A stretch of 64,000 nt of DNA from Candidatus Saccharimonadales bacterium. Lineage in GTDB: Bacteria > Patescibacteriota > Saccharimonadia > Saccharimonadales > UBA10212. Of this stretch, positions 1 to 64,000 are shown piece after piece. The first letter of the stretch is position 1. Every line of letters begins with the position of its first letter. Under the pieces are notes generated by a model that made no database searches, had not been told where the DNA came from, and worked only from the letters and a program-made list of their open reading frames with translations. The translations under genes and the position numbers were made by a program. Where the stretch lies: NCBI GenBank assembly GCA_038245195.1, contig JBBRSU010000001.1, positions 128,121 through 192,120 of the forward strand, in the 5' to 3' direction.

Positions 1-544
1 GCAACAGCCCGTGTTCCTTGTTGGCGTTTTTGTTGGTGGCATAGTCGCCGCGTCTGACGTGAATCGAGACTGAACTAGATGCCTTCACCATTTTAAGTAG
101 CTGTTTTGAATAGGATGAAATTTCTTTGGGCTCAAATTCCTCTAATAGGATTTTTCGTACATCTTTAAAATATCGTTCATTTTGCCACCAACCCACGATA
201 TAGGTGTTATCTCTGGCTCTTAGCATAATGTCATAGAAGGATTTATTCGGCTCGCCTAGTGGGCGCAACCGTTTATCAATACCCAAGCGTCTAGTAATCT
301 TATAGAACAATCCAGCATGGTAGCCTTGCGGTAACATTCTGCCTAAATCGTGCTCATTGGCTGTCTTTGCTGAAATCTTATAACAACTAAGTTCGTAATG
401 TCTTGGAGTATCAATAGAAGCCATGTTGTCATACGTCGATACATCAAGCAAAAGAGTAGTCTGAATTTTGTCGGCAAGTCTTTTGGCGGTCGCATATTGA
501 AACATTTGGTTGCCCAACCCGCCCATCAGTTTAACTATAATCAT
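1..544 (-). CDS. alpha-1,2-fucosyltransferase (GT11 family), C-terminal part cut by window edge
   Basis: I translated the minus strand from the ATG at 544-542. It reads MIIVKLMGGLGNQMFQYATAKRLAD..., and later ...VSIHVRRGDY (codons around 70-41). GGLGNQMFQYA and HxRRGDY are the GT11 signature motifs. The start overlaps the stop of the upstream gene as ATGA. It is absent from the ORF track because it runs off the window. Confidence 0.8.
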   Translation of the reverse strand, partial: MIIVKLMGGLGNQMFQYATAKRLADKIQTTLLLDVSTYDNMASIDTPRHYELSCYKISAKTANEHDLGRMLPQGYHAGLFYKITRRLGIDKRLRPLGEPNKSFYDIMLRARDNTYIVGWWQNERYFKDVRKILLEEFEPKEISSYSKQLLKMVKASSSVSIHVRRGDYATNKNANKEHGLL

Positions 545-1716
545 TTTTTTAACACCCCTTGGTATAATTTTTCGTAGTCCTGTGCAATTTTCTCCCATGT
601 GAATTTTGATTGCCAAGCTTTGTGGCCACTTACTCCTAGGCTAGCCTTCTTGGGCTTAGCGTACCAATTCTCCAGCAAGCTTACTGAGCCCTCAATATCA
701 GCGCGTGAAATTCCAGAACCATCTTTGGTTGTGGGCAACAATGCACCGCCACCACTCCAGTTGATAATTTCCTTTGAGTTGCCCACGTCAGTTGTTAAAA
801 AGGGTAATCCGCTCGCCATTGCTTCAAATAAGACCAACGGAGAAGCCTCGATATTAGATGGAAAGAGAAAGATGTCTGCCTCTTTGTAAGCTGTAATAGT
901 ATCTTCTCTAGTCATTGATTTAACAATAAGTCGTTTTCTAAACTTAACATATCTGGGTAGGACTTTAGATAACTTACTTTTGCGTTTACATAATTTAGAG
1001 CAGCCATCGTCTCCGAAGTCATTCGCTATTATTAGTAGTACCGCATTTTGTATTTTTGCTTTTTCAAAAATTTCGATAGCCTCAATATGTCCTTTTGCAC
1101 CTGTATGAGAGCCAACAAGTAGAGCCAAAAAAGCTCCATCAGCTATCCCAAACTTCTTCCTGATTGAAGGGTTGATGGCTTTGCTGAATTCATCAGCTCC
1201 TGCTCCATTGGGTATCAAAAAATTATTATTAATCTTGTGTTTGCGTGCAAAGTCTACGTCTCTGTAATTGTCGCTCAGGTAGACTATGGCATCGTAGCTA
1301 CTCATAATCTTCGGCATTTTTTTAAAATAATTCTTATATATAGGGTCGAACAAACCAGAGAAACCACACGGGGCTAAAACCTTCCTTGCTCTCACATCGT
1401 CGAGTACTTCGAAAGTTAAATCAGTAGCCCATTGCTGAGCAGCATAGTTCATAACTATATCGAAATCAGAATCTTTAAGAAAATTTTTGTACCTCCGTAT
1501 ATCTTTACCGAGGTATCCAAGGACTTCCTTGCCGGCTATATCAAATTCCACAATTTTTACACCATTATAGAGAAGAGATTTTCTATCAGGCAGTTTTGAA
1601 GTTGCCACAGTAACATCGTGGCCTAGCTTGGCTAACCGTTCACTTATTTGCTTTACAACCTCCTGAGCACCCCCTACCGAAGGATAATAAAACTCTACTG
1701 TGTGCAAAATCTTCAC
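541..1716 (-). CDS. glycosyltransferase, GT4 (GT-B fold) family
   Basis: 391-aa ORF. The N-terminus MKILHTVEFYYPSVGGAQEVV and the C-terminal FLFPSNIEASPLVLFEAMASGLPFLTTDVG (EX7E-like region) are typical of GT4 retaining transferases. Confidence 0.8.
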   Translation of the reverse strand: MKILHTVEFYYPSVGGAQEVVKQISERLAKLGHDVTVATSKLPDRKSLLYNGVKIVEFDIAGKEVLGYLGKDIRRYKNFLKDSDFDIVMNYAAQQWATDLTFEVLDDVRARKVLAPCGFSGLFDPIYKNYFKKMPKIMSSYDAIVYLSDNYRDVDFARKHKINNNFLIPNGAGADEFSKAINPSIRKKFGIADGAFLALLVGSHTGAKGHIEAIEIFEKAKIQNAVLLIIANDFGDDGCSKLCKRKSKLSKVLPRYVKFRKRLIVKSMTREDTITAYKEADIFLFPSNIEASPLVLFEAMASGLPFLTTDVGNSKEIINWSGGGALLPTTKDGSGISRADIEGSVSLLENWYAKPKKASLGVSGHKAWQSKFTWEKIAQDYEKLYQGVLKK

Positions 1717-1799
1717 CCTTATATACTATGTAAATCTGCCAGCCAGCGCCAGTCGATTGGCAAGCTAATTGTTTACGTGTAGTCTATTTATCAGTAACT

Positions 1800-2506
1800 A
1801 TGAGACCGATAATCAGCCACCGCTTGCGTAAATCATCCAATGGCGCATACAGTAATCCATCCCCAAGGGGGACTGAGTTTGAGGTGGATAATTGGTATTT
1901 ATCAAAATTTGTAGTTGATAAAATTGTCCCAGCTGTGGGTGTTCACCCCTTTCCGCTAAATGAGCTGATGTTAATGAGTGGAGCAGTTGTGCGCTTCAAA
2001 CCCAAATTAATATTTGAGTGGGGCACACATATAGGCAAGTCGGCGTTGATTTTCTATAAGATCAGCCAAGACTTGGGCTTGATACTATAGTTCACTCGAT
2101 TGATTTACCAGATGAAATTGAACACGGCGAACATCCTCACAAAGAACGTGGTAAGTTAGTGCGAGGCTTACCCCAAGTTAATCTCCATCAAGGCGACGGC
2201 GTTGCGACAGCCCTGGGGATACTAAGCGAACAAGATAAAAAAACCCGAAACGGCGAAGGCGTCCTCTTTTTTATAGATGGGGATCACTCCTACAAGTCCG
2301 TCAAACGCGAACTCGGTAGTATTATTAAGAAAGTCCCAAAAGCATCAATTCTACTACATGATACTTTTTATCAATCTTCAAGCTCAAAATATAACGTTGG
2401 ACCATATGAAGCGATTAATAACTGTCTTAAATCTGGCCCAAAATCATACAGAAGGATTGATACGGCTACTGGCTTACCGGGAATGACTCTTTTGTATCAT
2501 GCTTAA
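1800..2506 (+). pseudogene. class I SAM-dependent methyltransferase (Methyltransf_24-like), interrupted by an apparent 1-nt frameshift near 2079-2084
   Basis: Two ORFs (1800-2090 and 2159-2506) lie in different frames. The second frame is open from 2060 and reads ...LGLDTIVHSIDLPDEIEHG..., continuing the first ORF (...EWGTHIGKSALIFYKISQDLGL). Together they form a SAM-binding fold: GTxxGxSA, then VxSIDL, then FFIDGDHSYKSV. Confidence 0.6.
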
Positions 2507-2540
2507 AATCTAGATACCACTTTCTGATAGAGTATTTTCA

Positions 2541-3272
2541 TTAAACCGTATTTTTAAATATTGTTACTAAGTATGGGCTATATATTCGTGATTTAGGGAA
2601 CTTCTTTAACTTTATAGCAAGTTTTAAAAACATCTTCTCTATTACTTCCTGGTGTTTTCTTAATTGCACAGGCTCCCTCCAAAACTCAGCGTCCTCTGCA
2701 TATCCGGAATATAAAGTCATAAATCCTTCGGCTTGAACTAACTTACATATTTTATTGAGAGACATAATACTTGTATTATGTATATCCAAATTCTCCCTAT
2801 CTAACAGGCGATGATAGGCATATTGCAAGTATCTAAAGTTAGGCAGGGTAATGATAAGGTACCCCCCACTTTTAACGAGGCTGCAGTGTTTTTTGATAAC
2901 TCTTTCAGTATCATCAAAATGCTCAATGAAACCGAAACTAGCTACAACGTCATATTTTCTAGTAGGACTGTACTTAAATATATCTTTTTTAATGAATTTA
3001 TAATCTTTGATCTTATTCGCTACCATCGTTCGGGTAAAGGCTTCTGTATTATCAGCAAAGTCTAAACCTTCGATTTTATATCCAAACTCCCTATGGAAAA
3101 ATACTAAAAACCTACCCGGTATGGCTCCTATCTCTAGGCATGTCATATTGCTATTATACGGTAGATATTTTTTGAATATATCACTAAATAGAACGTCCTT
3201 AACTATCGCGGGCTGGATTCCCGAGGTTCTTTTAGTCCATTCCGCATGGTCGCTTACTTTGTATTTAACCAT
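2541..3272 (-). CDS. class I SAM-dependent methyltransferase
   Basis: 243 aa. LEIGAIPGRFLVFF (motif I-like), YDVVASFGFIEHFDD and GGYLIITLPN match the Methyltransf_11/23 pattern. It overlaps the Wzt-like gene by 8 nt. Confidence 0.75.
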   Translation of the reverse strand: MVKYKVSDHAEWTKRTSGIQPAIVKDVLFSDIFKKYLPYNSNMTCLEIGAIPGRFLVFFHREFGYKIEGLDFADNTEAFTRTMVANKIKDYKFIKKDIFKYSPTRKYDVVASFGFIEHFDDTERVIKKHCSLVKSGGYLIITLPNFRYLQYAYHRLLDRENLDIHNTSIMSLNKICKLVQAEGFMTLYSGYAEDAEFWREPVQLRKHQEVIEKMFLKLAIKLKKFPKSRIYSPYLVTIFKNTV

Positions 3273-4470
3273 TTCTTATAACCAGCTCCCCATAAATGCA
3301 ATCACTTGAACCTTCAACCACTACCTCCGTAGGAAGTACCGTGAAATAGAGTGCTTCGGCCACAAAGTCAATAAGCTGGTCTTCAGGTGATAGTACAGAA
3401 ATATTTATATAATAATTTCCAGGCGCCAAATTACGTGCAGGCACAGTAGCAGAAATAAGTTGCCCTTCGATTTGCTTGGACGATTTCGAAAAGCATGCTA
3501 ACCTGGCCCCTTCCCAAGAGAAAATATTTATATCTATTCTCACACCACTAACCTTATTAGATAATTTAAGATTAAAAGTAATGTCGTCTTGGAACTCTAT
3601 CTTGTTGGTATTCTTTTCATTAACAATTAGAGAAGCGGCCATTAATTGTAGGGGCTTATTTATATCTAGTTTGAAGTTAACTTTACCGACATCTGTAGAA
3701 TCGGCTTCAAAATATTGGCGAGCTACTGTTTTTGTTTCACCAAAGCCGAGAATCTTACCGCTTTTTAATAACAACGCCTTGTTGCACAAGCTTTGGACTA
3801 AATTGAGACTATGACTTACGAATAATACTGTCCTACCTTCACTTGCCACGTCTTTCATTTTCCCCAAACTTTTCTTCTGGAAGGCGGCATCGCCAACTGC
3901 TAAAACTTCATCAACAATTAATATATCTGGTTCAAGATGGGCTGCGATTGCGAAAGCCAAGCGTACATACATGCCCGAAGAGTAAAACTTTACAGGCGTA
4001 TCCAAGAATTGCTCAACCTCACTGAAATCTACAATTTCATCAAATTTGGCTAAAATTTCTTTACGTTTCATGCCCAAGATGGCGCCATTGAAGAAAATGT
4101 TTTCCCGGCCGGTTAGCTCTGGGTGGAAGCCAGTGCCGACTTCTAGTAAGCTGGCCACCTTGCCGCGCATTTTGATTTCACCAGATGTAGGCTCGACTAT
4201 TTGCGACAAGATTTTAAGTAGGGTTGATTTACCAGAGCCGTTTTTGCCGATTATCCCCACGACATCGCCCTGCTGAATTTCGAAGTTAATATCTTTTAGC
4301 GCCCAGAACTCTTCTTTCTTAAGTTGTCGGCCGGTAATAAGTCCGAGAGGTTTACGGGCCATTTCGGTCAAAGAGTCACGGAGAGTCGCTGTACCCTTCA
4401 TGCCTTTACGTTCATGACCTATACGATAAACTTTGGATAAATCCTTTACCTCAATAGCTGGTTGACTCAT
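3265..4470 (-). CDS. polysaccharide/teichoic-acid ABC exporter ATP-binding protein (Wzt/TagH type) with an extra C-terminal beta-rich domain
   Basis: Walker A is GKNGSGKSTLLK, the signature is YSSGMYVRLAFA, and Walker B is LIVDEVLAVGD. About 150 residues follow the NBD (FKLDINKPLQ...NYYINISVL...), resembling the Wzt C-terminal glycan-binding domain. Confidence 0.85.
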   Translation of the reverse strand: MSQPAIEVKDLSKVYRIGHERKGMKGTATLRDSLTEMARKPLGLITGRQLKKEEFWALKDINFEIQQGDVVGIIGKNGSGKSTLLKILSQIVEPTSGEIKMRGKVASLLEVGTGFHPELTGRENIFFNGAILGMKRKEILAKFDEIVDFSEVEQFLDTPVKFYSSGMYVRLAFAIAAHLEPDILIVDEVLAVGDAAFQKKSLGKMKDVASEGRTVLFVSHSLNLVQSLCNKALLLKSGKILGFGETKTVARQYFEADSTDVGKVNFKLDINKPLQLMAASLIVNEKNTNKIEFQDDITFNLKLSNKVSGVRIDINIFSWEGARLACFSKSSKQIEGQLISATVPARNLAPGNYYINISVLSPEDQLIDFVAEALYFTVLPTEVVVEGSSDCIYGELVIRNG

Positions 4471-5285
4471 ATAATATCCGCGAACTCTTTTTCCTTAGAT
4501 TTGAAATACAGGTATCCAACCACAAACAAAACAATTGCACTTGTAATTGAGAGTGCTAACAGCCAAGTGTTAACCGTGCCTTGGTGTAGCCACCACGAGC
4601 GCATGGCGTTAATTACACCGGTCATGGGATTTAGGTATAAAATCCATTGGAATCTTAGTGGAACTAAGGAAATTGGGTAGATAACCGGTGTTAAAAAGAG
4701 GCCGACTTGGATGAAGAAGGGTACAATTTGTGCAACATCGCGATATTTGACATTCACAGCCGATAAGAACATGCCCAGACCAGACGCAGCGATAAAAGTT
4801 ATGATAACTGCGGGGATAACAAAAAGTATGCCGGCCGCACCAGGCGCTATGTGGTAGTAGAGCATTAGACCGATAAAAACTAAAAAAGCGAAAAAGAAAT
4901 CCATGAGAGCGACAATAGTGGCGGAAATTGGCACAATTATACGCGGAAAATAAATCTTGGTTATAACGCCTTGATTGGCTACCAAGCTGGCACTGGAGCG
5001 GGTGAGGGCACTTGAAAAGTAATTCCAAAATAGTAAGCCGGAATAGGAAAATATGGCATAGGGGACATTACCGGAGCTGACCTTAGCAACTTTATTAAAG
5101 AAGAGCGTAAAGACAACCATCATGGCAAATGGTTGTAAAATAGCCCAGCCTATTCCGAGTACGCTTTGCTTGTAGCGGACTTTAACATCGCGCCAGGCGA
5201 AATAAAAAAATAGCTCTCGGTAAGCTTTGAGCTCTCTAAAATTTAGTCCGGAGTGGCTGTTTGGCCGGATAATAGTTTCTTCCAT
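4467..5285 (-). CDS. ABC-2 type polysaccharide exporter permease (Wzm/TagG type)
   Basis: 272 aa with 6 predicted TM segments. The N-terminus (ELFFYFAWRDVKVRYKQSVLGIGWAILQP) is the typical ABC-2 permease signature. It overlaps the ATPase gene as ATGA. Confidence 0.85.
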   Translation of the reverse strand: MEETIIRPNSHSGLNFRELKAYRELFFYFAWRDVKVRYKQSVLGIGWAILQPFAMMVVFTLFFNKVAKVSSGNVPYAIFSYSGLLFWNYFSSALTRSSASLVANQGVITKIYFPRIIVPISATIVALMDFFFAFLVFIGLMLYYHIAPGAAGILFVIPAVIITFIAASGLGMFLSAVNVKYRDVAQIVPFFIQVGLFLTPVIYPISLVPLRFQWILYLNPMTGVINAMRSWWLHQGTVNTWLLALSITSAIVLFVVGYLYFKSKEKEFADII

Positions 5286-6223
5286 TACGAGCGATTTACC
5301 TTATACCATTGGATAGTTTCGCGTAAGCCTTCCTCGAAAGTTGTACTAGATAAAAAGCCAAACTCTTTATTTGCCCGTGAAACATCGAGTTTTCGGCGTG
5401 GCTGGCCGTTAGGCTTAGAAGTATCCCACTTTATTTTGCCCTGAAAGCCGGTTTCTTTAACGATAATATTAACAAGATCCTTGATGTTTATCTCTGAGGA
5501 CGAACCTAAATTTACTGGGTCGCTTTTATCGTATTTTTCAGCGGCCAAGATAATCCCGTCAGCTGCATCCTCAACGTACAAAAACTCTCGGGACGCACTG
5601 CCGTCTCCCCAGACTTCTATTGCGCCTGCGTTATTATCGACAGCGTCCACGGATTTTTTTATAAGAGCAGGGATAACGTGCGAACTTTGCGGGTCAAAGT
5701 TATCGCCCGGTCCATATAGGTTAACGGGTAATAAGAAAATAGAATCAAAGCCGTATTCTTGGCGATAGCCCTGGCTCTGTACCAGCATCATTTTTTTGGC
5801 CAAGCCGTAAGGGGCGTTTGTTTCCTCTGGGTATCCATTCCATAAATCAACTTCTTTAAAGGGAACGGGAGTATATTTTGGGTAAGCACAAACAGTTCCC
5901 AGAGCTACAAACTTTGGGATTTTAAACTGCCGGGCTTGCTCCATCAGCTCAACGCCCATAATCAAATTTTCATAAAAGAATTTACCGGGGTGTTCGCGGT
6001 TAGCCCCAATCCCGCCAACTACAGCCGCCAAGTGAATGACCATGTCGCTGGGATTGTCGCTGTACATTTTTTTAATTTGGTCACGATCAGTAAGATCATA
6101 TTCGGCATGAGTTGGAGAAATTACAGTTGCTCCTAGATCTTTTAGTTTTTTGCAAACATAGGTTCCTAGAAAGCCGCTACCGCCAGTAACCAATATCTTC
6201 TTTTTATTCCAAAAAGTACTCAT
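5285..6223 (-). CDS. fcl: GDP-L-fucose synthase (GDP-4-keto-6-deoxy-D-mannose 3,5-epimerase/4-reductase)
   Basis: 312 aa. It has the Rossmann motif [11 protein letters not shown], plus [20 protein letters not shown] (YxxxK) and [10 protein letters not shown], all typical of Fcl/WcaG. Confidence 0.85.
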
Positions 6224-6252
6224 ACTTAACTAGTATAACAGATTAGATAAGA

Positions 6253-8361
6253 CTAAAACTGGCCGCTAGTAAGCGTGTTCCAAATGGCATTATTGCTATT
6301 GTAGATGACTAAATTCCCATCATTTTGCACCACAAGCGAAGACGAACCTTTGCCGGCCGTCCCCGATGACCAGTAAGCCTTAGCCTGTGAGTCATAGAGC
6401 ACCAAGTTCCCATCACTCTGCATGACCGCACTTGTTACGGGTTTATTGGATGTGCCGCTGGACCATAATGCCCGTTTTATAGAGTAGAGCACCAAGTTCC
6501 CATCATTTTGCATATATAATCTATACCGCCCGTCAGCGGATGTAATTGACTGGCCCATATTCAATAACTGATTAGCCCCCAAACTAAAACCACCTGATGT
6601 ATCAAAATGAACCATCGTGTAGTAATTTAAGCCAACATCATTCATCCAAGCTATGCCTTCAGCAACAGGCGTAAAATGCTCCTGGTAGATACCGACTGTG
6701 GCAGGTGCTTGGTACCAAAATTCGAAGGTAGCAGTCTGGCCTGGTGCCACGGATGCCTCTTTCATTCCAGCAGGGCGGCCACAGCCAAGCCAAGACGGAG
6801 TGTCGGACTTATCACAAAAAACACTAGTCCGGTCGAGTGGGCTGCTTGTGCCGACATGAACTGGATTGGCTCCTGAGTTACTCCAGGTGACATTACCCGT
6901 ATTTTTAGCTGTGAATCCGACGAATGTCTTCTGACTAGGTGCTAAATTACTAAGACTGACAGCGGTTGATTTAGTTTGGTCTGTGTAAGCGTATTGGCTT
7001 TGCAGTGACCAGGTGTAGATAGGAGGTTTTACTACGGCGTGAAAGTACATTCCAGGGTCATTCATCCATTTTAGACCCTCGGCCACCAAACTAAAATGTT
7101 CATTGTATGTATTTGCTTGCATTGGTGCTTGGTACCAAAATTCGAAGGTAGCAGTCTGGCCTGGTGCCACGGATGGCTCTTTCATCCCCGCAGGGCGCCC
7201 ACAGCCAAGCCAAGATGGAGTGTCTGTTGTGTCGCAAAAAAGGCTATTTCGATCTTGAGATGAAGTTGTGCCAACATCTACAGGGTTATTCCCCGAATTA
7301 GACCATGTAGTGTCGCCTGTATTTAAGGCTTTAAAACCAACATAAACCTTCTGGCCAACCACTAAATTATTCAAATCTACCGGGGTAGTCTTGGCTTGAT
7401 CCGTATAAGCGTATTGACTGTTTGGCGACCAAGTGAACTTGTCGTAGTAAGAGCCGAACCAACTTTGAAATAGATTGTCGAAACTACTGTTACCAGAAAA
7501 GTGGGGTGTATAAACATAGAAAGCAGCGGTTGCACCATTATCGATATGTACACTACCGCCATCTATAGTTGTATATCCATCATAGAAAACTGTCGTTGAG
7601 TCGGTAGGGCAACGTTTGAAATTGCCTTGAGTCATAAAACCGCTGTAACAGGCATCAGAAGCGGGGATGTTCCAGGCTGATGGGCAGGTATTATTATCAT
7701 CACAGTTATTCCAGCTTCCTTTAATAACCGCCCAGCCAGTATCGCCTTCAGCCTTGTGCCTCGAAAAAGTCAACAACCACGCGGCATGAATAATTTGTTC
7801 TGAAAAGCCGGCTTTTGGCCCACTATTCACGCACGAGCCGGTAATAGAATTGACTGGATTGCCGTTTATATAATAAAGCGGTGTGACTAATCCACCACTC
7901 GGATAACCATAATCATGAGTATTAGTACCAGAGTCCGTGCATCCGTAGCCTACCGCAGATGCGTAACGCCAACTAGCACACCCAGAAGTGCCAGTTACTA
8001 AATTTTCTTCTTTTTCTAGGGTTGCTAGTAAGACTTGAGGGTTAATGCTATAGGCTTGAGAGGTATCGTATACTATCTGGCCAGCGGTAACGGGAGTGCT
8101 ACTATATAGAAATTGCGACGGGTTGGGGCTGTAACCTGTGGGGTCAGGGGCAGTAAATCCATTATTACTGCTAATACAGCTACTCGGAAAGTTAGCATTC
8201 AACCAGTTATCAATTTGAACCGCGGACATAGAATTAGCACGGTCAAATACTCCGTCGTCAATAACATTATTGCCATTAAAAGCGAAAGCCGGATGTGCTT
8301 TAAAGAGCAATGTGCCGGACACCATTAAAACAAAAATAATAAGATATCTTCTAATCATCAC
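6253..8361 (-). CDS. secreted multidomain protein: signal peptide, Cys-rich lysozyme-like(?) N-domain, 2 x ~140-aa Ig-like repeats, C-terminal bulb-type (B-)lectin domain
   Basis: The N-terminus MMIRRYLIIFVLMVSGTLLFKAHPAFA is a signal peptide. INPQVLLATLEKEENL resembles a muramidase/transglycosylase catalytic-Glu region. There are two tandem repeats (TWSxxSQYAYTDQ...SWLGCGRPAGMKExSVAPGQTATFEFWYQAP...). The C-terminus carries three QxDxNxVxY motifs: MQNDGNLVLY, MQSDGNLVLY and VQNDGNLVIY. Confidence 0.75.
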   Translation of the reverse strand: MMIRRYLIIFVLMVSGTLLFKAHPAFAFNGNNVIDDGVFDRANSMSAVQIDNWLNANFPSSCISSNNGFTAPDPTGYSPNPSQFLYSSTPVTAGQIVYDTSQAYSINPQVLLATLEKEENLVTGTSGCASWRYASAVGYGCTDSGTNTHDYGYPSGGLVTPLYYINGNPVNSITGSCVNSGPKAGFSEQIIHAAWLLTFSRHKAEGDTGWAVIKGSWNNCDDNNTCPSAWNIPASDACYSGFMTQGNFKRCPTDSTTVFYDGYTTIDGGSVHIDNGATAAFYVYTPHFSGNSSFDNLFQSWFGSYYDKFTWSPNSQYAYTDQAKTTPVDLNNLVVGQKVYVGFKALNTGDTTWSNSGNNPVDVGTTSSQDRNSLFCDTTDTPSWLGCGRPAGMKEPSVAPGQTATFEFWYQAPMQANTYNEHFSLVAEGLKWMNDPGMYFHAVVKPPIYTWSLQSQYAYTDQTKSTAVSLSNLAPSQKTFVGFTAKNTGNVTWSNSGANPVHVGTSSPLDRTSVFCDKSDTPSWLGCGRPAGMKEASVAPGQTATFEFWYQAPATVGIYQEHFTPVAEGIAWMNDVGLNYYTMVHFDTSGGFSLGANQLLNMGQSITSADGRYRLYMQNDGNLVLYSIKRALWSSGTSNKPVTSAVMQSDGNLVLYDSQAKAYWSSGTAGKGSSSLVVQNDGNLVIYNSNNAIWNTLTSGQF
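6704..7175 (-). repeat. intragenic tandem duplication (420-nt period) with an identical 52-nt core
   Basis: ggtgcttggtaccaaaattcgaaggtagcagtctggcctggtgccacggatg occurs at 6704-6755 and again at 7124-7175, exactly 420 nt apart. The flanking sequence is related but diverged. Confidence 0.9.
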
Positions 8362-8984
8362 TGCACCTCTAGCTTAAGGCTATCAGTTGATGTTTTAGTT
8401 TGGCCGTTTAGGCTAGCAATCGCTTCAACTATCCACGAGCCTTTACTTAGTCCGGCAGTCTCTATATCCCAGTACCAGTAGGTTGCACCGTTACTATCTG
8501 TGTTTTGCTCAGTTAGCTTTTTAACAACATCATTCTTGATGAATTTTATGTAACAGGTAGCACCGACAGTAGTATTACAAACGGAGGCCTCCGATGTCGG
8601 GTTGTTGCCACCCGGATGATGATTGCTTACGAAGTTACCATAGGGGCTGATTAAACTGCTATTAATAGCCGGTGAGGCAGTGTTGGATTGTGTTTTATCA
8701 GAGCCTTGGGTTGTGTCCGGCGCCGAAGAAGATTGAGGGGGTGCCTTCGACGCCTGATTTTTTAAGCTAGCCGAGTTTTCAGAGGTTGGGTTGGTGCTGG
8801 GTATAGTCCCACTTTTAGTGCCAGGACTTCGAAAAAAAAGGTAAACTGCAAATATAACTATGAGTAACGCAATAGATGTCAATAACACATTTCGTCGTGA
8901 GACTTTAATAGCTTTTCGTTTAGGCATTGTTTTTATTTTATCGTGTGCTTTGTAAGCACGCTGTGACACATTTAACTTTAGCAC
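8358..8984 (-). CDS. membrane-anchored hypothetical protein with S/T/P-rich linker and small C-terminal beta domain
   Basis: 208-aa ORF. The start is probably the internal MPKRK at 8927. One TM segment (LLTSIALLIVIFAVYLFF) is followed by a low-complexity linker. The stop overlaps the lectin gene start as ATGA, so the two are probably co-translated. Confidence 0.5.
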   Translation of the reverse strand: MLKLNVSQRAYKAHDKIKTMPKRKAIKVSRRNVLLTSIALLIVIFAVYLFFRSPGTKSGTIPSTNPTSENSASLKNQASKAPPQSSSAPDTTQGSDKTQSNTASPAINSSLISPYGNFVSNHHPGGNNPTSEASVCNTTVGATCYIKFIKNDVVKKLTEQNTDSNGATYWYWDIETAGLSKGSWIVEAIASLNGQTKTSTDSLKLEVQ

Positions 8985-9025
8985 TTTAAAACAGCAGTAG
9001 CAACTGGGGTTGACAGCATCACAAC

Positions 9026-9547
9026 TTAGCGGCCAAAGTCGTCTTGAACGCGGATAATATCATCTTCGTCAGAAGGATTGTTTAAATCGGTATGTTGCCA
9101 AATTTCGGCCACTAATGCCCAATCGTTAAGCCCCGCGGCTCTATGTCGCATACCTTGAGGGATTTTTACCACCTCCCCAGCACGGATTGTCTTCGGCTCT
9201 GTCTCTTCATCGGATTTACTTGTTACTAGGTTAAAATAGCCAGCGATTGGCCGCCAAATTTCGGCTCTGCGATGATGGTACTGCCAGCTTAGGCGTAGGC
9301 CTGGGTTAATACCGAGAAATTTTGGCCTGAGGGGCAGACTTTTGTCTATTCCGTCTAACTCAACACTGTTATAAAACTCATCGATAAACTCCCCGGCTTG
9401 TGATTCGTCCACTGATAAGAAAAAGCCCCAAGGTCTCCTAATATCCAAATCAATTAACCTAAAGTTTCGATCCAATAAAATTCGGGCGGCTTGCTGAAAC
9501 ACTTCTGCTTTATCGTTCGAGGTCTCATGGAATTCAAACTTTTGCAT
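9026..9547 (-). CDS. cupin-fold protein, type II phosphomannose isomerase-like
   Basis: 173 aa. WGFF...LSWQYHHRRAEIW...VVKIPQGMRHR matches the cupin motifs of the mannose-6-phosphate isomerase C-terminal domain. It is adjacent to GDP-mannose pathway genes. Confidence 0.6.
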   Translation of the reverse strand: MQKFEFHETSNDKAEVFQQAARILLDRNFRLIDLDIRRPWGFFLSVDESQAGEFIDEFYNSVELDGIDKSLPLRPKFLGINPGLRLSWQYHHRRAEIWRPIAGYFNLVTSKSDEETEPKTIRAGEVVKIPQGMRHRAAGLNDWALVAEIWQHTDLNNPSDEDDIIRVQDDFGR

Positions 9548-9590
9548 GTGTCTTATGATACCAGAAGCTTTCCGGTGTTAAGATTAGAAT

Positions 9591-10490
9591 GTGGAAAATA
9601 GGCCTATTCCTGTAAGGAAAGCGGTCATAGCCGCGGCTGGGTTCGGAACTCGATTTTTGCCCCAGACCAAAGCTATGCCTAAGGAAATGCTGCCTTTGGT
9701 AGATAAACCCATAATTCAATACATCGTCGAGGAACTAGCTGAAGCCGGAATAAAGGACATTATAATTGTTACCGGCTATCATAAGCGAAGTATTGAAGAC
9801 CATTTTGATTACATCAGTAGTGACCTGCGTGCCAACTTGAAGGCAGCTGGCAAGACCGAGCTGCTGGAGCAAACAAAGAAAATTTCTGACCTTGCCAACT
9901 TTGCATATGTTCGCCAAAAAGGACCCTATGGCAGTGCCACCCCGGTTTTAGCGGCCGCCCACCTGCTTGGTAACGAGCCATTTATTTATACTTTTGCTGA
10001 CGATTTGATCGTTTCTCGGCCCAACAGGTTTAGCCAAATGATTGAACTATACGATAGACTCCAGGGCAGTATATTGCCCTGTATTAAAGTAACCAAAGAT
10101 GAAGACTATAAAAGATATGGTATTGTACGTGGCAATGAAATTGAGCCGGACATCATAAGACTAGATGGCATAGTTGAGAAACCCGGTAAACAAGAAGGGC
10201 TGTCTAATTTAGCAAGCATTGGTGGTTATTTACTTGGGCCTGAAGTCTTTGGGTACCTGGATAAGGGCCTATCGATGCTAAAGCAAGATGGCGAGTTCTA
10301 CTTAACCACTTACGTAATTGAGGAAATGATAAAAGCCGGGGAAAAAGTTTTTGGTTGCGGCATTACCAATAGTAAATACTACGACACCGGCGATAAATTG
10401 GAGTACCTAAAAACAGTCGTAGATTTTGCATTAATGCACGATGACCTAAAAACAGATTTTAAACAGTTTTTGCGTGCTAGAATATCCTAG
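9591..10490 (+). CDS. galU: UTP--glucose-1-phosphate uridylyltransferase
   Basis: KAVIAAAGFGTRFLPQTKAMPKEMLPLVDKPIIQYIVEE is the canonical GalU N-terminus. GTG start. Confidence 0.85.
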   Translation: MENRPIPVRKAVIAAAGFGTRFLPQTKAMPKEMLPLVDKPIIQYIVEELAEAGIKDIIIVTGYHKRSIEDHFDYISSDLRANLKAAGKTELLEQTKKISDLANFAYVRQKGPYGSATPVLAAAHLLGNEPFIYTFADDLIVSRPNRFSQMIELYDRLQGSILPCIKVTKDEDYKRYGIVRGNEIEPDIIRLDGIVEKPGKQEGLSNLASIGGYLLGPEVFGYLDKGLSMLKQDGEFYLTTYVIEEMIKAGEKVFGCGITNSKYYDTGDKLEYLKTVVDFALMHDDLKTDFKQFLRARIS

Positions 10491-10492
10491 AT

Positions 10493-11566
10493 ATGATTGT
10501 CGTTATTATTGCCGGCGGTTCGGGGACGCGCCTTTGGCCTCTGTCTACAGCAGATTATCCAAAACACCTACTTAGCCTAACCAACGATCGAAGTTTGCTA
10601 CAAAATACTTATGACAGAGTAAAAAGCTTAGCCAATGAAGTCTATGTGATTACCGAAAAATCGCACTCTAAATATGTTGAGCAGCAGTTACCGGAAATCC
10701 CTGGTAAGCGAATTTTAGCCGAACCAGCCAGACGTGGCACGGCCTCTTGTTTTGCATTGGCGCTTAGCGAAATTAAGCGACGTAAGTCGAAAGATGAGGC
10801 TATCTTTTTCCTTTGGGCAGACCATTTAATTAGTGATACAAAAGGCTTCCAAAAAACTGTAACTGAAGCGGCTGAACTTTCGGAAAAAAGCCAAAAACTG
10901 GTTTTTATGGGGGTTAAGCCAACCTATGCTTCCACCGGTTTTGGCTATATCCAAGAAGGCAAGAAAGCCAAGGTCTCTGCAAAGAATGTCTATGAGTTAA
11001 AACAATTTGTGGAAAAACCCGATAAAAAAACCGCCGATCAGTACTTTAAAAACGGCCGGTATTTATGGAACACTGGATATCTGATTGGAACGCTGAAAAC
11101 ATTTGAACGTGAAATTATGGATCATGCCCCTAGGTTATGGAATGATTACCAATCACTAAATGGGACTTTTTTGTCCATGAACCGTAAAAAAATTTACATG
11201 GATTTTGTATCTGAACCCATCGATACCGCCCTTTCTGAACACGTGCCGGATGGATTGGTGGTGCAAGGTAAGTTTGACTGGGCTGATGTCGGCTCATTTC
11301 ATGATCTGCATGGAGTTAGCGAACATGATAAAACCGGCAATCACATTAGTGGAGAGATGATAGAGCTAGACAATGTTACTGATAGTTATGTGCGGAATGA
11401 ATCTAAGGTGCCGGTGGCTGTAATTGGCCTTGATAATGTGGCTGTTATAGCTACCGAAAACGGAGTATTAGTTACCAATAAGGAACAAGCCCAAAAAGTT
11501 GGCGATATATCAAAAAAACTACAAGCCAAGGATAATAAAGGATTCAAATGGTTAGAAAAGTTATAG
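10493..11566 (+). CDS. mannose-1-phosphate guanylyltransferase (nucleotidyltransferase domain only)
   Basis: IIAGGSGTRLWPLS is the ManC/CpsB N-terminal signature. At 357 aa it has no fused PMI cupin domain. Confidence 0.8.
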   Translation: MIVVIIAGGSGTRLWPLSTADYPKHLLSLTNDRSLLQNTYDRVKSLANEVYVITEKSHSKYVEQQLPEIPGKRILAEPARRGTASCFALALSEIKRRKSKDEAIFFLWADHLISDTKGFQKTVTEAAELSEKSQKLVFMGVKPTYASTGFGYIQEGKKAKVSAKNVYELKQFVEKPDKKTADQYFKNGRYLWNTGYLIGTLKTFEREIMDHAPRLWNDYQSLNGTFLSMNRKKIYMDFVSEPIDTALSEHVPDGLVVQGKFDWADVGSFHDLHGVSEHDKTGNHISGEMIELDNVTDSYVRNESKVPVAVIGLDNVAVIATENGVLVTNKEQAQKVGDISKKLQAKDNKGFKWLEKL

Positions 11567-12324
11567 CTTTCGATTTAGATGGAACACTAGCTCCAAGTAA
11601 ATCGGCACTACCAGACCGGATGGGTGCTGCTTTGAATGATCTGCTTGAAAAGTATCACGTTTGTGTAATCTCTGGTGGTAAGTTTGAGCAATTCGAAAAA
11701 CAGCTACTTGGCAACCTGAAGACCGATGAAACCAAGCTGGCGAAACTGCACCTTATGCCAACTTGTGGAACTCGTTATTATCGATATGACAAAGTTAGTA
11801 AAACTTGGGAGCAGGTTTATGCCGAAGATTTTGACGCACAGCAAAAAACCGTAATTATCAAAGCTCTGAAGGTAGCGGTTGAGCATTTTGGAATGCAGGA
11901 AGAAGAAGTTTACGGTGAGACTATCGAGGACCGGGGTAGCCAAATAAGCTGGTCGGCCCTAGGGCAGGACGTAGTTGATGTATTAGGTGAAGAGGGTATC
12001 AAGCGCAAAGAAGAATGGGACCCCGATAATAAGAAAAAACTAAAGATTGTAGATCATTTGACACCTCTTTTAAAGGAATTCGAGGTAAGAGCAGGCGGGA
12101 CTACGACTATTGATATTACAAAAAAAGGTATAGACAAGGCCTATGGCATGAATAAAATTATGGAGGTCCTTAAAATAGATAAACACCAAATATTCTTTAT
12201 AGGTGACAAAATAATGGAGGGCGGCAACGACTATCCGGTGAAAGCCATGGGTATCGACACTTTGCAGATTTCCGACTGGCAGGAAACGGCTTTAGCTGTC
12301 GAAGTTATTATAAAAACTTCATAA
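11548..12324 (+). CDS. HAD-IIB phosphatase-fold phosphomannomutase-like protein
   Basis: It has the HAD motif I VIAFDLDGTLAPSK, a cap region, and a C-terminal FFIGDKIMEGGNDYP (motif IV). The architecture is that of the eukaryotic-type PMM / HAD-IIB family. It sits next to the GDP-mannose gene. Confidence 0.65.
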   Translation: MVRKVIAFDLDGTLAPSKSALPDRMGAALNDLLEKYHVCVISGGKFEQFEKQLLGNLKTDETKLAKLHLMPTCGTRYYRYDKVSKTWEQVYAEDFDAQQKTVIIKALKVAVEHFGMQEEEVYGETIEDRGSQISWSALGQDVVDVLGEEGIKRKEEWDPDNKKKLKIVDHLTPLLKEFEVRAGGTTTIDITKKGIDKAYGMNKIMEVLKIDKHQIFFIGDKIMEGGNDYPVKAMGIDTLQISDWQETALAVEVIIKTS

Positions 12325-12396
12325 ACAATTGACTGTAAGTGGTCTGTGGGAATAGAATTTAGACAACTTGCAAAGATAAATAGAAGGAGCTTTTAA

Positions 12397-12654
12397 ATGC
12401 ACAGCTACATGGAAAGGCCAATGGCAACGCCGATTGTGGTCAATAATCAAGACCCAGTCTTATTGGGCAATATGCTTGAACAAACGTCGGGCGAAAAAAG
12501 AGATATCATTCGAAACCAACGTGATGCAATTAAATCAATAGTAGGATCATTAGCTTTGAGCGAAGGGCTGATTATGGGTATAGCAACAATGGGCCCAGCT
12601 GAAAGATTATTTCTGGCGGAAGCAAGAGAAGCTTCCGAAGGTAGTCTTCTCTGA
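12397..12654 (+). CDS. hypothetical small protein
   Basis: 85-aa ORF preceded by aaggag (12384-12389). No family recognised. Confidence 0.4.
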   Translation: MHSYMERPMATPIVVNNQDPVLLGNMLEQTSGEKRDIIRNQRDAIKSIVGSLALSEGLIMGIATMGPAERLFLAEAREASEGSLL

Positions 12655-12678
12655 ATTACTTAACTAGTTAAGTAATTC
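12653..12678. repeat. perfect 26-bp palindrome, member of the TACTTAAC/GTTAAGTA family
   Basis: gaattacttaactagttaagtaattc equals its own reverse complement. It begins inside the TGA stop (12652-12654) of the preceding ORF. Confidence 0.9.
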
Positions 12679-12818
12679 ATTTGACTGTTTATCGGATTTG
12701 GCTTGAGGTATAGTTTTAGGAATGTTTTTTTCAAGTGTAGTGACTAGGCTCTCGGAGATTTGTTTACTCTGCAGACTGTTAATTTGAGTAATTAACAAAA
12801 ATATGTTAAATAATATAT

Positions 12819-13340
12819 GTGAGACAAAATACTGAATACAGCAATACTTTTTGTAGAGATTACCCGGGAGAAATTAGCAGTGAATCCGATGCCGGTATAA
12901 ATGCGGGCTTTAGAATACGACTTGATGGGTTAATAGAACATACATTTTCTGATTATTATCCTCAAAATATGACCGAAGGGACATCACGCACCAGTAACGA
13001 GATAATGGTCAAAGAGCCATTCTCAAAAGAAACTAAGAAGCTAGAACTTTTTGAAGTAGATGGCCAGCCACTGACGTTGCATTTTTATATTTACAAACCC
13101 GAAGAGCATCCTGAAAATCACCTACCTTACAGCCCCAGCATCAACGCTATATTCCATTTGCAAGCAACTGAAGCCAAACCGGCTAGGATTTATGAGAGCA
13201 TTTATCTTTCGCAAAAACATTTTGATACATCAAATAGTCGATATGATGAGCTAAAGATTTTAGAGAATTTTGAACGTATGGAACAAGCTATCGACTTATA
13301 TAACTGGGCACTTGGAGTAAACCAACCGGCTATTTCTTAA
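12819..13340 (+). CDS. hypothetical protein
   Basis: 173-aa ORF with a GTG start and no recognisable motifs. Its 3' end overlaps the convergent GT4 gene by 11 nt. Confidence 0.4.
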   Translation: MRQNTEYSNTFCRDYPGEISSESDAGINAGFRIRLDGLIEHTFSDYYPQNMTEGTSRTSNEIMVKEPFSKETKKLELFEVDGQPLTLHFYIYKPEEHPENHLPYSPSINAIFHLQATEAKPARIYESIYLSQKHFDTSNSRYDELKILENFERMEQAIDLYNWALGVNQPAIS

Positions 13341-14421
13341 TCACTCGCTGTACGTAAGTCTGAAAATTATCGCTAAATACCACCGCAGAATATTTCTGGG
13401 AAGATTTTTGGATTTGAGTTGAGTTGTAATTTCCGGGATTAAACTTTTTAAGCTCGTTGGTCAGACTTTCGACGGTCTGTTCACTAAAAAACTCGCCGGT
13501 TTTACCTGGCTGAACATAATCTAAGGCACCCCCAGCTTCATAAGCAATTACAGGTGTGCCAGCAGCCAATGCTTCAACTGCTACAATCCCAAAGTCATCT
13601 ATGCCGGGGAAGATAAAGGCTAGAGAAGTTTGAAAATAGTGGGCCAGCTCTTCGTCGGTTTTACCGCGTAAGAATGTTACTGATTTTCCGGCCAGACGCT
13701 TGAGCTTGCCATGGTCTGGCCCACTACCTAGTACCACCAGTGGCAGATTAAGCTGAGTGCAAGCCTTAACCGCCAAGTCGATTTTTTTATAGGGCGTTTG
13801 CCGGCCAGCGATAACAAAGCCGCGTCGTGGTTCCTCGGCTTTGCCGGCAAACCGCTCGATTTCAACTGGCGGGTGAATTACCACCGAATCCCGCCCATAA
13901 TATTGCTTAATCTGATCTTTGATGAAGTTGGAGTTAGCAATTAAGTAATTAGGCCTTTGGGCGGCACTGTAATCCCAGCGTCGCATAGGACCAAGAAGTA
14001 TTTTTAAACCAAGCCGGGCCAGCCAGTTTAGTCTTCCGAAGCCAGGGTTGGCCATGTAGTCGTTGTAACGGCTCCAATAATAATGTGTCGGGGCATGAAT
14101 GTACGACATATGCACCGTGTGAGCGGCGACTTTAATGCCTTTGGCTTCGGCACCGGAGCTAGAGATTACTAAGTCGTATTCGCTTAAGTCTAAGTGCGAA
14201 AACCACCAAGCCCGTAATGGTGGCAAAAACTTACGGAGCTTAGAAAATGGCCAGTTTTGCATGTAGCTAGTGATAACTTGAGTGCCAGCTAATTTTTCGT
14301 GCCATTCAGGCGAACAATAGGCAGTATAAATCGGGGCTTTGGGGTACATCTTATGAAGCTCGTAAACTACCCGCTCAGCGCCACCGCCCACGAACCAATC
14401 ATGAATGATGGCAACTTTCAT
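13330..14421 (-). CDS. glycosyltransferase, GT4 family
   Basis: MKVAIIHDWFVGGGAERV at the N-terminus and FIFPGIDDFGIVAVEALAAGTPVIAYEAGG near the C-terminus fit the mannosyl/glycosyl-transferase GT4 pattern. Confidence 0.8.
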   Translation of the reverse strand: MKVAIIHDWFVGGGAERVVYELHKMYPKAPIYTAYCSPEWHEKLAGTQVITSYMQNWPFSKLRKFLPPLRAWWFSHLDLSEYDLVISSSGAEAKGIKVAAHTVHMSYIHAPTHYYWSRYNDYMANPGFGRLNWLARLGLKILLGPMRRWDYSAAQRPNYLIANSNFIKDQIKQYYGRDSVVIHPPVEIERFAGKAEEPRRGFVIAGRQTPYKKIDLAVKACTQLNLPLVVLGSGPDHGKLKRLAGKSVTFLRGKTDEELAHYFQTSLAFIFPGIDDFGIVAVEALAAGTPVIAYEAGGALDYVQPGKTGEFFSEQTVESLTNELKKFNPGNYNSTQIQKSSQKYSAVVFSDNFQTYVQRVIKK

Positions 14422-14424
14422 TAA

Positions 14425-15870
14425 CTATCGGGCTCCGCCACCACGGAGCACTACACGCACGGTCTTTGCCAGAATCATCAAATCCATCCAAATGCTCCAG
14501 TTCTGGACGTAAAACAAATCGAGCTTACGCCGCTCTGCAAAGCTAATATCTCGCCTGCCAGACACTTGAGCCAGACCCGTTAAGCCAGACTTCACTGCCA
14601 GGATCAGATCTTTCTTGTCGTATTCATTCAGCTCCGATATTTGCAGAGCGCGAGGTCCGACAAAGCTTATGTCTCCCTTAAAGATATTTATAAGCTGAGG
14701 CAGCTCATCTAAGCTTGATCGACGAAGCACTCGACCAATTCCACTAATCCGAGGGTCGTTAGGAATTTGGTCACCAGCTTGTCTATATTTTTCAATTAAA
14801 TCCCGTCGGCCCATTTTTTCAAAAGCTTCCTCTGGTGTCAGACCACTATATTTTTTTAAGTGTGTTCGGAATTTATATATCTTGGCAGTGCTACCAAAGC
14901 GGGTCAAACGAGGATCTTTATAAACGATCGGTCCTCGAAAATCGAAAATCTTCACCATTAATCCAATAAGTATCATCATTGGAACCCCCGGTATAAGCAT
15001 TGCTAGGCTTAGTATTAAATCACTGATTCTTTTTACTATTCGGCCCCAGCCGATTAGGGCAGTCTGGTGGACCGCAATAACTGGTACTGATGAACGGAAC
15101 AGCTCCACGGCAATATTGCCGACAAATAGTTCACTATTGCCCGGTACGAAGCGGTAGGAGATATGGTTAGTTTGAGTATAATCTAGAATTTCGTTATTAC
15201 GGCTGGCGGCGGCAAATAGTTCGGTTTGAACTACTCCGTGAATATCCGCCGCTTTTAAATGCTTAACAGCATCCTCGAATGAACCAAAGACCCTCAAATG
15301 AGGATACCGCTTCACAGCTTGGTCTTTATCGGCGACAACGCCAACAATCCGATAGCCAGAAACTTTATAATCATCTAGAAAATCTATTAGCTCAACTGTA
15401 ATCCGAGTGTTACCAACCAGCAGAAGATTGGTTATTCCGACATCGTAACTATACAGCCAAGCCCGTGTGCCGCGCGCGAAGTTACGAAACGAGGCTAGGA
15501 AAATAAAAGCCAAGCTAAATCCATAAATTGGAACCAGTTTAGAAGGAAATACTATCCGATTGGAAAAGTAGGCATAGCTAGTTACAAACAGCAGGCCGAT
15601 AAATGAGCCAATTAGTAAGCGGCCTAGCTCTACAAACCGCTTTTCCTGGATACTTGTGCCATACAACCCCATCAGAGCGAAGAAAGTTATCCAAAACGGT
15701 AAAAGCAATAAAAAAATACTTAAGTAAGTCGCTGCATGAAGTGGATGAGCTACAGGTGCAGCGCTTAAGTGGGTTCTTAAGATGTAAGCCGCCACAAAAG
15801 CCGCCACTAGAGCCAAAGCATCGCCCACCACCAGGATAAATCCATAAATGAGCGAAGCGTTACTTTTCAT
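14425..15870 (-). CDS. polyprenyl-phosphate sugar-phosphotransferase (WbaP/exopolysaccharide priming transferase family)
   Basis: An N-terminal polytopic region is followed by the C-terminal bacterial sugar transferase domain: DELPQLINIFKGDISFVGPRAL and DLFYVQNWSIWMDLMIL. Confidence 0.85.
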   Translation of the reverse strand: MKSNASLIYGFILVVGDALALVAAFVAAYILRTHLSAAPVAHPLHAATYLSIFLLLLPFWITFFALMGLYGTSIQEKRFVELGRLLIGSFIGLLFVTSYAYFSNRIVFPSKLVPIYGFSLAFIFLASFRNFARGTRAWLYSYDVGITNLLLVGNTRITVELIDFLDDYKVSGYRIVGVVADKDQAVKRYPHLRVFGSFEDAVKHLKAADIHGVVQTELFAAASRNNEILDYTQTNHISYRFVPGNSELFVGNIAVELFRSSVPVIAVHQTALIGWGRIVKRISDLILSLAMLIPGVPMMILIGLMVKIFDFRGPIVYKDPRLTRFGSTAKIYKFRTHLKKYSGLTPEEAFEKMGRRDLIEKYRQAGDQIPNDPRISGIGRVLRRSSLDELPQLINIFKGDISFVGPRALQISELNEYDKKDLILAVKSGLTGLAQVSGRRDISFAERRKLDLFYVQNWSIWMDLMILAKTVRVVLRGGGAR

Positions 15871-15891
15871 CTATACTAGATTGTAGCATTT

Positions 15892-17238
15892 ATGAAGTAT
15901 TCCGCCCCTGTTAGATTAGTTACTCTACTGTCGTGGCTGGTCACGGCCGTATTAGTTATAGTCCCATTCCACGCTTTTTTAACGGTTTGGGCTTCAAATT
16001 TGGTCGGTCACTATACACTGCTGAGACTCTGGAAAGAGTTTTTACTGGTGCCAATTGTGCTAGGTGCTTTTTATATTCTGTTAAGCGATAAAGCAATACG
16101 CAACAAACTATTTTCGCTGGGAATTACTAAGCTAATCTTGGTTTACGCCAGCTTATTAATCACTAACGGAGTAATATTTCTGGCTCGCCACCAAGTTAGC
16201 ACCAAAGCCATGTGGTACGGGCTTTTAGTAGACTTACGGTTTTTAATTTTCTTTTTAGCAACGCTAGTTTTGGCCAGCATTTCCGGCCAATTGGTCAAAA
16301 ATTGGCGGAAAATATTGTTTTTCCCGGCCATGGTAGTCGCGGTATTCGCAATAATTCAATATTTGATTCTACCGTATGATTTTTTAAAACATTTCGGCTA
16401 CGGCAATACCACTATCAGTCCTTATGAAACGATTAACTACAACCTAAATCATATTCGAGTAGCTTCTACTTTGCGCGGTTCCAATTCCTTAGGTGCTTAT
16501 TTGATTTTGCCCATCAGCGTGCTAGCGGCCAGTTTGTTTGCTCAAAATTCTGGCCGACGCGATAAAGCCATGCTAGGCTTTGGACTAGCTCTGGCCCTAG
16601 GTTTTAGTTTTTCGCGCAGTGCCTGGCTTGGTGCTATGTTAAGTGTTTTATTAGTAGCTTGGTATTCATTTAAGTCATTAAAAACCAGAGAGTTAATTGG
16701 TTGGTGGCTAGCCGGAGCACTCATTTTAGCCAGTTTGCTTGTATTCGGGTTGCGTAATAACTTGAGCTTTGAGAACGCCGTGTTTCATACCGATAGGCAA
16801 TCAAAGATTGCCCTTAACTCTAACCAAGGCCATTCGGCGGCCTTCAAATCGGCCGTTAAGGACATTGTGCATCAGCCGCTAGGCAGTGGAGTCGGTAGCG
16901 CCGGCCCACAATCGGTTTATAACAATAAGCCATCACGGATTGCCGAAAATTATTTTCTACAAATCGGCCAAGAAGCCGGCGTTTTGGGCATGCTGTTATT
17001 CATAGCTATCTGTCTGGCCCTAGCCAAATTATTATTCGATAACCGCAAAGATAGCTTAGCTATAGCCATGCTGGCCAGTTTAATCGGTCTGAGTTTAGTA
17101 AACCTATTATCACACGCTTGGGCTGACGATACCTTAGCTTACGTCTGGTGGGGAATGGCTGGTATCTGTCTAGCGCCTGCTATAATTACCAGTAATAGGC
17201 ATAACCAATTACATGGCCAAAAAATCAAAAAATCGTAA
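15892..17238 (+). CDS. O-antigen ligase/polymerase-like (Wzy_C domain) polytopic membrane protein
   Basis: 448 aa with at least 10 TM segments. The central loop region (SFSRSAWLGAMLSVLLV) is typical of the O-antigen ligase family. Confidence 0.65.
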   Translation: MKYSAPVRLVTLLSWLVTAVLVIVPFHAFLTVWASNLVGHYTLLRLWKEFLLVPIVLGAFYILLSDKAIRNKLFSLGITKLILVYASLLITNGVIFLARHQVSTKAMWYGLLVDLRFLIFFLATLVLASISGQLVKNWRKILFFPAMVVAVFAIIQYLILPYDFLKHFGYGNTTISPYETINYNLNHIRVASTLRGSNSLGAYLILPISVLAASLFAQNSGRRDKAMLGFGLALALGFSFSRSAWLGAMLSVLLVAWYSFKSLKTRELIGWWLAGALILASLLVFGLRNNLSFENAVFHTDRQSKIALNSNQGHSAAFKSAVKDIVHQPLGSGVGSAGPQSVYNNKPSRIAENYFLQIGQEAGVLGMLLFIAICLALAKLLFDNRKDSLAIAMLASLIGLSLVNLLSHAWADDTLAYVWWGMAGICLAPAIITSNRHNQLHGQKIKKS

Positions 17239-17707
17239 GTTAGTCATCCAGTTCATTGAGTATATGGTTTCGGGCGGTGTGTATTTTTGGGTTGGCTACG
17301 GAATCTTATTGTATTTGTACAACGGCTTGCATTGGAGCTTGTGGTGGTCGACAATTGCTAGCAATGTAGTGGGCTGGTCGGCCAACTTTATGCTACAACG
17401 GTTTTGGGTATTTAATAACAAATCACTCAAAACTCATCAAACCCAGGTCACCGGCCGATATATTTTTATAACCCTAGTCGACTTTGTCTTGAACTACTTC
17501 ATCCTATTTGGTCTAAATAGCGTTGGCATACCCCCGAAATTTGGCCAATTTATTAGCTCCGGCTTTTTTACGGTTTGGAACTACCTGTGGTATCGCTTTT
17601 GGGTATTCCCGGTGCATATGAAGAAGCATAAAACTATAGTTACTCCAGTCCGAGTTGTTGCCCACCGGGCCCACGGACATGTGGGTTATCATAGGGCAAC
17701 AAAATGA
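17213..17707 (+). CDS. GtrA-family membrane protein
   Basis: 164 aa with 4 TM segments. FIEYMVSGGVYFWVGYGILLYL and NFMLQRFWVFN are GtrA-like motifs. Confidence 0.65.
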   Translation: MAKKSKNRKLVIQFIEYMVSGGVYFWVGYGILLYLYNGLHWSLWWSTIASNVVGWSANFMLQRFWVFNNKSLKTHQTQVTGRYIFITLVDFVLNYFILFGLNSVGIPPKFGQFISSGFFTVWNYLWYRFWVFPVHMKKHKTIVTPVRVVAHRAHGHVGYHRATK

Positions 17708-18207
17708 GCCCATCGCCAGCAAAAGTTGAACCCAACGAGAGGCTCCGGCCGACTAAAAAACAAAAAGAGCTACTAACATTTATTGAAGATTTTATTATTG
17801 CCCACGGTTATAGCCCCAGTTATCGGGAAATTATGGCTGGCACCGGCCATACTTCGGTAGCAACCGTTAGCTTACATGTTAATAGTTTGATAAATCGTGG
17901 TCATCTAGCAAAACGCGACCGCTCCGCCAGATCTTTGGAGTTAGTAAAAGCTAAAAATCAGCCCACTGATACTGAGATTAAGATTAAACAGCTAAATGCT
18001 AGTGAAGAAAAATGGCTAATTCAGAAAGTTGAGCTATTTTTTAAACAAGCCGAGGACACCCCTAGGCTATCAGAGCCTGAGCTAGACAAGCTATATGTTT
18101 TAATTGGTGCCCTAAAAGTTTTAGGATTAGATGGTGCCGCCCAATCCTTTATGCCACGACTAAACGAGCTCAAGAAATCAAAAGAGTCTAATCAATATAG
18201 TGTTTAG
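17704..18207 (+). CDS. LexA-type winged-helix DNA-binding domain protein lacking the S24 peptidase domain
   Basis: PTKKQKELLTFIEDFIIAHGYSPSYREIMAGTGHTSVATVSLHVNSLINRGHLAKRDRSARSLEL matches the LexA N-terminal DNA-binding domain. The C-terminal ~80 aa have no Ala-Gly cleavage site or Ser/Lys dyad region. Confidence 0.6.
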   Translation: MSPSPAKVEPNERLRPTKKQKELLTFIEDFIIAHGYSPSYREIMAGTGHTSVATVSLHVNSLINRGHLAKRDRSARSLELVKAKNQPTDTEIKIKQLNASEEKWLIQKVELFFKQAEDTPRLSEPELDKLYVLIGALKVLGLDGAAQSFMPRLNELKKSKESNQYSV

Positions 18208-18211
18208 GGTC

Positions 18212-18451
18212 TTAGCCTTTTAGGAATAAGAAATAGATAACAACTAATACAACTACAGCTACAGCCACATACACCCACATCTTTTTCTTACTACCGGCTG
18301 TGGCCGGTTGATTGGGGGGAGTTGGAGAGACTGGAGCTGGATCTGCCGGGGCAGGTGAGGCCAATGGTGGCATAGGGCCTGGTACTGGCGGTTCAGATGT
18401 GGTTGGCGGAGCCGGTGGGGTTTGGGTTGGCGGTTCAGCGGTTGGATTCAT
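18212..18451 (-). CDS. small proline-rich protein with C-terminal TM anchor
   Basis: 79 aa. The sequence PTQTPPAPPTTSEPPVPGPMPP... is followed by WVYVAVAVVVLVVIYFLFL. The call is uncertain because the low-complexity sequence also opens an antisense ORF. Confidence 0.4.
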   Translation of the reverse strand: MNPTAEPPTQTPPAPPTTSEPPVPGPMPPLASPAPADPAPVSPTPPNQPATAGSKKKMWVYVAVAVVVLVVIYFLFLKG

Positions 18452-18530
18452 TAGTTTGACCTCATTTAATAACCATATTTTATCACGCTTGAGTTAACGC
18501 TTATAAAATATTGAGTGCTAACATATAATC

Positions 18531-19046
18531 ATGGATTCAATAATTATATTCGGTGCCAAGTTCTTATTCGTGCTAGTGCCCGTGCTTTTTGTGGTTGCGT
18601 TATATCAAGCTAGTAAAAAACACCAGAAACAGCTTATTGTAGCGGTGGTTGTAGCTGTAATTGTGGCTGCCATCGCTGATAAGATCTTGAGCAAACTTTA
18701 TTACGATCCCAGGCCTTTTGTGACTCATCACCTAAAACCTCTAGTGGCCCATGCCGCTGATAACGGTTTTCCCTCCGAGCACACCCTTTTTTCAATCACA
18801 ATCAGTAGCGTGCTTTATGCCTATCGAAAACGCCTAGGACTATTAGCCCTGGGCGTCTCGATGATAGTTGGTATTGCTAGAATAGCTGCTCATGTCCACT
18901 CACCGATAGATATTTTAGGTGCAATCGCTATCGGTGCTGGCTCAGCCTATATTGGCGTTTGGGTAGCTGCTAAATACTTAGCTAAACACTCAAAGAAGCT
19001 AAACGCTACGCCGACCCACAATCATATTGTAGATAAACACCACTAG
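18531..19046 (+). CDS. PAP2-family phosphatase (undecaprenyl-diphosphatase/BcrC-like)
   Basis: The PAP2 motifs are KxxxxxxRP (KLYYDPRPF), PSEHT (FPSEHTLFS) and SRxxxxxHxxxD (ARIAAHVHSPIDILGA). Confidence 0.8.
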   Translation: MDSIIIFGAKFLFVLVPVLFVVALYQASKKHQKQLIVAVVVAVIVAAIADKILSKLYYDPRPFVTHHLKPLVAHAADNGFPSEHTLFSITISSVLYAYRKRLGLLALGVSMIVGIARIAAHVHSPIDILGAIAIGAGSAYIGVWVAAKYLAKHSKKLNATPTHNHIVDKHH

Positions 19047-19149
19047 GGCGATTACCAATAGAATATGGATTAAGCCACCACCAATATGAAAGGCTACAAA
19101 ACCTAACAGCCACAGAACGAACAAAATTGCTGCGATAGTTAATAACATA
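18999..19149 (-). pseudogene. lmo0937-family (DUF5670-like) small membrane protein with an apparent 1-nt insertion after codon 3
   Basis: I translated the minus strand. An RBS ggagaataatt precedes ATG (19149-19147), followed by TTA TTA A. The +1 frame from 19139 then reads TIAAILFVLWLLGFVAFHIGGGLIHILLVIALVVFIYNMIVGRRSV*. Family members I recall look like MLWTIAVIL...GGxIHxLLVIA...GRR. Removing one A from the ttaaac run restores MLLTIAAIL. The gene is below the ORF-track size cutoff and overlaps the convergent PAP2 gene's 3' end. Confidence 0.45.
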
Positions 19150-19361
19150 ATTATTCTCCTTTAATTTACAAGTACCATTTAAGCCTAAACGGACATAAGC
19201 AGCTGTAAGAAACTTAACGGCCAGATGGTAAGAAATATTGCCTCACGAATTAGATTTGAGCTAATCTTCCTAGCTTTCAATTTCTTAAGGTGTTTATGAT
19301 TCGGTTGGCTACTATAAATCTTTAATAGTTCAGCCCGGCCAAATAAGTATTCCTGGTAATA

Positions 19362-19389
19362 AAGTAGGGCCCCTTTCGGAGCCCTACTT
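19362..19389 (-). terminator. GC-rich hairpin downstream of the GC-rich gene 19406-20347
   Basis: aagtagggcccctttcggagccctactt pairs as aagtagggc/gccctactt, plus an inner cc/gg pairing around a tttc loop. On the minus strand it is followed by TTTATT. Confidence 0.55.
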
Positions 19390-19405
19390 GTCATGCGTCG
19401 CGGTT

Positions 19406-20347
19406 TTATCCGCGGTCGATCAGCCCAGCAGCGGCAGAGGGATGGTTCGCAATGAACCGCTCCCAGCTGGCGCCGCGGGCACTCAGCCAGCCGGCGAACT
19501 CATCAGTACTTCGGAAAGTACGGCCGTCCCAGAGCAAGCCCTGGGCTTTGACCGTTCCCCTAGCCTGTGTGAGTCGATGGCTGTGAGAATTGTTGGGCGA
19601 TGTAGCTGTATTGCTTATGGCGATTGTTGCACTTGAGCACTGGTTATCGACGACGTTTGGGTCTGAAACCGTCGTTGTACCTACGCACGCTCGATTGGTT
19701 AGTGTGCCGGGCGAGTCAGCCCGAGCAACAATGGACACCATCACATGTTGTCCGGCACTCAGAGTGCTGAACGAACAGCTGATGGTTTGGTTGCCTACCC
19801 CTCCAACGACGGAACAGGCTCCCTGGGTAGTCGTGACCTGCTCGGCACTCAATAGCTCCATCTGCGGTGGCAGAGAATCATTGAGGCTCACATCGGTCGC
19901 ATTACACTCAGGACTCCCACTATTGAAGACATCCAGAGTGTAGTTGACCATCGAACCCAGACCGTAGCTGGAGGCTCCGGCGGTGTTGATGACGCCAATG
20001 TCTGCCGTCGGAGTCACTTCGCAGTAACTCGGCGGTCGAGCAGTTGGCGGTACTACAACCGGCGTCGTAGTAATCGTTGTAGCCGTCGGTGGTAGTTGGG
20101 CATCAGGGTCATTGTTGTCATCCGTGACACTTCCGGGGGTATCCGGAGGTGTCGGCGGGTCAGCGTTGGCCCCACTGTCGCAGGCATCACCGGAACAGAC
20201 GATGGTTGGATTGTCCGGGATGTCGCTACCGCAAACGGTTATTCCTTGGACCGTTATGCAACCCTTGCTGTTCGCCACAGCGTTGTCCGCCATGAACCCC
20301 AGGATACCAAGGGCACTTACTGTCACTAGAAGCAGAAACTTTTCCAT
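19406..20347 (-). CDS. secreted DUF11/CARDB-like repeat-domain protein (GC-rich, probably foreign)
   Basis: It has the signal peptide MEKFLLLVTVSALGILGFMADNAVA, a P/T-rich linker, then MVNYTLDVFNSGSPECNATDVSLNDSLPPQMELL...TISCSFSTLSAGQHVMVSIVARA. That last stretch fits the conserved-repeat (DUF11) pattern YTLxVxNxGxxxAxxVxLxDxLP. A hand count of line 20101-20160 gives 36/60 GC. Confidence 0.6.
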   Translation of the reverse strand: MEKFLLLVTVSALGILGFMADNAVANSKGCITVQGITVCGSDIPDNPTIVCSGDACDSGANADPPTPPDTPGSVTDDNNDPDAQLPPTATTITTTPVVVPPTARPPSYCEVTPTADIGVINTAGASSYGLGSMVNYTLDVFNSGSPECNATDVSLNDSLPPQMELLSAEQVTTTQGACSVVGGVGNQTISCSFSTLSAGQHVMVSIVARADSPGTLTNRACVGTTTVSDPNVVDNQCSSATIAISNTATSPNNSHSHRLTQARGTVKAQGLLWDGRTFRSTDEFAGWLSARGASWERFIANHPSAAAGLIDRG

Positions 20348-20355
20348 GACCGCCT

Positions 20356-21135
20356 CTAGATAATCGACGGGCTGTAGTCCCAGAAAATCACCGTGCCGGC
20401 GCTGTTTACCTTAACTAGCACCCACGGGTAAATCGTCTGGCTGTTGACTCCCGGAACGGGAGAAGTGACGGTCATAGGCAGCTTGATCTTAGCGAAAAAA
20501 CAGCCATGAGACCGCCAATGGCCGTGAACGGTGCATCCGTAGACCCCAGTCTTAAAGTACCTCGAGTCCGAGAGATCCGCCATGTTGTACTTAATGAAGG
20601 CTCTCTCATCGGTTACTGATGCGCTGGCTAGTGGCCGCGAGTCGAACGTCAAGTAGCCGTTGTGGTTCGTGCTCCAGTCCACCTTCAAGTGCAGGCGGTA
20701 GAGCGTGAAGCCACCGAGCGGGTAGTGCCCACGGTGCCAGACGTCGACTGACTCGTGGCCGGGTTCCGAGGCGTAGCCCATGTTCTGGTCTACAGCTTGG
20801 TTCCAGCTGACCCCGCCGCTGAAGCCTTCATCCTTGTTGGAATTGACGAACCCCGTAGAGATCGCCAAGAACCCAGCCAGGATTAGGACTAGTAGCTGGA
20901 CACGCCAGGCGTTTTTCCAACCGGTAAGGATCAGTCCCAGGGCTGCCAGAGTCAGAGCAACCAGGCCGAAGCCGAAGCTGCCCACCATGCCCGCCCAGTC
21001 CCCCACCTGCAAGAGCAGGTAGGTTCCCAGGGACATCGCGGCAATGATGGTGAGAACCGTAGCGATGGTCCACACCAAGATTGCAAGTGTTGCTTTAAGA
21101 ACAGATGGCATTTTGCTTCCCTTCGTCTTTGACAA
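20356..21135 (-). CDS. GC-rich polytopic membrane protein with C-terminal extracytoplasmic beta-rich domain, unknown function
   Basis: 259-aa ORF starting at TTG 21135. The more likely start is the ATG at 21111 (MPSVLK), which is preceded by GAAGGGAAG. It has four N-terminal TM segments. It lies 9 nt from the DUF11 gene on the same strand. Confidence 0.55.
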   Translation of the reverse strand: MSKTKGSKMPSVLKATLAILVWTIATVLTIIAAMSLGTYLLLQVGDWAGMVGSFGFGLVALTLAALGLILTGWKNAWRVQLLVLILAGFLAISTGFVNSNKDEGFSGGVSWNQAVDQNMGYASEPGHESVDVWHRGHYPLGGFTLYRLHLKVDWSTNHNGYLTFDSRPLASASVTDERAFIKYNMADLSDSRYFKTGVYGCTVHGHWRSHGCFFAKIKLPMTVTSPVPGVNSQTIYPWVLVKVNSAGTVIFWDYSPSII

Positions 21136-21300
21136 TAGGAAGCCGCAGATGCCGCAGACTACTACAAGTTACACGTAATTAGCATTTGAACTATCATCAC
21201 CTCTTTTCAAGGATCGACTTGCATGACAAGTTAAGCAAACTGTACTACTTTTATTTAATTATGTCAATAGTAGCTAAGAGGCTAATGCCTATGAATAATC

Positions 21301-21333
21301 AAAAAAAAGGCCAGGGACTCCCAAGCCTTTTTT
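21301..21333. terminator. bidirectional intrinsic terminator-like hairpin (A8 - stem-loop - T6)
   Basis: The sequence is aaaaaaaa ggccagggactcccaagcc tttttt. The stem is GGCx(x)GGG/CCC(x)xGCC, flanked by an A-run and a T-run. Confidence 0.5.
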
Positions 21334-21349
21334 ATATTGAAAACCTTAC

Positions 21350-21442
21350 CTACCAGAAGAATTGGTTATCTTCATTCAGAACATCGCGAATATGTCTTCG
21401 CTCTTTACGGTATTCAATAAATTTCTCTATTACGCCGGTCAT
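21350..21442 (-). CDS. candidate 30-aa small protein (MTGVIEKFIEYRKERRHIRDVLNEDNQFFW)
   Basis: From my own translation. AAGGGGA lies 4 nt upstream of the ATG (21442-21440). The TAG stop at 21352-21350 is followed by the hairpin/T-run at 21333-21301. It is below the ORF-track size cutoff. Confidence 0.25.
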   Translation of the reverse strand: MTGVIEKFIEYRKERRHIRDVLNEDNQFFW

Positions 21443-21737
21443 AAAATCCCCTTAAACTTACTCATCTAGATTAACTGGGTTAATTATTTAAATCCGTTAA
21501 GAATCTCACTAATAAGCCTTGCTCATCGGGATTCAAGAGCTAATAGGTGGTGGACTATAATATAAAACTTAAGCTAATAATAGAAAGCGGGTAATCATTG
21601 AAAAGTCCTAAATCTAACGGGCAGGCAACGCTTAGTAATATGTGCGGGGTACGTAGTAGGCTAAATTACCACTCGGCATCAACCTGCTTAAGTAGGCAAA
21701 TACCCAATAACTCCGATTAACAAGATTTTCAAACTTT

Positions 21738-22406
21738 CTATCTAGTTTTGGATTTTAGCCTGCAGTGCTTATGTGACATATAGATTCCAAAAACTATCAA
21801 CCAAATAGCCTGCGGATAAGCCGTTAATCTTTCCATACCGCCAACACCGAAGCCTAAATAAACGTTTAGAACAAAAAGTATCAAAGCAAACAAAGCTATG
21901 ATGCCCGAACCAATTGTATAAAAGCGGAGTTTTTGTGGCATATCGAGTGTTAAGCCTAACGCTATCAGAGCTAGATTGCCAAGTATAAAAGCCAAGGCCG
22001 CTCCAGTAATATGAAGCGGGCTAATGGTATTCTCTGGGAATAAACCGACAAGTAGTGTGCCGAAACCGGCCAGGCCCATAAAACTGAATCCGGCTAGGCT
22101 CAACCTGGTTTTAGGAAATTCTCGATATATCAGAGTCGACCCGGCCATCATGGAGATTCCAAGTATTATAAACGATGCATTCATCCAATTATGCAGTGGG
22201 GAGCAGACTAATCTTTGTCCGTAAGCTCCGCAAGCGGTATTCCCCAAATCGCTAATGGTATTGTGCAGTAAGCTAAAGGGGGTCGACCATCGACTTGCCG
22301 CCACAATTTGAATAATAAAATACTGGACACTAAGCATCCAAAACAGTGGCCCTACCAGGGGATAACGGTCGTTGAATGTCTCAATCATAGCAACCGGTGT
22401 TTTCAT
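21738..22406 (-). CDS. DUF998-family polytopic membrane protein
   Basis: 222 aa with 6 TM segments. The NTISDLGN motif follows TM1, as in DUF998 proteins. Confidence 0.55.
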   Translation of the reverse strand: MKTPVAMIETFNDRYPLVGPLFWMLSVQYFIIQIVAASRWSTPFSLLHNTISDLGNTACGAYGQRLVCSPLHNWMNASFIILGISMMAGSTLIYREFPKTRLSLAGFSFMGLAGFGTLLVGLFPENTISPLHITGAALAFILGNLALIALGLTLDMPQKLRFYTIGSGIIALFALILFVLNVYLGFGVGGMERLTAYPQAIWLIVFGIYMSHKHCRLKSKTR

Positions 22407-22439
22407 AATCTCAGACTACTCCATGTAACCATGTTTATT

Positions 22440-22691
22440 CTAACGATGGATACAACCAATCCAGCAACACGGCCGACGTTTGCTGGCCAGCAATTCAGTA
22501 ACTGTTCTCTCAACATGGTTTTTTCGGGTTTCGGGTTTTTTATTGCTAATCGTCCAGCAGATCCATTCATTACGGGCTAAAGGCGTCAGGTCTTCCCAGC
22601 GTTCTAGTGCAGACTCATCAGATAGCAGAGCATCGTATAAATCGGTAGGCACTTGGTGTACGATTCCACTAGAAATTTTTACTTTAACCAT
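22440..22691 (-). CDS. YdeI/OmpD-associated (OmdA) family protein
   Basis: LTPLARNEWICWTISNKKPETRKNHVERTVTELLASKRRPCCWIGCIHR matches the family C-terminal pattern (LARNExICW...ETR...RRPCCWxGCxHR). Confidence 0.6.
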   Translation of the reverse strand: MVKVKISSGIVHQVPTDLYDALLSDESALERWEDLTPLARNEWICWTISNKKPETRKNHVERTVTELLASKRRPCCWIGCIHR

Positions 22692-22770
22692 AGTCTAAAT
22701 ATAACAAACAAAGATTGAACTGCATCCTCTATCAGGCATAGTCCAAGCATTTAAATCATTGATTGGCGGT

Positions 22771-22779
22771 TGATACAAT
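22771..22779 (+). promoter_or_regulatory. extended -10 element TGaTACAAT, 6 nt upstream of ATG 22786 (leaderless-type arrangement)
   Basis: The sequence tgatacaat is followed by tatttt and then ATG. There is no Shine-Dalgarno sequence. Confidence 0.4.
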
Positions 22780-22785
22780 TATTTT

Positions 22786-23031
22786 ATGGCATTTAACCAC
22801 TATGCAAAGATAAGAGACATTCTTGCTCAACAGCCCAATGGTTGGATAATTAAACGGATTGATGAACCGACAAGTGCAAAAAATTTTAGAGGAGAGACAG
22901 TAAAGTTTACTCACTATTATCGAATTTACAGTAGCAAAGGTTTACCAATAAAATATTGTAAGTTTCAGCAGATTGAGCGTTTAGCCAGAATACTTGAAGT
23001 GCCGATCGAGGCCTTACCAATAGTCAATTAG
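22786..23031 (+). CDS. hypothetical small protein
   Basis: 81-aa ORF. No family recognised. Confidence 0.4.
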   Translation: MAFNHYAKIRDILAQQPNGWIIKRIDEPTSAKNFRGETVKFTHYYRIYSSKGLPIKYCKFQQIERLARILEVPIEALPIVN

Positions 23032-23073
23032 AGACTAAGAGTTGAAAATGATTACAAGACAAAATCTAGCACC

Positions 23074-23955
23074 ATGAAATATCACAATATATATATTATC
23101 TATAACCCAAATAGTACCGGTCCTAGCGATGATATGGCTAAGGAGCTTAAGACTCAGCTGCAAACGGCTTATCCCAAAGCAACCATAAAGCTGCTGGCGA
23201 CAAAGTATGCCGGGCATGCTGAAAAACTAGCTTACAAAACAGCTCTACAGTCAAACCAGCCACTTATTATCTCGGTCAGCGGGGACGGCGGATACAACGA
23301 GGTAATTAACGGTGCCATGACGGCAATAACCAAAGGAGCTGACCCGATTTGTACCGTCTTGCCGGCAGGAAACGCCAATGACCATAGCCGCACAGTCCAT
23401 GAGCACCCACTGGTTGAGCTTATAAAGCAGGCTAAAATTACTCCTATAGATTTACTTAAAGCGGAAGTGTCGGGAAGTTCTAAAAATTACACACGCTACG
23501 CTCACTCTTATATTGGCTTGGGTCTAACTCCGGTGGTAGCAGTCGAGCTTAATAAAACTAGCCTTAACACCCTAAAAGAATTGTGGATTGTCATAAGAAC
23601 TTTTTATAAATTTCGTCCATTCAAACTGCTTATAAATAATAAAGTCAGTAAGCTCGACAGCATTATCTTTGCAAACATTGGCCAGATGGCAAAGATTCTA
23701 ACCCTGACTAAAACAGCCAAGCTAAATGATGGACGTTTTGAAGTTATAACCTTGTACCACTCTCGGAAAATCAAATTAGTTAAGATTTTTTCAAAAGCCG
23801 TCTTTAGCGGACTAAAACCTAAAAAATATCAGTCTTTTGAGTTCACTGTGATTAAGAAACTTCCGGCACAGTTTGACGGAGAGATCATGTATATGAATGC
23901 CGGTTCCAAAGTTAAGGTTACGGCCGAGAAGAAGGTATTAAAATCTATAATTTAG
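23074..23955 (+). CDS. diacylglycerol-kinase-catalytic-domain lipid kinase (YegS/BmrU family)
   Basis: IYNPNSTG...LIISVSGDGGYNEVINGAM...LPAGNANDH are the DAGK_cat motifs. Confidence 0.75.
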   Translation: MKYHNIYIIYNPNSTGPSDDMAKELKTQLQTAYPKATIKLLATKYAGHAEKLAYKTALQSNQPLIISVSGDGGYNEVINGAMTAITKGADPICTVLPAGNANDHSRTVHEHPLVELIKQAKITPIDLLKAEVSGSSKNYTRYAHSYIGLGLTPVVAVELNKTSLNTLKELWIVIRTFYKFRPFKLLINNKVSKLDSIIFANIGQMAKILTLTKTAKLNDGRFEVITLYHSRKIKLVKIFSKAVFSGLKPKKYQSFEFTVIKKLPAQFDGEIMYMNAGSKVKVTAEKKVLKSII

Positions 23956-24063
23956 ATAACTCGGAACAAAAGGTAATAAAAAAGCCTTCGCCATTTTTTC
24001 AATGTGCTTATGTTTGGCTCTCTATAGTAATGGAAGTTAGAGCTGTTTGTTGGTTACAATAGT

Positions 24064-24444
24064 TTAATTTCTTCGGTCTCTCCGGCTCCCTATAAATGCT
24101 CCTAGAGCCGATAAAACAATTATCGGAGCTAATAAGGCCCCCATTTGAATTTCCTTGTTCGCAGTTGGGAGCACCTCGGCCTGGGGAGCCTTACTCGGGA
24201 CAGAGATTACATTGTGTGAACGCATCATGTCACTGACTGTACGAGATGTCGGTGTGCTTAAAATTACTCCACCAAGGGTTCCTGTGAGGAAACCCTCTGC
24301 CCAAAGTTTTTTGCCAGGTTCTTCATTATCGCCATCATCTTTATTGTCCCATCTTGAGTCATCATAACCACCATTATCTCCACCATTGTCGAACTGGACA
24401 TCAAGAGCTTCCCAATCTATGCATTCTTCAGAGATACTGCTCAT
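24064..24444 (-). CDS. hypothetical acidic protein with C-terminal TM anchor
   Basis: 126 aa. A D/G-rich N-terminus is followed by MGALLAPIIVLSALGAFIG and RRDRRN. Confidence 0.4.
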   Translation of the reverse strand: MSSISEECIDWEALDVQFDNGGDNGGYDDSRWDNKDDGDNEEPGKKLWAEGFLTGTLGGVILSTPTSRTVSDMMRSHNVISVPSKAPQAEVLPTANKEIQMGALLAPIIVLSALGAFIGSRRDRRN

Positions 24445-24606
24445 TACTTAAATAGTAATCTCGAGTTATTTGTGATGCAAGCATAAGGATGATTCTTAGC
24501 CTATCTAAAGTAAACACATGAATAATAAGTAAAAGTCATGGCCCCCCTGGTGGACGAACTTCGCAATTTTGAGTCTAATAAAAAACTAATCACGTAAAAT
24601 AATTAT

Positions 24607-25305
24607 ATGATTCGTAGGCCGACTATAAGCGTTATAATTCCTGCACAAAATGAGCAAGATTCTATAGCTAAGCTTATTGAGCACATCAAAGTTAGGGCCC
24701 AAACAAAGTCAGTTAAACAAATTATAGTGGCCGTCGATGGAACAGACTTTACTGCTGATAGGGCAAAAAAAGCCGGTGCAATCGTTGTTACCGGAGGTAG
24801 TTCTAGGGCGATAGCATTAAATCGCGGGCAGAGGTTAGCAACCGGCGACATACTTTACTTTTTACATGCCGATAGCTTGCCACCTATTGGATGGGACGCT
24901 CAAATAATTGATGCATATTGTACTGGCTACCATGCCGGTACTTTTCGTTTACGATTTAATAGTAATTATCCGCTACTCAGACTTTCGGCGTGGTTTACTA
25001 GATTTAACTGGAAATTTATTCGTTTTGGCGATCAAAGCCTTTTTGTAGGGCAGGATGTTTTCATAAAGGCCGGAAAGTTCAGTGAGAGCATGTTTATAAT
25101 GGAGGACCGTGAAATTATTAATCGAATTACACAGTTTTCTAAATTTGTCATTTTGCCACAGTATTTAATTACATCCGCACGTAAGTATCAGCACTACGGT
25201 TATTGGCGACTACAGGCGGTATATTTATTAATCAATATTATTTATTATTTGAGGTTTCCACAAGCGAAAATCGTTGCACTACAACGTAAGCTATTAGACT
25301 ACTGA
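24607..25305 (+). CDS. glycosyltransferase family 2
   Basis: ISVIIPAQNEQDSI, VAVDGTDFTA and ILYFLHADSLPP follow the GT2 (DxD/HAD) pattern. Confidence 0.75.
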   Translation: MIRRPTISVIIPAQNEQDSIAKLIEHIKVRAQTKSVKQIIVAVDGTDFTADRAKKAGAIVVTGGSSRAIALNRGQRLATGDILYFLHADSLPPIGWDAQIIDAYCTGYHAGTFRLRFNSNYPLLRLSAWFTRFNWKFIRFGDQSLFVGQDVFIKAGKFSESMFIMEDREIINRITQFSKFVILPQYLITSARKYQHYGYWRLQAVYLLINIIYYLRFPQAKIVALQRKLLDY

Positions 25306-25342
25306 AGGTCCTATTGGTGAGTAAGCCTGGGGATAAGAAAAA

Positions 25343-25370
25343 AGCACCAATCTTGCGATAGATGCTTTTT
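25343..25370 (+). terminator. putative intrinsic terminator after the GT2 gene
   Basis: agcaccaatc ttgc gatagatgct pairs at 8 of 10 positions and is followed by ttttt. Confidence 0.4.
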
Positions 25371-25373
25371 ATT

Positions 25374-25397
25374 TGGCTCCGGCGGCTGGATTCAAAC
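25374..25397 (-). repeat. tRNA 3'-end fragment (direct repeat of the tRNA-Asn 3' end; att-like)
   Basis: tggctccggcggctggattcaaac compared with tggctccggaggccggattcgaac at 27620-27643 gives 21/24 identity in the same orientation. No 5' acceptor partner exists upstream, so this is not a complete tRNA. Confidence 0.7.
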
Positions 25398-25477
25398 TAA
25401 TATGACCTTAAGCCTTCGAATCTAATGAATCGCTTTACTTTAGCTTAATCTGTCTGTCTTATCAAATTTAGATATAT

Positions 25478-25486
25478 TGCTAGAAT
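25478..25486 (+). promoter_or_regulatory. extended -10 element TGcTAGAAT, 6 nt upstream of ATG 25493 (leaderless-type)
   Basis: tgctagaat is followed by agattt and then ATG. No SD. Confidence 0.4.
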
Positions 25487-25492
25487 AGATTT

Positions 25493-25831
25493 ATGACTAC
25501 ACACCAACTTCAGGTAGCCACTCAGCCATTTAACTCAATCGTCGCCGGCATAAAAACTATTGAGTCTCGACTATTCGATGATAAACGTAAAACTATCAGA
25601 CTAGGCGATGAGATTATTTTTGCTAATCGAGAAGACCCAGCACAAACAGTATCAACACGAGTAATTGGTCTACTGAACTACCGAGACTTCCACAACCTTT
25701 TTAGTCATAATGACCCACTTAAGTTCGGTGGCGAGAGTGTTGAGTGGCTCGAGAACCAAATCAATGAGTTTTACAGTGTCGATGATCAAGTACAGTATGG
25801 GGTTGTCGGCATTGAGTTTGAACACATGTAG
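25493..25831 (+). CDS. ASCH (PUA-like) domain protein
   Basis: 112 aa. LQVATQPFNSIVAGIKTIESRLFDDKRKTIRLGDEIIF...YGVVGIEFE follows the ASCH beta-barrel pattern. Confidence 0.6.
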   Translation: MTTHQLQVATQPFNSIVAGIKTIESRLFDDKRKTIRLGDEIIFANREDPAQTVSTRVIGLLNYRDFHNLFSHNDPLKFGGESVEWLENQINEFYSVDDQVQYGVVGIEFEHM

Positions 25832-25918
25832 TTGTAAATACCTTAGTTTTATATTATAATAAGCATATCCTATCCACTGCTACGTACTAAAATCGTAGCA
25901 ATCACATGGAGGTGTACC

Positions 25919-27262
25919 TTGACCACATCATTGGTCAACGACAAGGTTATCGTCCGCCCTGCGGCAGCCGATGACTTCGAGTGGGTGGCCGATCTCATGG
26001 TGCGGGCTCTGAGCCCGTTCTACGGAGGTGACCACCGTGCGCACGCACAGAGGATCTTCGACACGCACATGGAAGGAGGCATCGATCACGTTGGTCACTT
26101 CTCGGCTGGACAGTACATGTTCATCGCGGAGCAGAGTGGCCAGCCGCTCGGCCTTATCCACGTCGTCGAGAAGAAGCAAGAGACGGTGAAGATCAGTCCA
26201 CTGATCGTCAGCCCCGACTACCGGGGCAAGCTGGGAATCGGAAGCGTGCTACTCAAGCACGCCGAAGACTTCGCCCACGAGCTTGGTGCTCGTCAGCTGT
26301 ACTGCACAGTCGCTTCACCTAACCAGAAGGCGCTGGACTTCTTCCTCCGGAAGGGGTTCCGCATCACTGGCACAGCGAAGGATCACTACAAGCAGGGCAT
26401 CAATGAGCACATGCTCTACAAGGAGCTGGGCGACGAGCCTGGCTACGACGCCCCCAACGTGTCGGTGATTCCGTTCAATGAGGAGAAGCACGGCAACGCC
26501 GCGCGACACCTCATCCTCTCGCAGATGAGTGACATCTTCCGCGGTGTAGACGACGACTGGGTTGACGCCCTGTTCGCCGGCTACAAGCGAAGGACAAGCT
26601 CTGATGTCAACAGCAAGTACAAGATCGTCTTCGTCGCCGAGAGCGGTGGCGAGGTTGTCGGCGTTGCTGGGGCCACCCCCAAGAAGGGTGAACCCATCAA
26701 GTTGATGCCACTCGTGGCTTCTTCTGAGGTGGCATTTGAAGCGCTCGTCATCGACCTCCAGGGGCTTCTGATGGACCACGGCCACAAGCTGTATGCCCAC
26801 CTGGTTCCGGAACCATGGCAGGTCGCATCTCTCCAGAGTCACGGCTGGTCGCTTGAAGGTGTGTTCCCGGGTGGGTACGCACCGAACAGCGTCGTTCAGC
26901 AGTGGGGCTTCAACTTCAACAAGGAAGGAACGACTGTGAGGAAGCTACGTATCAAGTACCCGTACTTCCGCGACATCATGTCCGGGAAGAAGTCGCTCGA
27001 GGTACGAGTTGGGTACGACAACATCAAGAAGTTTCGCGAGGGCGAGCTCCTGCAGCTCGAAACCAGCCGAACGTCGGGCGTCGTCCGGATCAAGTCGATC
27101 CGGATCTACGACAACTTCGCTGATATGCTGGCGATCGAGCCGTGGCGCGAGATTGTGCCGCAGGTCGACAGCCAGGAGGCGGCAGTGAAACTCCTGCGGG
27201 AGATCTACCCCGTCAACAAGGAGCGTCTCGGCGTACACGTCATCGAGGTCGAGAAGCAGTAG
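25919..27262 (+). CDS. GC-rich fusion protein: two GNAT acetyltransferase-like domains plus C-terminal ASCH domain
   Basis: The TTG start follows GGAGGTGTACC. GNAT region: IVSPDYRGKLGIGSVLLKHAEDFAHELGARQLYCTV...ALDFFLRKGFRITG. A second GNAT-like half spans ~190-330. The C-terminus LRIKYPYFRDIMSGKKSLEVRVGYDNIKKFREGELLQL...LGVHVIEVE is ASCH-like. Line 26401-26460 is 37/60 GC by hand count. Confidence 0.65.
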   Translation: MTTSLVNDKVIVRPAAADDFEWVADLMVRALSPFYGGDHRAHAQRIFDTHMEGGIDHVGHFSAGQYMFIAEQSGQPLGLIHVVEKKQETVKISPLIVSPDYRGKLGIGSVLLKHAEDFAHELGARQLYCTVASPNQKALDFFLRKGFRITGTAKDHYKQGINEHMLYKELGDEPGYDAPNVSVIPFNEEKHGNAARHLILSQMSDIFRGVDDDWVDALFAGYKRRTSSDVNSKYKIVFVAESGGEVVGVAGATPKKGEPIKLMPLVASSEVAFEALVIDLQGLLMDHGHKLYAHLVPEPWQVASLQSHGWSLEGVFPGGYAPNSVVQQWGFNFNKEGTTVRKLRIKYPYFRDIMSGKKSLEVRVGYDNIKKFREGELLQLETSRTSGVVRIKSIRIYDNFADMLAIEPWREIVPQVDSQEAAVKLLREIYPVNKERLGVHVIEVEKQ

Positions 27263-27380
27263 GGTAAGACAGGGTTCACACCCCTAAATAGTGCGAGTGA
27301 CCTGGGCTAGTGTCACTGATACCCGATCTAAGGTGTCGAACAACTAGCCTGTTTTTCTTTGGTTCAAATTTTAACGGTTC

Positions 27381-27594
27381 GGTCTAGGAACCCAGTCGGG
27401 TTTCACGCCGCTCGCTTCTCATATAGGCTTACGGTCGAATCTAGAACCGAATAACAGAAGGGAAGAGTCAGTATTAAAGCTATTTGATTGGTTCCAACCG
27501 TTTCTGAAAGTATAGGAACCGAACTCGGACTGCTAACAGGAGTGAGACTTTATGGAGAAAGTATCAAAAATAAGAAAGACCGGTCTAGGAACCT
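27381..27594. repeat. array of four copies of a 10-12 bp motif (GGTCTAGGAACC / TMTAGRAACC) next to the tRNA-Asn 3' end
   Basis: The copies are ggtctaggaacc at 27381-27392, gaatctagaacc at 27437-27448, agtataggaacc at 27509-27520 and ggtctaggaacc at 27583-27594. Start-to-start spacings are 56, 72 and 74 nt. Complementary GGTTC(C) half-sites lie at 27361, 27376 and 27490. Confidence 0.7.
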
Positions 27595-27619
27595 GGTCTA
27601 CCTCTGTTGATGCTTGGTC

Positions 27620-27694
27620 TGGCTCCGGAGGCCGGATTCGAACCGGCGACCTGGGGATTAACAGTCCCTCGCTCTACCGCTGAGCTACTCCGGA
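27620..27694 (-). tRNA. tRNA-Asn (anticodon GTT), CCA encoded
   Basis: The reverse complement is TCCGGAG TA GCTC AGCGGTA GAGC G AGGGA CTGTTAA TCCCC AGGTC GCCGG TTCGAAT CCGGC CTCCGGA G CCA. It forms a full cloverleaf with a 7-bp acceptor stem, a T33-GTT-A37 anticodon loop and the TTCGAAT T-loop. Confidence 0.92.
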
Positions 27695-27758
27695 TTAACA
27701 GATTGATTATATGGGAGCGAAAGATAGGGCGTCAATTGTTAAATTCTTTGATTAGGTG

Positions 27759-28808
27759 TTAGCTTTTAGAAAAGCCGGTTGCTGCAATTTTACCCAAACG
27801 GCTGGATACGCTACTGTATTGCACATCTTTCCCGGTTAATTCTTCTAAGTCCTGGACGATTTCAGCGTAAATCAAGTCCGTGATCTGGGCATAGTTATAA
27901 GATTTAAGCATCTGCTGAACATCGATAATGTCGTGTACACGCAAATGCCAATCTTCTAATACAGGGGGCCCAACTAATGTAATCGCTACTGCGTCGTCAA
28001 AATCCTCGACCAACTTAGCCGAAGACTGATGGATCTCGGGTATTCTATAATGCTCAAACACACCATCTTCATCCAACACTGGCTTTACCTCACTACCGCT
28101 TAAGGCAATGTCTAGCTCTAAGCCCCCAGCTTTTAAATCGGGTAGGAGGACTTTTTTGAAGAGTGCATTAGTGAGGTCTGATGCACTGTCTGGAATTCCG
28201 TATTTTTCAGCGGAGAGACTTTTAGGGCTAGAAAAGTATACGTTTCCTAATGGTTTAAACTGATTAGTTAATTTTTTACCCCTATATTCTTGGCGCGTCA
28301 TCAATTTATTTAATACTACGCCGTTCTTGTTTATTAAATCTCGGTCTTGTTTCGCCAAGTGCCTTAAGGCTTTTACGTAGCCCATCTCCTGAAAATTAAT
28401 ATGCGAAGTAACTACGAGCGTATTTTTACCCTGGGCATGGTTGTTATTTAGTCGGTCGGGCAAAGTAGTAGAATCCGATTCCGAAGCTGGGTGCTCATGG
28501 AGTTGATGAAGAAGTTTTTGTGTAGCAACTACTCCAATTGATCTCATGAGTCTTAGTCTGAACCCTAGATAATATAGACTGTCTGGTAAGTTTGGAAATA
28601 TAGTCTGAGCGTCAACCTTAGGCATATAAATTCCCTGTTCGGGGTGAGAAGTAATATCAAAGTTGAACGGCTGGAGTTTGGAGCCTGGTCTACTGCTCAT
28701 ATCCTCTAGCCAAGGGTCATAGGCCTTATGTAAACCTATAGTTGGGTCGCCGTATCTTTTGTAGAATCTGGAGTACTGACCAGCTTCAATTTCTTGCGGA
28801 TTAGTCAT
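27759..28808 (-). CDS. hypothetical protein (349 aa)
   Basis: Long clean ORF with no confident family. There is only a weak, unverified resemblance to acyltransferase motifs (VVTSHINFQE, ALSGSEV). Confidence 0.5.
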   Translation of the reverse strand: MTNPQEIEAGQYSRFYKRYGDPTIGLHKAYDPWLEDMSSRPGSKLQPFNFDITSHPEQGIYMPKVDAQTIFPNLPDSLYYLGFRLRLMRSIGVVATQKLLHQLHEHPASESDSTTLPDRLNNNHAQGKNTLVVTSHINFQEMGYVKALRHLAKQDRDLINKNGVVLNKLMTRQEYRGKKLTNQFKPLGNVYFSSPKSLSAEKYGIPDSASDLTNALFKKVLLPDLKAGGLELDIALSGSEVKPVLDEDGVFEHYRIPEIHQSSAKLVEDFDDAVAITLVGPPVLEDWHLRVHDIIDVQQMLKSYNYAQITDLIYAEIVQDLEELTGKDVQYSSVSSRLGKIAATGFSKS

Positions 28809-28819
28809 ATAAGTGTTCT

Positions 28820-28828
28820 ATTATAGCA
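28820..28828 (-). promoter_or_regulatory. extended -10 element TGCTATAAT (minus strand), 11 nt upstream of ATG 28808
   Basis: Forward attatagca is the reverse complement of TGCTATAAT. No SD lies between it and the start codon. Confidence 0.4.
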
Positions 28829-29000
28829 AATTTAATGAGAAAAGTACTACAAAAATGTGAAGCAGACCGTGGTATTATTAAATTCTTAACAAATGGGTTG
28901 CTGGAAGTTAGTGAAAATCTAACACTGTGCCGCAACGGTGATGCGCTTTTAAGCGATAAGTCCGATACAGCTTTTTAGTAAATTTGCTCCCGAGCAGGAG

Positions 29001-29025
29001 AAGTACTTAACTTATCAAGTATTTT
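29001..29025. repeat. degenerate copy of the TACTTAAC/GTTAAGTA palindrome family
   Basis: aagtacttaacttatcaagtatttt has an intact left arm and 2 changes in the right arm. It sits in the divergent intergenic region 28809-29056. Confidence 0.6.
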
Positions 29026-29056
29026 AAACCTCTGCCAGCGAGCCGGGGTATTTTTT

Positions 29057-30475
29057 TTGGAAACAAGCGAAAAATTAATTGAACGAACTAGGCCCAGGCT
29101 AGCCTGTGAAATCTATGATCAGCCGACAATGGAACAGCAAGCTTGGCTATTAATTAATTCGCGTGACCAAATCGAGCACGACCGCTGGGAACAAGAACCA
29201 AGTATAAATGCTAGAACCGCATTATTCGAGGCCCTTACAGCCAAAGGCCATCTATCCAGAATTGAATTTAATGAACCTCCAGAGTTAACCAACCAACGAA
29301 CTCTTCAAAGATTGATAAATGGTTGGGCTGATAGTCTGCCAGACTGGGAAAAACAACGCCGGTTTTCAGAAATTGTCGAGGAACTAACGATACATGAGGT
29401 CTATGAAGATATTAAAGCCGGTCTGTTGCCTGAAGATACCATAATTATCACTATCTCCAATTTTCCGCAGGGCGTTTCGGAGCAAGAAGCCACCCAAAAC
29501 GGTTATGGGGTACTGAATCAAAAAGGGATGACCCGAACAACCGCCTTTGAAGATGAGTTTAGAGTATTGGAGCAAGCGTCTAGGAGCAATAGTAACGACG
29601 GCAGTGCCGAGCGTTTCTTCTCAGCTCAAGGTCTTGTAGCTGAGCAGGGGGCTAATCAGCTATTGGCTAATCAGATTATAGCTACCAAACGTGATTTCCC
29701 GGACGGTGTAGTAAGCATCCAACAAATTTTAGACAGCTACTCTGGACCAAATGTTATTTACGGGGAAAATCGCCATCAAATGGATTTTAATGTTCCGGAA
29801 TATTATGAGCTTAGAGATATATCCGCCCAACGAGAGTTACAAGCCGAAAGTTTTATAAAAATACTAGAGAACTATGAGCGGCAGTTAAATATTAGCTACA
29901 ATGCTGGGCATATAAACTATGACCAGAAACTTTCAGCCTTATATATAAAACGCAAAGAACTGGTAGCTCAGATATGTTTGCTTTGTCCTGATTATGCCAA
30001 GGATGCTATGGGTGAACGATCGGCTGAATATATTAAGCAAGCGTCATATGCCATGGCCGCCGGCAATGATTCGGCCGGTATGCAGCACATGGAAATGGCA
30101 GTATCAGTTGCCGACTCTCGGGCCGGAGCGGTTTGCGGTGGTAGTGGGCTAGAATCGAATGACATTAACAATAATTCCAACTCCGATGTTAAGCTCATCT
30201 ATCTTGAAGCCAAAGAAGAGCGCAAAAACTGGAAATGGGCTCGCGGAGTTTGTGTAGTTAAAGAGTGTCCTAGCCGCCCGGTAAAAACCGAAGTTGGTCC
30301 GTGTAGCGTCTGCCGAAATTGCCAAAATATATTCGATAAAGGCGATACTCCCAAGCAAATTTATAAAGTCTTAGGTTTCTTGGATATTTTGTTTGAATCG
30401 CTGGCCGAATTCAATCGAAAATACGATGCCGAGCAAGCTGAAAAGAAAGCTAATAAGTCGAAGTTAGCTGCGTAA
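29057..30475 (+). CDS. hypothetical protein (472 aa) with C-terminal Cys-rich zinc-ribbon-like motif
   Basis: Long ORF. The start is uncertain: TTG at 29057 has no SD. The C-terminus reads CVVKECPSRPVKTEVGPCSVCRNC. No family recognised. Confidence 0.5.
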   Translation: METSEKLIERTRPRLACEIYDQPTMEQQAWLLINSRDQIEHDRWEQEPSINARTALFEALTAKGHLSRIEFNEPPELTNQRTLQRLINGWADSLPDWEKQRRFSEIVEELTIHEVYEDIKAGLLPEDTIIITISNFPQGVSEQEATQNGYGVLNQKGMTRTTAFEDEFRVLEQASRSNSNDGSAERFFSAQGLVAEQGANQLLANQIIATKRDFPDGVVSIQQILDSYSGPNVIYGENRHQMDFNVPEYYELRDISAQRELQAESFIKILENYERQLNISYNAGHINYDQKLSALYIKRKELVAQICLLCPDYAKDAMGERSAEYIKQASYAMAAGNDSAGMQHMEMAVSVADSRAGAVCGGSGLESNDINNNSNSDVKLIYLEAKEERKNWKWARGVCVVKECPSRPVKTEVGPCSVCRNCQNIFDKGDTPKQIYKVLGFLDILFESLAEFNRKYDAEQAEKKANKSKLAA

Positions 30476-30499
30476 AAATACTTAACTTGTTAAGTATTT
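30476..30499. repeat. palindrome family copy (exact 24-mer aaatacttaacttgttaagtattt)
   Basis: It has 11-bp perfect arms around TT. It fills the whole 22-nt gap between two convergent genes, whose stops are at 30473-30475 and 30498-30500. Confidence 0.9.
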
Positions 30500-32252
30500 A
30501 AGATTTGGCACGGCTAAGGCTGGCTAGGCTGCCCACTACGCTATGGCCCAGTTTTTTACGCTTAACTTTGCGCTGTTCCACGCCGTGCTGCTTCTTAAGA
30601 TAGCGGATGTGTTGTTCGCGGATTCGTTTAAAGTCCGATTTAGCAAAGCCGGACTTTTTTACAAAAGCCCCGATTTTTTCACCGCCAATAAAGTGCGGTA
30701 ATATCACATAGCTGGCGCCCTCATCGTAAAGTTTGCCGGCTTGTTTGGGGCTGTCGGCTTCGGCAATCACCACAGCTTCAGAATTTTTACGTTTCAAATA
30801 ATCTAGTAAAAACGAATTTGCCACCGGATCGGTGATGGTTGAAACAATTAGCTTGGCTCTGCTGATGTTGGCTTCGTCTAGCAGTTCTACGTCGGTACTA
30901 TCACCATAAATATGGGGGATTTTGCGCTGAATTAGGACATCGATAATTTCCGGGTCATAATCTACCACCACAAAACTACCTTTCAGTTGACGAAAAACTT
31001 TCACAAACTCATGGCCGCCTTTTTGATAGCCAAACAACACCATTTCGTAATTTTTAGGCTGAGCCGGCTCGCTGTGAGTATGGCTGCGCTCGAAAATATC
31101 CAAAAATCGTTCTAGCACACTAAAAATTCGCTCGCTAAAGATAATTAAATAAGATGATGCAGCGATAGAAACTAGGGCGATAAAAGTAATTGCTGTGACT
31201 AAACTGGAATCGATTAAGCCACGGCGATGGGCCAGCAGAACAAGCACAATTGAGAACTCACTAACTTGGGCCAGGGCCACCGAGGCTTTAAAACTGGTGC
31301 GCTTAGTGTAGCCAAGATAGCCCATTACGGCCATTGAAACTAAGGGCTTGGCAATAATAACTATTAAAGCTGAAACTAAAATTACTGGGAACATAGGGCC
31401 GATATGGTTGAGGTTGAGATTGGCACCCAATGCAATGAAGAAAACGATGACAAAAAAATCACGCAGTGGTCGCAAGCGAGCAGCAATTTCTTGGGCGTAG
31501 GGCTGAGTGGCCAGGCAAATACCGGCCAGCAGAGCCCCAATTTCGCTAGATAAGCCAATTTTTTGAAACAAGGCAGCGGCACCCAAGCCCCAAGCAATCG
31601 CAAATAAAAACAAAAATTCCTGACTGCCGGAAATTAGTCGATGATAACGTGGCAGTAACCGGTCGCTGATCCAGTAAATCACCAAACCCAAGACCCCGCC
31701 TTTTATAGCCAGCACAATTGTCGAACCAAGGGCTAGCGATTTGGTGTTGCCGGCCGAGGTTATCACTACCAACATAATCGCGAATAAGTCCTGAACCAAA
31801 GACACACTAATGGCAATTTTGCCGTATAGACGTGATTGCTCACGCTTATCACTTAGCATTTTTAGAATGATAATCGTGCTAGAAACTGCCAGACTGGCAC
31901 CCAAAAAAGCCGCCCCAGTGGAGCTTAAGCCTAGGGCTTTACCAAAAACCCAACCAAGGGCTGTGATAACTCCAACTTGGACTGAAGCCACATAGGTAGC
32001 AGTTTTACTAACCTCACGGACAATTTGCGGGTTTAACCCCAAGCCGATGATGAACAACAACAGGGCAATGCCTAGATCGGAAAATAGAGCCAAAGTGTCT
32101 GGTGATTTGGCAACATGGAATACCGCCGGTCCAACAATAATGCCAGTTAGGATGTGGCCAATAATTAGTGGCTGGTTGATGGCCCGCATCATTAACGCCA
32201 TAGCCGCACCGATTACGATAATTAAGCTAAGACCGGAAAATACGGTATCCAT
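30498..32252 (-). CDS. cation:proton antiporter (CPA2/Kef-type) with C-terminal RCK/TrkA-N domain
   Basis: 584 aa. About 12 TM segments form a Na_H_exchanger-like domain. This is followed by MVLFGYQKGGHEFVKVF...VVDYDPE, a Rossmann-type RCK domain. Confidence 0.8.
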   Translation of the reverse strand: MDTVFSGLSLIIVIGAAMALMMRAINQPLIIGHILTGIIVGPAVFHVAKSPDTLALFSDLGIALLLFIIGLGLNPQIVREVSKTATYVASVQVGVITALGWVFGKALGLSSTGAAFLGASLAVSSTIIILKMLSDKREQSRLYGKIAISVSLVQDLFAIMLVVITSAGNTKSLALGSTIVLAIKGGVLGLVIYWISDRLLPRYHRLISGSQEFLFLFAIAWGLGAAALFQKIGLSSEIGALLAGICLATQPYAQEIAARLRPLRDFFVIVFFIALGANLNLNHIGPMFPVILVSALIVIIAKPLVSMAVMGYLGYTKRTSFKASVALAQVSEFSIVLVLLAHRRGLIDSSLVTAITFIALVSIAASSYLIIFSERIFSVLERFLDIFERSHTHSEPAQPKNYEMVLFGYQKGGHEFVKVFRQLKGSFVVVDYDPEIIDVLIQRKIPHIYGDSTDVELLDEANISRAKLIVSTITDPVANSFLLDYLKRKNSEAVVIAEADSPKQAGKLYDEGASYVILPHFIGGEKIGAFVKKSGFAKSDFKRIREQHIRYLKKQHGVEQRKVKRKKLGHSVVGSLASLSRAKS

Positions 32253-32253
32253 C

Positions 32254-33618
32254 CTAATGAACTAGCGAGAAAATCGCTGCTCCGCCAGCCAATATCATCA
32301 GGCCGGTAACCGCCCAGCCAATAATTGTAGTGGAGGGTTTGTTAACCCACGGGCCCATAATTTTTTTGTTACTGCTAATGATTACAATTAGTACTAGCAC
32401 CACAGGGGCTACAACGCCATTAAACACAGCCGAGTATATCAAGGCCTTAATTGGGTCTAGCCCGATAAAATTCAACCCCAACCCGATTAGCATCGATAAA
32501 ATAATAACCCCATAAAAAGCATGGGCTTGTTTAAATTTACGGTAAAGGCCTTCGTTTAGCTTAAAACTCTCAGCAAATGCGTAACTGCTAGCACCGGCCA
32601 GTACCGGTATAGCCAGCAGGCCGGTACCGATAATGCCTACAGCGAATAGTAAGTAGGTAGCGTTACCGGCAAACGGCCGTAGGGCTTCGGCCGCCTGGGC
32701 GGCGGTGGTAATTTTAGTTATCCCGTGAGTGAATAATAGAGCACCGGAAGCGGCGATAATAAAGAACATCACTAAGTTACTTAGCAACATACCGCTCCAG
32801 ACATCTATACGCATATTGTGTACATCAGCCTTATGTACGTCGTTTTGGCGGGAAGTTATGCTGGTTTTCCCATCCATGATTTCCTGCTCGACTTCTTGCG
32901 AGGTCTGCCAAAAGAAAAGATATGGCGAAATGGTCGTACCCAAAATCGCACAAATTAGTAAAATCTGGTCCTTGCTCCAAGTGATACTTGGTATCGTAGC
33001 GTGTTTTAGCACATCACCCCAATTTAAGTGGGCCAGCAAAGCCGAGGCGATATAAGCCAACAGCACTAAGGCCAGCCACTTTAGGTATTTGGCGTAGCGG
33101 GCGTATGGTGTGAATATTTGCAAGCCGACACTTAATAAGGTAAAGCCGATAACCAATGCCGGAAAGTTTAAACTCGGCCGCAGTAGTTGGGCACCTTTGG
33201 CCATGGCGCCTAGGTCGGCACCAATGTTGAAGGCGTTGGCCGCGAATAAAAGCAAGGTGCAGGCGTATAAAACTTTTTTGGAAAAATGTGTCCGAATAAC
33301 CCCGGCCAGGCCACGGCCGGTCACCATGCCAATCCGGGCGCACATTTCCTGTACAACGGCCATTAGCGGAAATGTAATAATCGATAGCCAGAGTAGCTGA
33401 AAGCCGTACTGGGCACCGGTTTGGGAATAAGTGGCAATGCCGGATGGGTCGTCGTCTGATGCGCCAGTTGTCAGTCCAGGGCCTAAAATATTCCAGTATT
33501 CACGGGTTTTCTTGACAGTTTTGGTGGCACCAACTTGCTTAACCCTATTGGAAACCGCGTCGTTAATAGACCCGACTTCGTTTTCGGCTCTTTGCTGAAT
33601 TGTCTGTTTTTTTACCAT
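32254..33618 (-). CDS. mntH: NRAMP-family divalent metal (Mn2+/Fe2+) transporter
   Basis: GPGLTTGASDDDPSGIATYSQTGAQYGFQLLW and MVTGRGLA are NRAMP signatures. 11 TM segments. Confidence 0.8.
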   Translation of the reverse strand: MVKKQTIQQRAENEVGSINDAVSNRVKQVGATKTVKKTREYWNILGPGLTTGASDDDPSGIATYSQTGAQYGFQLLWLSIITFPLMAVVQEMCARIGMVTGRGLAGVIRTHFSKKVLYACTLLLFAANAFNIGADLGAMAKGAQLLRPSLNFPALVIGFTLLSVGLQIFTPYARYAKYLKWLALVLLAYIASALLAHLNWGDVLKHATIPSITWSKDQILLICAILGTTISPYLFFWQTSQEVEQEIMDGKTSITSRQNDVHKADVHNMRIDVWSGMLLSNLVMFFIIAASGALLFTHGITKITTAAQAAEALRPFAGNATYLLFAVGIIGTGLLAIPVLAGASSYAFAESFKLNEGLYRKFKQAHAFYGVIILSMLIGLGLNFIGLDPIKALIYSAVFNGVVAPVVLVLIVIISSNKKIMGPWVNKPSTTIIGWAVTGLMILAGGAAIFSLVH

Positions 33619-33711
33619 GTATGCCCGCTTTATTCCGCTTAAGCATTATGGTATAACCTCTTGAGCTAAAAGCCAAGTGCGGTTAATCCCAATCGGGGCG
33701 TAAGTCTGAGT

Positions 33712-33735
33712 AAATACTTAACTTGTTAAGTATTT
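33712..33735. repeat. palindrome family copy (exact 24-mer aaatacttaacttgttaagtattt)
   Basis: It is identical to the copy at 30476-30499. It overlaps the stop codon (33734-33736) of the DsbA-like gene. Confidence 0.9.
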
Positions 33736-34414
33736 ACGGCTTGGTTTTAGCGTCGATTTCGGCTTTGATAGCTGCACCAATTTTATCAGCACTAGGCGCA
33801 CCAGTTTGAGCATCGACTAATCCGCTGTTAGGCAGATATTTTCCGTCTAGGAAAAAGGTTGGCGTGGCTTTTTCTTGTTTGGTTTTATCAAAAGCCGCGA
33901 TATCGGCGTTAATTGAATCGTTAACTTGTGAGCTGGCATAATCGGTTTTGAACTGGCTAACATTTAAGCCGATTTGTTGAGCGTACTGAGCGAAAGTGTC
34001 CAGCGGGCTAGTAGAGCTTACCCAGGAATTCTGGTTTTCGTAGAGTTTATCGTGCATCTGCCAAAACTTGCCCTGCAACGATGCGGCTTCGGCCGCCCTA
34101 GCACCAGCAAAAGCGTTTTGGTGGATGGCCGTTAAGGGAAGGTTGCTAAACTGAAAATGAATGTCGTTGGAGTATTGGCTAAACATCTGTTTTAGAGGCA
34201 AGTAATAGGCTTCGCAGATTGGACATTCGTAATCGCCGTATTCAACCAGACTAACGTTTTTTAAGCCCTTACCTTCAACGTGAGAAGAAACTTGGCTGCC
34301 GCTGTTTTTTGAGCCGGATCCACTAGAATTGCTGCTGGAATGCTGGCTAATCACAAAAATTCCCACAAAAACAATAGCTATTCCACTAAGAATTCCCAAA
34401 AACCGCTTATCCAT
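33734..34414 (-). CDS. DsbA-family thiol:disulfide oxidoreductase, membrane-anchored
   Basis: It has an N-terminal TM segment, a Ser-rich linker, the CPICEAY active site (CxxC) and a thioredoxin fold. Confidence 0.75.
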   Translation of the reverse strand: MDKRFLGILSGIAIVFVGIFVISQHSSSNSSGSGSKNSGSQVSSHVEGKGLKNVSLVEYGDYECPICEAYYLPLKQMFSQYSNDIHFQFSNLPLTAIHQNAFAGARAAEAASLQGKFWQMHDKLYENQNSWVSSTSPLDTFAQYAQQIGLNVSQFKTDYASSQVNDSINADIAAFDKTKQEKATPTFFLDGKYLPNSGLVDAQTGAPSADKIGAAIKAEIDAKTKP

Positions 34415-34455
34415 ATAATCTCCTTATACTGTCAATACCAGTCTAGCACGAGTTA

Positions 34456-35337
34456 CTAGCCAACAATTGCCGCCGGCAATTCGTGAATACTAGCCAATTT
34501 AAGTACACCGACTGTGAACAAACCGCTTTGCATGAGCTTGCGGGCAATTTCATCATCTGAAAACTCGTCCTGTCGGAGTTGGTTAAGATAAAGACCATAA
34601 GTAATCGAAAGCATACCAAGCGGATGCCTGTCTTCGCTGATATGTTCATTGCGGAACAAGCCATTGATAAAAGAGTTGGGCGAGACGTCTTCGCGAGAGC
34701 CAGCTACGCGGTGCTTGCGCTCTAGTATTTCAGTAGAAGCCCCATGTCGAGCTGCCAGCTCAAACGCTTCGCTGGGCTCAAGGTCCCAGAGACTTTTGTC
34801 ACTGGCTCGTTTGGCTCCGACTTCAATCTCTCGTTCAATGTCACTAATTTCAAGACTATCAACGCCGGCTCGACGCAAACGAGTGTAAACTAGCCCGGCC
34901 ACCACTTCTTTATGCTCATAGTTGTAGCGTAGAGCATCAGCGTTGCAGAGTAGCGTAAGTGCCGCACATCCGGCTTTACCGAGTTTATTATCACCATGGA
35001 ACCACGGCATTCGATCCATAGCGATTAGCTCCTCGACTTTTTCTGGAAGCACCAGACTAAGTGGGCGTGCCTCTAAGCTAGCGTCCATATACTCGCCGGC
35101 AATCTCTGCTATCGCACGATTACCGGGTAACTGGCAGGTGCCGCCCTCAAAACCATCATCCATACAGTGTGAGTCTTTACTCTCAGGGCCAATATATTTA
35201 TTTTTAGCACAATCTCTAACTGCCTCAAGTTCGCGCTCAGAGACCGGTCCGAACTGCCCGCAATTACCTTTCCCCAGTAGGTCGAGTTCTAAGAACTTAA
35301 GTCCATTATCATCTTGTTCATTGGTAATTCTTGGCAT
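34456..35337 (-). CDS. hypothetical protein, moderately GC-rich
   Basis: The ORF extends to 35397. The best start is the ATG at 35337 (MPRITNEQ), preceded by GAAGGAG at 8 nt. Line 34681-34740 is 34/60 GC by hand count. No family recognised. Confidence 0.5.
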   Translation of the reverse strand: MPRITNEQDDNGLKFLELDLLGKGNCGQFGPVSERELEAVRDCAKNKYIGPESKDSHCMDDGFEGGTCQLPGNRAIAEIAGEYMDASLEARPLSLVLPEKVEELIAMDRMPWFHGDNKLGKAGCAALTLLCNADALRYNYEHKEVVAGLVYTRLRRAGVDSLEISDIEREIEVGAKRASDKSLWDLEPSEAFELAARHGASTEILERKHRVAGSREDVSPNSFINGLFRNEHISEDRHPLGMLSITYGLYLNQLRQDEFSDDEIARKLMQSGLFTVGVLKLASIHELPAAIVG

Positions 35338-35505
35338 ATATTCGACTCCTTCAAAATTCGGCATAAATAAAAAATCTCCTAAAGGTAGCCAACACAATAA
35401 GAAGGCAGCACCTATTTATCTTTAAACAACAGTTTTTTAATTTACACCTGTCTTTTGGATATGTAAAGTTAAAATCTTAGATTGGGCGTGTAAAATGGAA
35501 GACAG

Positions 35506-36549
35506 ATGAAGCCTGTGTATATTTTGTTGGTAATTGGGTCGGTAAAAATTATCATGCTATATAAGATGTATAATTCGGTGCCGGCCTTAGAGCTAAAGAG
35601 ATTGGCCAGGGACGGCAACCATCGAGCCGCGTCACTATACAAGGTTGCCAATTACCAAGCCAGTCTAGATGCGTTTCTTTGGATAACTGGTACTGCCATG
35701 GCCAGCGTCTTACTTATTTGGTCGGCTCGAACAAACTGGTGGCTGGCTAGCCTATTAATTACTGGTATAGCCTGGCTGGTTATTTGGGCACCAGCACCAC
35801 GCTGGGAAGGTCGGTTTGGTGCCTTATCAGCTATTAGTGCAAAATATCTGGCTTCGGTTTTAGCTTTTTTGAACCCAGTGTTGGGCCGAATGGCTACTTG
35901 GTTGCCACCAACCGCTCGGGTCCAGCTGCATTCTGGCTTGTACGAAAAAAAAGATTTGTTAGATTTGTTGAACAACCAAAACCAACAGCTTGATAATCGA
36001 ATCGATGGGTCTGATTTAAAAATTGCTTCTGGAGCCATTAGCTTTGGCGATAAAACCGTTAGATCAGTTATGACCCCCCGCCGAAAGCTACGACTTGTGG
36101 GCGCCGGTGAGACGGTTGGCCCAATGCTAATGGACGAGTTACACAAGACTGGTCACAGTCGGTTTCCGGTGGTTAAAGATTCAACAGCCAAAAACGCCAC
36201 GCCGGAAATTGTCGGCACGCTTTATCTAAAAGATATTATTGGCTACCAAGGGGGTGGCAAAGTTAAAGATCAGGCCCGAAAGGATGTGTACTACATCAAT
36301 GAAGACGCAAGCCTGCGCCAAGCCCTCGGCGCATTTTTAAAAACCCATCATCACTTGCTGATAGTAGTTAATAGTTTCGAAGAAATTGCCGGAGTTTTAG
36401 CAATGGAAGACGTTTTTGAACAAATAATTGGTCAGCCAATTATTGATGAGTTTGATAACTACGATAGCCTAAGGGCGGTAGCCAGTAAAGAAGCCGAAAC
36501 CGAGCGCAAAAACCACAACGAAGTTCCAGTTGCACCCAAAGCCGAATAA
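35506..36549 (+). CDS. CNNM/CorC-HlyC family protein (DUF21 membrane domain + CBS pair)
   Basis: N-terminal TM segments are followed by VRSVMTPRRKLRLV...GHSRFPVVKD...IVGTLYLKDII...HLLIVVNSFEEIAGVLAMEDVFEQIIG, a CBS pair of the CorC type. Confidence 0.75.
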   Translation: MKPVYILLVIGSVKIIMLYKMYNSVPALELKRLARDGNHRAASLYKVANYQASLDAFLWITGTAMASVLLIWSARTNWWLASLLITGIAWLVIWAPAPRWEGRFGALSAISAKYLASVLAFLNPVLGRMATWLPPTARVQLHSGLYEKKDLLDLLNNQNQQLDNRIDGSDLKIASGAISFGDKTVRSVMTPRRKLRLVGAGETVGPMLMDELHKTGHSRFPVVKDSTAKNATPEIVGTLYLKDIIGYQGGGKVKDQARKDVYYINEDASLRQALGAFLKTHHHLLIVVNSFEEIAGVLAMEDVFEQIIGQPIIDEFDNYDSLRAVASKEAETERKNHNEVPVAPKAE

Positions 36550-36591
36550 ATTTATACTCTTTAACAATTTGACTCTTGTACGACAGCAACT

Positions 36592-37131
36592 ATGACAATA
36601 TTAGAAAAACCAGCTTTACGAACCCTACAAAGTTCGCCCCCACTTGGGACCATTGAACATATTTCTTATTTTGCAGAGCAGTCAAAATCATTTAGGGGTA
36701 GAAAACTTTCCAAGTTGTTTGAGTTTTTGTATCAGCACAACGTTGCTGAGTCTTTGGCATATTTTATAGCCCAGAACGAAACACCTAAGCGCAATAGTCC
36801 AGAGCTTCATCGTTCGCTCGATACTCGGGATCTTCATGACTATCAAACCGGTCCAATTATTGATGCCGAGTTTCATTACGATCCGTTCCAAGACGATAGG
36901 TATGTTTTCTTAGCCGGGCGGCGTTGGCCTAAGTCAAAGCGATCATACAGTCTAAAAATGTTCCTGAGCAATGACCTAGAAATGGATGGTGCTAGACCAC
37001 CCGAAGCTCATGTAACTGGCGGACTATATCCTGTACAAACGTTTAGAACTTTTGCAAGACCAGAATATAACGAAGACCGTCCAGCGGTTTTTTTAAATAT
37101 TTTGCGAGTGGCCGCATCTGGGTTAGAGTAG
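36592..37131 (+). CDS. hypothetical protein
   Basis: 179-aa ORF. No family recognised. Confidence 0.45.
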   Translation: MTILEKPALRTLQSSPPLGTIEHISYFAEQSKSFRGRKLSKLFEFLYQHNVAESLAYFIAQNETPKRNSPELHRSLDTRDLHDYQTGPIIDAEFHYDPFQDDRYVFLAGRRWPKSKRSYSLKMFLSNDLEMDGARPPEAHVTGGLYPVQTFRTFARPEYNEDRPAVFLNILRVAASGLE

Positions 37132-37182
37132 TTTGTTGTAGCCCGTGATAATAGTTAATCAATCTGTTAAAATAACTCCTAT

Positions 37183-38577
37183 ATGGAGCGAATTTTAATT
37201 AAGGATACTGTTGATAAAGTTGGCGACAAAGTTATTGTTAAGGGTTGGGTGCACGCTCGGCGCGACCACGGAAAATTAATTTTTATAGATTTACGCGACC
37301 GTGGTGGGTTACTCCAAGTAGTTTTTTGGGGCGGTGGTGATACCAAGCTTTTCAAACAAGCCGAAGAACTACGCAGTGAATTCGTAGTTGCAATTACCGG
37401 CACTGTCCAAAAACGCCAAGACAACCAAATTAATCCAGATTTACCAACCGGTACAGTTGAGCTAGCCGCCGAGAAGCTAGAAATTATTAGCCAAGCCGAA
37501 ACCCCGCCATTCGAAATCGCCGACTCCAATGTTCCAGAAGCCGGTGAAGAATCTCGCCTAAAATATCGATACCTAGACTTACGTCGCGATAAAATGCAAC
37601 ACAACATCCGCTTGCGTAGTGCCTTTGTCCAAAAATGCCGCGAATATTTATTCAGCCAAGATTTCGTAGAAATCGAAACACCGTTATTAACCGAGGCCAC
37701 ACCGGAAGGCTCGCGCGATTTCGTAGTGCCATCCCGCTTAAACCAAGGTAAGTTCTATGCTTTGCCACAGTCGCCCCAGCAATACAAACAGCTATTAATG
37801 ATTGGCGGGTTTGAGCGCTACTTCCAAATTGCCCGGGCTATCCGCGACGAAGACCCGCGGGCCGACCGTGGCTTCGAACACACTCAGGTAGATATCGAAA
37901 TGAGCTTTGTCGAACAAGATGACGTTATGAACACAGTCGAAGCGATGATGATTAAAACCGTTGAATCACTGGGCTTTAAAGTCAAAGACAAGCCGTTTCC
38001 GCGTTTTACATATGCCGAGGCAATGGAAAAATTCGGAGCTGACAAGTTCGATTTACGCAGCGGCGAAGAAAAGAAAGACCCTAAACTGCTGGCTTACGCC
38101 TGGGTATATAAGTTTCCATTTTTTGAAAAAACCGAAGAAGGCGGTTGGACCTTTACCCATAACCCGTTCAGCATGCCAGTCCCAGAGCATCTTGATGATT
38201 TGTTAAACAAAAATAACATCGAGAATATTCTAACCACCCAGTATGACCTGGTTTGTAACGGCTATGAATCGGGCGGTGGCAGTATCCGGGCCCACCAGCC
38301 AGAAATTCTTAAAGCCGTATACGAAGTTATGGGCTATTCTGCCGAGAAAATCCAAGACAGTGTCGGGCATATGCTGGAAGCCTTTAAATATGGCACGCCG
38401 CCACACGGTGGTATCGCTCTGGGCGTGGAGCGCAACCTAATGAACTTAACCGGCGAAAGCTACCTGCGCGAAGTCCAAGCCTTCCCAATGACCGGCAAAG
38501 GTCAAACCGCTGTTATGAAGGGCCCTAAACCACTTACCGATGCCCAGCTCAAAGAACTCGGGCTAAAAATTTCCTGA
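37183..38577 (+). CDS. aspS: aspartate--tRNA ligase, bacterial-type motifs but lacking the GAD insertion domain
   Basis: It has an OB-fold N-terminus (VIVKGWVHARRDHGKLIFIDLRD). Motif region: FYALPQSPQQYKQLLMIGGFERYFQIARAIRDEDPRADRGFEHTQVDIEMSF. C-terminus: GGGSIRAH...PPHGGIALGVER. It is only 464 aa: FGADKFDLR is followed directly by ...FPFFEKTEEGGWTFTHNPFSMP. Confidence 0.9.
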   Translation: MERILIKDTVDKVGDKVIVKGWVHARRDHGKLIFIDLRDRGGLLQVVFWGGGDTKLFKQAEELRSEFVVAITGTVQKRQDNQINPDLPTGTVELAAEKLEIISQAETPPFEIADSNVPEAGEESRLKYRYLDLRRDKMQHNIRLRSAFVQKCREYLFSQDFVEIETPLLTEATPEGSRDFVVPSRLNQGKFYALPQSPQQYKQLLMIGGFERYFQIARAIRDEDPRADRGFEHTQVDIEMSFVEQDDVMNTVEAMMIKTVESLGFKVKDKPFPRFTYAEAMEKFGADKFDLRSGEEKKDPKLLAYAWVYKFPFFEKTEEGGWTFTHNPFSMPVPEHLDDLLNKNNIENILTTQYDLVCNGYESGGGSIRAHQPEILKAVYEVMGYSAEKIQDSVGHMLEAFKYGTPPHGGIALGVERNLMNLTGESYLREVQAFPMTGKGQTAVMKGPKPLTDAQLKELGLKIS

Positions 38578-38675
38578 CGAGTTAAGTATCATATACAACA
38601 GTTTAAATTAGATATATAAGGGAGTCTTGCACTGGCCCGGTAAGGAAAATTCCCTTGACCGAACCAGCGCGCTGA

Positions 38676-38694
38676 CTCGTTGAACGGTTATGCA
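38676..38694. repeat. left arm of 19-bp imperfect inverted repeat flanking the desaturase gene
   Basis: ctcgttga acggt tatgca. Its reverse complement, tgcata accgt tcaacgag, matches 39818-39836 (tgcata ggttg tcaacgag) at 6/6 plus 8/8 outer positions. Confidence 0.6.
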
Positions 38695-39797
38695 TTAGCC
38701 GGGCTCGCTGCAGGGTTCTGGCCCATGTTCTTTAGGTGGCGGTAGTGGGCTTTGACAGCACTCCAAAGAGTCGGCTGGCAGTTGTAGGGCAGACCGTGAC
38801 GCAAACAGGCCTGTTTAACAATGGCCGCGATGGCCGGATAGTGCACGTGTGCTGTGTGCGGAAACAGATGGTGTTCCAGCTGGTAGTTGAGCCCACCCAT
38901 GAACCAAGTAATTGCCCGGTTGCCCGGACAAAAATCACTGGTCGCCAGAACCTGATGGACCGCCCAGGAGCTAGGTAGCTTGCCATTGCTGTCGGTGTCC
39001 TGATCTGACGTGAACTGTGCCTCGTCAGTGCAGTGCGCCAGTTGGAAGGTGGCCGCCAGTATGAAACTGAACAGCCAGCTAAGACTCAGATAAGCAATTG
39101 CGAATCCCAGTGCACCGTGCCACGTCAAGTGGAGCAGCAGTGGTATCACAAAGGCCCAACCGATGAAGATCAGCTTGCCGATGGCGAACGCACCGGCTTC
39201 GAAAGCACTGGGCTTTTTCAGCTCGAAGCGGGTAATCCGACCACGAATCATCACGCTGATGTCGCCAAAGCTCTGCCACTTCAGCGTCAGTAGGCCGTAG
39301 CCAAACCACAGGTACAGGTGTTGCCACTTATACCAGGGCTTCCATTCTTGGGTAGACGTCATGCGGGCGAACGGTGGCTGGTCGATGTCTTCGTCCAGGC
39401 CGTCGAAGTTTGGATAGGTATGGTGAGCCAGGTTGTGTTTGACTCGCCACGTGTAGCTACTTCCTCCCAGGACTTCCAACACATATCCAGCCTGACGGTT
39501 GACCCGCCGGCTGCGGCTGAAACCACCGTGGTTGCCATCGTGCATGATGCAAAAGGCGGCGGCCAGAGTGCCGAGTACGAAGGGTACACCGTACAGGATG
39601 ATCTGCCACCAGCTGTTGCCCATAATTACCAGGGCCAAGTACCAGCTGATTGTCCAAGCAACGATGAACGCTGCTTTGCGATGCAAGCGACGGAAACCCG
39701 CTTGGACGACATCAGCCTTGAGGTAGGAGTTCACCTCCACTTGAAGTTCTTTCCAAAAATCCTCTTTGACTCTGAAGGTAATTTTGGCTACCGGCAT
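38688..39797 (-). CDS. membrane fatty-acid desaturase (three His-box, front-end/acyl-lipid desaturase-like), GC-rich
   Basis: The His boxes are HDGNHG, HNLAHH and QLEHHLFP. It has 4 TM segments, and the RBS AGGGGGTGA lies before the ATG at 39797. Line 39481-39540 is 38/60 GC by hand count. Many shadow ORFs appear in all frames. Confidence 0.8.
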   Translation of the reverse strand: MPVAKITFRVKEDFWKELQVEVNSYLKADVVQAGFRRLHRKAAFIVAWTISWYLALVIMGNSWWQIILYGVPFVLGTLAAAFCIMHDGNHGGFSRSRRVNRQAGYVLEVLGGSSYTWRVKHNLAHHTYPNFDGLDEDIDQPPFARMTSTQEWKPWYKWQHLYLWFGYGLLTLKWQSFGDISVMIRGRITRFELKKPSAFEAGAFAIGKLIFIGWAFVIPLLLHLTWHGALGFAIAYLSLSWLFSFILAATFQLAHCTDEAQFTSDQDTDSNGKLPSSWAVHQVLATSDFCPGNRAITWFMGGLNYQLEHHLFPHTAHVHYPAIAAIVKQACLRHGLPYNCQPTLWSAVKAHYRHLKNMGQNPAASPANA

Positions 39798-39817
39798 TGT
39801 CTTTCACCCCCTAACAT

Positions 39818-39836
39818 TGCATAGGTTGTCAACGAG
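39818..39836. repeat. right arm of the inverted repeat flanking the desaturase gene
   Basis: tgcataggttgtcaacgag lies 21 nt upstream of the desaturase start codon. See the left arm at 38676-38694. Confidence 0.6.
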
Positions 39837-39903
39837 CTAAAGCAAGTGTAGCACCGTATGCTCATGAGTTGCGATAGCCAGTTCGTAGTACAATAAATTT
39901 CCA

Positions 39904-40656
39904 ATGACGTGGCACGAATTACAACCGGTAGCGGTTTTTTTGGTAACCTTTGTAGCATCGGCGTTTAGCGGCATGGCTGGCGGTGGCGGAGGCTTTATTG
40001 TAAACCCGTTTTTAATTGCCTTGGGCCTAACACCACAGCAAACCGTTGCCACCGCTAAGTTTGTAAGTTTTGGATTAACGGGGGGCAGTATTCTGGCATT
40101 CCGCGAGCGCATGCTACAAAACAAAAGATTTAGTTTGTTCATCATAGTTTTATCGGCGGTGATTGGGATTATAGCTAGCCTTTTACTCAGGAAAGTAGAT
40201 AACAAAAGCCTTCAGCTGCTAATGGGCATCATCACTTTAGCCATGGTGCCATTTATGCTAAAAAAAGCCCGTGGTCTAAAAAGTACAAAAGTAAATCAAA
40301 TATCAAAAGTCCTCGGTGCAATTTCTCTAGCATTCATTTTATTCCTACAGGGAATATTAAGTGGCGGGATAGGCTCTTTAGTCTCAGCAATATTTATAGT
40401 TTTTTTCGGCACTACGGCCTTGGAAGCCAATATCCTAAAACGAAAAGCATCATTAGTGCTGAACGTTGTGATTGTGGTGAGTCTGCTTGGTAGCGGTTTG
40501 ATAAACTACAAATTTGGATTTTTTGGCATGGCCGGCGGATTGCTAGGTGGCTACGTTGGCTCGCGGATTGCCATAAAAAACGGTGATGAATTCGCCAAGT
40601 ATGCCCTACTGGTATTTATGGTAGTGTCTGGCGTGTGGTTAGTTGTCACTGCTTAA
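39904..40656 (+). CDS. TSUP (TauE/SafE, DUF81) family anion exporter-like membrane protein
   Basis: 250 aa with 8 TM segments. Gly-rich motifs (FSGMAGGGGGFIVNP; GMAGGLLGGYVGSRIA) are typical of TauE/SafE. Confidence 0.7.
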   Translation: MTWHELQPVAVFLVTFVASAFSGMAGGGGGFIVNPFLIALGLTPQQTVATAKFVSFGLTGGSILAFRERMLQNKRFSLFIIVLSAVIGIIASLLLRKVDNKSLQLLMGIITLAMVPFMLKKARGLKSTKVNQISKVLGAISLAFILFLQGILSGGIGSLVSAIFIVFFGTTALEANILKRKASLVLNVVIVVSLLGSGLINYKFGFFGMAGGLLGGYVGSRIAIKNGDEFAKYALLVFMVVSGVWLVVTA

Positions 40657-40658
40657 GT

Positions 40659-40666
40659 TGTATAAT
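40659..40666 (+). promoter_or_regulatory. -10 element TGTATAAT, 6 nt upstream of ATG 40673 (leaderless-type)
   Basis: ttgtataat is followed by taagca and then ATG. No SD. Confidence 0.4.
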
Positions 40667-40672
40667 TAAGCA

Positions 40673-41200
40673 ATGAATCCGACTGAGTTTGAAGACTCCA
40701 TAAAAATTCCATCACCACAAGAATTTGAAGGTCCTAACGGCCTTCTAGTTACAGAGCTTACAAACTGGGACTCCCAAGAATTATTTAATTTCGTCAAAGC
40801 CAATGGTGGTGAAAAGTTTAGCCCGGAGTTAGAGCAAATACATACAGAGTATGAAGCTTTGAAAATGATTCAAAATAGAGAATTCTCAACTTATGGAGCG
40901 AGACTTGGAAAAGAGGAGCCATTGGCTGCGATTATTACGGTAGGCCAAGAAGCTGAGGACCGAGTTAGTATCGGCTACGTAGTTGGGAAAGATTTCAGAG
41001 GCCAGGGAGTTGCAACTGGTGCTATTAAAACGATTAGTCAAAATTATCTAATGATTCCTGGCATAAATACCATCAGATGTTACGTTAATCCAAAAAACAT
41101 CGCCAGCCGAGGACTGTTAGAAAAATGCGGTTTTCATTTACAAGGTGAAATCTTATACAAAAATGTGTTTTATGACTTAGATAAGCCTAAAAATACTTAA
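40673..41200 (+). CDS. GNAT-family N-acetyltransferase (RimJ/RimL-like)
   Basis: IGYVVGKDFRGQGVATGAIKTI...NIASRGLLEKCGFHLQG matches GNAT motifs A and B. Confidence 0.7.
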   Translation: MNPTEFEDSIKIPSPQEFEGPNGLLVTELTNWDSQELFNFVKANGGEKFSPELEQIHTEYEALKMIQNREFSTYGARLGKEEPLAAIITVGQEAEDRVSIGYVVGKDFRGQGVATGAIKTISQNYLMIPGINTIRCYVNPKNIASRGLLEKCGFHLQGEILYKNVFYDLDKPKNT

Positions 41201-41216
41201 CTTGTTAAGTATTTTT
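41189..41216. repeat. palindrome family copy with 13-bp arms (aaaaatacttaac tt gttaagtattttt)
   Basis: It has perfect arms. The gene's TAA stop (41198-41200) lies inside the left arm. The A5/T5 flanks give a bidirectional terminator-like shape. Confidence 0.9.
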
Positions 41217-41246
41217 ATACAAAGATTGTTTGTATAATTATTGTAA

Positions 41247-41603
41247 ATGGATCTGCTATTGATTCTTTTAGGAATAATCGCCGGCGGGCTAGCCGGTTTA
41301 CTGGGTGTTGGTGGCGGAATTATAATTGTACCGGCACTGATTTATATCTTTCACTTTAGCCAAAAGACTGCCCAGGGCACCACACTGGCCTTACTTGTAC
41401 CGCCAATCGGTATACTTGCAGCCTATGCATATTACAAAACCGGCCACGTTAATATTCGCGCGGCATTGTTTATTGTGGCAGGTTTCTTGATAGGTAGTTT
41501 TCTGAGTGCCCAGTTCACAAATAGTATTAACGAAGCATATCTTAGTAGAATTTTTGGGACATTTTTATTAGTGGTTGCTATACGAATGATAATTTGGGGA
41601 TAA
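41247..41603 (+). CDS. half-size TSUP (TauE/SafE) family membrane protein
   Basis: 118 aa with 4 TM segments. GGLAGLLGVGGGIIIVPALIYIF is the TauE N-terminal motif. Confidence 0.6.
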   Translation: MDLLLILLGIIAGGLAGLLGVGGGIIIVPALIYIFHFSQKTAQGTTLALLVPPIGILAAYAYYKTGHVNIRAALFIVAGFLIGSFLSAQFTNSINEAYLSRIFGTFLLVVAIRMIIWG

Positions 41604-41670
41604 AAATCACTTCCGCCAACGATGCTGTACATTTATAGATGAAGTAAGCCTTGTTCCCCTAGATGGTATT

Positions 41671-43851
41671 ATGGGAATAATGTTTGAGACAATTGCTAAA
41701 TTTTCGGTAAAGTATCGCTGGCCGATTATTATTTTGTGGATTATGGCTGTACCCATCCTAAGCAGTACATTACCCAAACTTAATGACGTATCCAAAAACG
41801 ATAACTCGTTATTTTTGCCGAAAAACAGTCAAACTCAAAAAGCTGCCGATTTAGAAGCTAGTTTTCAAAGCAAGAATACAACTTCTCGCTCAGTTTTAAT
41901 TGTTTCGCGTGATAATTCGCAACTAACCACCGCCGACACGACCGCAACCGACAAAGTTCTGACCCAAATAAAAACTGTAAAAGGGGTTACTGATGTAAGA
42001 GACGTAGGGGTATCGCAAGATGGGAATGCCCATGAATATTTGTTAGGCCTGGGCGATGCTGCCAACGGTCCTAACGGCCTAAAGCTGGTTGAGGATATTC
42101 GGGCCAAGATGAAAACTACTGTGCCGGGTTTGCAGATGCATCTGGCGGGAGAACTTGCTCAAGCAGCAGACTCCCAGAATGCTAACAGTAAAGGCAAAAA
42201 CAACACCGAGATATATAACGTTATATTCATCATCGTCTTACTTTTTTTGGTTTTTCGCTCGGCACTGGCACCACTGGTAACATTACTTCCGGCGGCTTTA
42301 GCTCTAATTATTGCCCAACCAATAATTGCGGAATCTACCCATATTGGTGTGCAGGTTTCGTTTATCACTGAAATTCTATTGATTGTACTTATGTTGGGAG
42401 CTGGCACCGACTACGGCCTGTTCTTAGTTTTTAGAACTCGCGAAGAACTGCGCAACGGCTTAATGCCCAAGGACGCGGTTATAAAAGCCCTAACTAGGGT
42501 AGGCGAATCGATTACTTTTTCGGCAGCGACCGTCGCCGCTGCATTAGTGTGTTTGATTTTGGCTTCGTTTGGAGTTTATAAGGGTCTGGGCCCGGCCCTG
42601 GCCATTGGTTTGGGGGTTATGTTACTAGCAGCTTTGACTTTCCTGCCGGCATTGCTAGCCATATTGGGCCGGGCAGTATTTTGGCCGTCTAAAACGCTAA
42701 AGAAACAAAAGATTGGCATATGGGGACGTGTGGCCGATAAAGTAATTGAGCGCCCAAAAACTATGATAGCCGCTGGCCTAGTACTATTTATATTATTAAG
42801 TTTGGGCGTCATTGGTTACAAAACCGCCGGTTTCACTAGCGGTGATGCTCCAGCTGGCAGCGACTCGGCCAAAGGAAATGCCATTTTAACCAAGCACTTC
42901 CCGGCGGCCAACAATAACCCACAATTTTTGATAATGGCCTTTGATAAACCAGTCTGGGATAACTTAGACAAACTAAACCAAGCCCAGAACCAACTGGCTT
43001 CAAACCACCTATTTAAGGCCATTAGCGGACCATTTAGTGCCAATGGATTTAAGCTGTCCTCAACTGAACTACAGGCCCTACATCAAGCGGGGTCTAGCCC
43101 TTTACTCAAAGCCGAAAGCCAGTTCATAAGTGCTAACGGTAAGGTAGTCCAATTTTATTCGGTAGCGGATACCGGACCAAGCGGTAGTACAGCAGCCGCT
43201 AATGCCACGCCAAGGGTTCAGGCCGCATTGAGCACCGCCGCTAAAACTGCTGGGGCCACTAACTCACAGGTTTACGGCCAAGATTCAGCCGCTTACGACA
43301 TTAGTCGAATTGCCAATAACGATCTTAAAAAAATTATTCCAATCGTACTGGTTGTAATTGGAATTTTGCTAGCGGTGATGTTAAAGAGCTTAATTGCACC
43401 GATTTATTTGATACTAACGGTTGGCTTAAGCTATCTAGCGGCTTTGGGTTTTGCGATGTTATTGTTTGTACATTTGCAGGGCTCGGACGGGCTTAATTTC
43501 ATACTGCCATTTATGATGTTTGTATTTTCGATGGCTTTGGGCCAGGACTATAACATTTTAGTAATGAGCCGGATTAGGGAAGAAGTCCACGGCAATGTTA
43601 GCCTAAAACAAGCTGTCGCCAAAGCCATTGGTGTAACCGGCACAACCGTAACTTCGGCTGGTTTAATTTTGGCCGGAACTTTCACTGTTTTTGGGCTGGC
43701 TGGTGGCGACAAACAGTTCCAAGAAATCGGCTTTTCCATCGCTTTCGGAATTTTGCTTGATACTTTCTTTGTGCGGACTTTGCTGGTCCCATCCATCGTG
43801 GTCTTACTCGGCAAATGGAACTGGTGGCCATCCAAGCTAGCCATGAAATAG
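41671..43851 (+). CDS. MMPL-family (RND superfamily) transporter
   Basis: 726 aa. It has two 6-TM bundles, each preceded by a large extracytoplasmic loop. The motifs LMLGAGTDYGLFLVFRTREE and FSMALGQDYNILVMSRIREE are typical of the MMPL domain. Confidence 0.8.
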   Translation: MGIMFETIAKFSVKYRWPIIILWIMAVPILSSTLPKLNDVSKNDNSLFLPKNSQTQKAADLEASFQSKNTTSRSVLIVSRDNSQLTTADTTATDKVLTQIKTVKGVTDVRDVGVSQDGNAHEYLLGLGDAANGPNGLKLVEDIRAKMKTTVPGLQMHLAGELAQAADSQNANSKGKNNTEIYNVIFIIVLLFLVFRSALAPLVTLLPAALALIIAQPIIAESTHIGVQVSFITEILLIVLMLGAGTDYGLFLVFRTREELRNGLMPKDAVIKALTRVGESITFSAATVAAALVCLILASFGVYKGLGPALAIGLGVMLLAALTFLPALLAILGRAVFWPSKTLKKQKIGIWGRVADKVIERPKTMIAAGLVLFILLSLGVIGYKTAGFTSGDAPAGSDSAKGNAILTKHFPAANNNPQFLIMAFDKPVWDNLDKLNQAQNQLASNHLFKAISGPFSANGFKLSSTELQALHQAGSSPLLKAESQFISANGKVVQFYSVADTGPSGSTAAANATPRVQAALSTAAKTAGATNSQVYGQDSAAYDISRIANNDLKKIIPIVLVVIGILLAVMLKSLIAPIYLILTVGLSYLAALGFAMLLFVHLQGSDGLNFILPFMMFVFSMALGQDYNILVMSRIREEVHGNVSLKQAVAKAIGVTGTTVTSAGLILAGTFTVFGLAGGDKQFQEIGFSIAFGILLDTFFVRTLLVPSIVVLLGKWNWWPSKLAMK

Positions 43852-43885
43852 TGCTACAATCAAACTACTAACATCGGGAGGCCGG

Positions 43886-44464
43886 ATGCGTAGGCGTTGG
43901 ATTTATGGAATAGGTGCTAGCTTGTTGGTTCTGGCGGTATTGGCAATAGTTGTGGCTTTGGATAATTCTAATGACCGCACTGATAAATCAGGCAAAACGG
44001 CTGCTCAAAAACCGGCCAACAGTTTAGCTTCTGCTCAATCTAAAGCTTGCAATATTTTTAGCTTAGCTAATGCTAAGCAATTATTAGGCGATACCGCCAA
44101 AGGCGGCGATAACGCCGCCACTACTTCATCCGATGAGCTTTCGGTTACAACTTGTTCTTACGCCCAGGACAGTGGAAGTAATCTGCCGATTTCGTCTAAT
44201 CGTTTGGCTACATTGCTGGTTCGGGCTCCAAAAACTAGTGCCGGAATTAGCAGTAATCAAAACCAATTTACAACTCTTAAACCGGCTAATTCTCAACTGG
44301 TGGCTGGCTATGGCGACAATGCTTATTGGGATCCACAATACGGTCAGCTAAATATTTTAAAGAATGACAACTGGTACATTCTTAGCAACGGCCCAATTAC
44401 GCCATCTAATCGAACTTTGGATGAAGCTAAACAATTGGCCGATATCCTGATAAACAAGCTCTAA
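43886..44464 (+). CDS. secreted/membrane-anchored hypothetical protein downstream of MMPL gene
   Basis: It has an N-terminal anchor (WIYGIGASLLVLAVLAIVVAL), and the RBS GGGAGG lies before the ATG. No family recognised with confidence. Confidence 0.5.
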   Translation: MRRRWIYGIGASLLVLAVLAIVVALDNSNDRTDKSGKTAAQKPANSLASAQSKACNIFSLANAKQLLGDTAKGGDNAATTSSDELSVTTCSYAQDSGSNLPISSNRLATLLVRAPKTSAGISSNQNQFTTLKPANSQLVAGYGDNAYWDPQYGQLNILKNDNWYILSNGPITPSNRTLDEAKQLADILINKL

Positions 44465-44526
44465 TAAACTAACTCGTTTTGAAAAACCTAAACTAAAGTC
44501 TATAGTTAAGCATAAGCAATAAAACA

Positions 44527-46293
44527 ATGGCCGAACCAGATATATCAACCGAGCCTGAATCAGATATGCCGCCCCCGCAAGAGGCTGATGAACAACCTTT
44601 AAAATCTGAGCGTAAGACCAGGTTTTCAAAAATAAAACATCTTAAAACTTGGTATTTAAGTCATAAAAAATGGTCAATTCCGGCCAGCCTCCTGGTTTTA
44701 TCATTAGTTTTGGCAGCCATCCCATTCACTCGTTACCATTTATTAGGCTTGGTCTATAAAAAAGATTTCTCAATCAAAGTCATGGACGCTGCAACCAATA
44801 CGCCGGTTAGCGGAGCTCAAGTTAAATCAGGCAACTTGCAGGTCGAAACCAATGCGAACGGGCAAGCATTAGTGCATCTATCAGTGGGATTGCACCAATT
44901 CGATATATCCAAAAAGTACTATAAAGGCCGCACCCTGCAACTAGTAGTTCCAATCCTCAAAAACAACAACCCGGCCTTCATAATTGCCGCCACTGGCCGC
45001 CAAGTTAAGATCAACGTTAAGAACTCTATTAGTAAGCAAATCTTGAGCGGTGTGGATATACAGGTCGCCGATATCACAGCTAAAACCGACGCCAGCGGTA
45101 GCGCAACTATTGTATTGCCAGCTGGTATCAGCGAACAAAAAACCACACTAAGCTTAAATGGTTTTAATAATTCTGTAGTAACTGTTAAAGTTAGCAACGA
45201 TAAAATTCAAGAAAATGAATTCAGCTTAACCCCCACTGGCAAAGTTTACTTTTTATCAAAACTAAGTGGCAAAATCGATGTCGTCAAAACTAACCTAGAT
45301 GGTACCGCCCGCCAAACTGTCTTAGCCGGCACAGGTAACGAACAAGACCAGGGGACAGTACTACTAGCTTCCCGAGATTGGAAATATTTGGCGTTGTTGT
45401 CACGCCGGGCTGGTAGCTCGGCCAGCTTATATCTAATCGATACCTCGGACGACAGCCTAACGACTATGGACGAGGGTAGTGCCGACTTTAGCTTAAATGG
45501 TTGGGTTGGTGGCAATTTTGTCTACACCGTAACTCGTACCGGCACCCAGTTGTGGCAGCCTAATCGGCAAGCCATAAAAAGCTATAATGCCAGCACAAAA
45601 AAAGTTGTGGTTTTAGACCAGACTACAGCTTCTGGTACCGGTTCATTTGACTATTTAAGCGAGCTGGTTGGTGACGTTTACGCATACAACGACCAAGTTT
45701 TTTATATCAAAAACTGGACGGCCTCGTATTCCGGATCATCGTCTACAGAACTTGCCACCAAACAGGCTACTTTCAATTCCGTTAAACCCGATGGCACTGC
45801 TAAAAAAGCTATTAAATCATTCCCAATGGCCACCGGAACCACCGCAATTGATATAACGCTCGAAGAAAGAGTTCAAAATCCTAACCAAGTTAATTTGAAA
45901 TTTTCAGACGGTTCAAAAGATAACTTCTACACCTATACTAACGGCCAAGTTAAGGACCAGCCTACTCAAACGCCGGATGCTTTTTATAGTGCTAGTTACC
46001 CAACCTATCTACAATCGCCATCAGGCGGCAATACTTTTTGGAGCGAATCACGAGACGGCAAAAACACACTGTTTATTGGTGATGAAGATGGTCAGAACGG
46101 TAAGCAAATTGCCGACCTAAGCGACTATAACACCTATGGCTGGTACACAGACAGCTATCTGCTGGTCAGCAAAAATGGCAGCGAACTTTACATCATGCCA
46201 AAAGCTGGCCCGACTAATGCCATAAAAGTGAGTGATTATCATAAGCCGGCATTAACCTATGAAGGCTATGGTGGTGGCTACGGCGGTTTGTAA
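44527..46293 (+). CDS. membrane-anchored extracytoplasmic protein with Ig/carboxypeptidase-regulatory-like and beta-propeller-like regions
   Basis: 588 aa. An acidic cytoplasmic N-terminus and one TM segment are followed by repeated beta-rich modules (VMDAATNTPVSGAQV; VKNSISKQILSGVDI), then a long region with WD/PD40-like periodicity. The assignment is tentative. Confidence 0.45.
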   Translation: MAEPDISTEPESDMPPPQEADEQPLKSERKTRFSKIKHLKTWYLSHKKWSIPASLLVLSLVLAAIPFTRYHLLGLVYKKDFSIKVMDAATNTPVSGAQVKSGNLQVETNANGQALVHLSVGLHQFDISKKYYKGRTLQLVVPILKNNNPAFIIAATGRQVKINVKNSISKQILSGVDIQVADITAKTDASGSATIVLPAGISEQKTTLSLNGFNNSVVTVKVSNDKIQENEFSLTPTGKVYFLSKLSGKIDVVKTNLDGTARQTVLAGTGNEQDQGTVLLASRDWKYLALLSRRAGSSASLYLIDTSDDSLTTMDEGSADFSLNGWVGGNFVYTVTRTGTQLWQPNRQAIKSYNASTKKVVVLDQTTASGTGSFDYLSELVGDVYAYNDQVFYIKNWTASYSGSSSTELATKQATFNSVKPDGTAKKAIKSFPMATGTTAIDITLEERVQNPNQVNLKFSDGSKDNFYTYTNGQVKDQPTQTPDAFYSASYPTYLQSPSGGNTFWSESRDGKNTLFIGDEDGQNGKQIADLSDYNTYGWYTDSYLLVSKNGSELYIMPKAGPTNAIKVSDYHKPALTYEGYGGGYGGL

Positions 46294-46323
46294 AAACTTT
46301 CAAACTTTGTAAACTAAATATCC

Positions 46324-46893
46324 GTGGCATATATAACGCAATCTTTTGACGATGAGATAGTCCGGCTATTGAATAACGGCGGAGTTGGTTTATTGCCAAG
46401 CGACACGATTTACGGATTGTCTTGCCGAGCACTTGGTGAAGTGGCAGTAGAGCGACTTCATAAGCTGAAGGATCGCAGTGCCGGTAAGCCGTTCATCATT
46501 TTAATTTCGAATATAAAAATGCTTGACTTGTTAAGTATTTCTAAATCTCAAGCCGAACCAGCTTTTAAATACTGGCCGGGCGCACTAAGTGCAATCCTAG
46601 AATCTAAAGCCCCAAAATTTTTAACCCTCAATACGAACTCACTCGCAGTTCGTATGCCCAACCAACCAGACTTACTCAAGCTTATTGATAAAGTTGGGCC
46701 AATTGTTAGTACCAGTGCCAATCTAGAAGGAGGTAAGCCAGCACAGTCTGTGGCTGAAGCTAAATCTATATTTGCTGATAAGCTCGATTTTTATGTTGAT
46801 GTCGGCCCGCTGGATGGTTCGCAGTCGACGTTGGCGGCACTTAAGGACGGCCGGCTGGAAGTGATTCGCCAAGGGGCTGTTAGAATTAACTAA
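46324..46893 (+). CDS. tsaC: L-threonylcarbamoyladenylate synthase (YrdC/TsaC type)
   Basis: LPSDTIYGLSCRA, KLKDRSAGKPFIILI, PGALSAIL and VSTSANLEGGKP are YrdC/Sua5 family motifs. GTG start. Confidence 0.8.
   Translation: MAYITQSFDDEIVRLLNNGGVGLLPSDTIYGLSCRALGEVAVERLHKLKDRSAGKPFIILISNIKMLDLLSISKSQAEPAFKYWPGALSAILESKAPKFLTLNTNSLAVRMPNQPDLLKLIDKVGPIVSTSANLEGGKPAQSVAEAKSIFADKLDFYVDVGPLDGSQSTLAALKDGRLEVIRQGAVRIN
46517..46540. repeat. near-copy of the palindrome family inside tsaC coding sequence
   Basis: aaatgcttgacttgttaagtattt differs from the exact 24-mer at 2 left-arm positions. It encodes KMLDLLSIS. Confidence 0.6.
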
Positions 46894-46905
46894 ACAGGAG
46901 AATTT

Positions 46906-47232
46906 ATGACACTTGATGAATATCAGAAAAAAGCACTTAGTACCAACATTAACCCAGGCACACATATTTTCTTTGATAGAATGTTTGGTTTGGTCGGTGA
47001 ATCTGGCGAAATGGCCGACAAAGTTAAAAAATGGATTCGCGACGATAATGCCGACTGGGATAAGCTCGATAAACACGCCATGATGGCCGAACTAGGCGAT
47101 GTGCTGTGGTACGTGGCAACTTTGGCCGAAACATTGGGTTTTTCGTTTGATGAAGTCGCCCAATATAACCTGACCAAGCTGGCCGATAGGCACAAACGGG
47201 GTGCCATCAAAGGCTCCGGCGACACCCGTTAG
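46906..47232 (+). CDS. MazG-like nucleoside triphosphate pyrophosphohydrolase
   Basis: LVGESGEMADKVKKWIRD...ELGDVLWYVATLAETLGFSFDEV matches the EExxE/D motifs of the MazG/NTP-PPase fold. Confidence 0.7.
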   Translation: MTLDEYQKKALSTNINPGTHIFFDRMFGLVGESGEMADKVKKWIRDDNADWDKLDKHAMMAELGDVLWYVATLAETLGFSFDEVAQYNLTKLADRHKRGAIKGSGDTR

Positions 47233-47882
47233 TCTCTTAATGTCGTGAGCTTTGCGGGGTTGTTGTCTAGGCTTTGCCACAGGTACCAGCTGGCCACTGA
47301 TTCATACGGATGCCATTTATTTTTATTTGAAAGCGTAGTTATCTGCTCGGGCGTTGGCATTTCTTTGAACCCATAAAGTAGCATTATGGCTTTTCTGACA
47401 CCTAAATCGCCAACCGGTAAAATATCCAGCCGGCCCAAACCGAACATCATAAACATGTGGGCACTCCATTCGCCAAGGCCCTTAACGGCTGTTAATTGCT
47501 CTATAACTTGTTGGTTGGGCATGGTGGCGATGTGGTCTAAATCTAGCCGTCCGTCCAAGATGTGTTGGGCTAAATCCTTTACGTATTTAACTTTGGCCCA
47601 GCTTAAACCAACATCTCGCAGTTTTTGGTCCTCAACTTTTATAAGCTCTTGTGGTGTTGGCATTTTGTCACCAAACAAGGCTAAGACTCGTTTCCAAATC
47701 GTCCCGGCGGCGGCAGTTGATAGCTGTTGACCAACGATACTGCCGACTAGTTCACCATAATAATCGGTATGTGGTTTGATACTACACTGTCCGCTGGCTT
47801 GGATAATTGGAGCCAATTTTTTATCATTTTTAGCCAAATAGAGTTCAGCTGTACGTAAATTTTCCTGAAAAGTCATATTCAC
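47229..47882 (-). CDS. HhH-GPD DNA glycosylase (DNA-3-methyladenine glycosylase II, AlkA-like)
   Basis: LTAVKGLGEWSAHMFMMFGLGRLDILPVGDLGVRKA is the HhH-GPD motif, including the catalytic Asp. Confidence 0.75.
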   Translation of the reverse strand: MNMTFQENLRTAELYLAKNDKKLAPIIQASGQCSIKPHTDYYGELVGSIVGQQLSTAAAGTIWKRVLALFGDKMPTPQELIKVEDQKLRDVGLSWAKVKYVKDLAQHILDGRLDLDHIATMPNQQVIEQLTAVKGLGEWSAHMFMMFGLGRLDILPVGDLGVRKAIMLLYGFKEMPTPEQITTLSNKNKWHPYESVASWYLWQSLDNNPAKLTTLRD

Positions 47883-47893
47883 ATTAAAGCACG

Positions 47894-48334
47894 ATGAAAT
47901 TGGCTTATGTTAAAATCACAGATATGCAGCCAGCTAATCCCCAACCCCGAACTCCTAGTAATCAAACTGTTTCTGGCACAGGTCTAAATACCGATATTGT
48001 CGGCAACATTCCCCTCAAAACTCAAGACGGCTTTTTAAACCCCCTAAAGGACGACGAAGAACTGGATTCATTAATGAATGACGTCAGCAACAATCTGAAG
48101 CAAACTGGCACAAAGCCAGTAAAAAAACGATTTTTTGATTTTAAGCGGCAAGCCAAAACCCAAAAACAACCGCAAAAACCTAAGCAAGCAGCACCGGCCC
48201 ATTCTCAGCCACAAACACCGGGCCAACCAAAAATTATGACTCCAAAATCAAACCCTAAGCCTGTTCTAGCTATTTGTCTGACAGTTATTGTTACCGGCAC
48301 CTTAATTGCCGCTGCCGTTTTTGCCTACAAGTAG
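47894..48334 (+). CDS. hypothetical P/Q-rich protein with C-terminal TM anchor
   Basis: 146 aa with low-complexity sequence. The C-terminus VLAICLTVIVTGTLIAAAVFAY is a TM anchor. Confidence 0.4.
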   Translation: MKLAYVKITDMQPANPQPRTPSNQTVSGTGLNTDIVGNIPLKTQDGFLNPLKDDEELDSLMNDVSNNLKQTGTKPVKKRFFDFKRQAKTQKQPQKPKQAAPAHSQPQTPGQPKIMTPKSNPKPVLAICLTVIVTGTLIAAAVFAYK

Positions 48335-49618
48335 TCAGCTAAATTCTTGGCGGAGCCACTCGCCCAACGAACCAGCCCCACCGGCACTCAAACACAGAAC
48401 TAAGTCACCGACCAAAATATGTTGCTTAATTGTGTCTTTTAATGCACTGTCTAGCTCGGCCGTATCAGCTCTGGATTTGGATTTATTACTTAACAAGTTA
48501 AGTAATTTAACAGGGGTAAATACTTCTAAAGACTCATCTTCGCGGGCTAGATAGCTTGGAACAATATACAACTTTTTAACGCTATCAAACAAACCCCTCA
48601 ACTGATCCTTAATAAAATGCTGGCGGGTGTTGTGCAGACCTTCGTAAATAACCACCACATTATCACCGGCTAGTTCGTGGGCTAATTGCAGAGCGCCGCG
48701 GATTTTCGGAGGCGTATGGGCATAATCGGAATAAAGATTATCGATAATTTTTTCGAACCGCCGAGAAACTCCCGGGAATTTGTTTAGCTTGTTAATCAAG
48801 GTCTGAAGTGGTTCATTGACTATCGGTTGCAAGACTTGGGCAACCAACCAAGCGTTAAGGCGATTAACATGTCCGGCTAGATTTAGCTTTACATCAATTT
48901 GGCTGTCTGTTTGGTCTAAAATCTTTAGGCTTTGAGTTGCTTCTAAGGCCAATTTCTCGGCATCGTCGTGCCACATATAAGTTGTTTGGCTTTGTTCGAT
49001 GAATTCCAGAAATGCTTGGTTGTAGCTTTCGCGGGTTGGGTAAATATCTGGGTGGTCCCAATCTATCCCAGAAATTAGAGAAACTTCTGGGTAAAAACAT
49101 AAAAAATTACGATCGAATTCGTCGCATTCATAAATGAAATACTGACTTTGCTTATCCAGCTGAGCCATATCGCCAAAACTAATTTTGCCGCCCACAAGAT
49201 AACTGATGGGTAAATCTAGTTGCTTGAATAACCAGATTGCCATAGCCGAAGTTGTGGTCTTACCATGGGTCCCAGCGATAGCGATTAGCTTTAAGCCCTG
49301 AGCTTCAATTAGTTTATTTAAAAACTCATCACGCTTACTTAACTTAATATTATTTTTGGTACTAAAGTCTAGTTCGGGATGACCGGCTGGCAAAGCTGAA
49401 GTGAAAACTAGCCAATCGATTGGATTCTGGGCATGAACTTCGGCAATCTGCTCTGTGGTTTGACCGATGTGAATATCTTTAATTCCGTGTTGGCGGAGGT
49501 AGTCAATATATGGTCCCTCCATTTGGTCTGAACCGGAAACGTCATAACCGGCTTGGTGAGCCAATAAAGCCAGGCCACTATGGCCCGAACCACCGATCCC
49601 AGAAAAGAAAACATGCAT
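48335..49618 (-). CDS. Mur ligase family protein (UDP-N-acetylmuramate--L-alanine ligase MurC-like)
   Basis: GIGGSGHSGLALLAHQAGYDVSGSD is a MurC-type N-terminus, and IAIAGTHGKTTTSAM is the P-loop. Confidence 0.75.
   Translation of the reverse strand: MHVFFSGIGGSGHSGLALLAHQAGYDVSGSDQMEGPYIDYLRQHGIKDIHIGQTTEQIAEVHAQNPIDWLVFTSALPAGHPELDFSTKNNIKLSKRDEFLNKLIEAQGLKLIAIAGTHGKTTTSAMAIWLFKQLDLPISYLVGGKISFGDMAQLDKQSQYFIYECDEFDRNFLCFYPEVSLISGIDWDHPDIYPTRESYNQAFLEFIEQSQTTYMWHDDAEKLALEATQSLKILDQTDSQIDVKLNLAGHVNRLNAWLVAQVLQPIVNEPLQTLINKLNKFPGVSRRFEKIIDNLYSDYAHTPPKIRGALQLAHELAGDNVVVIYEGLHNTRQHFIKDQLRGLFDSVKKLYIVPSYLAREDESLEVFTPVKLLNLLSNKSKSRADTAELDSALKDTIKQHILVGDLVLCLSAGGAGSLGEWLRQEFS
48485..48506. repeat. 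perfect 22-bp palindrome family copy inside the Mur ligase CDS
   Basis: attacttaac aa gttaagtaat. On the coding strand it encodes KLLNLLSNK. It lies about 150 nt from the gene's 3' end. Confidence 0.85.
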
Positions 49619-49674
49619 ACATATAGGTTACCGCGTGAAGCCAGAAGCGTGAAGTGTTACATTTAAATAAGCTA

Positions 49675-50262
49675 ATGAAAAAAAATCTTTACAAAATAGT
49701 CCAAATTTCGGCACGTACTTGGTTATATATCTTCATTTGCTTTAGCCTGCTGACGGTTCTTGGGCTTCGCCATAACAATCAGACAATGGTTAAACTACGC
49801 GATGCGGTGTTTGTGGCCGATAAGGACAATAAAGATGTGAATACTGCTCTGAACAATTTACGTGAATACGTTTACGGGCATATGAACACCAACCTGTCCA
49901 GCGGGAACAACAATATCAAGCCACCCATCCAGCTAAAATATACCTACCAGCGGCTTTATAACTCGGAATTAAGTCATGTTCAATCAGCTAACCAGTCCCT
50001 GTATACCGATGCCGAGTTATATTGCCAGTCGATAAACAATGCTTATTTCGGCACTACCAGGGTCCCCTGCGTACAGAATTACGTTATCAACCATGGGTTA
50101 AAGCAAGCCAATGTTTCCATCCCAGCCGGTCTTTACCAGTTTGACTTTGTTAGCCCAACTTGGTCACCTGATTTAGCTGGCTGGAGTCTGGTACTCAGCC
50201 TAATCTTCTTGATAGCTCTCGTATTAAAATTTGGATTCGATAAGTTCTACCCCAAAAAATAA
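49675..50262 (+). CDS. hypothetical membrane protein (N- and C-terminal TM segments)
   Basis: The ORF is open from GTG 49654. The ATG at 49675 (MKKNLYKIVQ...) is the more typical start. Confidence 0.5.
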   Translation: MKKNLYKIVQISARTWLYIFICFSLLTVLGLRHNNQTMVKLRDAVFVADKDNKDVNTALNNLREYVYGHMNTNLSSGNNNIKPPIQLKYTYQRLYNSELSHVQSANQSLYTDAELYCQSINNAYFGTTRVPCVQNYVINHGLKQANVSIPAGLYQFDFVSPTWSPDLAGWSLVLSLIFLIALVLKFGFDKFYPKK

Positions 50263-50283
50263 ACCCCCGATAATCGGGGGTTT
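50261..50283. terminator. bidirectional intrinsic terminator between convergent genes
   Basis: aaacccccga taa tcgggggttt forms a 10-bp perfect stem, preceded by an A-run and followed by a short ttt run. Confidence 0.75.
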
Positions 50284-50305
50284 ATGTCTCACTTAATCTT
50301 TACGA

Positions 50306-50920
50306 CTAAGGAGTTTTGGTAGTAGTTGGAGTAGTACTTTGGGTGTTTGTAGTGCTACTGCTTGGTGAGTTAGTGCTGGCGCTACAATTAGGCCCATTCG
50401 GGTTTTGTGTCTTGAATTGCTTGATTGCCGTAACAACTTTGCCGTTATCCTGTAGATTCTCCCAGAAAGCTACTTGGTTTCGGTTAACAACCATCTCATC
50501 GTAAGGCGAGTGTAGTTGTTGACAGCCCAGCTTAGTTAGCTGAGGGTTAGCGGCGGCGCTTTGGTCGGTTGTGTTAGAAGTTGTCAGGTAGTAAACATCC
50601 TTAAGGATTAAGTAGCTACCGTTAAGCTTGGTAACATGACCGAAATAGGTGGTGTAGGCCACCGAACCACTGGTGGCTCCGCCGTTCAGGAACACTGCCT
50701 GATACTTGCTAGTGTCCACTTGCTTCCATTCTGAAGTTGTTGGTGTCCCGCTGAAGCCTAGGTATAAAGCTACAGCTGCTAGCAGTAGAGCACTGCCTAC
50801 CAAAACTACGAATAGTTCTAGTCTGACTGTTTTAGCCACCCAATCTATGTGTTTGCGCCGTCCGGATACCGGATGTTGTGCGGCGGCGGGTCTGTTATCC
50901 CCTCGAGGTATAAATTCCAT
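50306..50920 (-). CDS. membrane-anchored secreted hypothetical protein with S/T-rich C-terminus
   Basis: The ORF extends to 50965, but the ATG at 50920 (MEFIPRG) is preceded by GGAAGGTGGA. It has one TM segment (LFVVLVGSALLLAAVALYLGF). Confidence 0.5.
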   Translation of the reverse strand: MEFIPRGDNRPAAAQHPVSGRRKHIDWVAKTVRLELFVVLVGSALLLAAVALYLGFSGTPTTSEWKQVDTSKYQAVFLNGGATSGSVAYTTYFGHVTKLNGSYLILKDVYYLTTSNTTDQSAAANPQLTKLGCQQLHSPYDEMVVNRNQVAFWENLQDNGKVVTAIKQFKTQNPNGPNCSASTNSPSSSTTNTQSTTPTTTKTP

Positions 50921-51159
50921 ATTTATTCCACCTTCCTTTTTCCCTTTATTAAATGATACCTTCATATACTACCGCATAAGCATTTTGGGGTGCAACACCT
51001 TAAATATTTTGAGCTAATCGGCCTGTGGATGATTCATACAAAAATAAGCAATTTAACATCTTAGAAACAGGGGTGTTGTACTAAAAACCAGTTGACAACA
51101 GAGAAGCCGACAGAGTATTTTAGGGGTACCATTACCAATTAACGGAGAGAGGGAAGTAA

Positions 51160-51360
51160 ATGGCTTACAAGCACACAAACAGCAAGGGTGTTACATATTA
51201 TCTAAACGCTAAGGAGGTTACACTCCGCGGCGGTAAAGCTCAAACAATCTACTATTTTTCTAAGGACGAACGAAGCGACACTGGCGTTGATTTGCCAGAC
51301 GACCGCAGCGTTAACGAGAACCCACGAAACGGTTTCCTGACCTTAAAGCGCAAAGTTTAG
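51160..51360 (+). CDS. small basic hypothetical protein (66 aa)
   Basis: A strong RBS (ggagagagggaag) precedes the ATG, and a terminator hairpin follows. Confidence 0.5.
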   Translation: MAYKHTNSKGVTYYLNAKEVTLRGGKAQTIYYFSKDERSDTGVDLPDDRSVNENPRNGFLTLKRKV

Positions 51361-51388
51361 ACTTAAAAACCAAACGAAAACGGAGGGG

Positions 51389-51419
51389 GCGCTCGGCTAA
51401 TATGGCCGGGCGCTTTTTT
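51389..51419 (+). terminator. intrinsic terminator
   Basis: gcgctcggc taatatg gccgggcgc forms a 9-bp stem including one G-U pair. It is followed by tttttt. Confidence 0.7.
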
Positions 51420-51434
51420 GTGGGACTGCGGAAT

Positions 51435-51443
51435 TGCTATAAT
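51435..51443 (+). promoter_or_regulatory. extended -10 element TGcTATAAT, 9 nt upstream of ATG 51453
   Basis: tgctataat is followed by aaaaatctt and then ATG. No SD. Confidence 0.45.
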
Positions 51444-51452
51444 AAAAATCTT

Positions 51453-52211
51453 ATGTCTGATGTAATAGTTAAAGTCGAGAAACTCAAGAAAAGCTACGGC
51501 GACAAAGCCGCAGTTAAGGCTATTAGCTTTGAGGTCAAAAAAGGCGAAATCTTCGGTATTCTGGGGCCTAACGGCGCCGGTAAAACCACAACTCTAGAAA
51601 TGATGGAAACCTTGCGGCCGATTGATGCGGGTACAGTCACAATCGACGGCGTTGATGTGTCTAAAGATCCGCAGAAAATTAAGTACATGATTGGCGTCCA
51701 GACCCAGTCAACGGCCTTTATGGATAAGGTTAAACTGCACGAACTACTAGAGCAGCAAGCTGCGGCCTACGGTGAGAAAACCAATATCAAACAACTTCTA
51801 GAGGATGTGAATTTAACCGAAAAGGCCAATAGCTACATAGACGATCTTTCCGGTGGTCAGAAACAGCGTTTCAGTATCGCAGCGGCCCTTGTACACAAGC
51901 CCAAAGTGTTTTTCCTGGACGAACCGACCACTGGACTTGATCCCCAGGCTCGGCGCCGATTGTGGGAACTGGTGCAAAGCTTACAAAAGCGCGGCATCAC
52001 GGTAATACTGACTACGCATTATATGGAGGAGGCTGAAGTACTCTGCGAGCGGGTGGCTATTATGGACGAGGGTGTGATTGTGGCATTAGACTCGCCCAAA
52101 AACTTAATACAGCAATTGCTAAAACGCGGCTTTAAGAAAGAACGTCGGGTTGAGCAAGCTGACTTAGAGGATGTATTTATTGATATAACTGGGAAGAAAC
52201 TGGGTAATTAG
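51453..52211 (+). CDS. ABC transporter ATP-binding protein (ABC-2/DrrA-like exporter)
   Basis: Walker A is GPNGAGKTTT, the signature is LSGGQKQRFSIA, and Walker B is VFFLDEPTTGLD. The start is set at MSDVIVKVEKL because the track's start at 51402 lies inside the upstream terminator. Confidence 0.85.
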   Translation: MSDVIVKVEKLKKSYGDKAAVKAISFEVKKGEIFGILGPNGAGKTTTLEMMETLRPIDAGTVTIDGVDVSKDPQKIKYMIGVQTQSTAFMDKVKLHELLEQQAAAYGEKTNIKQLLEDVNLTEKANSYIDDLSGGQKQRFSIAAALVHKPKVFFLDEPTTGLDPQARRRLWELVQSLQKRGITVILTTHYMEEAEVLCERVAIMDEGVIVALDSPKNLIQQLLKRGFKKERRVEQADLEDVFIDITGKKLGN

Positions 52212-52215
52212 GCTT

Positions 52216-53322
52216 ATGCCAAAGTGGTTATTTACAATTTTAGTCTTCGCCAAAATTAGTGTCCGCCGCTACTTCCGCGATAAAGTGGCTATCTTCTTTA
52301 CGGTGCTTTTCCCGATAATTTTCCTGGTGGTCTTCGGCAGTTTCAGTAAAAATAACGGCGTGTCGTTTCATATTGCTCTGATTAATCAAAGCCATAGCCA
52401 GTTTGCCAACAAATTTGCGTCTGATACCAACGCCGGCAAGATGTTTAAAGTCGACAACACAGTCACGACCTTGGCTGAGGCCAAACAAAAGATGAGTCGT
52501 AGTGAGGTCGACGCCACGCTGGTGTTGCCGCCCAGCTTTGGCGATGTTAAGGACAATGCCTACCCGTCAGGCCAAGCGATTATTTATTATGATGAGAACA
52601 GTGCCCAAGCCGCCCAGACCATGCAGGCGGTGCTCCGAGGCGAATTCGAAAATATCAATTCCAACCTGGTTAAAGTTAACGCACCTTTCGGCGTTATTAG
52701 TAAATCCACTAATACTCAAGGCTTATCCAAGCTCGACTACACTGTTTCGGGCTTAATCGGCTTCTCAATAATTGGACTTGGTATTTTTGGCCCGGTTAAC
52801 TATTTCCCGCTTATGAAACGCCAGGGAGTACTCCGACGGCTGCATATCACACCTTTGAGGGTTTGGCAGTTTTTTGTGGCCAGCGTACTTAGTAATGCTG
52901 TTATCGGACTTTTCTCGATTGGGATAATGATAGCTGTCGCCTCGTCGCCGCTGTTTCATTTTAAGATTGTCGGCAACTACTTTGAGTTGGCCGTCTTTAT
53001 TATGTTTGGCATACTGACTATTTTTGGCATTGGCTTGGCGATTGGCGGCTGGGCCAAGAACGAAAACCAAGCGGTGCCGTTGGCCAATATCATCGTTTTC
53101 CCGATGCTGTTTTTATCGGGAACATTCTTCCCCCGTTTTGCAATGCCGCAGTGGCTGCAGCACGTTACAACTTTTTTGCCGCTGACGCCGATAATTGACG
53201 GTATAAGGATGATAGCCACAGAAGGCAAACACCTGACTGATATCGGGCCTCAAATCGGCCTGACGGCCTTATGGGCTGTAATTATTTACGCCATCGCCTT
53301 CCGTGTCTTCAGGTGGGAGTAA
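52216..53322 (+). CDS. ABC-2 family transporter permease
   Basis: 368 aa. An N-terminal TM segment and a large extracytoplasmic loop are followed by a C-terminal 5-TM ABC2_membrane region. Confidence 0.8.
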   Translation: MPKWLFTILVFAKISVRRYFRDKVAIFFTVLFPIIFLVVFGSFSKNNGVSFHIALINQSHSQFANKFASDTNAGKMFKVDNTVTTLAEAKQKMSRSEVDATLVLPPSFGDVKDNAYPSGQAIIYYDENSAQAAQTMQAVLRGEFENINSNLVKVNAPFGVISKSTNTQGLSKLDYTVSGLIGFSIIGLGIFGPVNYFPLMKRQGVLRRLHITPLRVWQFFVASVLSNAVIGLFSIGIMIAVASSPLFHFKIVGNYFELAVFIMFGILTIFGIGLAIGGWAKNENQAVPLANIIVFPMLFLSGTFFPRFAMPQWLQHVTTFLPLTPIIDGIRMIATEGKHLTDIGPQIGLTALWAVIIYAIAFRVFRWE

Positions 53323-53377
53323 GATTTTAGCTTAAGTTCTGGAACCTCTAACTTCTAACCTTTATACTAAGTGAAGC

Positions 53378-54964
53378 ATGAATCGATGGCTAACCCGGGC
53401 TAATCAACGAGTGTCGCTCGCAAGCGCCGCTAGTCTGTTAGTTGGAGCATCTTTATTCGGCCAAATCCTGGGCTTTATGCGAACTCAGGTTATTAACGGA
53501 AACTATAATACCACTGGGCATATTACAACCGATGCCTATTTTGCAGCTTTTAAAATTCCTGACTTCTTCTTCTATACAATTGCCGCTGGGGCGCTTGGCG
53601 TGGCCTTTATGCCGTTCTTAGCTGACAAATTACAACACGGTGATAGGCAAACGGTTTGGAAGCTAACTTCTAGCCTGTTGAACTGTCTGGGAGTCCTAAT
53701 GTTCTTAGTGGGTTTGGTTTTACTTATCTTTACTGAGCCACTTCTTAGATTGGTGGTAGGTCATAATCTGCCACCTAACCAAACTCACGATGCCGTTTTG
53801 ATTATGCGCTTGGTGGCCTTTAACCCTTTGCTCTTTACAATCTCTGGAATTCTTACCAGTTTACAGCAAACTTTTGGGCGGTTTTTCTTCTATGCCTTGG
53901 CACCAATTCTGTATAACGGTTGTATTATCGCTAGCGTCTATATATTCAAAGACAATATTGGCCTGGTTGGGCTGGGTATCGGAGCCTTGGCGGGGGCCAT
54001 ACTCCAACTTCTGATTGTTATGTTCGGCTTAGTCGGGTTGAGGTTCCGCTACATGCCTGGTTTCAATCTACATAACCAAGATTTTCGGGCGATTCTGCGG
54101 AACCTACCCCCCCGCTCAATTGACCAAGGCTTGGACTCAATCAACAGTATTGTCGAGACAAATCGAGCCAGTACCTTACGGCCAGGCTCTATTACAATTT
54201 ATGAGAACGCTTACACTTTGCACTTGGCACCAATTTTGCTGATTGGAACAGCTATTTCTACAGCTGCTTTCCCTAGGCTAAATACTCGTTTAGCCCAAGG
54301 TCGACCAGATTTATTCAGGCGAGATTTTTTGATGGTGCTTAGAGCTATGATTTGGATAATTGTGCCAGTAGTGGTTATTATATTCTTCACTCGGGCGTAT
54401 CTGGCACGCCTAATCTTCAAGAATCCCCAGCCCGATATCGCCATCGCTCTAGGTTTTCTAACAGGGGCCATATTTTTCAGAACTATTTACAGTTTGATTA
54501 GCCGTTGGTTCTATTCCCAAAAAGATACTCGCACACCGTTGTTTGTTTCGTTGTTCGCCATTGCCCTTAACATTTACTTGGCTTTTACTTTGGTTAGAGA
54601 AACCGGTGACGTAGCTAGTCTGGCAATTGCCCAGTCGATTGTGGCTGCTGTAGAGGTATTTATTTTGGTGGTTATTATGCTGTGGCGTGACAAAAAGCTG
54701 TTTAATGCCGAATTTTGGAGCGGTATCTCGCGTATTCTGTCGGTTACCGGCTTTACGATTCTGGCCACCTATATCATGGTTACGCTTATACCTTTGGCCA
54801 CAACCGACCGGGGTTTTATAAAGCTGTCTACTAAGTTGCTGGCGATTGTTATCCCAACTCTTGTACTCCATGTCTGGCTATCGGCTATCTTCGGGCTAGA
54901 AGAAGTTCGTCCGGTGCTTAGCAAACTGCGGGCCATTATTCTCAAACCAATCCGCATCCAATAA
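53378..54964 (+). CDS. murJ: lipid II flippase MurJ/MviN
   Basis: 528 aa with 14 TM segments. The N-terminus (SLLVGASLFGQILGFMRTQVI...DAYFAAFKIPDFF) is typical of MurJ. Confidence 0.8.
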   Translation: MNRWLTRANQRVSLASAASLLVGASLFGQILGFMRTQVINGNYNTTGHITTDAYFAAFKIPDFFFYTIAAGALGVAFMPFLADKLQHGDRQTVWKLTSSLLNCLGVLMFLVGLVLLIFTEPLLRLVVGHNLPPNQTHDAVLIMRLVAFNPLLFTISGILTSLQQTFGRFFFYALAPILYNGCIIASVYIFKDNIGLVGLGIGALAGAILQLLIVMFGLVGLRFRYMPGFNLHNQDFRAILRNLPPRSIDQGLDSINSIVETNRASTLRPGSITIYENAYTLHLAPILLIGTAISTAAFPRLNTRLAQGRPDLFRRDFLMVLRAMIWIIVPVVVIIFFTRAYLARLIFKNPQPDIAIALGFLTGAIFFRTIYSLISRWFYSQKDTRTPLFVSLFAIALNIYLAFTLVRETGDVASLAIAQSIVAAVEVFILVVIMLWRDKKLFNAEFWSGISRILSVTGFTILATYIMVTLIPLATTDRGFIKLSTKLLAIVIPTLVLHVWLSAIFGLEEVRPVLSKLRAIILKPIRIQ

Positions 54965-54989
54965 TTACCTCTGTTATAATTGAGAGCTA

Positions 54990-56768
54990 ATGAACCAGGA
55001 CCATATCAGGAACTTCTGCATAATTGCCCATATTGACCACGGCAAGTCGACTTTGGCTGATCGTTTGCTGGAATTAACCGGAACAGTAGAAAAACGCAAC
55101 ATGAAAGCCCAGATTCTCGATAAAATGGATTTAGAACAAGAGCGAGGCATTACTATTAAATTGGCACCAGTCAGGATGGGCTATAAAGACTTTGAGTTAA
55201 ATTTGATAGACACCCCCGGTCATGTGGACTTCAGCTACGAAGTCAGTCGGTCGTTGGAAGCGGTAGAAGGAGCTATTTTAGTAGTTGATGCTAGTCAGGG
55301 CATCCAAGCTCAAACCCTAGCCAACGTTTATTTAGCACTAGCGGCCGATCTTAAAATTATCCCGGTTCTTAATAAAATCGACTTACCGGCCGCCGATGTG
55401 GAGCGAGTCAGTGCCGAAGTCGTGAAGTTACTGGGCTGCAAAAAAGCCGATATTCTACTGGTTAGTGCCAAAACCGGCCAAGGTGTCATCGAACTCCTCG
55501 ACAAGCTAGTTATTGATGTACCGCCACCCAAAGGCCAATCCACCAACTCAGCCAGAGCCTTAATTTTCGATTCCTACTACGACGATTACAGGGGTGTAAT
55601 TCTTTATGTTCGTCAGTTCGACGGCCAAATTCAAAAGAATTCAGCTATCAAAATGCTTGGTACTAAGGCCGAGGGCATAGCCCTTGAAGTTGGTAGTTTG
55701 AATCCGGAAATGAGCCCATCGGCTAAACTTACGGCTGGCGAAATCGGCTATATAGTAACAAACCTTAAATCAACTCGCGAGGCTAGGGTTGGCGACACTG
55801 TCGGTTTGGCAGCCGATAATTCTGTGGAACAACTACCAGGCTATAAAGACGTATTACCATTTGTTTATGCTGGATTTTTCCCAGAAAGCAACGAAAATTA
55901 TCAAGCTCTAAAAGATGCTGTGGAACGACTTAGTTTGAGTGACTCAGCCCTACAATATGCTGCCGAGAATTCCCCGGTTTTAGGTTTTGGATTTCGTCTC
56001 GGTTTCCTGGGTTTGTTACACATGGACATTGTTCGCGAACGGCTCGAACGTGAGTACGATTTAGAGCTAATCGTTACTAATCCTTCAACTGATTATGAAG
56101 TTAAGCTGACATCAGGTGCTGAGTTAGATATAAAATCGGCCTCCGAATTGCCCGATACCAGCCTCATAGAAGAGATTAAAGAACCTTGGGTAAAAGGTGA
56201 GATTGTTTGCCCTAATCAATATGTTGGCAGTGTCCTTCAAATGGTAGTTAATGCTCGCGGTCGCCAAAAACACATTAGCTACATGGATAATCTAGCTGTG
56301 ATTGATTTTGAAGCACCACTGGCCAATTTATTAACTGATTTTTACGACCAACTTAAAAGTTTGACCTCGGGCTACGGTTCTTTTAACTATGAACTCGATG
56401 ATTATCGCACCGAAGACCTAGTGCGACTAGATTTTTACGTAGCTGGCGATAGAGTTGATGCGTTATCTATAATGGTTCATAAGACAGAAGCCGAAAGGCT
56501 GGCCCGCGGTGCAGTGGCTAAGCTAAAAGAAGTAATCCCGCGCCAACAGTTCAAAGTCGCTCTTCAGGCCGCGGTTGGTGGAAAGTTTATAGCTCGCGAA
56601 GACATCAGTGCCTATCGTAAAGATGTTACGACCGGACTCTACGGCGGGGATGTTTCACGCAAGAAAAAGGTCTTAGCTAAACAGAAAAAGGGTAAAGAAC
56701 GTATGAAGCGATTTGGTAAAGTAGATATACCAGCCGAAGCTTTCGCTGTTATGCTAAAGAGAGATTAA
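54990..56768 (+). CDS. lepA: translation elongation factor 4
   Basis: IRNFCIIAHIDHGKSTLADRLL, DTPGHVDF and NKIDLP form the GTPase domain. The LepA-specific C-terminus ends ...KKGKERMKRFGKVDIPAEAF. Confidence 0.95.
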   Translation: MNQDHIRNFCIIAHIDHGKSTLADRLLELTGTVEKRNMKAQILDKMDLEQERGITIKLAPVRMGYKDFELNLIDTPGHVDFSYEVSRSLEAVEGAILVVDASQGIQAQTLANVYLALAADLKIIPVLNKIDLPAADVERVSAEVVKLLGCKKADILLVSAKTGQGVIELLDKLVIDVPPPKGQSTNSARALIFDSYYDDYRGVILYVRQFDGQIQKNSAIKMLGTKAEGIALEVGSLNPEMSPSAKLTAGEIGYIVTNLKSTREARVGDTVGLAADNSVEQLPGYKDVLPFVYAGFFPESNENYQALKDAVERLSLSDSALQYAAENSPVLGFGFRLGFLGLLHMDIVRERLEREYDLELIVTNPSTDYEVKLTSGAELDIKSASELPDTSLIEEIKEPWVKGEIVCPNQYVGSVLQMVVNARGRQKHISYMDNLAVIDFEAPLANLLTDFYDQLKSLTSGYGSFNYELDDYRTEDLVRLDFYVAGDRVDALSIMVHKTEAERLARGAVAKLKEVIPRQQFKVALQAAVGGKFIAREDISAYRKDVTTGLYGGDVSRKKKVLAKQKKGKERMKRFGKVDIPAEAFAVMLKRD

Positions 56769-56769
56769 T

Positions 56770-57456
56770 ATGACAAGAGACGAATTTATTAAGCATCTGC
56801 CCAGTCTAATAGACAATTATCAGCCACTCTCCGAGGCCAAAGACCGCATTTCTAATGTTGATCTTCTGATGATTGTTGGAGCGACTGGGGTAGGCAAAAC
56901 TAGCATTATAAAACGGCTGGGCGTACCGTTTGTAATAACCGATACCACTCGACCAATCCGACCGGATGAGATTAATGGTTCGGATTATAACTTTCGGACC
57001 GACTACGAGCAGCTTTCTAAAGAAATTAAAGAGCACGAGTTTGTCCAATTTAACATTTTCCCGACCGGCGATTTTTATGGTACCAAGGCCAGTTCTTACC
57101 CCGATCTGGGCTTTGCTGTCTACGCTATCGTATCTGGCATTATCCCGCAGATGCGTCAGTTGGGCTTTAACGACAGCATAACCGCCTTTATTGTCCCGCC
57201 AACCTTCGAAGAGTGGATGCATCGAATCGACCATGTGAACATTGAAAGAGACCAGTTAACCAAACGGCTCGAGGAAGCTATGGATTCATTTAGCTTTGCG
57301 CTAAGTGATCAGCGAACCCACTTTATTCTCAACGACGAAATCCCCGACGCAGCGCAGCAGGTTAAAGAGCTATTGAATGGCAAAATTAATAAATCTCGCG
57401 AGTCGGAAGCTCGAAAAGCCGCCGAAGCCAACTTTCAGCACCTTATAAAGCGTTAA
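56770..57456 (+). CDS. divergent guanylate-kinase-like P-loop kinase
   Basis: It has the P-loop GATGVGKTS, plus TDTTRPIRPDEINGSDYNFRT...GDFYGT, which parallels the Gmk pattern SxTTRxxRxGExxGxxYxF...GNxYGT. Confidence 0.55.
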   Translation: MTRDEFIKHLPSLIDNYQPLSEAKDRISNVDLLMIVGATGVGKTSIIKRLGVPFVITDTTRPIRPDEINGSDYNFRTDYEQLSKEIKEHEFVQFNIFPTGDFYGTKASSYPDLGFAVYAIVSGIIPQMRQLGFNDSITAFIVPPTFEEWMHRIDHVNIERDQLTKRLEEAMDSFSFALSDQRTHFILNDEIPDAAQQVKELLNGKINKSRESEARKAAEANFQHLIKR

Positions 57457-58035
57457 ATGATTATCCCGTCCAAGAAATCCCATGGGAAGCTTTTGATAAT
57501 CTCTGGGACTTCGGCGGGGGCTGGCAAAGATACACTTTTAAAGCTGTTTTTAAAAAAACATCCCGACTGGGTACATCCGCCGTCCACCACCACTAGACCG
57601 CCACGCTTTGGTGAAACCGAGGGTGTTGATTATTTTTTCATCGATAAGCAAACTTTCGAAGATAAGCTACGAAGAGACGAATTTTTAGAAGTCGATTTCC
57701 ACGCTGGAAACTGGTACGGAACACTCCAAAAGCCTATCCAGGACTTGCTGGATACCAATGCCAAACTTGTTTTACGTAAAGACGTCAATGGCTCTATTGA
57801 ACTTAAGAACAAAATTCCGCAAGCCATAGTGGTCTTTATCGATGTCGAAAGGCCCGAAGTGCTCGAACAAAGGATTAGGCAACGTGACTTGGATTCAGAA
57901 GCCGAAATCCAAGCCCGATTAAAACTGGCTCAGCAGGAACAAGCTTTAAAAAAACACTTTGACCATGTAGTCATCAACCACCACAACCGGCCAGAAGAGG
58001 CATTGGCTACCATCGAAAAGGCCGTTGGGCTTTAG
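57457..58035 (+). CDS. gmk: guanylate kinase
   Basis: ISGTSAGAGKDTL and STTTRPPRFGETEGVDYFFIDKQTFEDKLRRDEFLEVDFHAGNWYGT are canonical Gmk motifs. Confidence 0.85.
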   Translation: MIIPSKKSHGKLLIISGTSAGAGKDTLLKLFLKKHPDWVHPPSTTTRPPRFGETEGVDYFFIDKQTFEDKLRRDEFLEVDFHAGNWYGTLQKPIQDLLDTNAKLVLRKDVNGSIELKNKIPQAIVVFIDVERPEVLEQRIRQRDLDSEAEIQARLKLAQQEQALKKHFDHVVINHHNRPEEALATIEKAVGL

Positions 58036-58062
58036 CTGGCACTCTTGACATATGAGTGCTAA
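58036..58062 (+). promoter_or_regulatory. CIRCE operator 1 (HrcA binding site)
   Basis: ctGGCACTC-ttgacatat-GAGTGCTAA compares with the consensus TTAGCACTC-N9-GAGTGCTAA. It overlaps the -35 hexamer. Confidence 0.8.
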
Positions 58063-58074
58063 TTTAACTAAAAT
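58045..58074 (+). promoter_or_regulatory. sigma-70-type promoter of the hrcA operon
   Basis: The -35 is TTGACA (58045-58050). After an 18-nt spacer, the -10 is TAAAAT (58069-58074). Confidence 0.55.
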
Positions 58075-58083
58075 ATAAGTACT

Positions 58084-58110
58084 CTGGCAGTAATGTCATA
58101 GGAGTGCTAA
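58084..58110 (+). promoter_or_regulatory. CIRCE-like operator 2, abutting the hrcA start codon
   Basis: ctGGCAgTa-atgtcatag-GAGTGCTAA is followed immediately by ATG 58111. The right half is perfect; the left half has 2 further mismatches compared with operator 1. Confidence 0.6.
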
Positions 58111-58815
58111 ATGACAGAAAGACAAACCAAGATATTACAGGCGATTGTCGAGCAATATGCCGAAGTCGCCGCTCCAGTTGGTAGTAGTTTGCTAGCCAAA
58201 GCTTTTAGTGTGTCCAGTGCCACTGTTCGGGCCGATATGGCCGAATTAGAACGCTTAGGTTTTATAAATCAACCTCATACCAGTGCTGGTCGGATCCCAA
58301 CCGACAAGGGTTATCGGTTTTATGTTAACAATTTATCCGAAATCGCCGATAAGCCAGCCGAACGCCGAGCCGAGCGGGCCTTAGAAGCCCGGGTAACTAC
58401 CGGTGGCCATCCCGAACACACCATTCGCAACACTGTAGATACCCTAGTGGAGCTGACTCACAATCTAGGCCTGGCCACAATTGGACCACAACTTTATATG
58501 AGTGGCTTGTCTAACTTATTTGGCCAACCAGAATTTATCCAACCTGGCCAGGTCCAAGAAGTCGCCCGGCTTTTGGATAATCTACAGCCTTGGCTCAACG
58601 AAGCCGCCCCCAACGAACCGCTAAGCGTTTACATCGGTCGCGAGAACCCGATTGGTCGTAGTGCCGGTGCTAGCCTAATAATTAGCCGATTTCGCAGCCC
58701 ATTTTCCGATAGTAGTTACATTGGCGTGCTGGGCCCCACTCGCCAAAGCTATCGTGATGTAATGAATTTGGTCGGCCGAGCCGGCAAAGCCCTGGAGGAA
58801 ACTCTTTATGTCTAA
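58111..58815 (+). CDS. hrcA: heat-inducible transcription repressor HrcA (short form, 234 aa)
   Basis: MTERQTKILQAIVEQYAEVAAPVGSSLLAKAFSVSSATVRADMAELERLGFINQPHTSAGRIPTDKGYRFYVN matches the HrcA wHTH N-terminus. CIRCE elements lie upstream. Confidence 0.8.
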   Translation: MTERQTKILQAIVEQYAEVAAPVGSSLLAKAFSVSSATVRADMAELERLGFINQPHTSAGRIPTDKGYRFYVNNLSEIADKPAERRAERALEARVTTGGHPEHTIRNTVDTLVELTHNLGLATIGPQLYMSGLSNLFGQPEFIQPGQVQEVARLLDNLQPWLNEAAPNEPLSVYIGRENPIGRSAGASLIISRFRSPFSDSSYIGVLGPTRQSYRDVMNLVGRAGKALEETLYV

Positions 58816-59065
58816 TTCTGACAGATTACAATCTTTTATAGGCGATAAAGAATTAAAACCTGCTTATGACTACTATGGGGCTGGATTTTATGAACAAGTC
58901 GGCAGTAACTCAGGAATACTTAAACGTGTACAAGAGGTAAATGATTACATTGAAACTTGCTTGCATGTGTTTGGGGTTAGTGAACTGTTTGAACTACCAG
59001 GAGAATTACAGGATGAAATAAATAGGCTAGCGGTTATAGATCTAATGGAGTTTATGGATGACTAA
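58808..59065 (+). CDS. hypothetical acidic small protein embedded between hrcA and grpE
   Basis: 85 aa. It overlaps both hrcA (58808-58815) and grpE (59058-59065) by 8 nt. Confidence 0.5.
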   Translation: MSNSDRLQSFIGDKELKPAYDYYGAGFYEQVGSNSGILKRVQEVNDYIETCLHVFGVSELFELPGELQDEINRLAVIDLMEFMDD

Positions 59066-59522
59066 GAAACCAACCCTAAAAGAACTAGAGCAAAAAGTCG
59101 GTGAGTTAACCGAAGCCCTACAGCGCGAGCGGGCTGATGCTCAAAATTTGCGCCGTCGAACCGAAGAAGACAAAGCTCGGCTGGGAGGATTCTATAAGGC
59201 CATGGTCGTCCAAGAGCTTCTACCGGCTTTAGATAATTTAGAGAGGTCAATGTTGCATACCCCTAAAGAATTACATGACAACGACTATGTTAAAGGTGTT
59301 CAAGGAGTAATAAAACAGTTCGATCAAAGTTTTGCTCAGCTTGGGGTTAAGCGCATCAAAACCGTTGGTGAGGTTTTTGACCCCAGACTGCACGAAGCAG
59401 TACACATGGAAGAAGGTGACGGAACGGTTGAAGTTGTTTGCGAGGAACTTCAACCGGGTTACTTACTGGGCGACGAAGTTATTCGCCACGCCATGGTCAA
59501 AGTAAAAATGGAGAAAAAATAA
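59058..59522 (+). CDS. grpE: nucleotide exchange factor GrpE
   Basis: It has a coiled-coil N-terminus. LLPALDNLERS...FDPRLHEAV...GYLLGDEVIRHAMVKV are GrpE motifs. Confidence 0.85.
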   Translation: MTKKPTLKELEQKVGELTEALQRERADAQNLRRRTEEDKARLGGFYKAMVVQELLPALDNLERSMLHTPKELHDNDYVKGVQGVIKQFDQSFAQLGVKRIKTVGEVFDPRLHEAVHMEEGDGTVEVVCEELQPGYLLGDEVIRHAMVKVKMEKK

Positions 59523-59743
59523 TGGCTAAATCATCAGAAAACTTCGAGTTTTTTATTGATCCTCCGGTAAATATAAGGGGCGGCCAGGTAAATCTTCAGG
59601 AACTAAGCAGTTCACAAATTATGGAAATATATGAAAGGGACAAAAGAATGATTTATTTTTTTGAGAGAGCTCGTGAACGTGAAGCAGTCGAAGAAGCAGA
59701 ACAAATTTTAAGTGAACAAATTCAAACTAAAGAGGAGGAATAA
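59522..59743 (+). CDS. hypothetical small acidic protein between grpE and dnaK
   Basis: 73 aa from the ATG at 59522, which overlaps the grpE stop as TAATG ([15 protein letters not shown]...). The track's longer start at 59438 would overlap grpE out of frame. Confidence 0.4.
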
Positions 59744-59745
59744 TT

Positions 59746-61671
59746 ATGGCAAAAATAATTGGAATAGATCTAGGAACAACTAACAGTGCTATGGCGGTGA
59801 TGCAGTCCGGCAAGCCGGAAATCATCGCTAACAGTGAAGGTAACCGCACTACGCCCAGCGTAGTAGCTATTAATAAGAACGACGAACGTTTGGTCGGCCA
59901 AGTGGCCAATCGACAGCGCGTAACTAACCCAACTAACACAATTTTTGGTGTAAAACGTTTAATTGGTCGCAAATTCGATGACGAAGAGGTCCAGCGTGAC
60001 CTAAAGCTAATGCCATACAAAATCGTCAAAGCCGGCAGTGGCGTAAAAGTTGAAATGGCTGGCAAAGAGTACAGCCCTGAAGAAGTTAGTGGCATGATTT
60101 TAAGCAAATTAAAAGCTGACGCCGAAGCCTTTCTGGGCGAGCCGGTCACCGAAGCTGTAATAACCGTGCCAGCCTATTTCGATGACGGACAGCGCCAAGC
60201 CACCAAAGATGCCGGAAAAATTGCTGGTTTGGAGGTTAAGCGAATTATCAACGAACCAACTGCCGCAGCACTAGCCTACGGTTTAGATAAAGGCAAGGAA
60301 GAAAAAATCGCCGTATTTGACCTTGGCGGCGGAACTTTTGACGTATCAATCCTGCAACTGGGAGACGGCGTTTTTGAGGTTTTAAGCACCAACGGCGATA
60401 CCCATCTAGGCGGCGAAGATTTTGATATGCGGATCGTGAACCATTTCGTAGAACAATTTAAAAATCAATCCGGCATAGAAGTCAAAGACGACAAAGCCGC
60501 CATGCAACGGCTCAAAGAAGAGGCCGAGAAAGCCAAAAAAGAGCTATCAACTACAGAGGTAGCAGATATTAATCTGCCGTTTCTAACCGCCGATGCCGAT
60601 GGCCCTAAGCACTTTGAATACAAGCTAACTCGGGCCAAACTGATCGAGCTGGTACAGGACTTAATCGATAAAACGGCTGTTCCTTGCGAGAAAGCTATTA
60701 AAGACGCCAAACTATCAGCATCAGATATTAATGAAATTGTACTAGTTGGCGGCATGACTCGCATGCCATCGGTTGTCGAAAAAGTTAAGCAAATTTTCGG
60801 CAAAGACCCGCTTCAAGGTGTTAATCCGGATGAAGTTGTGGCCGTAGGTGCTGCTATACAAGGTGGCGTACTCCAGGGCGATGTCAAAGATGTACTACTG
60901 CTAGACGTGACCCCACTCAGCTTAGGCATTGAGACACTTGGTAGCGTAACTACCAAGCTAATCGAGCGTAATACCACCATACCAACAAGTAAGAATGAGG
61001 TATTTTCTACGGCGGCTGATAATCAAAACAGCGTCGAAATCCACGTTTTACAGGGTGAGCGAGAAATGTCAGCTGACAACAAGTCTCTCGGCCGGTTTGT
61101 ACTTGACGGCATCCCGCCTGCGCCCCGCGGCGTACCTCAGATCGAGGTTACCTTTAACATCGACGCAAACGGCATCCTAAATGTTGGTGCTAAAGACAAA
61201 GGCACCGGTAAAGAGCAGAGTATTACCATTCAAGGCAGCGGCAACCTAGATAAAGCCGAAGTTGAGAAAGCTGCTAAAGATGCCGAAGTCCACGCCGAAG
61301 AAGACAAGAAAAAACGTGAGGTGATCGAGGCCAAAAACACACTGGAAAACGCAGTTTACCAAGCTGGGAAAATGAAGACCGAATACAAGGACAAGCTGGC
61401 CGAAGAGGATGTAAAAACTCTCGACGAAGCAGTGGCTGAAGCAAAAACCCATCTAGAAGCCACCGATAAGGACGAGCTAGAAAAAGCCGCTAAGGAACTC
61501 AGCGACAAACTAATGCCAATTGGTGCCAAGATGTACGAAGCCGCCCAGGCCGAAGGCAAGCCGGCCGAGAACTCAACCCAACCTGACGACAAGAAAAAGT
61601 CCGACAAAGACGAACCCATCGAAGGCGAAGTCGTCGATGACACATCCGACAAGGACAAGAAGGAAGACTAA
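59746..61671 (+). CDS. dnaK: molecular chaperone DnaK (Hsp70)
   Basis: [21 protein letters not shown] and [10 protein letters not shown] are Hsp70 signatures. The RBS is aaagaggagg. Confidence 0.97.
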
Positions 61672-61829
61672 TGAAACCGGCTAACTACCTGCGCTATGTG
61701 CTGTTACCACTTGTGGCCATAGCCGCAGGCGTTAAGCTTGGCATAAAATACGCCCAAGATAATTATGTTGTGAAGGACAAGAAGTTCATTGAAGGCCAAG
61801 TTAAGTCAAATATAAGGGATAATAAGTAA
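61671..61829 (+). CDS. candidate 52-aa membrane peptide overlapping the dnaK stop
   Basis: From my own translation: [52 protein letters not shown]. The ATG overlaps the dnaK TAA as TAATG. It is below the ORF-track cutoff. Confidence 0.35.
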   Translation: MKPANYLRYVLLPLVAIAAGVKLGIKYAQDNYVVKDKKFIEGQVKSNIRDNK

Positions 61830-61842
61830 TATAAGGTTAATT

Positions 61843-62262
61843 ATGGCGAACAGAATTACTAGTGGTGAACCAGACGGAAGTCTCGTAAATGAACAGGTAC
61901 CTATGATTTCAATTAACGAAATGATTCAGGAGTTACTAGGCTACAATATTGATTCGATTTCGGAAGCTGAGAGTCGGCAGTTCAAATTAAATAAAACCCT
62001 TTGGCAAAGGGAAACACACTCTAAATTAGGCGAGCACGTTTTCTTATCGTTTAACGACCATAGTGAGAGTAAGCATTTAGTTCCCGCTCAGTACTTCATC
62101 CAGGTTTACGGAATACAACACTCCAAAAACAACCCCCAGATAATTGACGATATACGCTGGACCGAACACGATGACCCTACAAAACTATTTGCAGATAATT
62201 TAGCTCGGATAGAGGAGCTACTTGGACTATTTAAGACTGTAGAGCCATCCAACAATGGCTAA
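61843..62262 (+). CDS. hypothetical protein between dnaK and dnaJ
   Basis: 139 aa. It overlaps the dnaJ start by 8 nt. No family recognised. Confidence 0.5.
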
Positions 62263-63346
62263 GCGGGATTATTACGAAGTATTAGGGGTAAGCAAAAGTG
62301 CCAGTGCTGACGAGCTTAAAAAAGCTTATCGGCGCAAAGCCGTGGATTCGCACCCCGACAGGGGCGGTGACGAAGCCAAATTCAAAGAAGTTAACGAAGC
62401 CTACGAAGTTCTAAAAGACACCAGTAAACGCCAGCGTTATGACCAATTTGGGCACGCTGGAGTTGGTAGTAGTGCGGCCAGCGACGGCAATCCGTTTGGT
62501 GGCTATGGTAGCAGTGCTCAAGACTTTAGCTTCGATTTCGGCGATTTAGGACTAGGTGATATCTTTGGTAGTTTCTTTGGCAATGAAATGGGCGGTGGCC
62601 GACGCGGCCAAAAAAGCCGTGGTCAAGACGTAGAGACCAATGTTGAAATTTCTTTTGAACAAGCCGTCTTTGGCACCGAAATCGATTTAAGCCTAACCAT
62701 GCAGGATGTTTGCAGCCATTGCTCGGGCACAACCGTCGAGCCTGGTTATGATATGAAAACTTGCGATAACTGCAAAGGTAGTGGCCAAATTACTAATGTA
62801 ATGCGAACGGTTTTTGGAAATATTCAGCAGGCCGCACCGTGCCCCAAATGTCAAGCTAGTGGCCGTATACCGGAAAAAGTCTGCTCGGTCTGCAACGGAA
62901 AGGGTACAGAGCGACGCAACCAAAAAGTTGGCTTAAAAATTCCGGCCGGTGTCGATGATGGAGCCACGATTCGTTTGCGCGAGCATGGCGAAGCCATTGC
63001 TCACGGCCCCAAGGGTGATTTATATGTAAATATTCGGGTCAAATCACACAAAAAATTCACTCGTGAAGGCGATTTAATTCTGTCCAGTGAGCACATCAGT
63101 ATGGTTGATGCCGCTTTGGGCACCGAAATCGAAATTAATACAGTCGATGGCCCAGTGCGCATGAAAGTCCCGGCCGGCACCCAAAGCGGCACCGACTTTA
63201 AGCTATCTGGCCACGGGGTTACTCACCTAAATAAAAACAGCCGCGGCGCCCATATTGTAACTGTCGCAGTTGACACTCCCAGTAGGCTAAATCGCTCCCA
63301 AAGAAGCATCCTAGAATCCTTCAAAGATACTCAACCCAACAGCTAG
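62255..63346 (+). CDS. dnaJ: molecular chaperone DnaJ (Hsp40, type I)
   Basis: It has a J domain (DYYEVLGV...HPDRGGD), a G/F region and four CxxCxGxG zinc-finger repeats ([31 protein letters not shown]). Confidence 0.95.
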
Positions 63347-63960
63347 TCTTCAAAGCTCTGCTTGAACATCACAATTGTAAAATCTTTTCTAAGGTATTGG
63401 GTTTTTAATATCACACGCGGGCACATACTTTTACAAAATTCGAAAATTTCTTGGGCATCGGCATAAGCAATCAATGAATCGTGACGCAGAGGTTTTAGCC
63501 CCCCGGCCATATTGAAAGCCAGAACTTCCCCGGTTTGTTCATAAAGGGCACTAATCATCTTTTTACGTTCGTCTAGCCAACCTTCAACGTTGCCATTCAT
63601 CACGCCGGAGCTTAGCACCACATCAAACATTCCCAAGGACTTTTTAAAAGGGTCGTAGATCTTAAAATTATGGCCCTCGTATCTTTGCTTGGCGATTTTT
63701 ATAAAATCTGGGCTTTTATCAACTCCCAAATATGTAAAATTGGTGGCTTTTGCATATAGATAGGGTAGTAAATCACCCATACCACAGCCGGCATCTAAAA
63801 TACTCTTACCTTCAACCGGCACATCTTTAACCAGCTCTCGAAATCGCAAGGCCATTGAGCGATAATCCCACCACAGCAATCCCTTCGGACCCGGTCCATA
63901 TTGCTTTAAGCTGTGAGTATAATCTTCACTCGAGGGATACGGATTAAAAATGCTCATCAA
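63343..63960 (-). CDS. class I SAM-dependent methyltransferase
   Basis: [16 protein letters not shown] (motif I) and [11 protein letters not shown] (motif II/III) identify it. It is convergent with dnaJ and overlaps it by 4 nt. Confidence 0.7.
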
Positions 63961-64000
63961 CCTATTTTAACCCGTTATCACACTAATTTTCTGCTCAGCC

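Follow-up and report, generated by a model that had tools for sequence, protein, structure and literature searches.

Comparison of ten homologous loci demonstrates that the gene for a membrane fatty-acid desaturase, located on the minus strand of the 64-kb stretch of DNA analyzed here (hereafter the window), is accompanied by flanking elements that are conserved, covarying, and specific. The explanation that we favor, with moderate confidence, is that the gene belongs to a unit extending from a promoter to a 3' hairpin, that the two ends of its mRNA pair as a 5'/3'-UTR panhandle, and that the unit probably stems from a higher-GC Saccharimonadales lineage. Were the pairing to act at the RNA level, the case would amount to a panhandle mRNA supported by comparison across a whole family, and to a cis-regulatory RNA motif that is new and comes from an uncultivated phylum, with a two-helix end-to-end duplex and a hairpin that are kept with compensatory changes and accompany the gene into different neighborhoods.

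The desaturase and its transcription unit

The open reading frame (38688-39797, minus strand) is intact and encodes a protein of 369 amino acid residues. As the initial annotation had proposed, the protein is a three-His-box membrane desaturase: its match to PF00487 (E-value 8.8e-36, 124.4 bits versus a cutoff of 29.7) extends from residues 63 to 340, corresponding to profile positions 2-251 of 253, and all of the boxes are present, namely HDGNH (residues 86-90), HNLAHH (121-126), and QLEHH (306-310). His 86, Asp 87, His 90, His 121, Asn 122, His 125, His 126, Gln 306, His 309, and His 310 are invariant in the 24 homologues compared. Two transmembrane helix pairs are predicted, with hydrophobic stretches at residues 41-86 and 199-252. 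The AlphaFold2 model (pLDDT 91.3, pTM 0.89) resembles, as judged by Foldseek, the His-box membrane di-iron folds. The sole match in the PDB with an E-value below 0.001 is a chain of the Chlamydomonas Ycf2/Orf2971-FtsHi complex (TM 0.62), and the next matches are AlkB alkane monooxygenases; a sequence search of the PDB returned no relative.

With its HX3H, HX2HH, and QX2HH boxes, its four-helix membrane topology, its length in the range of ~360-370 residues, and no fused cytochrome b5 domain found by profile search, the protein is similar to the bacterial "acyl-CoA / linoleoyl-CoA desaturase" group of PF00487, a group named from PGAP and JGI annotations in which DesA3-like enzymes are included by annotation. 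It differs from that group in forming part of a clade of its own, whose members all come from low-GC contexts of the Saccharibacteria type. The closest named homologue (Gaiellaceae) is at most 44% identical, and the score against the NCBIfam Delta5-DesA equivalog, 34 bits, falls far below the cutoff of 500. No gene for a reductase, a ferredoxin, or another electron donor is consistently adjacent across the ten clade contexts. The best explanation of these features, which we propose, is that the protein is a functional O2-dependent enzyme, and its substrates are most plausibly scavenged acyl chains.

Upstream of the coding sequence lies an extended -10 promoter box, TGCTACACT (TGnTAnnnT; 39845-39853, minus strand), which aligns with TTTGCTATGMT in all other clade loci and sits 6-7 nt before a conserved 5' motif in every clade locus. 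Because TGnTAnnnT also occurs only 6-11 nt before the ATG of many window genes, many of these genes appear to be leaderless, and their -10 spacing fixes the distance at which a transcription start is to be expected. By this measure, transcription of the desaturase gene would begin right at the 5' motif, AGCTCGTTGACA (39827-39838, minus strand), supplying what are predicted to be the initial 12 nt of the mRNA. In all ten clade loci, the motif or a variant of it precedes the start codon by 33-48 nt. TTGACA within the motif was rejected as a -35 box given that no -10 box follows 16-18 nt downstream in any locus, and a sigma-70 consensus scan was uninformative. A Shine-Dalgarno sequence, GGGGGTGA (39804-39811, minus strand), can be read in the 41-nt leader. 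Such a leader is unusual in a genome whose mRNAs are predicted to be mostly leaderless.

The two ends of the predicted transcript can be joined by two short helices, referred to as A and B, all arms being given on the minus strand. The 5' arm of helix A (39829-39837) pairs with the 3' motif, TCAACGAGT (38675-38683), which is conserved in nine of the ten clade loci and is positioned in these nine on the stop codon or no more than ~20 nt past it. The 5' arm of helix B, TATGCA (39818-39823), corresponds to the second block of the repeat described in the initial annotation; its sequence varies between loci and its complementarity is kept. The 3' arm, TGCATA (38689-38694), overlaps the stop codon (38688-38690), and the same layout, with the stop codon inside this arm, is observed in L088 and L081. 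In the window, helix A comprises nine pairs, including one G-U, and helix B six; across the clade the helices measure 8-15 and 6-10 bp, respectively.

A GC-rich, clade-specific stem-loop (38616-38678, minus strand) with arms at 38658-38672 and 38629-38641 follows at the 3' end, and its outer stem, GAGTC/GACTC, has GAG in common with helix A. RNAalifold yields 13 pairs, 8 of which display compensatory changes, and the predicted strength is -33 to -43 kcal/mol. The native terminators of the genome are AT-rich hairpins with U-tracts. No U-tract adjoins the desaturase stem; rather, a conserved AAGACYC spacer precedes A/U-rich sequence, and a terminator consensus scan did not call the stem-loop. 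A covariance model of it (R1) matched only at desaturase 3' ends in 1.4 Mb; neither the 849 kb of CPR DNA nor the 556 kb surrounding distant homologues held any other match. Rfam 15 gave no match in 38560-39920 at E-values up to 5; at the gathering threshold the whole window contains only a tRNA and an AdoCbl riboswitch.

Conservation and covariation of the flanking elements

The inverted repeat was located exactly where the initial annotation had placed it, with the 14 matching outer positions claimed. The left arm, 38676-38694, reads CTCGTTGA-ACGGT-TATGCA, and the right arm, 39818-39836, reads TGCATA-GGTTG-TCAACGAG. Complementarity extends over 14 of 19 positions, with none of the five central ones matching (an 8-N5-6 layout), and the span is 1161 bp. 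The arms had been thought to enclose the entire gene. The left arm is not outside of it, however: its TATGCA block (38689-38694) overlaps the stop codon and the last codons.

Judged from the window alone, the repeat is not beyond chance. Within 16 kb of the window there are 812 inverted pairs with at least 14 of 19 matches at spacings of 300-3000 bp, and eight sequence windows in which two exact end blocks add up to 14 or more. A flanking repeat of at least 14/19 surrounds 4 of 61 window genes, and a better one (16/20, 38637-56 / 39775-94) flanks the desaturase gene as well. The figure of two hits versus 0.04 expected is post hoc. The complementarity is unremarkable in any single locus (z = 1.3 in the window). 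The repeat is considered real because it is conserved and covaries in homologous loci, and not on the strength of the window statistics; a repeat that looked like chance in one genome became significant only via cross-locus comparison, which is a lesson of method. A search for other copies, as the initial annotation had suggested, revealed six further occurrences of the 12-nt core motif in 2.6 Mb versus ~11 expected, such that this motif occurs elsewhere at the chance rate only. Neither of the two findings that would have undone the initial claim was obtained, given that the relatives carry the arms and depart from backbone composition and that the motif is not frequent elsewhere. Taken together, the comparative data support the repeat as a real, gene-specific feature.

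The ten loci of the clade are the window, L081, L082, L086, L088, L090, L242, L243, L244, and L247, with proteins of 45-62% amino acid identity; this is a small sample of 9-10 phylogenetically related loci. They represent ten independent low-GC contexts, and the arms occupy the same positions in each sampled member. The 3' motif is complementary to the 5' motif in nine of the ten, and the GC-rich hairpin is also present in eight of those nine, the contig of L247 ending at the start of the hairpin. L082 is without the 3' elements and has a canonical terminator in their place. In L088, helix B is kept and helix A is degraded.

In helix A, 69.6% of the alignment cells pair; sliding the partner column lowers this to 22-37%. 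For nine loci, the covariation score is 0.169 versus 0.120 ± 0.021 in shuffles, 8 of 500 of which reach 0.169. A G-C pair is replaced by A-U in a compensatory manner in L086 and L244. The helix is extended in L090, L242, L243, and L247, and locus-specific extensions are exemplified by GCTCATTGACATTTT / AAAATGTCAACGAGT in L090 and CTCGTTACC / GGTAATGAG in L244. The helix B arms are unrelated in sequence between loci and yet complementary, as in TATGCA/TGCATA, TGTATTCAC/GTGAATACA, and TAAATTGCTC/GGGCAATTTG; cognate pairs outscore non-cognate ones with a permutation P of 0.003. When the ends were cofolded, helices A and B formed beside an intact hairpin in seven of eight loci, and each of these seven gained -7 to -13 kcal/mol. 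Alternatively, the GAG of the 3' motif could pair with GACUC behind the hairpin.

Possible roles of the pairing

According to the explanation that we favor, an extended -10 promoter, the 41-nt leader with its strong Shine-Dalgarno sequence, the desaturase coding region, and a dedicated 3' stem-loop would travel as a block. In the inverted repeat we see a long-range duplex that would join the extreme 5' end of the mRNA to sequence on the stop codon or shortly past it. Directly adjoined by the 3' stem-loop, this duplex would render both ends of the message double-stranded in the form of a panhandle. We infer that the pairing acts in RNA and that the duplex affects stability or translation: by analogy to hbs, it would shield the 5' end and the leader from ribonucleases and would tie the lifetime of the mRNA to its translation. 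A ribosome that terminates would have to melt this duplex, since its footprint would cover the 3' arm.

The closest parallel is the hbs mRNA of Bacillus subtilis, in which a 14-bp interaction of the 5'- and 3'-UTRs protects the leader from RNase Y (Braun, Durand and Condon 2017, PMC5737220; review PMC7821165). Both cases involve a leader/3'-UTR long-range pairing of ~14 bp, a monocistronic mRNA, and a strong Shine-Dalgarno sequence, and the proposed role is likewise protection of the leader from ribonucleases and a link to translation. In the desaturase message, however, the 5' arm begins right at the predicted transcript start, the 3' arm reaches the stop codon, and a dedicated hairpin adjoins the duplex. 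Whereas known functional 3' UTRs, hbs included, are reported not to be conserved even among close relatives (PMC7821165), the predicted desaturase pairing is conserved with covariation at 45-62% protein identity. The icaR mRNA of Staphylococcus aureus likewise has a 3' UTR that pairs with the 5' UTR of the same message, and decay can be influenced by the resulting duplex. In that case, the 3' motif, UCCCC, covers the ribosome-binding site and brings in RNase III (Ruiz de los Mozos 2013, reviewed in PMC7821165). In contrast to icaR, the desaturase Shine-Dalgarno sequence lies 1-6 nt outside of the duplex in the loci inspected (the window, L081, and L086), and thus its direct occlusion is not predicted.

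The pairing might instead matter in DNA, with the arms serving as recombination sites of an invertible-gene switch, or with the arms and the hairpin serving as folded single-stranded DNA signals of a new mobile cassette. The layout fits an inversion switch in that the arms lie between the promoter and the 3' hairpin, and, as in the fim switch and "invertons," a segment lying between fixed regulatory elements has short inverted repeats (9-15 bp) on either side. The long-range duplex is almost entirely Watson-Crick (133 pairs versus 16 G-U) and as stable in the antisense as in the sense strand (-18.4 versus -19.5 kcal/mol, P = 0.25), and for the hairpin the preference for sense is no more than weak (5 of 8 loci, P = 0.16). 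The unit is also compositionally foreign, its contexts vary, and locus-specific direct repeats bracket it in four of nine loci. We nevertheless regard a role in DNA as quite unlikely. Neither the 64-kb window nor the genes listed in the ten contexts include a recombinase, an integrase, or a transposase; 10 of 10 loci have one orientation relative to promoter and hairpin, which, with no recombinase found in any context, speaks against an invertible switch; the helix B arms vary in sequence, as neither protein recognition sites nor the arms of invertons do; and a DNA site leaves unexplained why the 5' arm is locked 6-7 nt past the -10 box. Moreover, the arms are internal to the conserved unit and hence are not termini. 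The suggestion in the initial annotation that they bound a cassette does not hold for this very reason: they lie downstream of the promoter and upstream of a co-conserved 60-nt hairpin. For the same reason, and for want of a transposase, a transposable element with terminal inverted repeats was dismissed. A short target-site duplication was dismissed as well, the flanking direct repeats being 16-19 nt long and located beyond promoter and hairpin. The unit is like an integron cassette in having a single open reading frame of foreign composition, variable genomic contexts, and an inverted repeat whose arms lie at the 5' junction and at the beginning of an imperfect hairpin downstream; it is unlike one in carrying its own promoter and in having its arms inside the conserved unit. 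Inspection of the aligned flanks by eye disclosed no RYYYAAC / GTTRRRY core pair bounding the hairpin, and an attC cassette was thus rejected. GTTRRRY follows the hairpin in none of the loci, GTTCAAC precedes it in the window alone, and the 5' GTTGACA does not fit GTTRRRY; there is neither an attI site nor a cassette array. Around the L082 gene, repeats of 170 nt represent a duplicated small basic open reading frame and are not attC sites. There is a further version of the cassette idea, decidedly unlikely in our estimation, in which everything from promoter to hairpin moves as a cassette of a novel type: a trans-acting enzyme would insert it, with locus-specific direct repeats of 16-19 bp left behind, and would read the inverted repeat and the GC-rich hairpin as its DNA signals. 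Were it true, the cassette would spread a lipid-remodeling, O2-dependent desaturase among host-dependent Saccharibacteria unable to make fatty acids.

Alternatively, the arms might be recognized by a protein, with a single transcription factor binding at the two ends of the gene or using them as a split operator, a possibility that the initial annotation had raised as a shared operator. Across loci, the 12-nt 5' motif and an 11-nt 3' motif do keep their sequence and orientation. However, neither arm forms a palindrome, the 3' arm extends over the stop codon or coding sequence in several loci, and no regulator gene is consistently adjacent. The locus-specific extensions and all of helix B change, the latter block differing completely between loci, and still remain complementary, which a protein site would not need. 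This persistence of complementarity through sequence change argues for base pairing rather than for a protein-binding site, and we judge an operator to be very improbable. That the repeat is a functionless chance match can scarcely be credited. The statistics in the window are, as noted, those of an ordinary repeat, but chance would not account for arm positions conserved in 9-10 loci with such divergent proteins, for covariation in both helices, or for a motif that elsewhere occurs only at the chance rate. Furthermore, the clade loci are not near-identical copies, and their neighboring genes differ.

Composition and origin of the unit

The desaturase coding sequence has a GC content of 0.553 and a GC3 of 0.67, as compared with means of 0.447 (sd 0.042) and 0.445 (sd 0.085) for the 62 open reading frames of the window. 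It is more GC-rich than the adjacent aspS (0.474) and TSUP (0.436) genes, as initially reported, and the hand counts given at the time for two lines of sequence (31/60 at 39301 and 38/60 at 39481) agree with a recount. The excess is limited to the coding sequence, the intergenic regions on either side being at background (0.445 and 0.434). Other GC-rich genes of the window have neither the 5'/3' motifs nor the hairpin. In every clade locus the desaturase gene exceeds its flanks in GC by 0.07-0.15, so that the relatives, too, depart from backbone composition; for 56 distant homologues the difference is -0.01 ± 0.023. The codon usage (RSCU) of the gene correlates at 0.71 with that of L246, a relative with a GC content of 0.52, versus 0.24 with that of the window's own genes. 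The AT-normal UTRs of the unit can be accounted for by the low intergenic GC of L246 (0.41).

These observations make it probable that the unit came by horizontal transfer from a Saccharimonadales lineage of higher GC content; both this donor and the substrate named above are what we infer. Of the cassette-like acquisition proposed initially, transfer itself is thus plausible from composition, codon usage, and variable neighborhoods, and it is the arms as boundaries that had to be abandoned. Direct repeats with 14-17 matches in 16-19 nt bracket the unit in four of nine loci, versus a null of 0.039 per locus. L246, which contains the closest aspS homologue (90% identical), is syntenic and without the desaturase gene. 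The comparison with relatives for an empty site was thereby answered in part: the gene is absent there, but the whole aspS-MMPL interval differs and leaves no clean empty site, nor did the GDSL-lipase comparison of L242 with L246 provide one. A search for aspS in 185,579 species genomes gave a best match of 67-69% identity, with no synteny and no nearby desaturase gene in 80 loci. No GC-matched "home" genome with a clade member was found. Among the matches listed in a metagenome scan there were no new clade members, only homologues of 34-43% identity, and these served as the control for composition and hairpin. A phage or plasmid vector was rejected on the basis of best identities of at most 36% for viral contigs (mostly giant-virus bins), 38% for plasmids, and 29% for phages; scans of the viral contigs for the 5'/3' motifs gave chance matches only, with no desaturase and no hairpin.

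The desaturase gene could also be an old, vertically inherited resident of Saccharimonadales that was often lost, its GC3 excess being due to selection on the coding sequence or mRNA. The tree places the clade as monophyletic and deep, all members sampled combine elevated GC with a low-GC context, the promoter belongs to the native type, and the confinement of the GC excess to the coding sequence is in keeping with such selection. The neighborhoods differ between clade loci but are partly shared, the gene being near a class-II aaRS in both the window and L242 and upstream of bipA in both L086 and L088, and old residence would fit this as well. We consider it unlikely, however. The distant homologues show no GC excess intrinsic to the family, window housekeeping genes including dnaK and lepA have ordinary GC3, and the codon usage fits a higher-GC relative with AT-rich intergenic regions. 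In addition, the desaturases of L086 and L088 are 45% identical, whereas their BipA proteins are 87% identical, and both the direct repeats and the absence of the gene from the syntenic L246 speak against uninterrupted residence.

Acquisition from a higher-GC relative, the reading that we prefer, suggests a desaturase trait moving between lineages. Saccharibacteria are not known to synthesize fatty acids, and for this reason an O2-requiring acyl desaturase in these organisms suggests that some epibionts actively remodel host-derived lipids. In the searchable literature, no fatty-acid desaturase was found to be described in Saccharibacteria, nor was host-lipid remodeling by such an enzyme in this group or its movement between lineages. 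The initial annotation had singled out a desaturase as notable in a lineage expected to scavenge host lipids rather than make them; the gene is intact and a strong compositional outlier in this Saccharimonadales (CPR) genome.

The desaturase and its base composition

The membrane fatty-acid desaturase is encoded by an open reading frame on the reverse strand (38688-39797) and is 369 amino acids in length. A match to PF00487 (E-value 8.8e-36) and the motifs HDGNH at residue 86, HNLAHH at 121, and QLEHH at 306 confirm its initial annotation as a three-His-box desaturase. The catalytic residues are all invariant in the homologue alignment, and the AlphaFold2 model, which is confident (pLDDT 91.3), resembles the His-box membrane di-iron folds. 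The protein carries no fused cytochrome b5 domain. Its third box has the QX2HH form typically found in "front-end"-type desaturases. The top non-self match shows 62% identity, and the source annotations of the relatives read acyl-CoA or linoleoyl-CoA desaturase. Lying near the gene in the window are MMPL, PAP2, and lipid kinase genes, and near it in relatives is a GDSL lipase or ceramidase gene. A predicted function in remodeling acquired acyl chains is plausible for an organism thought to scavenge lipids.

The window belongs to a Patescibacteria genome, and aspS homologues 82-83% identical to its own carry the name Candidatus Saccharimonadales. Its gene content includes envelope-polysaccharide genes, PAP2, a DAGK-type lipid kinase, MMPL, MurJ, and hrcA-grpE-dnaK-dnaJ; no fab genes, recombinase, or obvious reductase were observed among the genes of the 64-kb window. 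Several assemblies titled "uncultured Gammaproteobacteria" or "Pseudomonadales" (e.g. L011, L016, L027, and L028) contain an aspS that clearly groups with Patescibacteria, and these public titles probably mislabel the taxa.

In a neighbor-joining tree the homologous proteins P0001-P0020, with the exception of P0019, form one clade that is separate from Gaiellaceae-like high-GC sequences. The DNA of this clade was compared using the window and nine other loci (L081, L082, L086, L088, L090, L242, L243, L244, and L247), the contexts of which are all low in GC and mutually different. The BipA protein of L088 has named Saccharibacteria relatives at 86-88% identity, and L242 is syntenic with the window at DsbA (66%) and CBS (42%).

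As the initial annotation had stated, the gene is GC-rich: its GC content is 0.553 and its GC3 0.67, versus means of 0.447 (sd 0.042) and 0.445 (sd 0.085) for the 62 open reading frames of the window. The excess ends at the borders of the coding sequence, since the intergenic regions on either side are at background GC. Every clade member exceeds its own flanks by 0.07-0.15, with GC3 values of 0.54-0.78. The family has no intrinsic GC excess, because distant homologues (34-43% identity; 56 loci among the matches listed, flank GC 0.28-0.73) track their flanks, with a difference of -0.01 ± 0.023 and a maximum of +0.047. The codon usage of the desaturase correlates at 0.24 with the window's own genes and at 0.71 with those of L246, a syntenic Saccharimonadales relative with a GC content of 0.52 and intergenic DNA of only 0.41. 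Import from an L246-like genome would thus yield a GC-rich coding sequence with AT-normal untranslated regions, matching the unit in the window. The GC excess is uniform across the deep clade, no member of which was found in a GC-matched genome, a pattern that is only partly accounted for. No close homologue was found in phages or plasmids. The gene is foreign-looking and has probably been transferred.

The inverted repeat and the proposed transcription unit

The inverted repeat lies where it was originally placed, with a left arm at 38676-38694 (CTCGTTGA-ACGGT-TATGCA) and a right arm at 39818-39836 (TGCATA-GGTTG-TCAACGAG); 14 of the 19 positions are complementary, and the span is 1161 bp. The arms do not enclose the whole gene as had been described, given that the left one overlaps the stop codon (38688-38690). 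A count over 16 kb of the window gave 812 inverted pairs that match at 14/19 or better with spacings of 300-3000 bp, along with 8 windows in which both end blocks are exact. An equally good flank repeat occurs at 4 of 61 window genes, and a better 16/20 repeat is present in the same desaturase flanks. By these within-window tests the repeat is ordinary, and they alone would have dismissed it.

When the flanks of all loci are aligned in gene orientation, however, a common layout is revealed. Upstream, an extended -10 box, TTTGCTATGMT (GGTGCTACACT in the window), is followed after 6-7 nt by AGCTCGTTGACA or a close variant and then by a Shine-Dalgarno sequence. Downstream, TCAACGAGTC is positioned on the stop codon or within ∼20 nt past it; after it come a long GC stem-loop and then AAGACYC. 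The right arm of the repeat corresponds to the 5' motif plus the next block, and the left arm to the 3' motif plus the stop-codon block.

In many window genes a TGnTAnnnT box is located only 6-11 nt upstream of the ATG, such that these genes would be leaderless. Examples include 5285-6223, 9026-9547, 9591-10490, 14425-15870, 18531-19046, 25493-25831, aspS at 37183, and lepA at 54990, and leaderless mRNAs appear to account for the expression of much of the genome. The desaturase is an exception, with a 41-nt leader and a strong Shine-Dalgarno sequence. The box spacing in the leaderless genes would place its transcription start close to the A or G of AGCUCG, and helix A, the first of the two blocks that can pair between leader and 3' region, would then form the very 5' end of the mRNA.

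Helix A measures 8-15 bp in 9 of the 10 loci. Its cells are 69.6% paired, versus 22-37% when the 3' partner is slid, and its covariation score of 0.169 (0.120 ± 0.021 in shuffles) was reached by 8 of 500 shuffles. A G-C pair is replaced by A-U in L086 and L244, and locus-specific extensions are found in L090 (GCTCATTGACATTTT/AAAATGTCAACGAGT), L244 (CTCGTTACC/GGTAATGAG), and L243 (TTTAGCTCGTTG/CAACGAGCTAAG). The sequences of helix B are unrelated between loci: TATGCA/TGCATA in the window and L088, TGTATTCAC/GTGAATACA in L081, and TAAATTGCTC/GGGCAATTTG in L086. With the helix A core left out, complementarity is higher in cognate 5'/3' pairs than in non-cognate ones (permutation P = 0.003). When the leader is cofolded with the 3' region, 7 of 8 loci form both helices alongside a hairpin that stays intact, and these seven gain -7 to -13 kcal/mol. 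The hairpin itself contains 13 consensus pairs, with compensatory changes in 8. Its covariance model matches solely behind clade desaturases, with no other match in 849 kb of Patescibacteria DNA (window included) or behind 80 distant homologues, and the unit has no match in Rfam. A search for further copies of the 12-mer core motif found it elsewhere at the chance rate only.

The probable ordinary terminators of the genome, quite unlike this hairpin, are an AT-rich palindrome. The palindrome, AAAAATACTTAAC-TTGT-TAAGTATTTTT, is repeated between genes in the window (30473-30502, 41188-41217, and 46514-46543) and in L246 (2704-2742, 5934-5972, and 12310-12335). It is 92-100% identical between the two, whereas coding DNA is only 67-80% identical, and it is probably either the native terminator, acting in both directions, or a strongly constrained site for protein binding.

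The repeat had been suggested to reflect cassette-like acquisition or a shared operator. It is real, but its best reading is as an element that pairs the two mRNA ends of a portable transcription unit, rather than as an operator or the limits of a cassette. In the most economical reading, the 5' end of the mRNA would pair with the stop-codon-proximal 3' untranslated region next to the strong stem-loop, leaving both ends double-stranded. As the 3' arm falls inside the footprint that a terminating ribosome would cover, translation would be expected to melt the duplex, which suggests that translation and mRNA stability may be coupled. The closest precedent is Bacillus subtilis hbs, in which a 14-bp interaction of the 5' with the 3' untranslated region limits cleavage of the leader by RNase Y (PMC5737220). 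The icaR and RNAIII cases have been reviewed, and such 3' functions are usually not conserved among close relatives (PMC7821165).

A role of the pairing in DNA, whether in an inversion switch or as a signal for cassette recombination, is the less likely reading. Sense and antisense stability do not tell RNA from DNA for the long-range duplex (P = 0.25) and do so only weakly for the hairpin. Against such a role, no recombinase was found in the window or the other contexts, all 10 loci display a single orientation, and the helix B arms lack sequence conservation. Moreover, the 5' arm keeps a locked distance from the -10 box, and both arms are internal to the conserved unit.

Probable mobility and neighborhoods

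The suggestion of cassette-like acquisition is retained here for the probable transfer of the gene, but not for the repeat as its boundaries. Evidence for mobility, apart from base composition and the differing contexts, includes locus-specific direct repeats (14-17 of 16-19 nt) on either side of the complete unit in L242, L088, L243, and L082, extending from before the promoter to 4-11 nt past the hairpin; L082 has a plain terminator where other loci have the hairpin. Under the null, a locus reaches a score of 14/16 or more with a probability of 0.039. No such repeats bracket the window copy. The gene lies near a class-II aminoacyl-tRNA synthetase in both the window and L242, and upstream of bipA in both L086 and L088, where the BipA proteins are 87% identical and the desaturases only 45%. 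This partly conserved neighborhood argues that residence of the desaturase is old in some cases.

L246 lacks the desaturase but does not provide a clean empty site, because its whole aspS-MMPL interval differs. The region from the synthetase gene to MMPL (window 38578-41670, L246 10819-15116, L242 3628-7397) is variable. It contains the desaturase, TSUP, GNAT, and a TauE fragment in the window; cupin, OmdA, GDSL lipase, GNAT, and KGG in L246; and 2-hydroxyacid dehydrogenase, GNAT, GDSL lipase, and the desaturase in L242. The aspS gene (37183-38577) is 90% identical to that of L246, versus 58-77% for neighboring proteins, and its position in syntenic L242 is occupied by a different class-II synthetase that is only 28% identical. 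This pattern suggests that the synthetase gene itself may have been exchanged or replaced in the lineage. In L082, a 170-nt segment coding for a Lys/Arg-rich peptide of ∼45 residues is duplicated (546-715 and 2783-2951, 91% identity). Enclosed by the two copies are the desaturase gene, a DUF5678 gene, and one of retropepsin-like type, and a HicAB toxin-antitoxin pair adjoins.

Other features of the window

The strongest compositional outlier is a GNAT+ASCH fusion gene at 25919-27262 on the forward strand (GC 0.589, GC3 0.78). Its codon usage correlates at 0.84 with a 72%-GC actinobacterial-like locus and at -0.23 with the window's own genes. A tRNA gene (27623-27694, reverse strand) lies ∼360 nt away, and in the spacer, in a region that includes 27290-27600, a GGTTCGGTCTAGGAACC-like palindrome is present three to four times. 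This resembles an independent acquisition, beside a tRNA gene, from a donor of high GC. A third compositional island (19406-21135, reverse strand) consists of two adjoining GC-rich reading frames, one encoding a DUF11-repeat protein (GC 0.569) and the other a 259-residue protein (GC 0.564, GC3 0.73) with no Pfam or NCBIfam match. Neither has the desaturase motifs or the hairpin.

An AdoCbl riboswitch at 28876-29008 (forward strand; 59 bits, over the gathering score) precedes a reading frame at 29057-30475 (forward strand) for a 472-residue protein with no Pfam match. The latter is conserved (58% amino acid identity) at the same position in L246 and is a candidate cobalamin-related, perhaps uptake, protein in Saccharibacteria that is uncharacterized. 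Finally, downstream of the full-length TSUP gene at a distance of ∼600 nt, a 118-residue reading frame at 41247-41603 (forward strand) covers just the first 109 of 237 TauE profile positions. It represents either a second TSUP/TauE copy that is truncated or one half of a split gene.

Follow-up and report, generated by a model that had tools for sequence, protein, structure and literature searches.

Bacillus, Clostridium and other Gram-positive bacteria carry the class I heat-shock operon hrcA-grpE-dnaK-dnaJ, and lineage-specific extra ORFs in dnaK operons are known from bacteria other than the one described here. Species differ in which genes make up their dnaK/dnaJ operons and in how these are spaced, and in enterobacteria the dnaK-dnaJ intergenic region is unusually long and functionally loaded, carrying the sRNA tpke11 (PMC12077118). 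HagF of Chlamydia, a lineage-specific anti-repressor that binds HrcA, belongs to the HrcA regulon (PMC12154930). The locus analyzed here lies in a stretch of 64,000 nucleotides from a Saccharimonadales (TM7/Patescibacteria) bacterium (hereafter, the window). It matches the Gram-positive operon in its four genes and in their order, and here too a CIRCE element overlaps a sigma-70 promoter; judged by its genes and operator, it is a HrcA/CIRCE class I heat-shock operon, presumably under HrcA repression.

The operator, CTGGCACTC-N9-GAGTGCTAA, is found at positions 58036-58062 of the + strand and overlaps the -35 hexamer of a sigma-70-type promoter (TTGACA-18-TAAAAT, 58045-58074, + strand; 11/12 matches) that ranks top among the promoter-like sites in 57800-63600. 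The CIRCE inverted repeat, TTAGCACTC-N9-GAGTGCTAA, has a single match in the window, with two mismatches, where 0.01 are expected by chance. A degenerate CIRCE-like copy, CTGGCAGTA-N9-GAGTGCTAA (repeat D3; 58084-58110, + strand), is 81% identical to the segment at 58036-58062, covers the Shine-Dalgarno sequence (SD) and abuts the hrcA ATG. The span given to the feature in an earlier, sequence-only reading (58036-63346) is that of the operon, but hrcA starts at 58111 and positions 58036-58110 are regulatory, not coding. The core genes are hrcA (58111-58815; Pfam HrcA, 7e-17, and HrcA_DNA-bdg), in a short form of 234 aa that shows 73-93% identity at nearly every related locus giving a match, grpE (59058-59522; Pfam GrpE, 8.6e-40), dnaK (59746-61671; HSP70, 1e-261) and dnaJ (62255-63346; J domain, zinc-finger domain and C-terminal domain by Pfam). 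The Pfam domains of HrcA, GrpE, Hsp70 and type I DnaJ (CxxCxGxG) all exceed the gathering thresholds, on one strand (+) and in this order. Neither terminator-like sites on the + strand nor a strong internal promoter were found inside the operon, an indirect hint of a single heat-inducible transcript.

Between hrcA and dnaJ (58111-63346), the core genes are interleaved with four same-strand ORFs, orf85 (58808-59065), orf73 (59522-59743), tm52 (61671-61829) and orf139 (61843-62262), and at each junction the neighbours either overlap or stand at most 13 nt apart. The overlaps are of 8 nt at hrcA/orf85 (ATGTCTAA), orf85/grpE (ATGACTAA) and orf139/dnaJ (ATGGCTAA), and take the form TAATG at grpE/orf73 and dnaK/tm52; gaps of 2 nt and 13 nt separate orf73 from dnaK and tm52 from orf139, respectively. 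The last codons of orf73 encode the SD of dnaK (GAGGAGGA), and dnaJ, without an obvious SD, has its start codon within the orf139 stop. On a rough ORF map the chaperone operon is packed more tightly than the rest of the window, where most junctions measure 10-100 nt and a -8 overlap is seen just once more. The coordinates and junctions that the sequence-only reading had assigned to the four ORFs were matched exactly on re-check, and its suggestion that the overlaps and short gaps couple translation stands, as a probable consequence of these junctions.

All four extra ORFs look like genuine protein genes, because their coding statistics are normal and because, where homologs exist, they show conserved motifs or a dN/dS below 1. 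Their per-codon coding log-likelihood reaches 0.23-0.28 in frame, whereas both other frames give negative values (mean for the window's genes, 0.215 +/- 0.063). As the sequence-only reading had supposed, they stand outside recognised families: orf85, orf73, tm52 and orf139 gave no significant match in Pfam, NCBIfam, PHROGs or PADLOC, and the PDB none, either by sequence profile (orf139 family) or by fold (orf139 and orf85). The missing family matches would suit chance open frames in non-coding spacers. That explanation was rejected and is extremely improbable: it is contradicted by the coding statistics, by the homologs with dN/dS below 1 and by the coverage of the gaps between the chaperone genes of relatives, where + strand ORFs fill 85% of the gap as against 46% in shuffles (247 occupied gaps).

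The four ORFs probably fall into two kinds, residents (tm52 and orf139) and passengers (orf85 and orf73). The product of tm52 is predicted, from hydropathy and 28 homologs, to be a single-pass membrane microprotein of 52 aa; the hydropathy peak (2.04) covers residues 9-25 and is followed by a conserved tail, GxKxGIKYAxDHYVSKDRKFIE, of which KYAxDHYVSKDRKFIE is nearly invariant. Every one of the 28 homologs, all from related loci, lies in the dnaK-dnaJ gap, and 16 begin -1 to +2 nt from the dnaK stop. The homolog alignment and AF2 (pLDDT 72; 80-91 in the core) predict that orf139 encodes a soluble alpha+beta protein. Its family is tiny, with only nine representatives among 1.84 billion proteins, and has invariant residues H59, G63, H65, N71 and W106 and the motif ETHSKxGEHxF..YNxH; all eight contexts examined place it between dnaK and dnaJ, in the order dnaK-(51/52-aa ORF)-orf139-(extra ORF)-dnaJ. 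Like tm52, orf139 is, by these alignments, conserved in position and under purifying selection, and within one Saccharimonadales subclade both are, as far as the sampled loci indicate, stable residents of the dnaK-dnaJ gap. Their conserved position fits a role tied to the operon, as an association, and most likely they work with, or depend on, DnaK/DnaJ; the conserved synteny could also reflect slot stability alone.

The first of the two passengers, orf85, codes for an acidic protein (net charge -11) that is predicted to be all-helical (AF2 pLDDT 68.5; no fold match). Its family (c9) has invariant motifs and about five or six relatives, confined to the hrcA-grpE gap (homologs in L004, L005, L095 and L098, and a partial one in L093). 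Close relatives without orf85 have hrcA directly overlapping grpE, and the distribution of orf85 on the HrcA+GrpE+DnaK tree is patchy; one ancient gain with repeated precise loss and fast divergence could account for this instead of transfer. Relatives with an empty site read hrcA-ATGTCTAA-grpE, and this ATG is also where orf85 of the window begins (MS...). The second, orf73, is an acidic near-orphan in the grpE-dnaK gap: a search of 5.8 billion protein clusters recovered, apart from orf73 itself, no more than P0005 (92% identity), and it is present in only one further contig. Here the empty-site relatives read grpE-TAATG-dnaK, and orf73 of the window begins with MAK, as DnaK does. Both ORFs are AT-shifted (GC3 0.27 for orf85, the lowest of the 75 ORFs called in the window, and 0.26 for orf73, against a window mean of 0.44), although low GC3 could reflect weak selection instead of foreign origin.

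An exchange of orf73 is suggested by the window and L085, a comparison with a single 811-bp contig. The two copies of orf73 are 94% identical in nucleotide sequence, with a sharp left boundary at the TAATG start, and the gene upstream differs between the two. Third positions of orf73 have diverged about one third as much as those of the adjacent dnaK (8/74 versus 59/173 third-position differences; synonymous differences, p = 2e-4). Of 14 differences in orf73, eight are synonymous, against an expected 19% (p = 0.0015), for a dN/dS of 0.15.

These data bear on the proposal of the sequence-only reading that each of the four ORFs is a dedicated, lineage-specific co-chaperone, client adaptor or regulator, held at a fixed stoichiometry with HrcA, GrpE, DnaK and DnaJ. 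Their tight coupling within the operon, the conserved position of tm52 and orf139, the HagF precedent (PMC12154930) and the place of orf85 and most hrcA-grpE slot ORFs, which are small, acidic and beside hrcA, speak for it. For the four together it is nevertheless unlikely: orf85 is missing from many close relatives, orf73 has its one homolog, unrelated ORFs occupy the same gap in sister genomes, and in other species the slots contain CutA1, VKOR, NYN and secreted proteins of 300-926 aa. Nor was a recognisable co-chaperone domain or fold (J-domain proteins, GrpE, CbpM, small Hsps) found in the searches of the four ORFs against Pfam, NCBIfam, PHROGs and PADLOC or in the folds of orf139 and orf85. 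The proposal is plausible for tm52 and orf139, whose synteny among relatives holds (28 gaps and 8/8 contexts), but not for orf73 and orf85, which lack the conservation among relatives on which the sequence-only reading had itself staked the claim: orf73 is nearly an orphan, and orf85 keeps its position only patchily.

Across 169 related loci the order hrcA-grpE-dnaK-dnaJ is fixed and the three gaps are hypervariable. They are empty in 53/151 loci (hrcA-grpE), 7/139 (grpE-dnaK) and 1/95 (dnaK-dnaJ), and inserts of at least 200 nt occupy 89% of grpE-dnaK and 84% of dnaK-dnaJ junctions, as compared with 20% and 45% of two neighbouring control junctions. Insertions between syntenic genes reach 20-65% at control junctions, and insert turnover may be genome-wide rather than specific to the chaperone operon. 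The gaps hold 494 ORFs, 266 of them singletons; none of the 68 multi-member clusters extends beyond a single slot, and profile-profile comparison revealed no links between the clusters tested. Overlaps or gaps of at most 15 nt make up 72% of slot-ORF junctions, with -8 the most frequent type, so that coupled-type junctions are the rule among the gap ORFs of the clade regardless of their content. In 94/115 loci the GC3 of slot ORFs is below that of other genes (p = 8e-14). The extreme turnover, the AT-shifted composition and the way in which each ORF fills precisely the stretch between the stop of the gene before it and the SD and start of the gene after it would all be expected of translated spacers that keep ribosomes on the mRNA (with coupling and protection from polarity as the result) and whose functionless peptides drift freely. 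Purifying selection on the amino acid sequence (dN/dS of 0.15 for orf73 and 0.07-0.23 for tm52, values that do not fit non-coding spacers), the invariant motifs in orf139, tm52 and the orf85 family and an in-frame codon usage resembling that of normal genes make this explanation improbable.

Two conserved partners beside two passengers that look recently swapped in thus point to the gaps as hot spots of small-gene turnover. How ORFs enter is suggested by a few loci in which single ORFs are flanked by direct repeats, of 24 bp in L081 and 19 bp in L025, and by L008, in which the 5' end of dnaJ recurs as two relic copies. Repeats at the flanks show no general enrichment (mean best-match score 5.9, against 5.7 in controls, with few clear cases), so that only a handful of young events support the insertion route. 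In the window, 8-nt ATGnCTAA repeats (one mismatch) bracket orf85; the short (8-9-nt) duplications at orf85 and orf73 are for the most part dictated by the start context, ATGnnTAA or MAK, and could be convergent. Such repeats, together with the modular ORF units, might suggest cassettes moved by a dedicated element, either a site-specific recombinase of the integron type or a transposon or MITE that duplicates its target site. However, typical target-site duplications made by transposases are shorter than 19-24 bp, the window ORFs lack terminal inverted repeats at their flanks, the junctions have no repeat or attC-like element in common, 150 slot ORFs include no transposase or integrase domain, and the restriction of each family to one slot fits homology-anchored exchange, not transposition. 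A dedicated element accordingly has little probability. An IS/MITE insertion was specifically rejected, given the lack of terminal inverted repeats and of a second copy in the 64-kb window and flanking repeats that are 8-24 bp of junction sequence; so was an integron cassette, on boundaries without a shared repeat and the lack of an integrase domain among the 150 slot ORFs.

Saccharibacteria are naturally competent and integrate DNA via homology arms of about 1 kb (PMC10633639). At orf73, the divergence of the tract differs from that of its flank, the boundary is sharp and ORF families are slot-specific, as in hot-spot exchange; since the window and L085 are the only informative pair, this lends limited support to homology-anchored exchange. 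The explanation that we favor, and consider rather probable, is that the three junctions are slots for small, same-strand, coupled genes, with tm52 and orf139 as residents and orf85 and orf73 as passengers delivered by recombination. The passengers, AT-shifted, acidic, helical and rapidly replaced, would enter their slots, hrcA-grpE and grpE-dnaK, through recombination for which the conserved chaperone genes on either side serve as anchors. An incoming ORF would adopt the displaced gene's start codon and supply that gene with a new SD and stop/start junction, so that ribosome flow through an essential operon is preserved; the tight junctions would then be a condition for survival within the slot, not evidence for stoichiometric partnership. 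More tentatively, the stop/start junctions of the Saccharimonadales operon might form an integrase-free gene-capture platform, a few of whose captured ORFs have become fixed as DnaK/DnaJ partners. Promoterless single-ORF cassettes would enter by short-homology, anchor-assisted recombination a few nt into the next conserved gene, just past its start codon; with the junction thereby duplicated, the captured ORF would inherit a ribosome-binding site, a start codon, heat-shock control and translational coupling. Were this the case, the operon would serve the whole lineage as a nursery and display site where new small proteins arise, and tm52 and orf139 would be fixed novel DnaK/DnaJ partners.

Among described systems, HagF resembles the extra ORFs in being clade-restricted, without a known domain and co-regulated with hrcA-grpE-dnaK in a reduced-genome bacterium, and by analogy might be a model for a role of orf85, beside hrcA, or of tm52/orf139. 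HagF differs in that its gene has a separate locus and a CIRCE to itself and in that the protein is conserved clade-wide and has been tested experimentally, whereas orf85 is patchy; no sequence relationship between HagF and the extra ORFs was seen. The long dnaK-dnaJ spacer is shared with the enterobacterial tpke11 locus, but here it is protein-coding, and no Rfam family matched with E <0.05. With integron cassette arrays, the slots have in common promoterless single-ORF units in one orientation, an upstream promoter and rapid turnover; in contrast, they lack attC/attI or any shared recombination site, and no integrase occurs among the 150 slot ORFs. Accessory-gene hot spots between the core genes of chromosomes, with homology-anchored (homology-facilitated illegitimate) recombination following natural transformation, likewise combine conserved flanks with content that is variable, slot-specific and AT-shifted, and here too the divergence of one tract is below that of its flank and the 5' end of a downstream gene is duplicated. 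Unlike those hot spots, the slots lie inside an essential operon and receive single small ORFs fitted to stop/start junctions, by a route that we infer. Finally, the Gram-positive class I operon differs from the one described here, which has coupled extra ORFs between every core pair, a short, 234-aa HrcA and extra-ORF positions that are hypervariable across the order.

The four extra plus-strand ORFs, orf85, orf73, tm52 and orf139, are interleaved with the core genes of the chaperone operon, whose products Pfam recognises as HrcA, GrpE, Hsp70 and a complete type I DnaJ. Every ORF coordinate and junction of the sequence-only reading was confirmed by the ORF map and the sequence: hrcA (58111-58815) and orf85 (58808-59065) overlap by 8 nt (ATGTCTAA), as do orf85 and grpE (59058-59522; ATGACTAA), and orf139 (61843-62262) and dnaJ (62255-63346; ATGGCTAA); TAATG joins grpE to orf73 (59522-59743) and dnaK (59746-61671) to tm52 (61671-61829); a gap of 2 nt separates orf73 from dnaK, and one of 13 nt tm52 from orf139. 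The span first assigned to the operon, 58036-63346, holds for the genes, but positions 58036-58110 are regulatory and contain a CIRCE element and the promoter. This CIRCE, with 2 mismatches, overlaps the best promoter-like site, TTGACA-18-TAAAAT. A second CIRCE-like copy is 81% identical; the two 27-nt copies (58036-58062 and 58084-58110) lie 48 nt apart, the first overlapping the -35 hexamer, the second covering the SD and abutting the hrcA ATG, and from this arrangement they may form a dual operator. HrcA itself is a short, 234-aa form (a typical HrcA has about 340 aa), to which Pfam HrcA_C aligns at profile positions 107-215 only; this form is matched over almost its full length in related loci. 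No terminator-like site was found on the plus strand inside the operon. SD-like motifs precede most cistrons (GGAGGA for orf85, GGAG for grpE and orf73, GAGGAGGA for dnaK); dnaJ has none, and its start lies inside the orf139 stop. The orf139 start context (TAATTATGGCGAACAGAATT; 61838-61857) is 85% identical to that of dnaK (TAATTATGGCAAAAATAATT; 59741-59760), a similarity (17/20 nt) that is probably due to chance or to a common initiation context. The packing of the operon is unusual for this genome, because most junctions elsewhere in the window measure 10-100 nt, with just one further -8 overlap in a rough ORF map.

All four ORFs are real coding sequences. Their in-frame codon log-likelihood is 0.23-0.28 (window genes, 0.215 +/- 0.063) and is negative in both other frames. 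The possibility of non-coding spacers, raised with the original proposal, gave way to dN/dS values below 1: 0.07-0.23 for tm52 against its homologs and 0.15 for orf73 against its sole homolog, from which it differs at 14 positions, eight of them synonymous (19% expected under neutrality, p = 0.0015). For orf139 and the orf85 family, synonymous sites are saturated and invariant motifs are kept. That none of the four belongs to a recognised family was borne out by searches of Pfam, NCBIfam, PHROGs and PADLOC, which gave no significant match; for the orf139 family, neither a per-member Pfam scan nor a profile search against PDB sequences found anything, and no paralogs of the four were found elsewhere within the 64-kb window.

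The corresponding region of relatives was collected by GrpE-anchored scans, which returned 80 species-representative genomes (almost all carrying the label Saccharimonadales or Saccharibacteria) and 80 metagenome contigs; exact-protein look-ups added more contigs. The order hrcA-grpE-dnaK-dnaJ was retained in all related loci surveyed. Taking a gap of 30 nt or less as empty, the hrcA-grpE gap (-8 to 1268 nt) was empty in 53/151 cases, the grpE-dnaK gap (-1 to 4809 nt) in 7/139 and the dnaK-dnaJ gap (6 to 2236 nt) in 1/95. In 247 non-redundant occupied gaps, or slots, ORFs cover 85% of the length on the plus strand, 55% on the minus strand and 46% in shuffles. Tight coupling is a general property of any slot content, since 72% of 540 junctions either overlap or leave no more than 15 nt between genes, and the commonest type is the -8 overlap. 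Inserts of at least 200 nt are present in 89% of grpE-dnaK and 84% of dnaK-dnaJ slots, compared with 20% and 45% of loci at two syntenic control junctions upstream of the operon (g53378-lepA and lepA-gmk1, respectively). Among the sampled junctions, occupancy is highest in the chaperone slots; the operon is special only partly, since insertion between core genes is common in these genomes generally. The interval between gmk1 and hrcA varies too, because a second guanylate-kinase-like gene occurs in only some relatives; in the window, two such genes (56770-57456 and 57457-58035) adjoin with a 0-nt gap directly upstream of the operon, the second (192 aa) matching Pfam Guanylate_kin (9.5e-33). 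Downstream of dnaJ (L081 9034-11304; L086; L089; L172) lies a conserved neighbourhood with its own variable insertions, in the order convergent methyltransferase, GATase, RimK, RimB-like protein and second RimK (ATP-grasp).

The slots hold diverse genes. By phmmer, 266/494 slot ORFs are singletons, and all of the multi-member clusters (68/68) are restricted to one slot. A single fast-evolving family per slot was unsupported, hhalign probabilities between the tested clusters being below 2%. Of 150 slot ORFs from other species, about 80% lack a Pfam domain; among the remainder are CutA1 (9), VKOR (5), NYN (5) and proteins of the thioredoxin/DsbD type, and slots of other species also hold secreted proteins (300-926 aa). 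In some species, large proteins of this size occupy the grpE-dnaK slot, with the operon split by several kb (L035 7490-10270, L049 6555-10761, L070 6760-10565, L076 7518-9290 and L052 6855-8734); N-terminal hydrophobic segments and repetitive stretches rich in Gly/Ser/Thr give them the look of secreted or surface proteins. BNR, Sortilin-Vps10, PKD and polysaccharide-lyase-14 domains were found among slot ORFs in a pooled Pfam scan that does not distinguish the carrier ORFs. Multi-member families of about 107, 204 and 200 aa occur only in the dnaK-dnaJ slot, in many loci (e.g. L007 9171-9494, L009 9475-10083 and L017 9622-10218); their sizes and member counts suggest that they are the CutA1, VKOR, NYN and thioredoxin/DsbD families and, if this matching is right, oxidative-folding genes may be recruited into the chaperone operon in some lineages. 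In 94/115 loci, the GC3 of slot ORFs is below that of the other genes of the same locus (p = 8e-14).

In the window, low GC3 marks orf85 (0.27) and orf73 (0.26), for a window map mean of 0.44 (sd 0.08); orf85 is the lowest of 75 mapped ORFs and orf73, outside that map, is lower still. The orf85 family has five to six members, in the hrcA-grpE slot only, scattered on a HrcA+GrpE+DnaK tree amid empty-slot relatives. For orf73 a single homolog was found among 5.8 billion clusters, and in sister genomes its position is taken by unrelated ORFs of 76-143 aa. Both are best accounted for as passengers in a two-class model of slot genes.

Empty sites in relatives bear on how such genes arrive. At hrcA-grpE they read ...CTTTATGTCTAAGAAACC..., in which ATG is the grpE start and TAA the hrcA stop; the window has the identical ATGTCTAA with orf85 (MS...) after it, and grpE begins anew at ATGACTAA. 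At grpE-dnaK, the empty sites have the sequence ...TAATGGCTAAAATTATTGG; the window has TAATGGCTAAA as the beginning of orf73 (MAK...), and a new SD precedes the restart of dnaK at ATGGCAAAA. The 8-9-nt repeats around orf85 and orf73 are weak evidence, because the type of junction largely dictates them. In L081 (2440-2700), a 76-aa ORF is bracketed by a direct repeat of 24 bp with 1 mismatch, which consists of the 3' end of grpE and TAATGAAC; the ORF ends in the GrpE C-terminal residues KMEKK because the repeat includes the grpE 3' end. In L025, a perfect 19-bp direct repeat of the hrcA 3' end (GGAGGCGATGTATGTCTGA; 5500-5518 and 5767-5785) brackets an ORF of 84 aa that contains long hydrophobic stretches. 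Two dnaJ 5'-end relics lie ahead of the true dnaJ in L008 (10260-10343 and 10878-10997; also in L113), each coming after an inserted ORF and one reading LAKRDYYP...; they look like footprints of successive insertions. These clear individual cases were kept, but a general target-site duplication was rejected, flank repeats not being enriched over controls (158 gaps, 234 ORFs); the repeat signature would be expected to persist only in recent events. The window and L085 share orf73, 94% identical at the nucleotide level; on the left the similarity ends abruptly at the start codon, upstream of which the sequences are unrelated. Third positions differ at 8/74 sites in orf73 and at 59/173 in the adjacent dnaK (Fisher test on synonymous differences, p = 2e-4), and therefore the cassette was exchanged after the two dnaK alleles had diverged. 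A MITE or IS origin was discarded, since there are no terminal inverted repeats; nor is transposition indicated, with no shared site at the junctions and no recombinase among 150 slot ORFs, and a search of the gaps for RNA elements gave no credible Rfam match. Slot specificity, conserved flanks and documented competence point to homology-anchored recombination as the route; both natural competence and arm-mediated recombination are documented in Saccharibacteria (PMC10633639).

GC3 is ordinary in the two ORFs of the dnaK-dnaJ slot, tm52 (0.50) and orf139 (0.42). All 28 tm52 homologs lie in this slot, 16 of them starting -1 to +2 nt from the dnaK stop; the protein is a single hydrophobic helix followed by a nearly invariant tail, KYAxDHYVSKDRKFIE. 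No orf139 homolog was found among the 80 species representatives; a profile search of 1.84 billion proteins yielded a family of nine representatives, and each of the eight contexts examined has the order dnaK-(51/52-aa ORF)-orf139-dnaJ, sometimes with a further ORF just ahead of dnaJ. H59, G63, H65, N71 and W106 are invariant and H73 is nearly so, and the AF2 model (pLDDT 72, core 80-91), a four-stranded sheet with helices, has no match in the PDB. By synteny, tm52 and orf139 are residents of the slot and candidates for DnaK/DnaJ-linked functions. The two families, both uncharacterised, comprise a membrane microprotein of 52 aa and a protein of 120-148 aa that has invariant His residues; they are testable candidates for Patescibacteria-specific proteostasis factors, because no genomic location other than the dnaK-dnaJ interval is known for them.

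The sequence-only reading had proposed all four ORFs as co-chaperones, client adaptors or regulators, with conservation among relatives as its test. Position is conserved for tm52 and orf139, for which the proposal is possible by synteny, but not for the patchy orf85 or for orf73, for which it fails. Two classes of slot genes, residents and passengers, with coupling as a requirement for tolerance within an essential operon, is the best-supported interpretation, of which we infer the mechanistic and functional parts. As the DnaK operon ranks with the most conserved gene clusters of bacteria, it is unexpected that its internal junctions are among the most variable positions sampled at the locus. 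The locus is a natural model for the entry of small new genes into an operon that is essential and translationally coupled and yet stays intact, and it cautions annotators that tight coupling to core genes alone does not imply shared function. Genetic manipulation of Saccharibacteria is now possible (PMC10633639), so these predictions are testable in cultured relatives.

The operon type is already known. In the literature searched, no paper treated Saccharibacteria together with dnaK, grpE and hrcA, a search for small ORFs in dnaK operons gave general heat-shock papers only, and we found neither the tm52 and orf139 families described nor, for Saccharimonadales, a pattern of coupled small ORFs that are hypervariable and specific to one slot. 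HagF of Chlamydia shows that clade-specific proteins of the HrcA regulon can regulate the system (PMC12154930).
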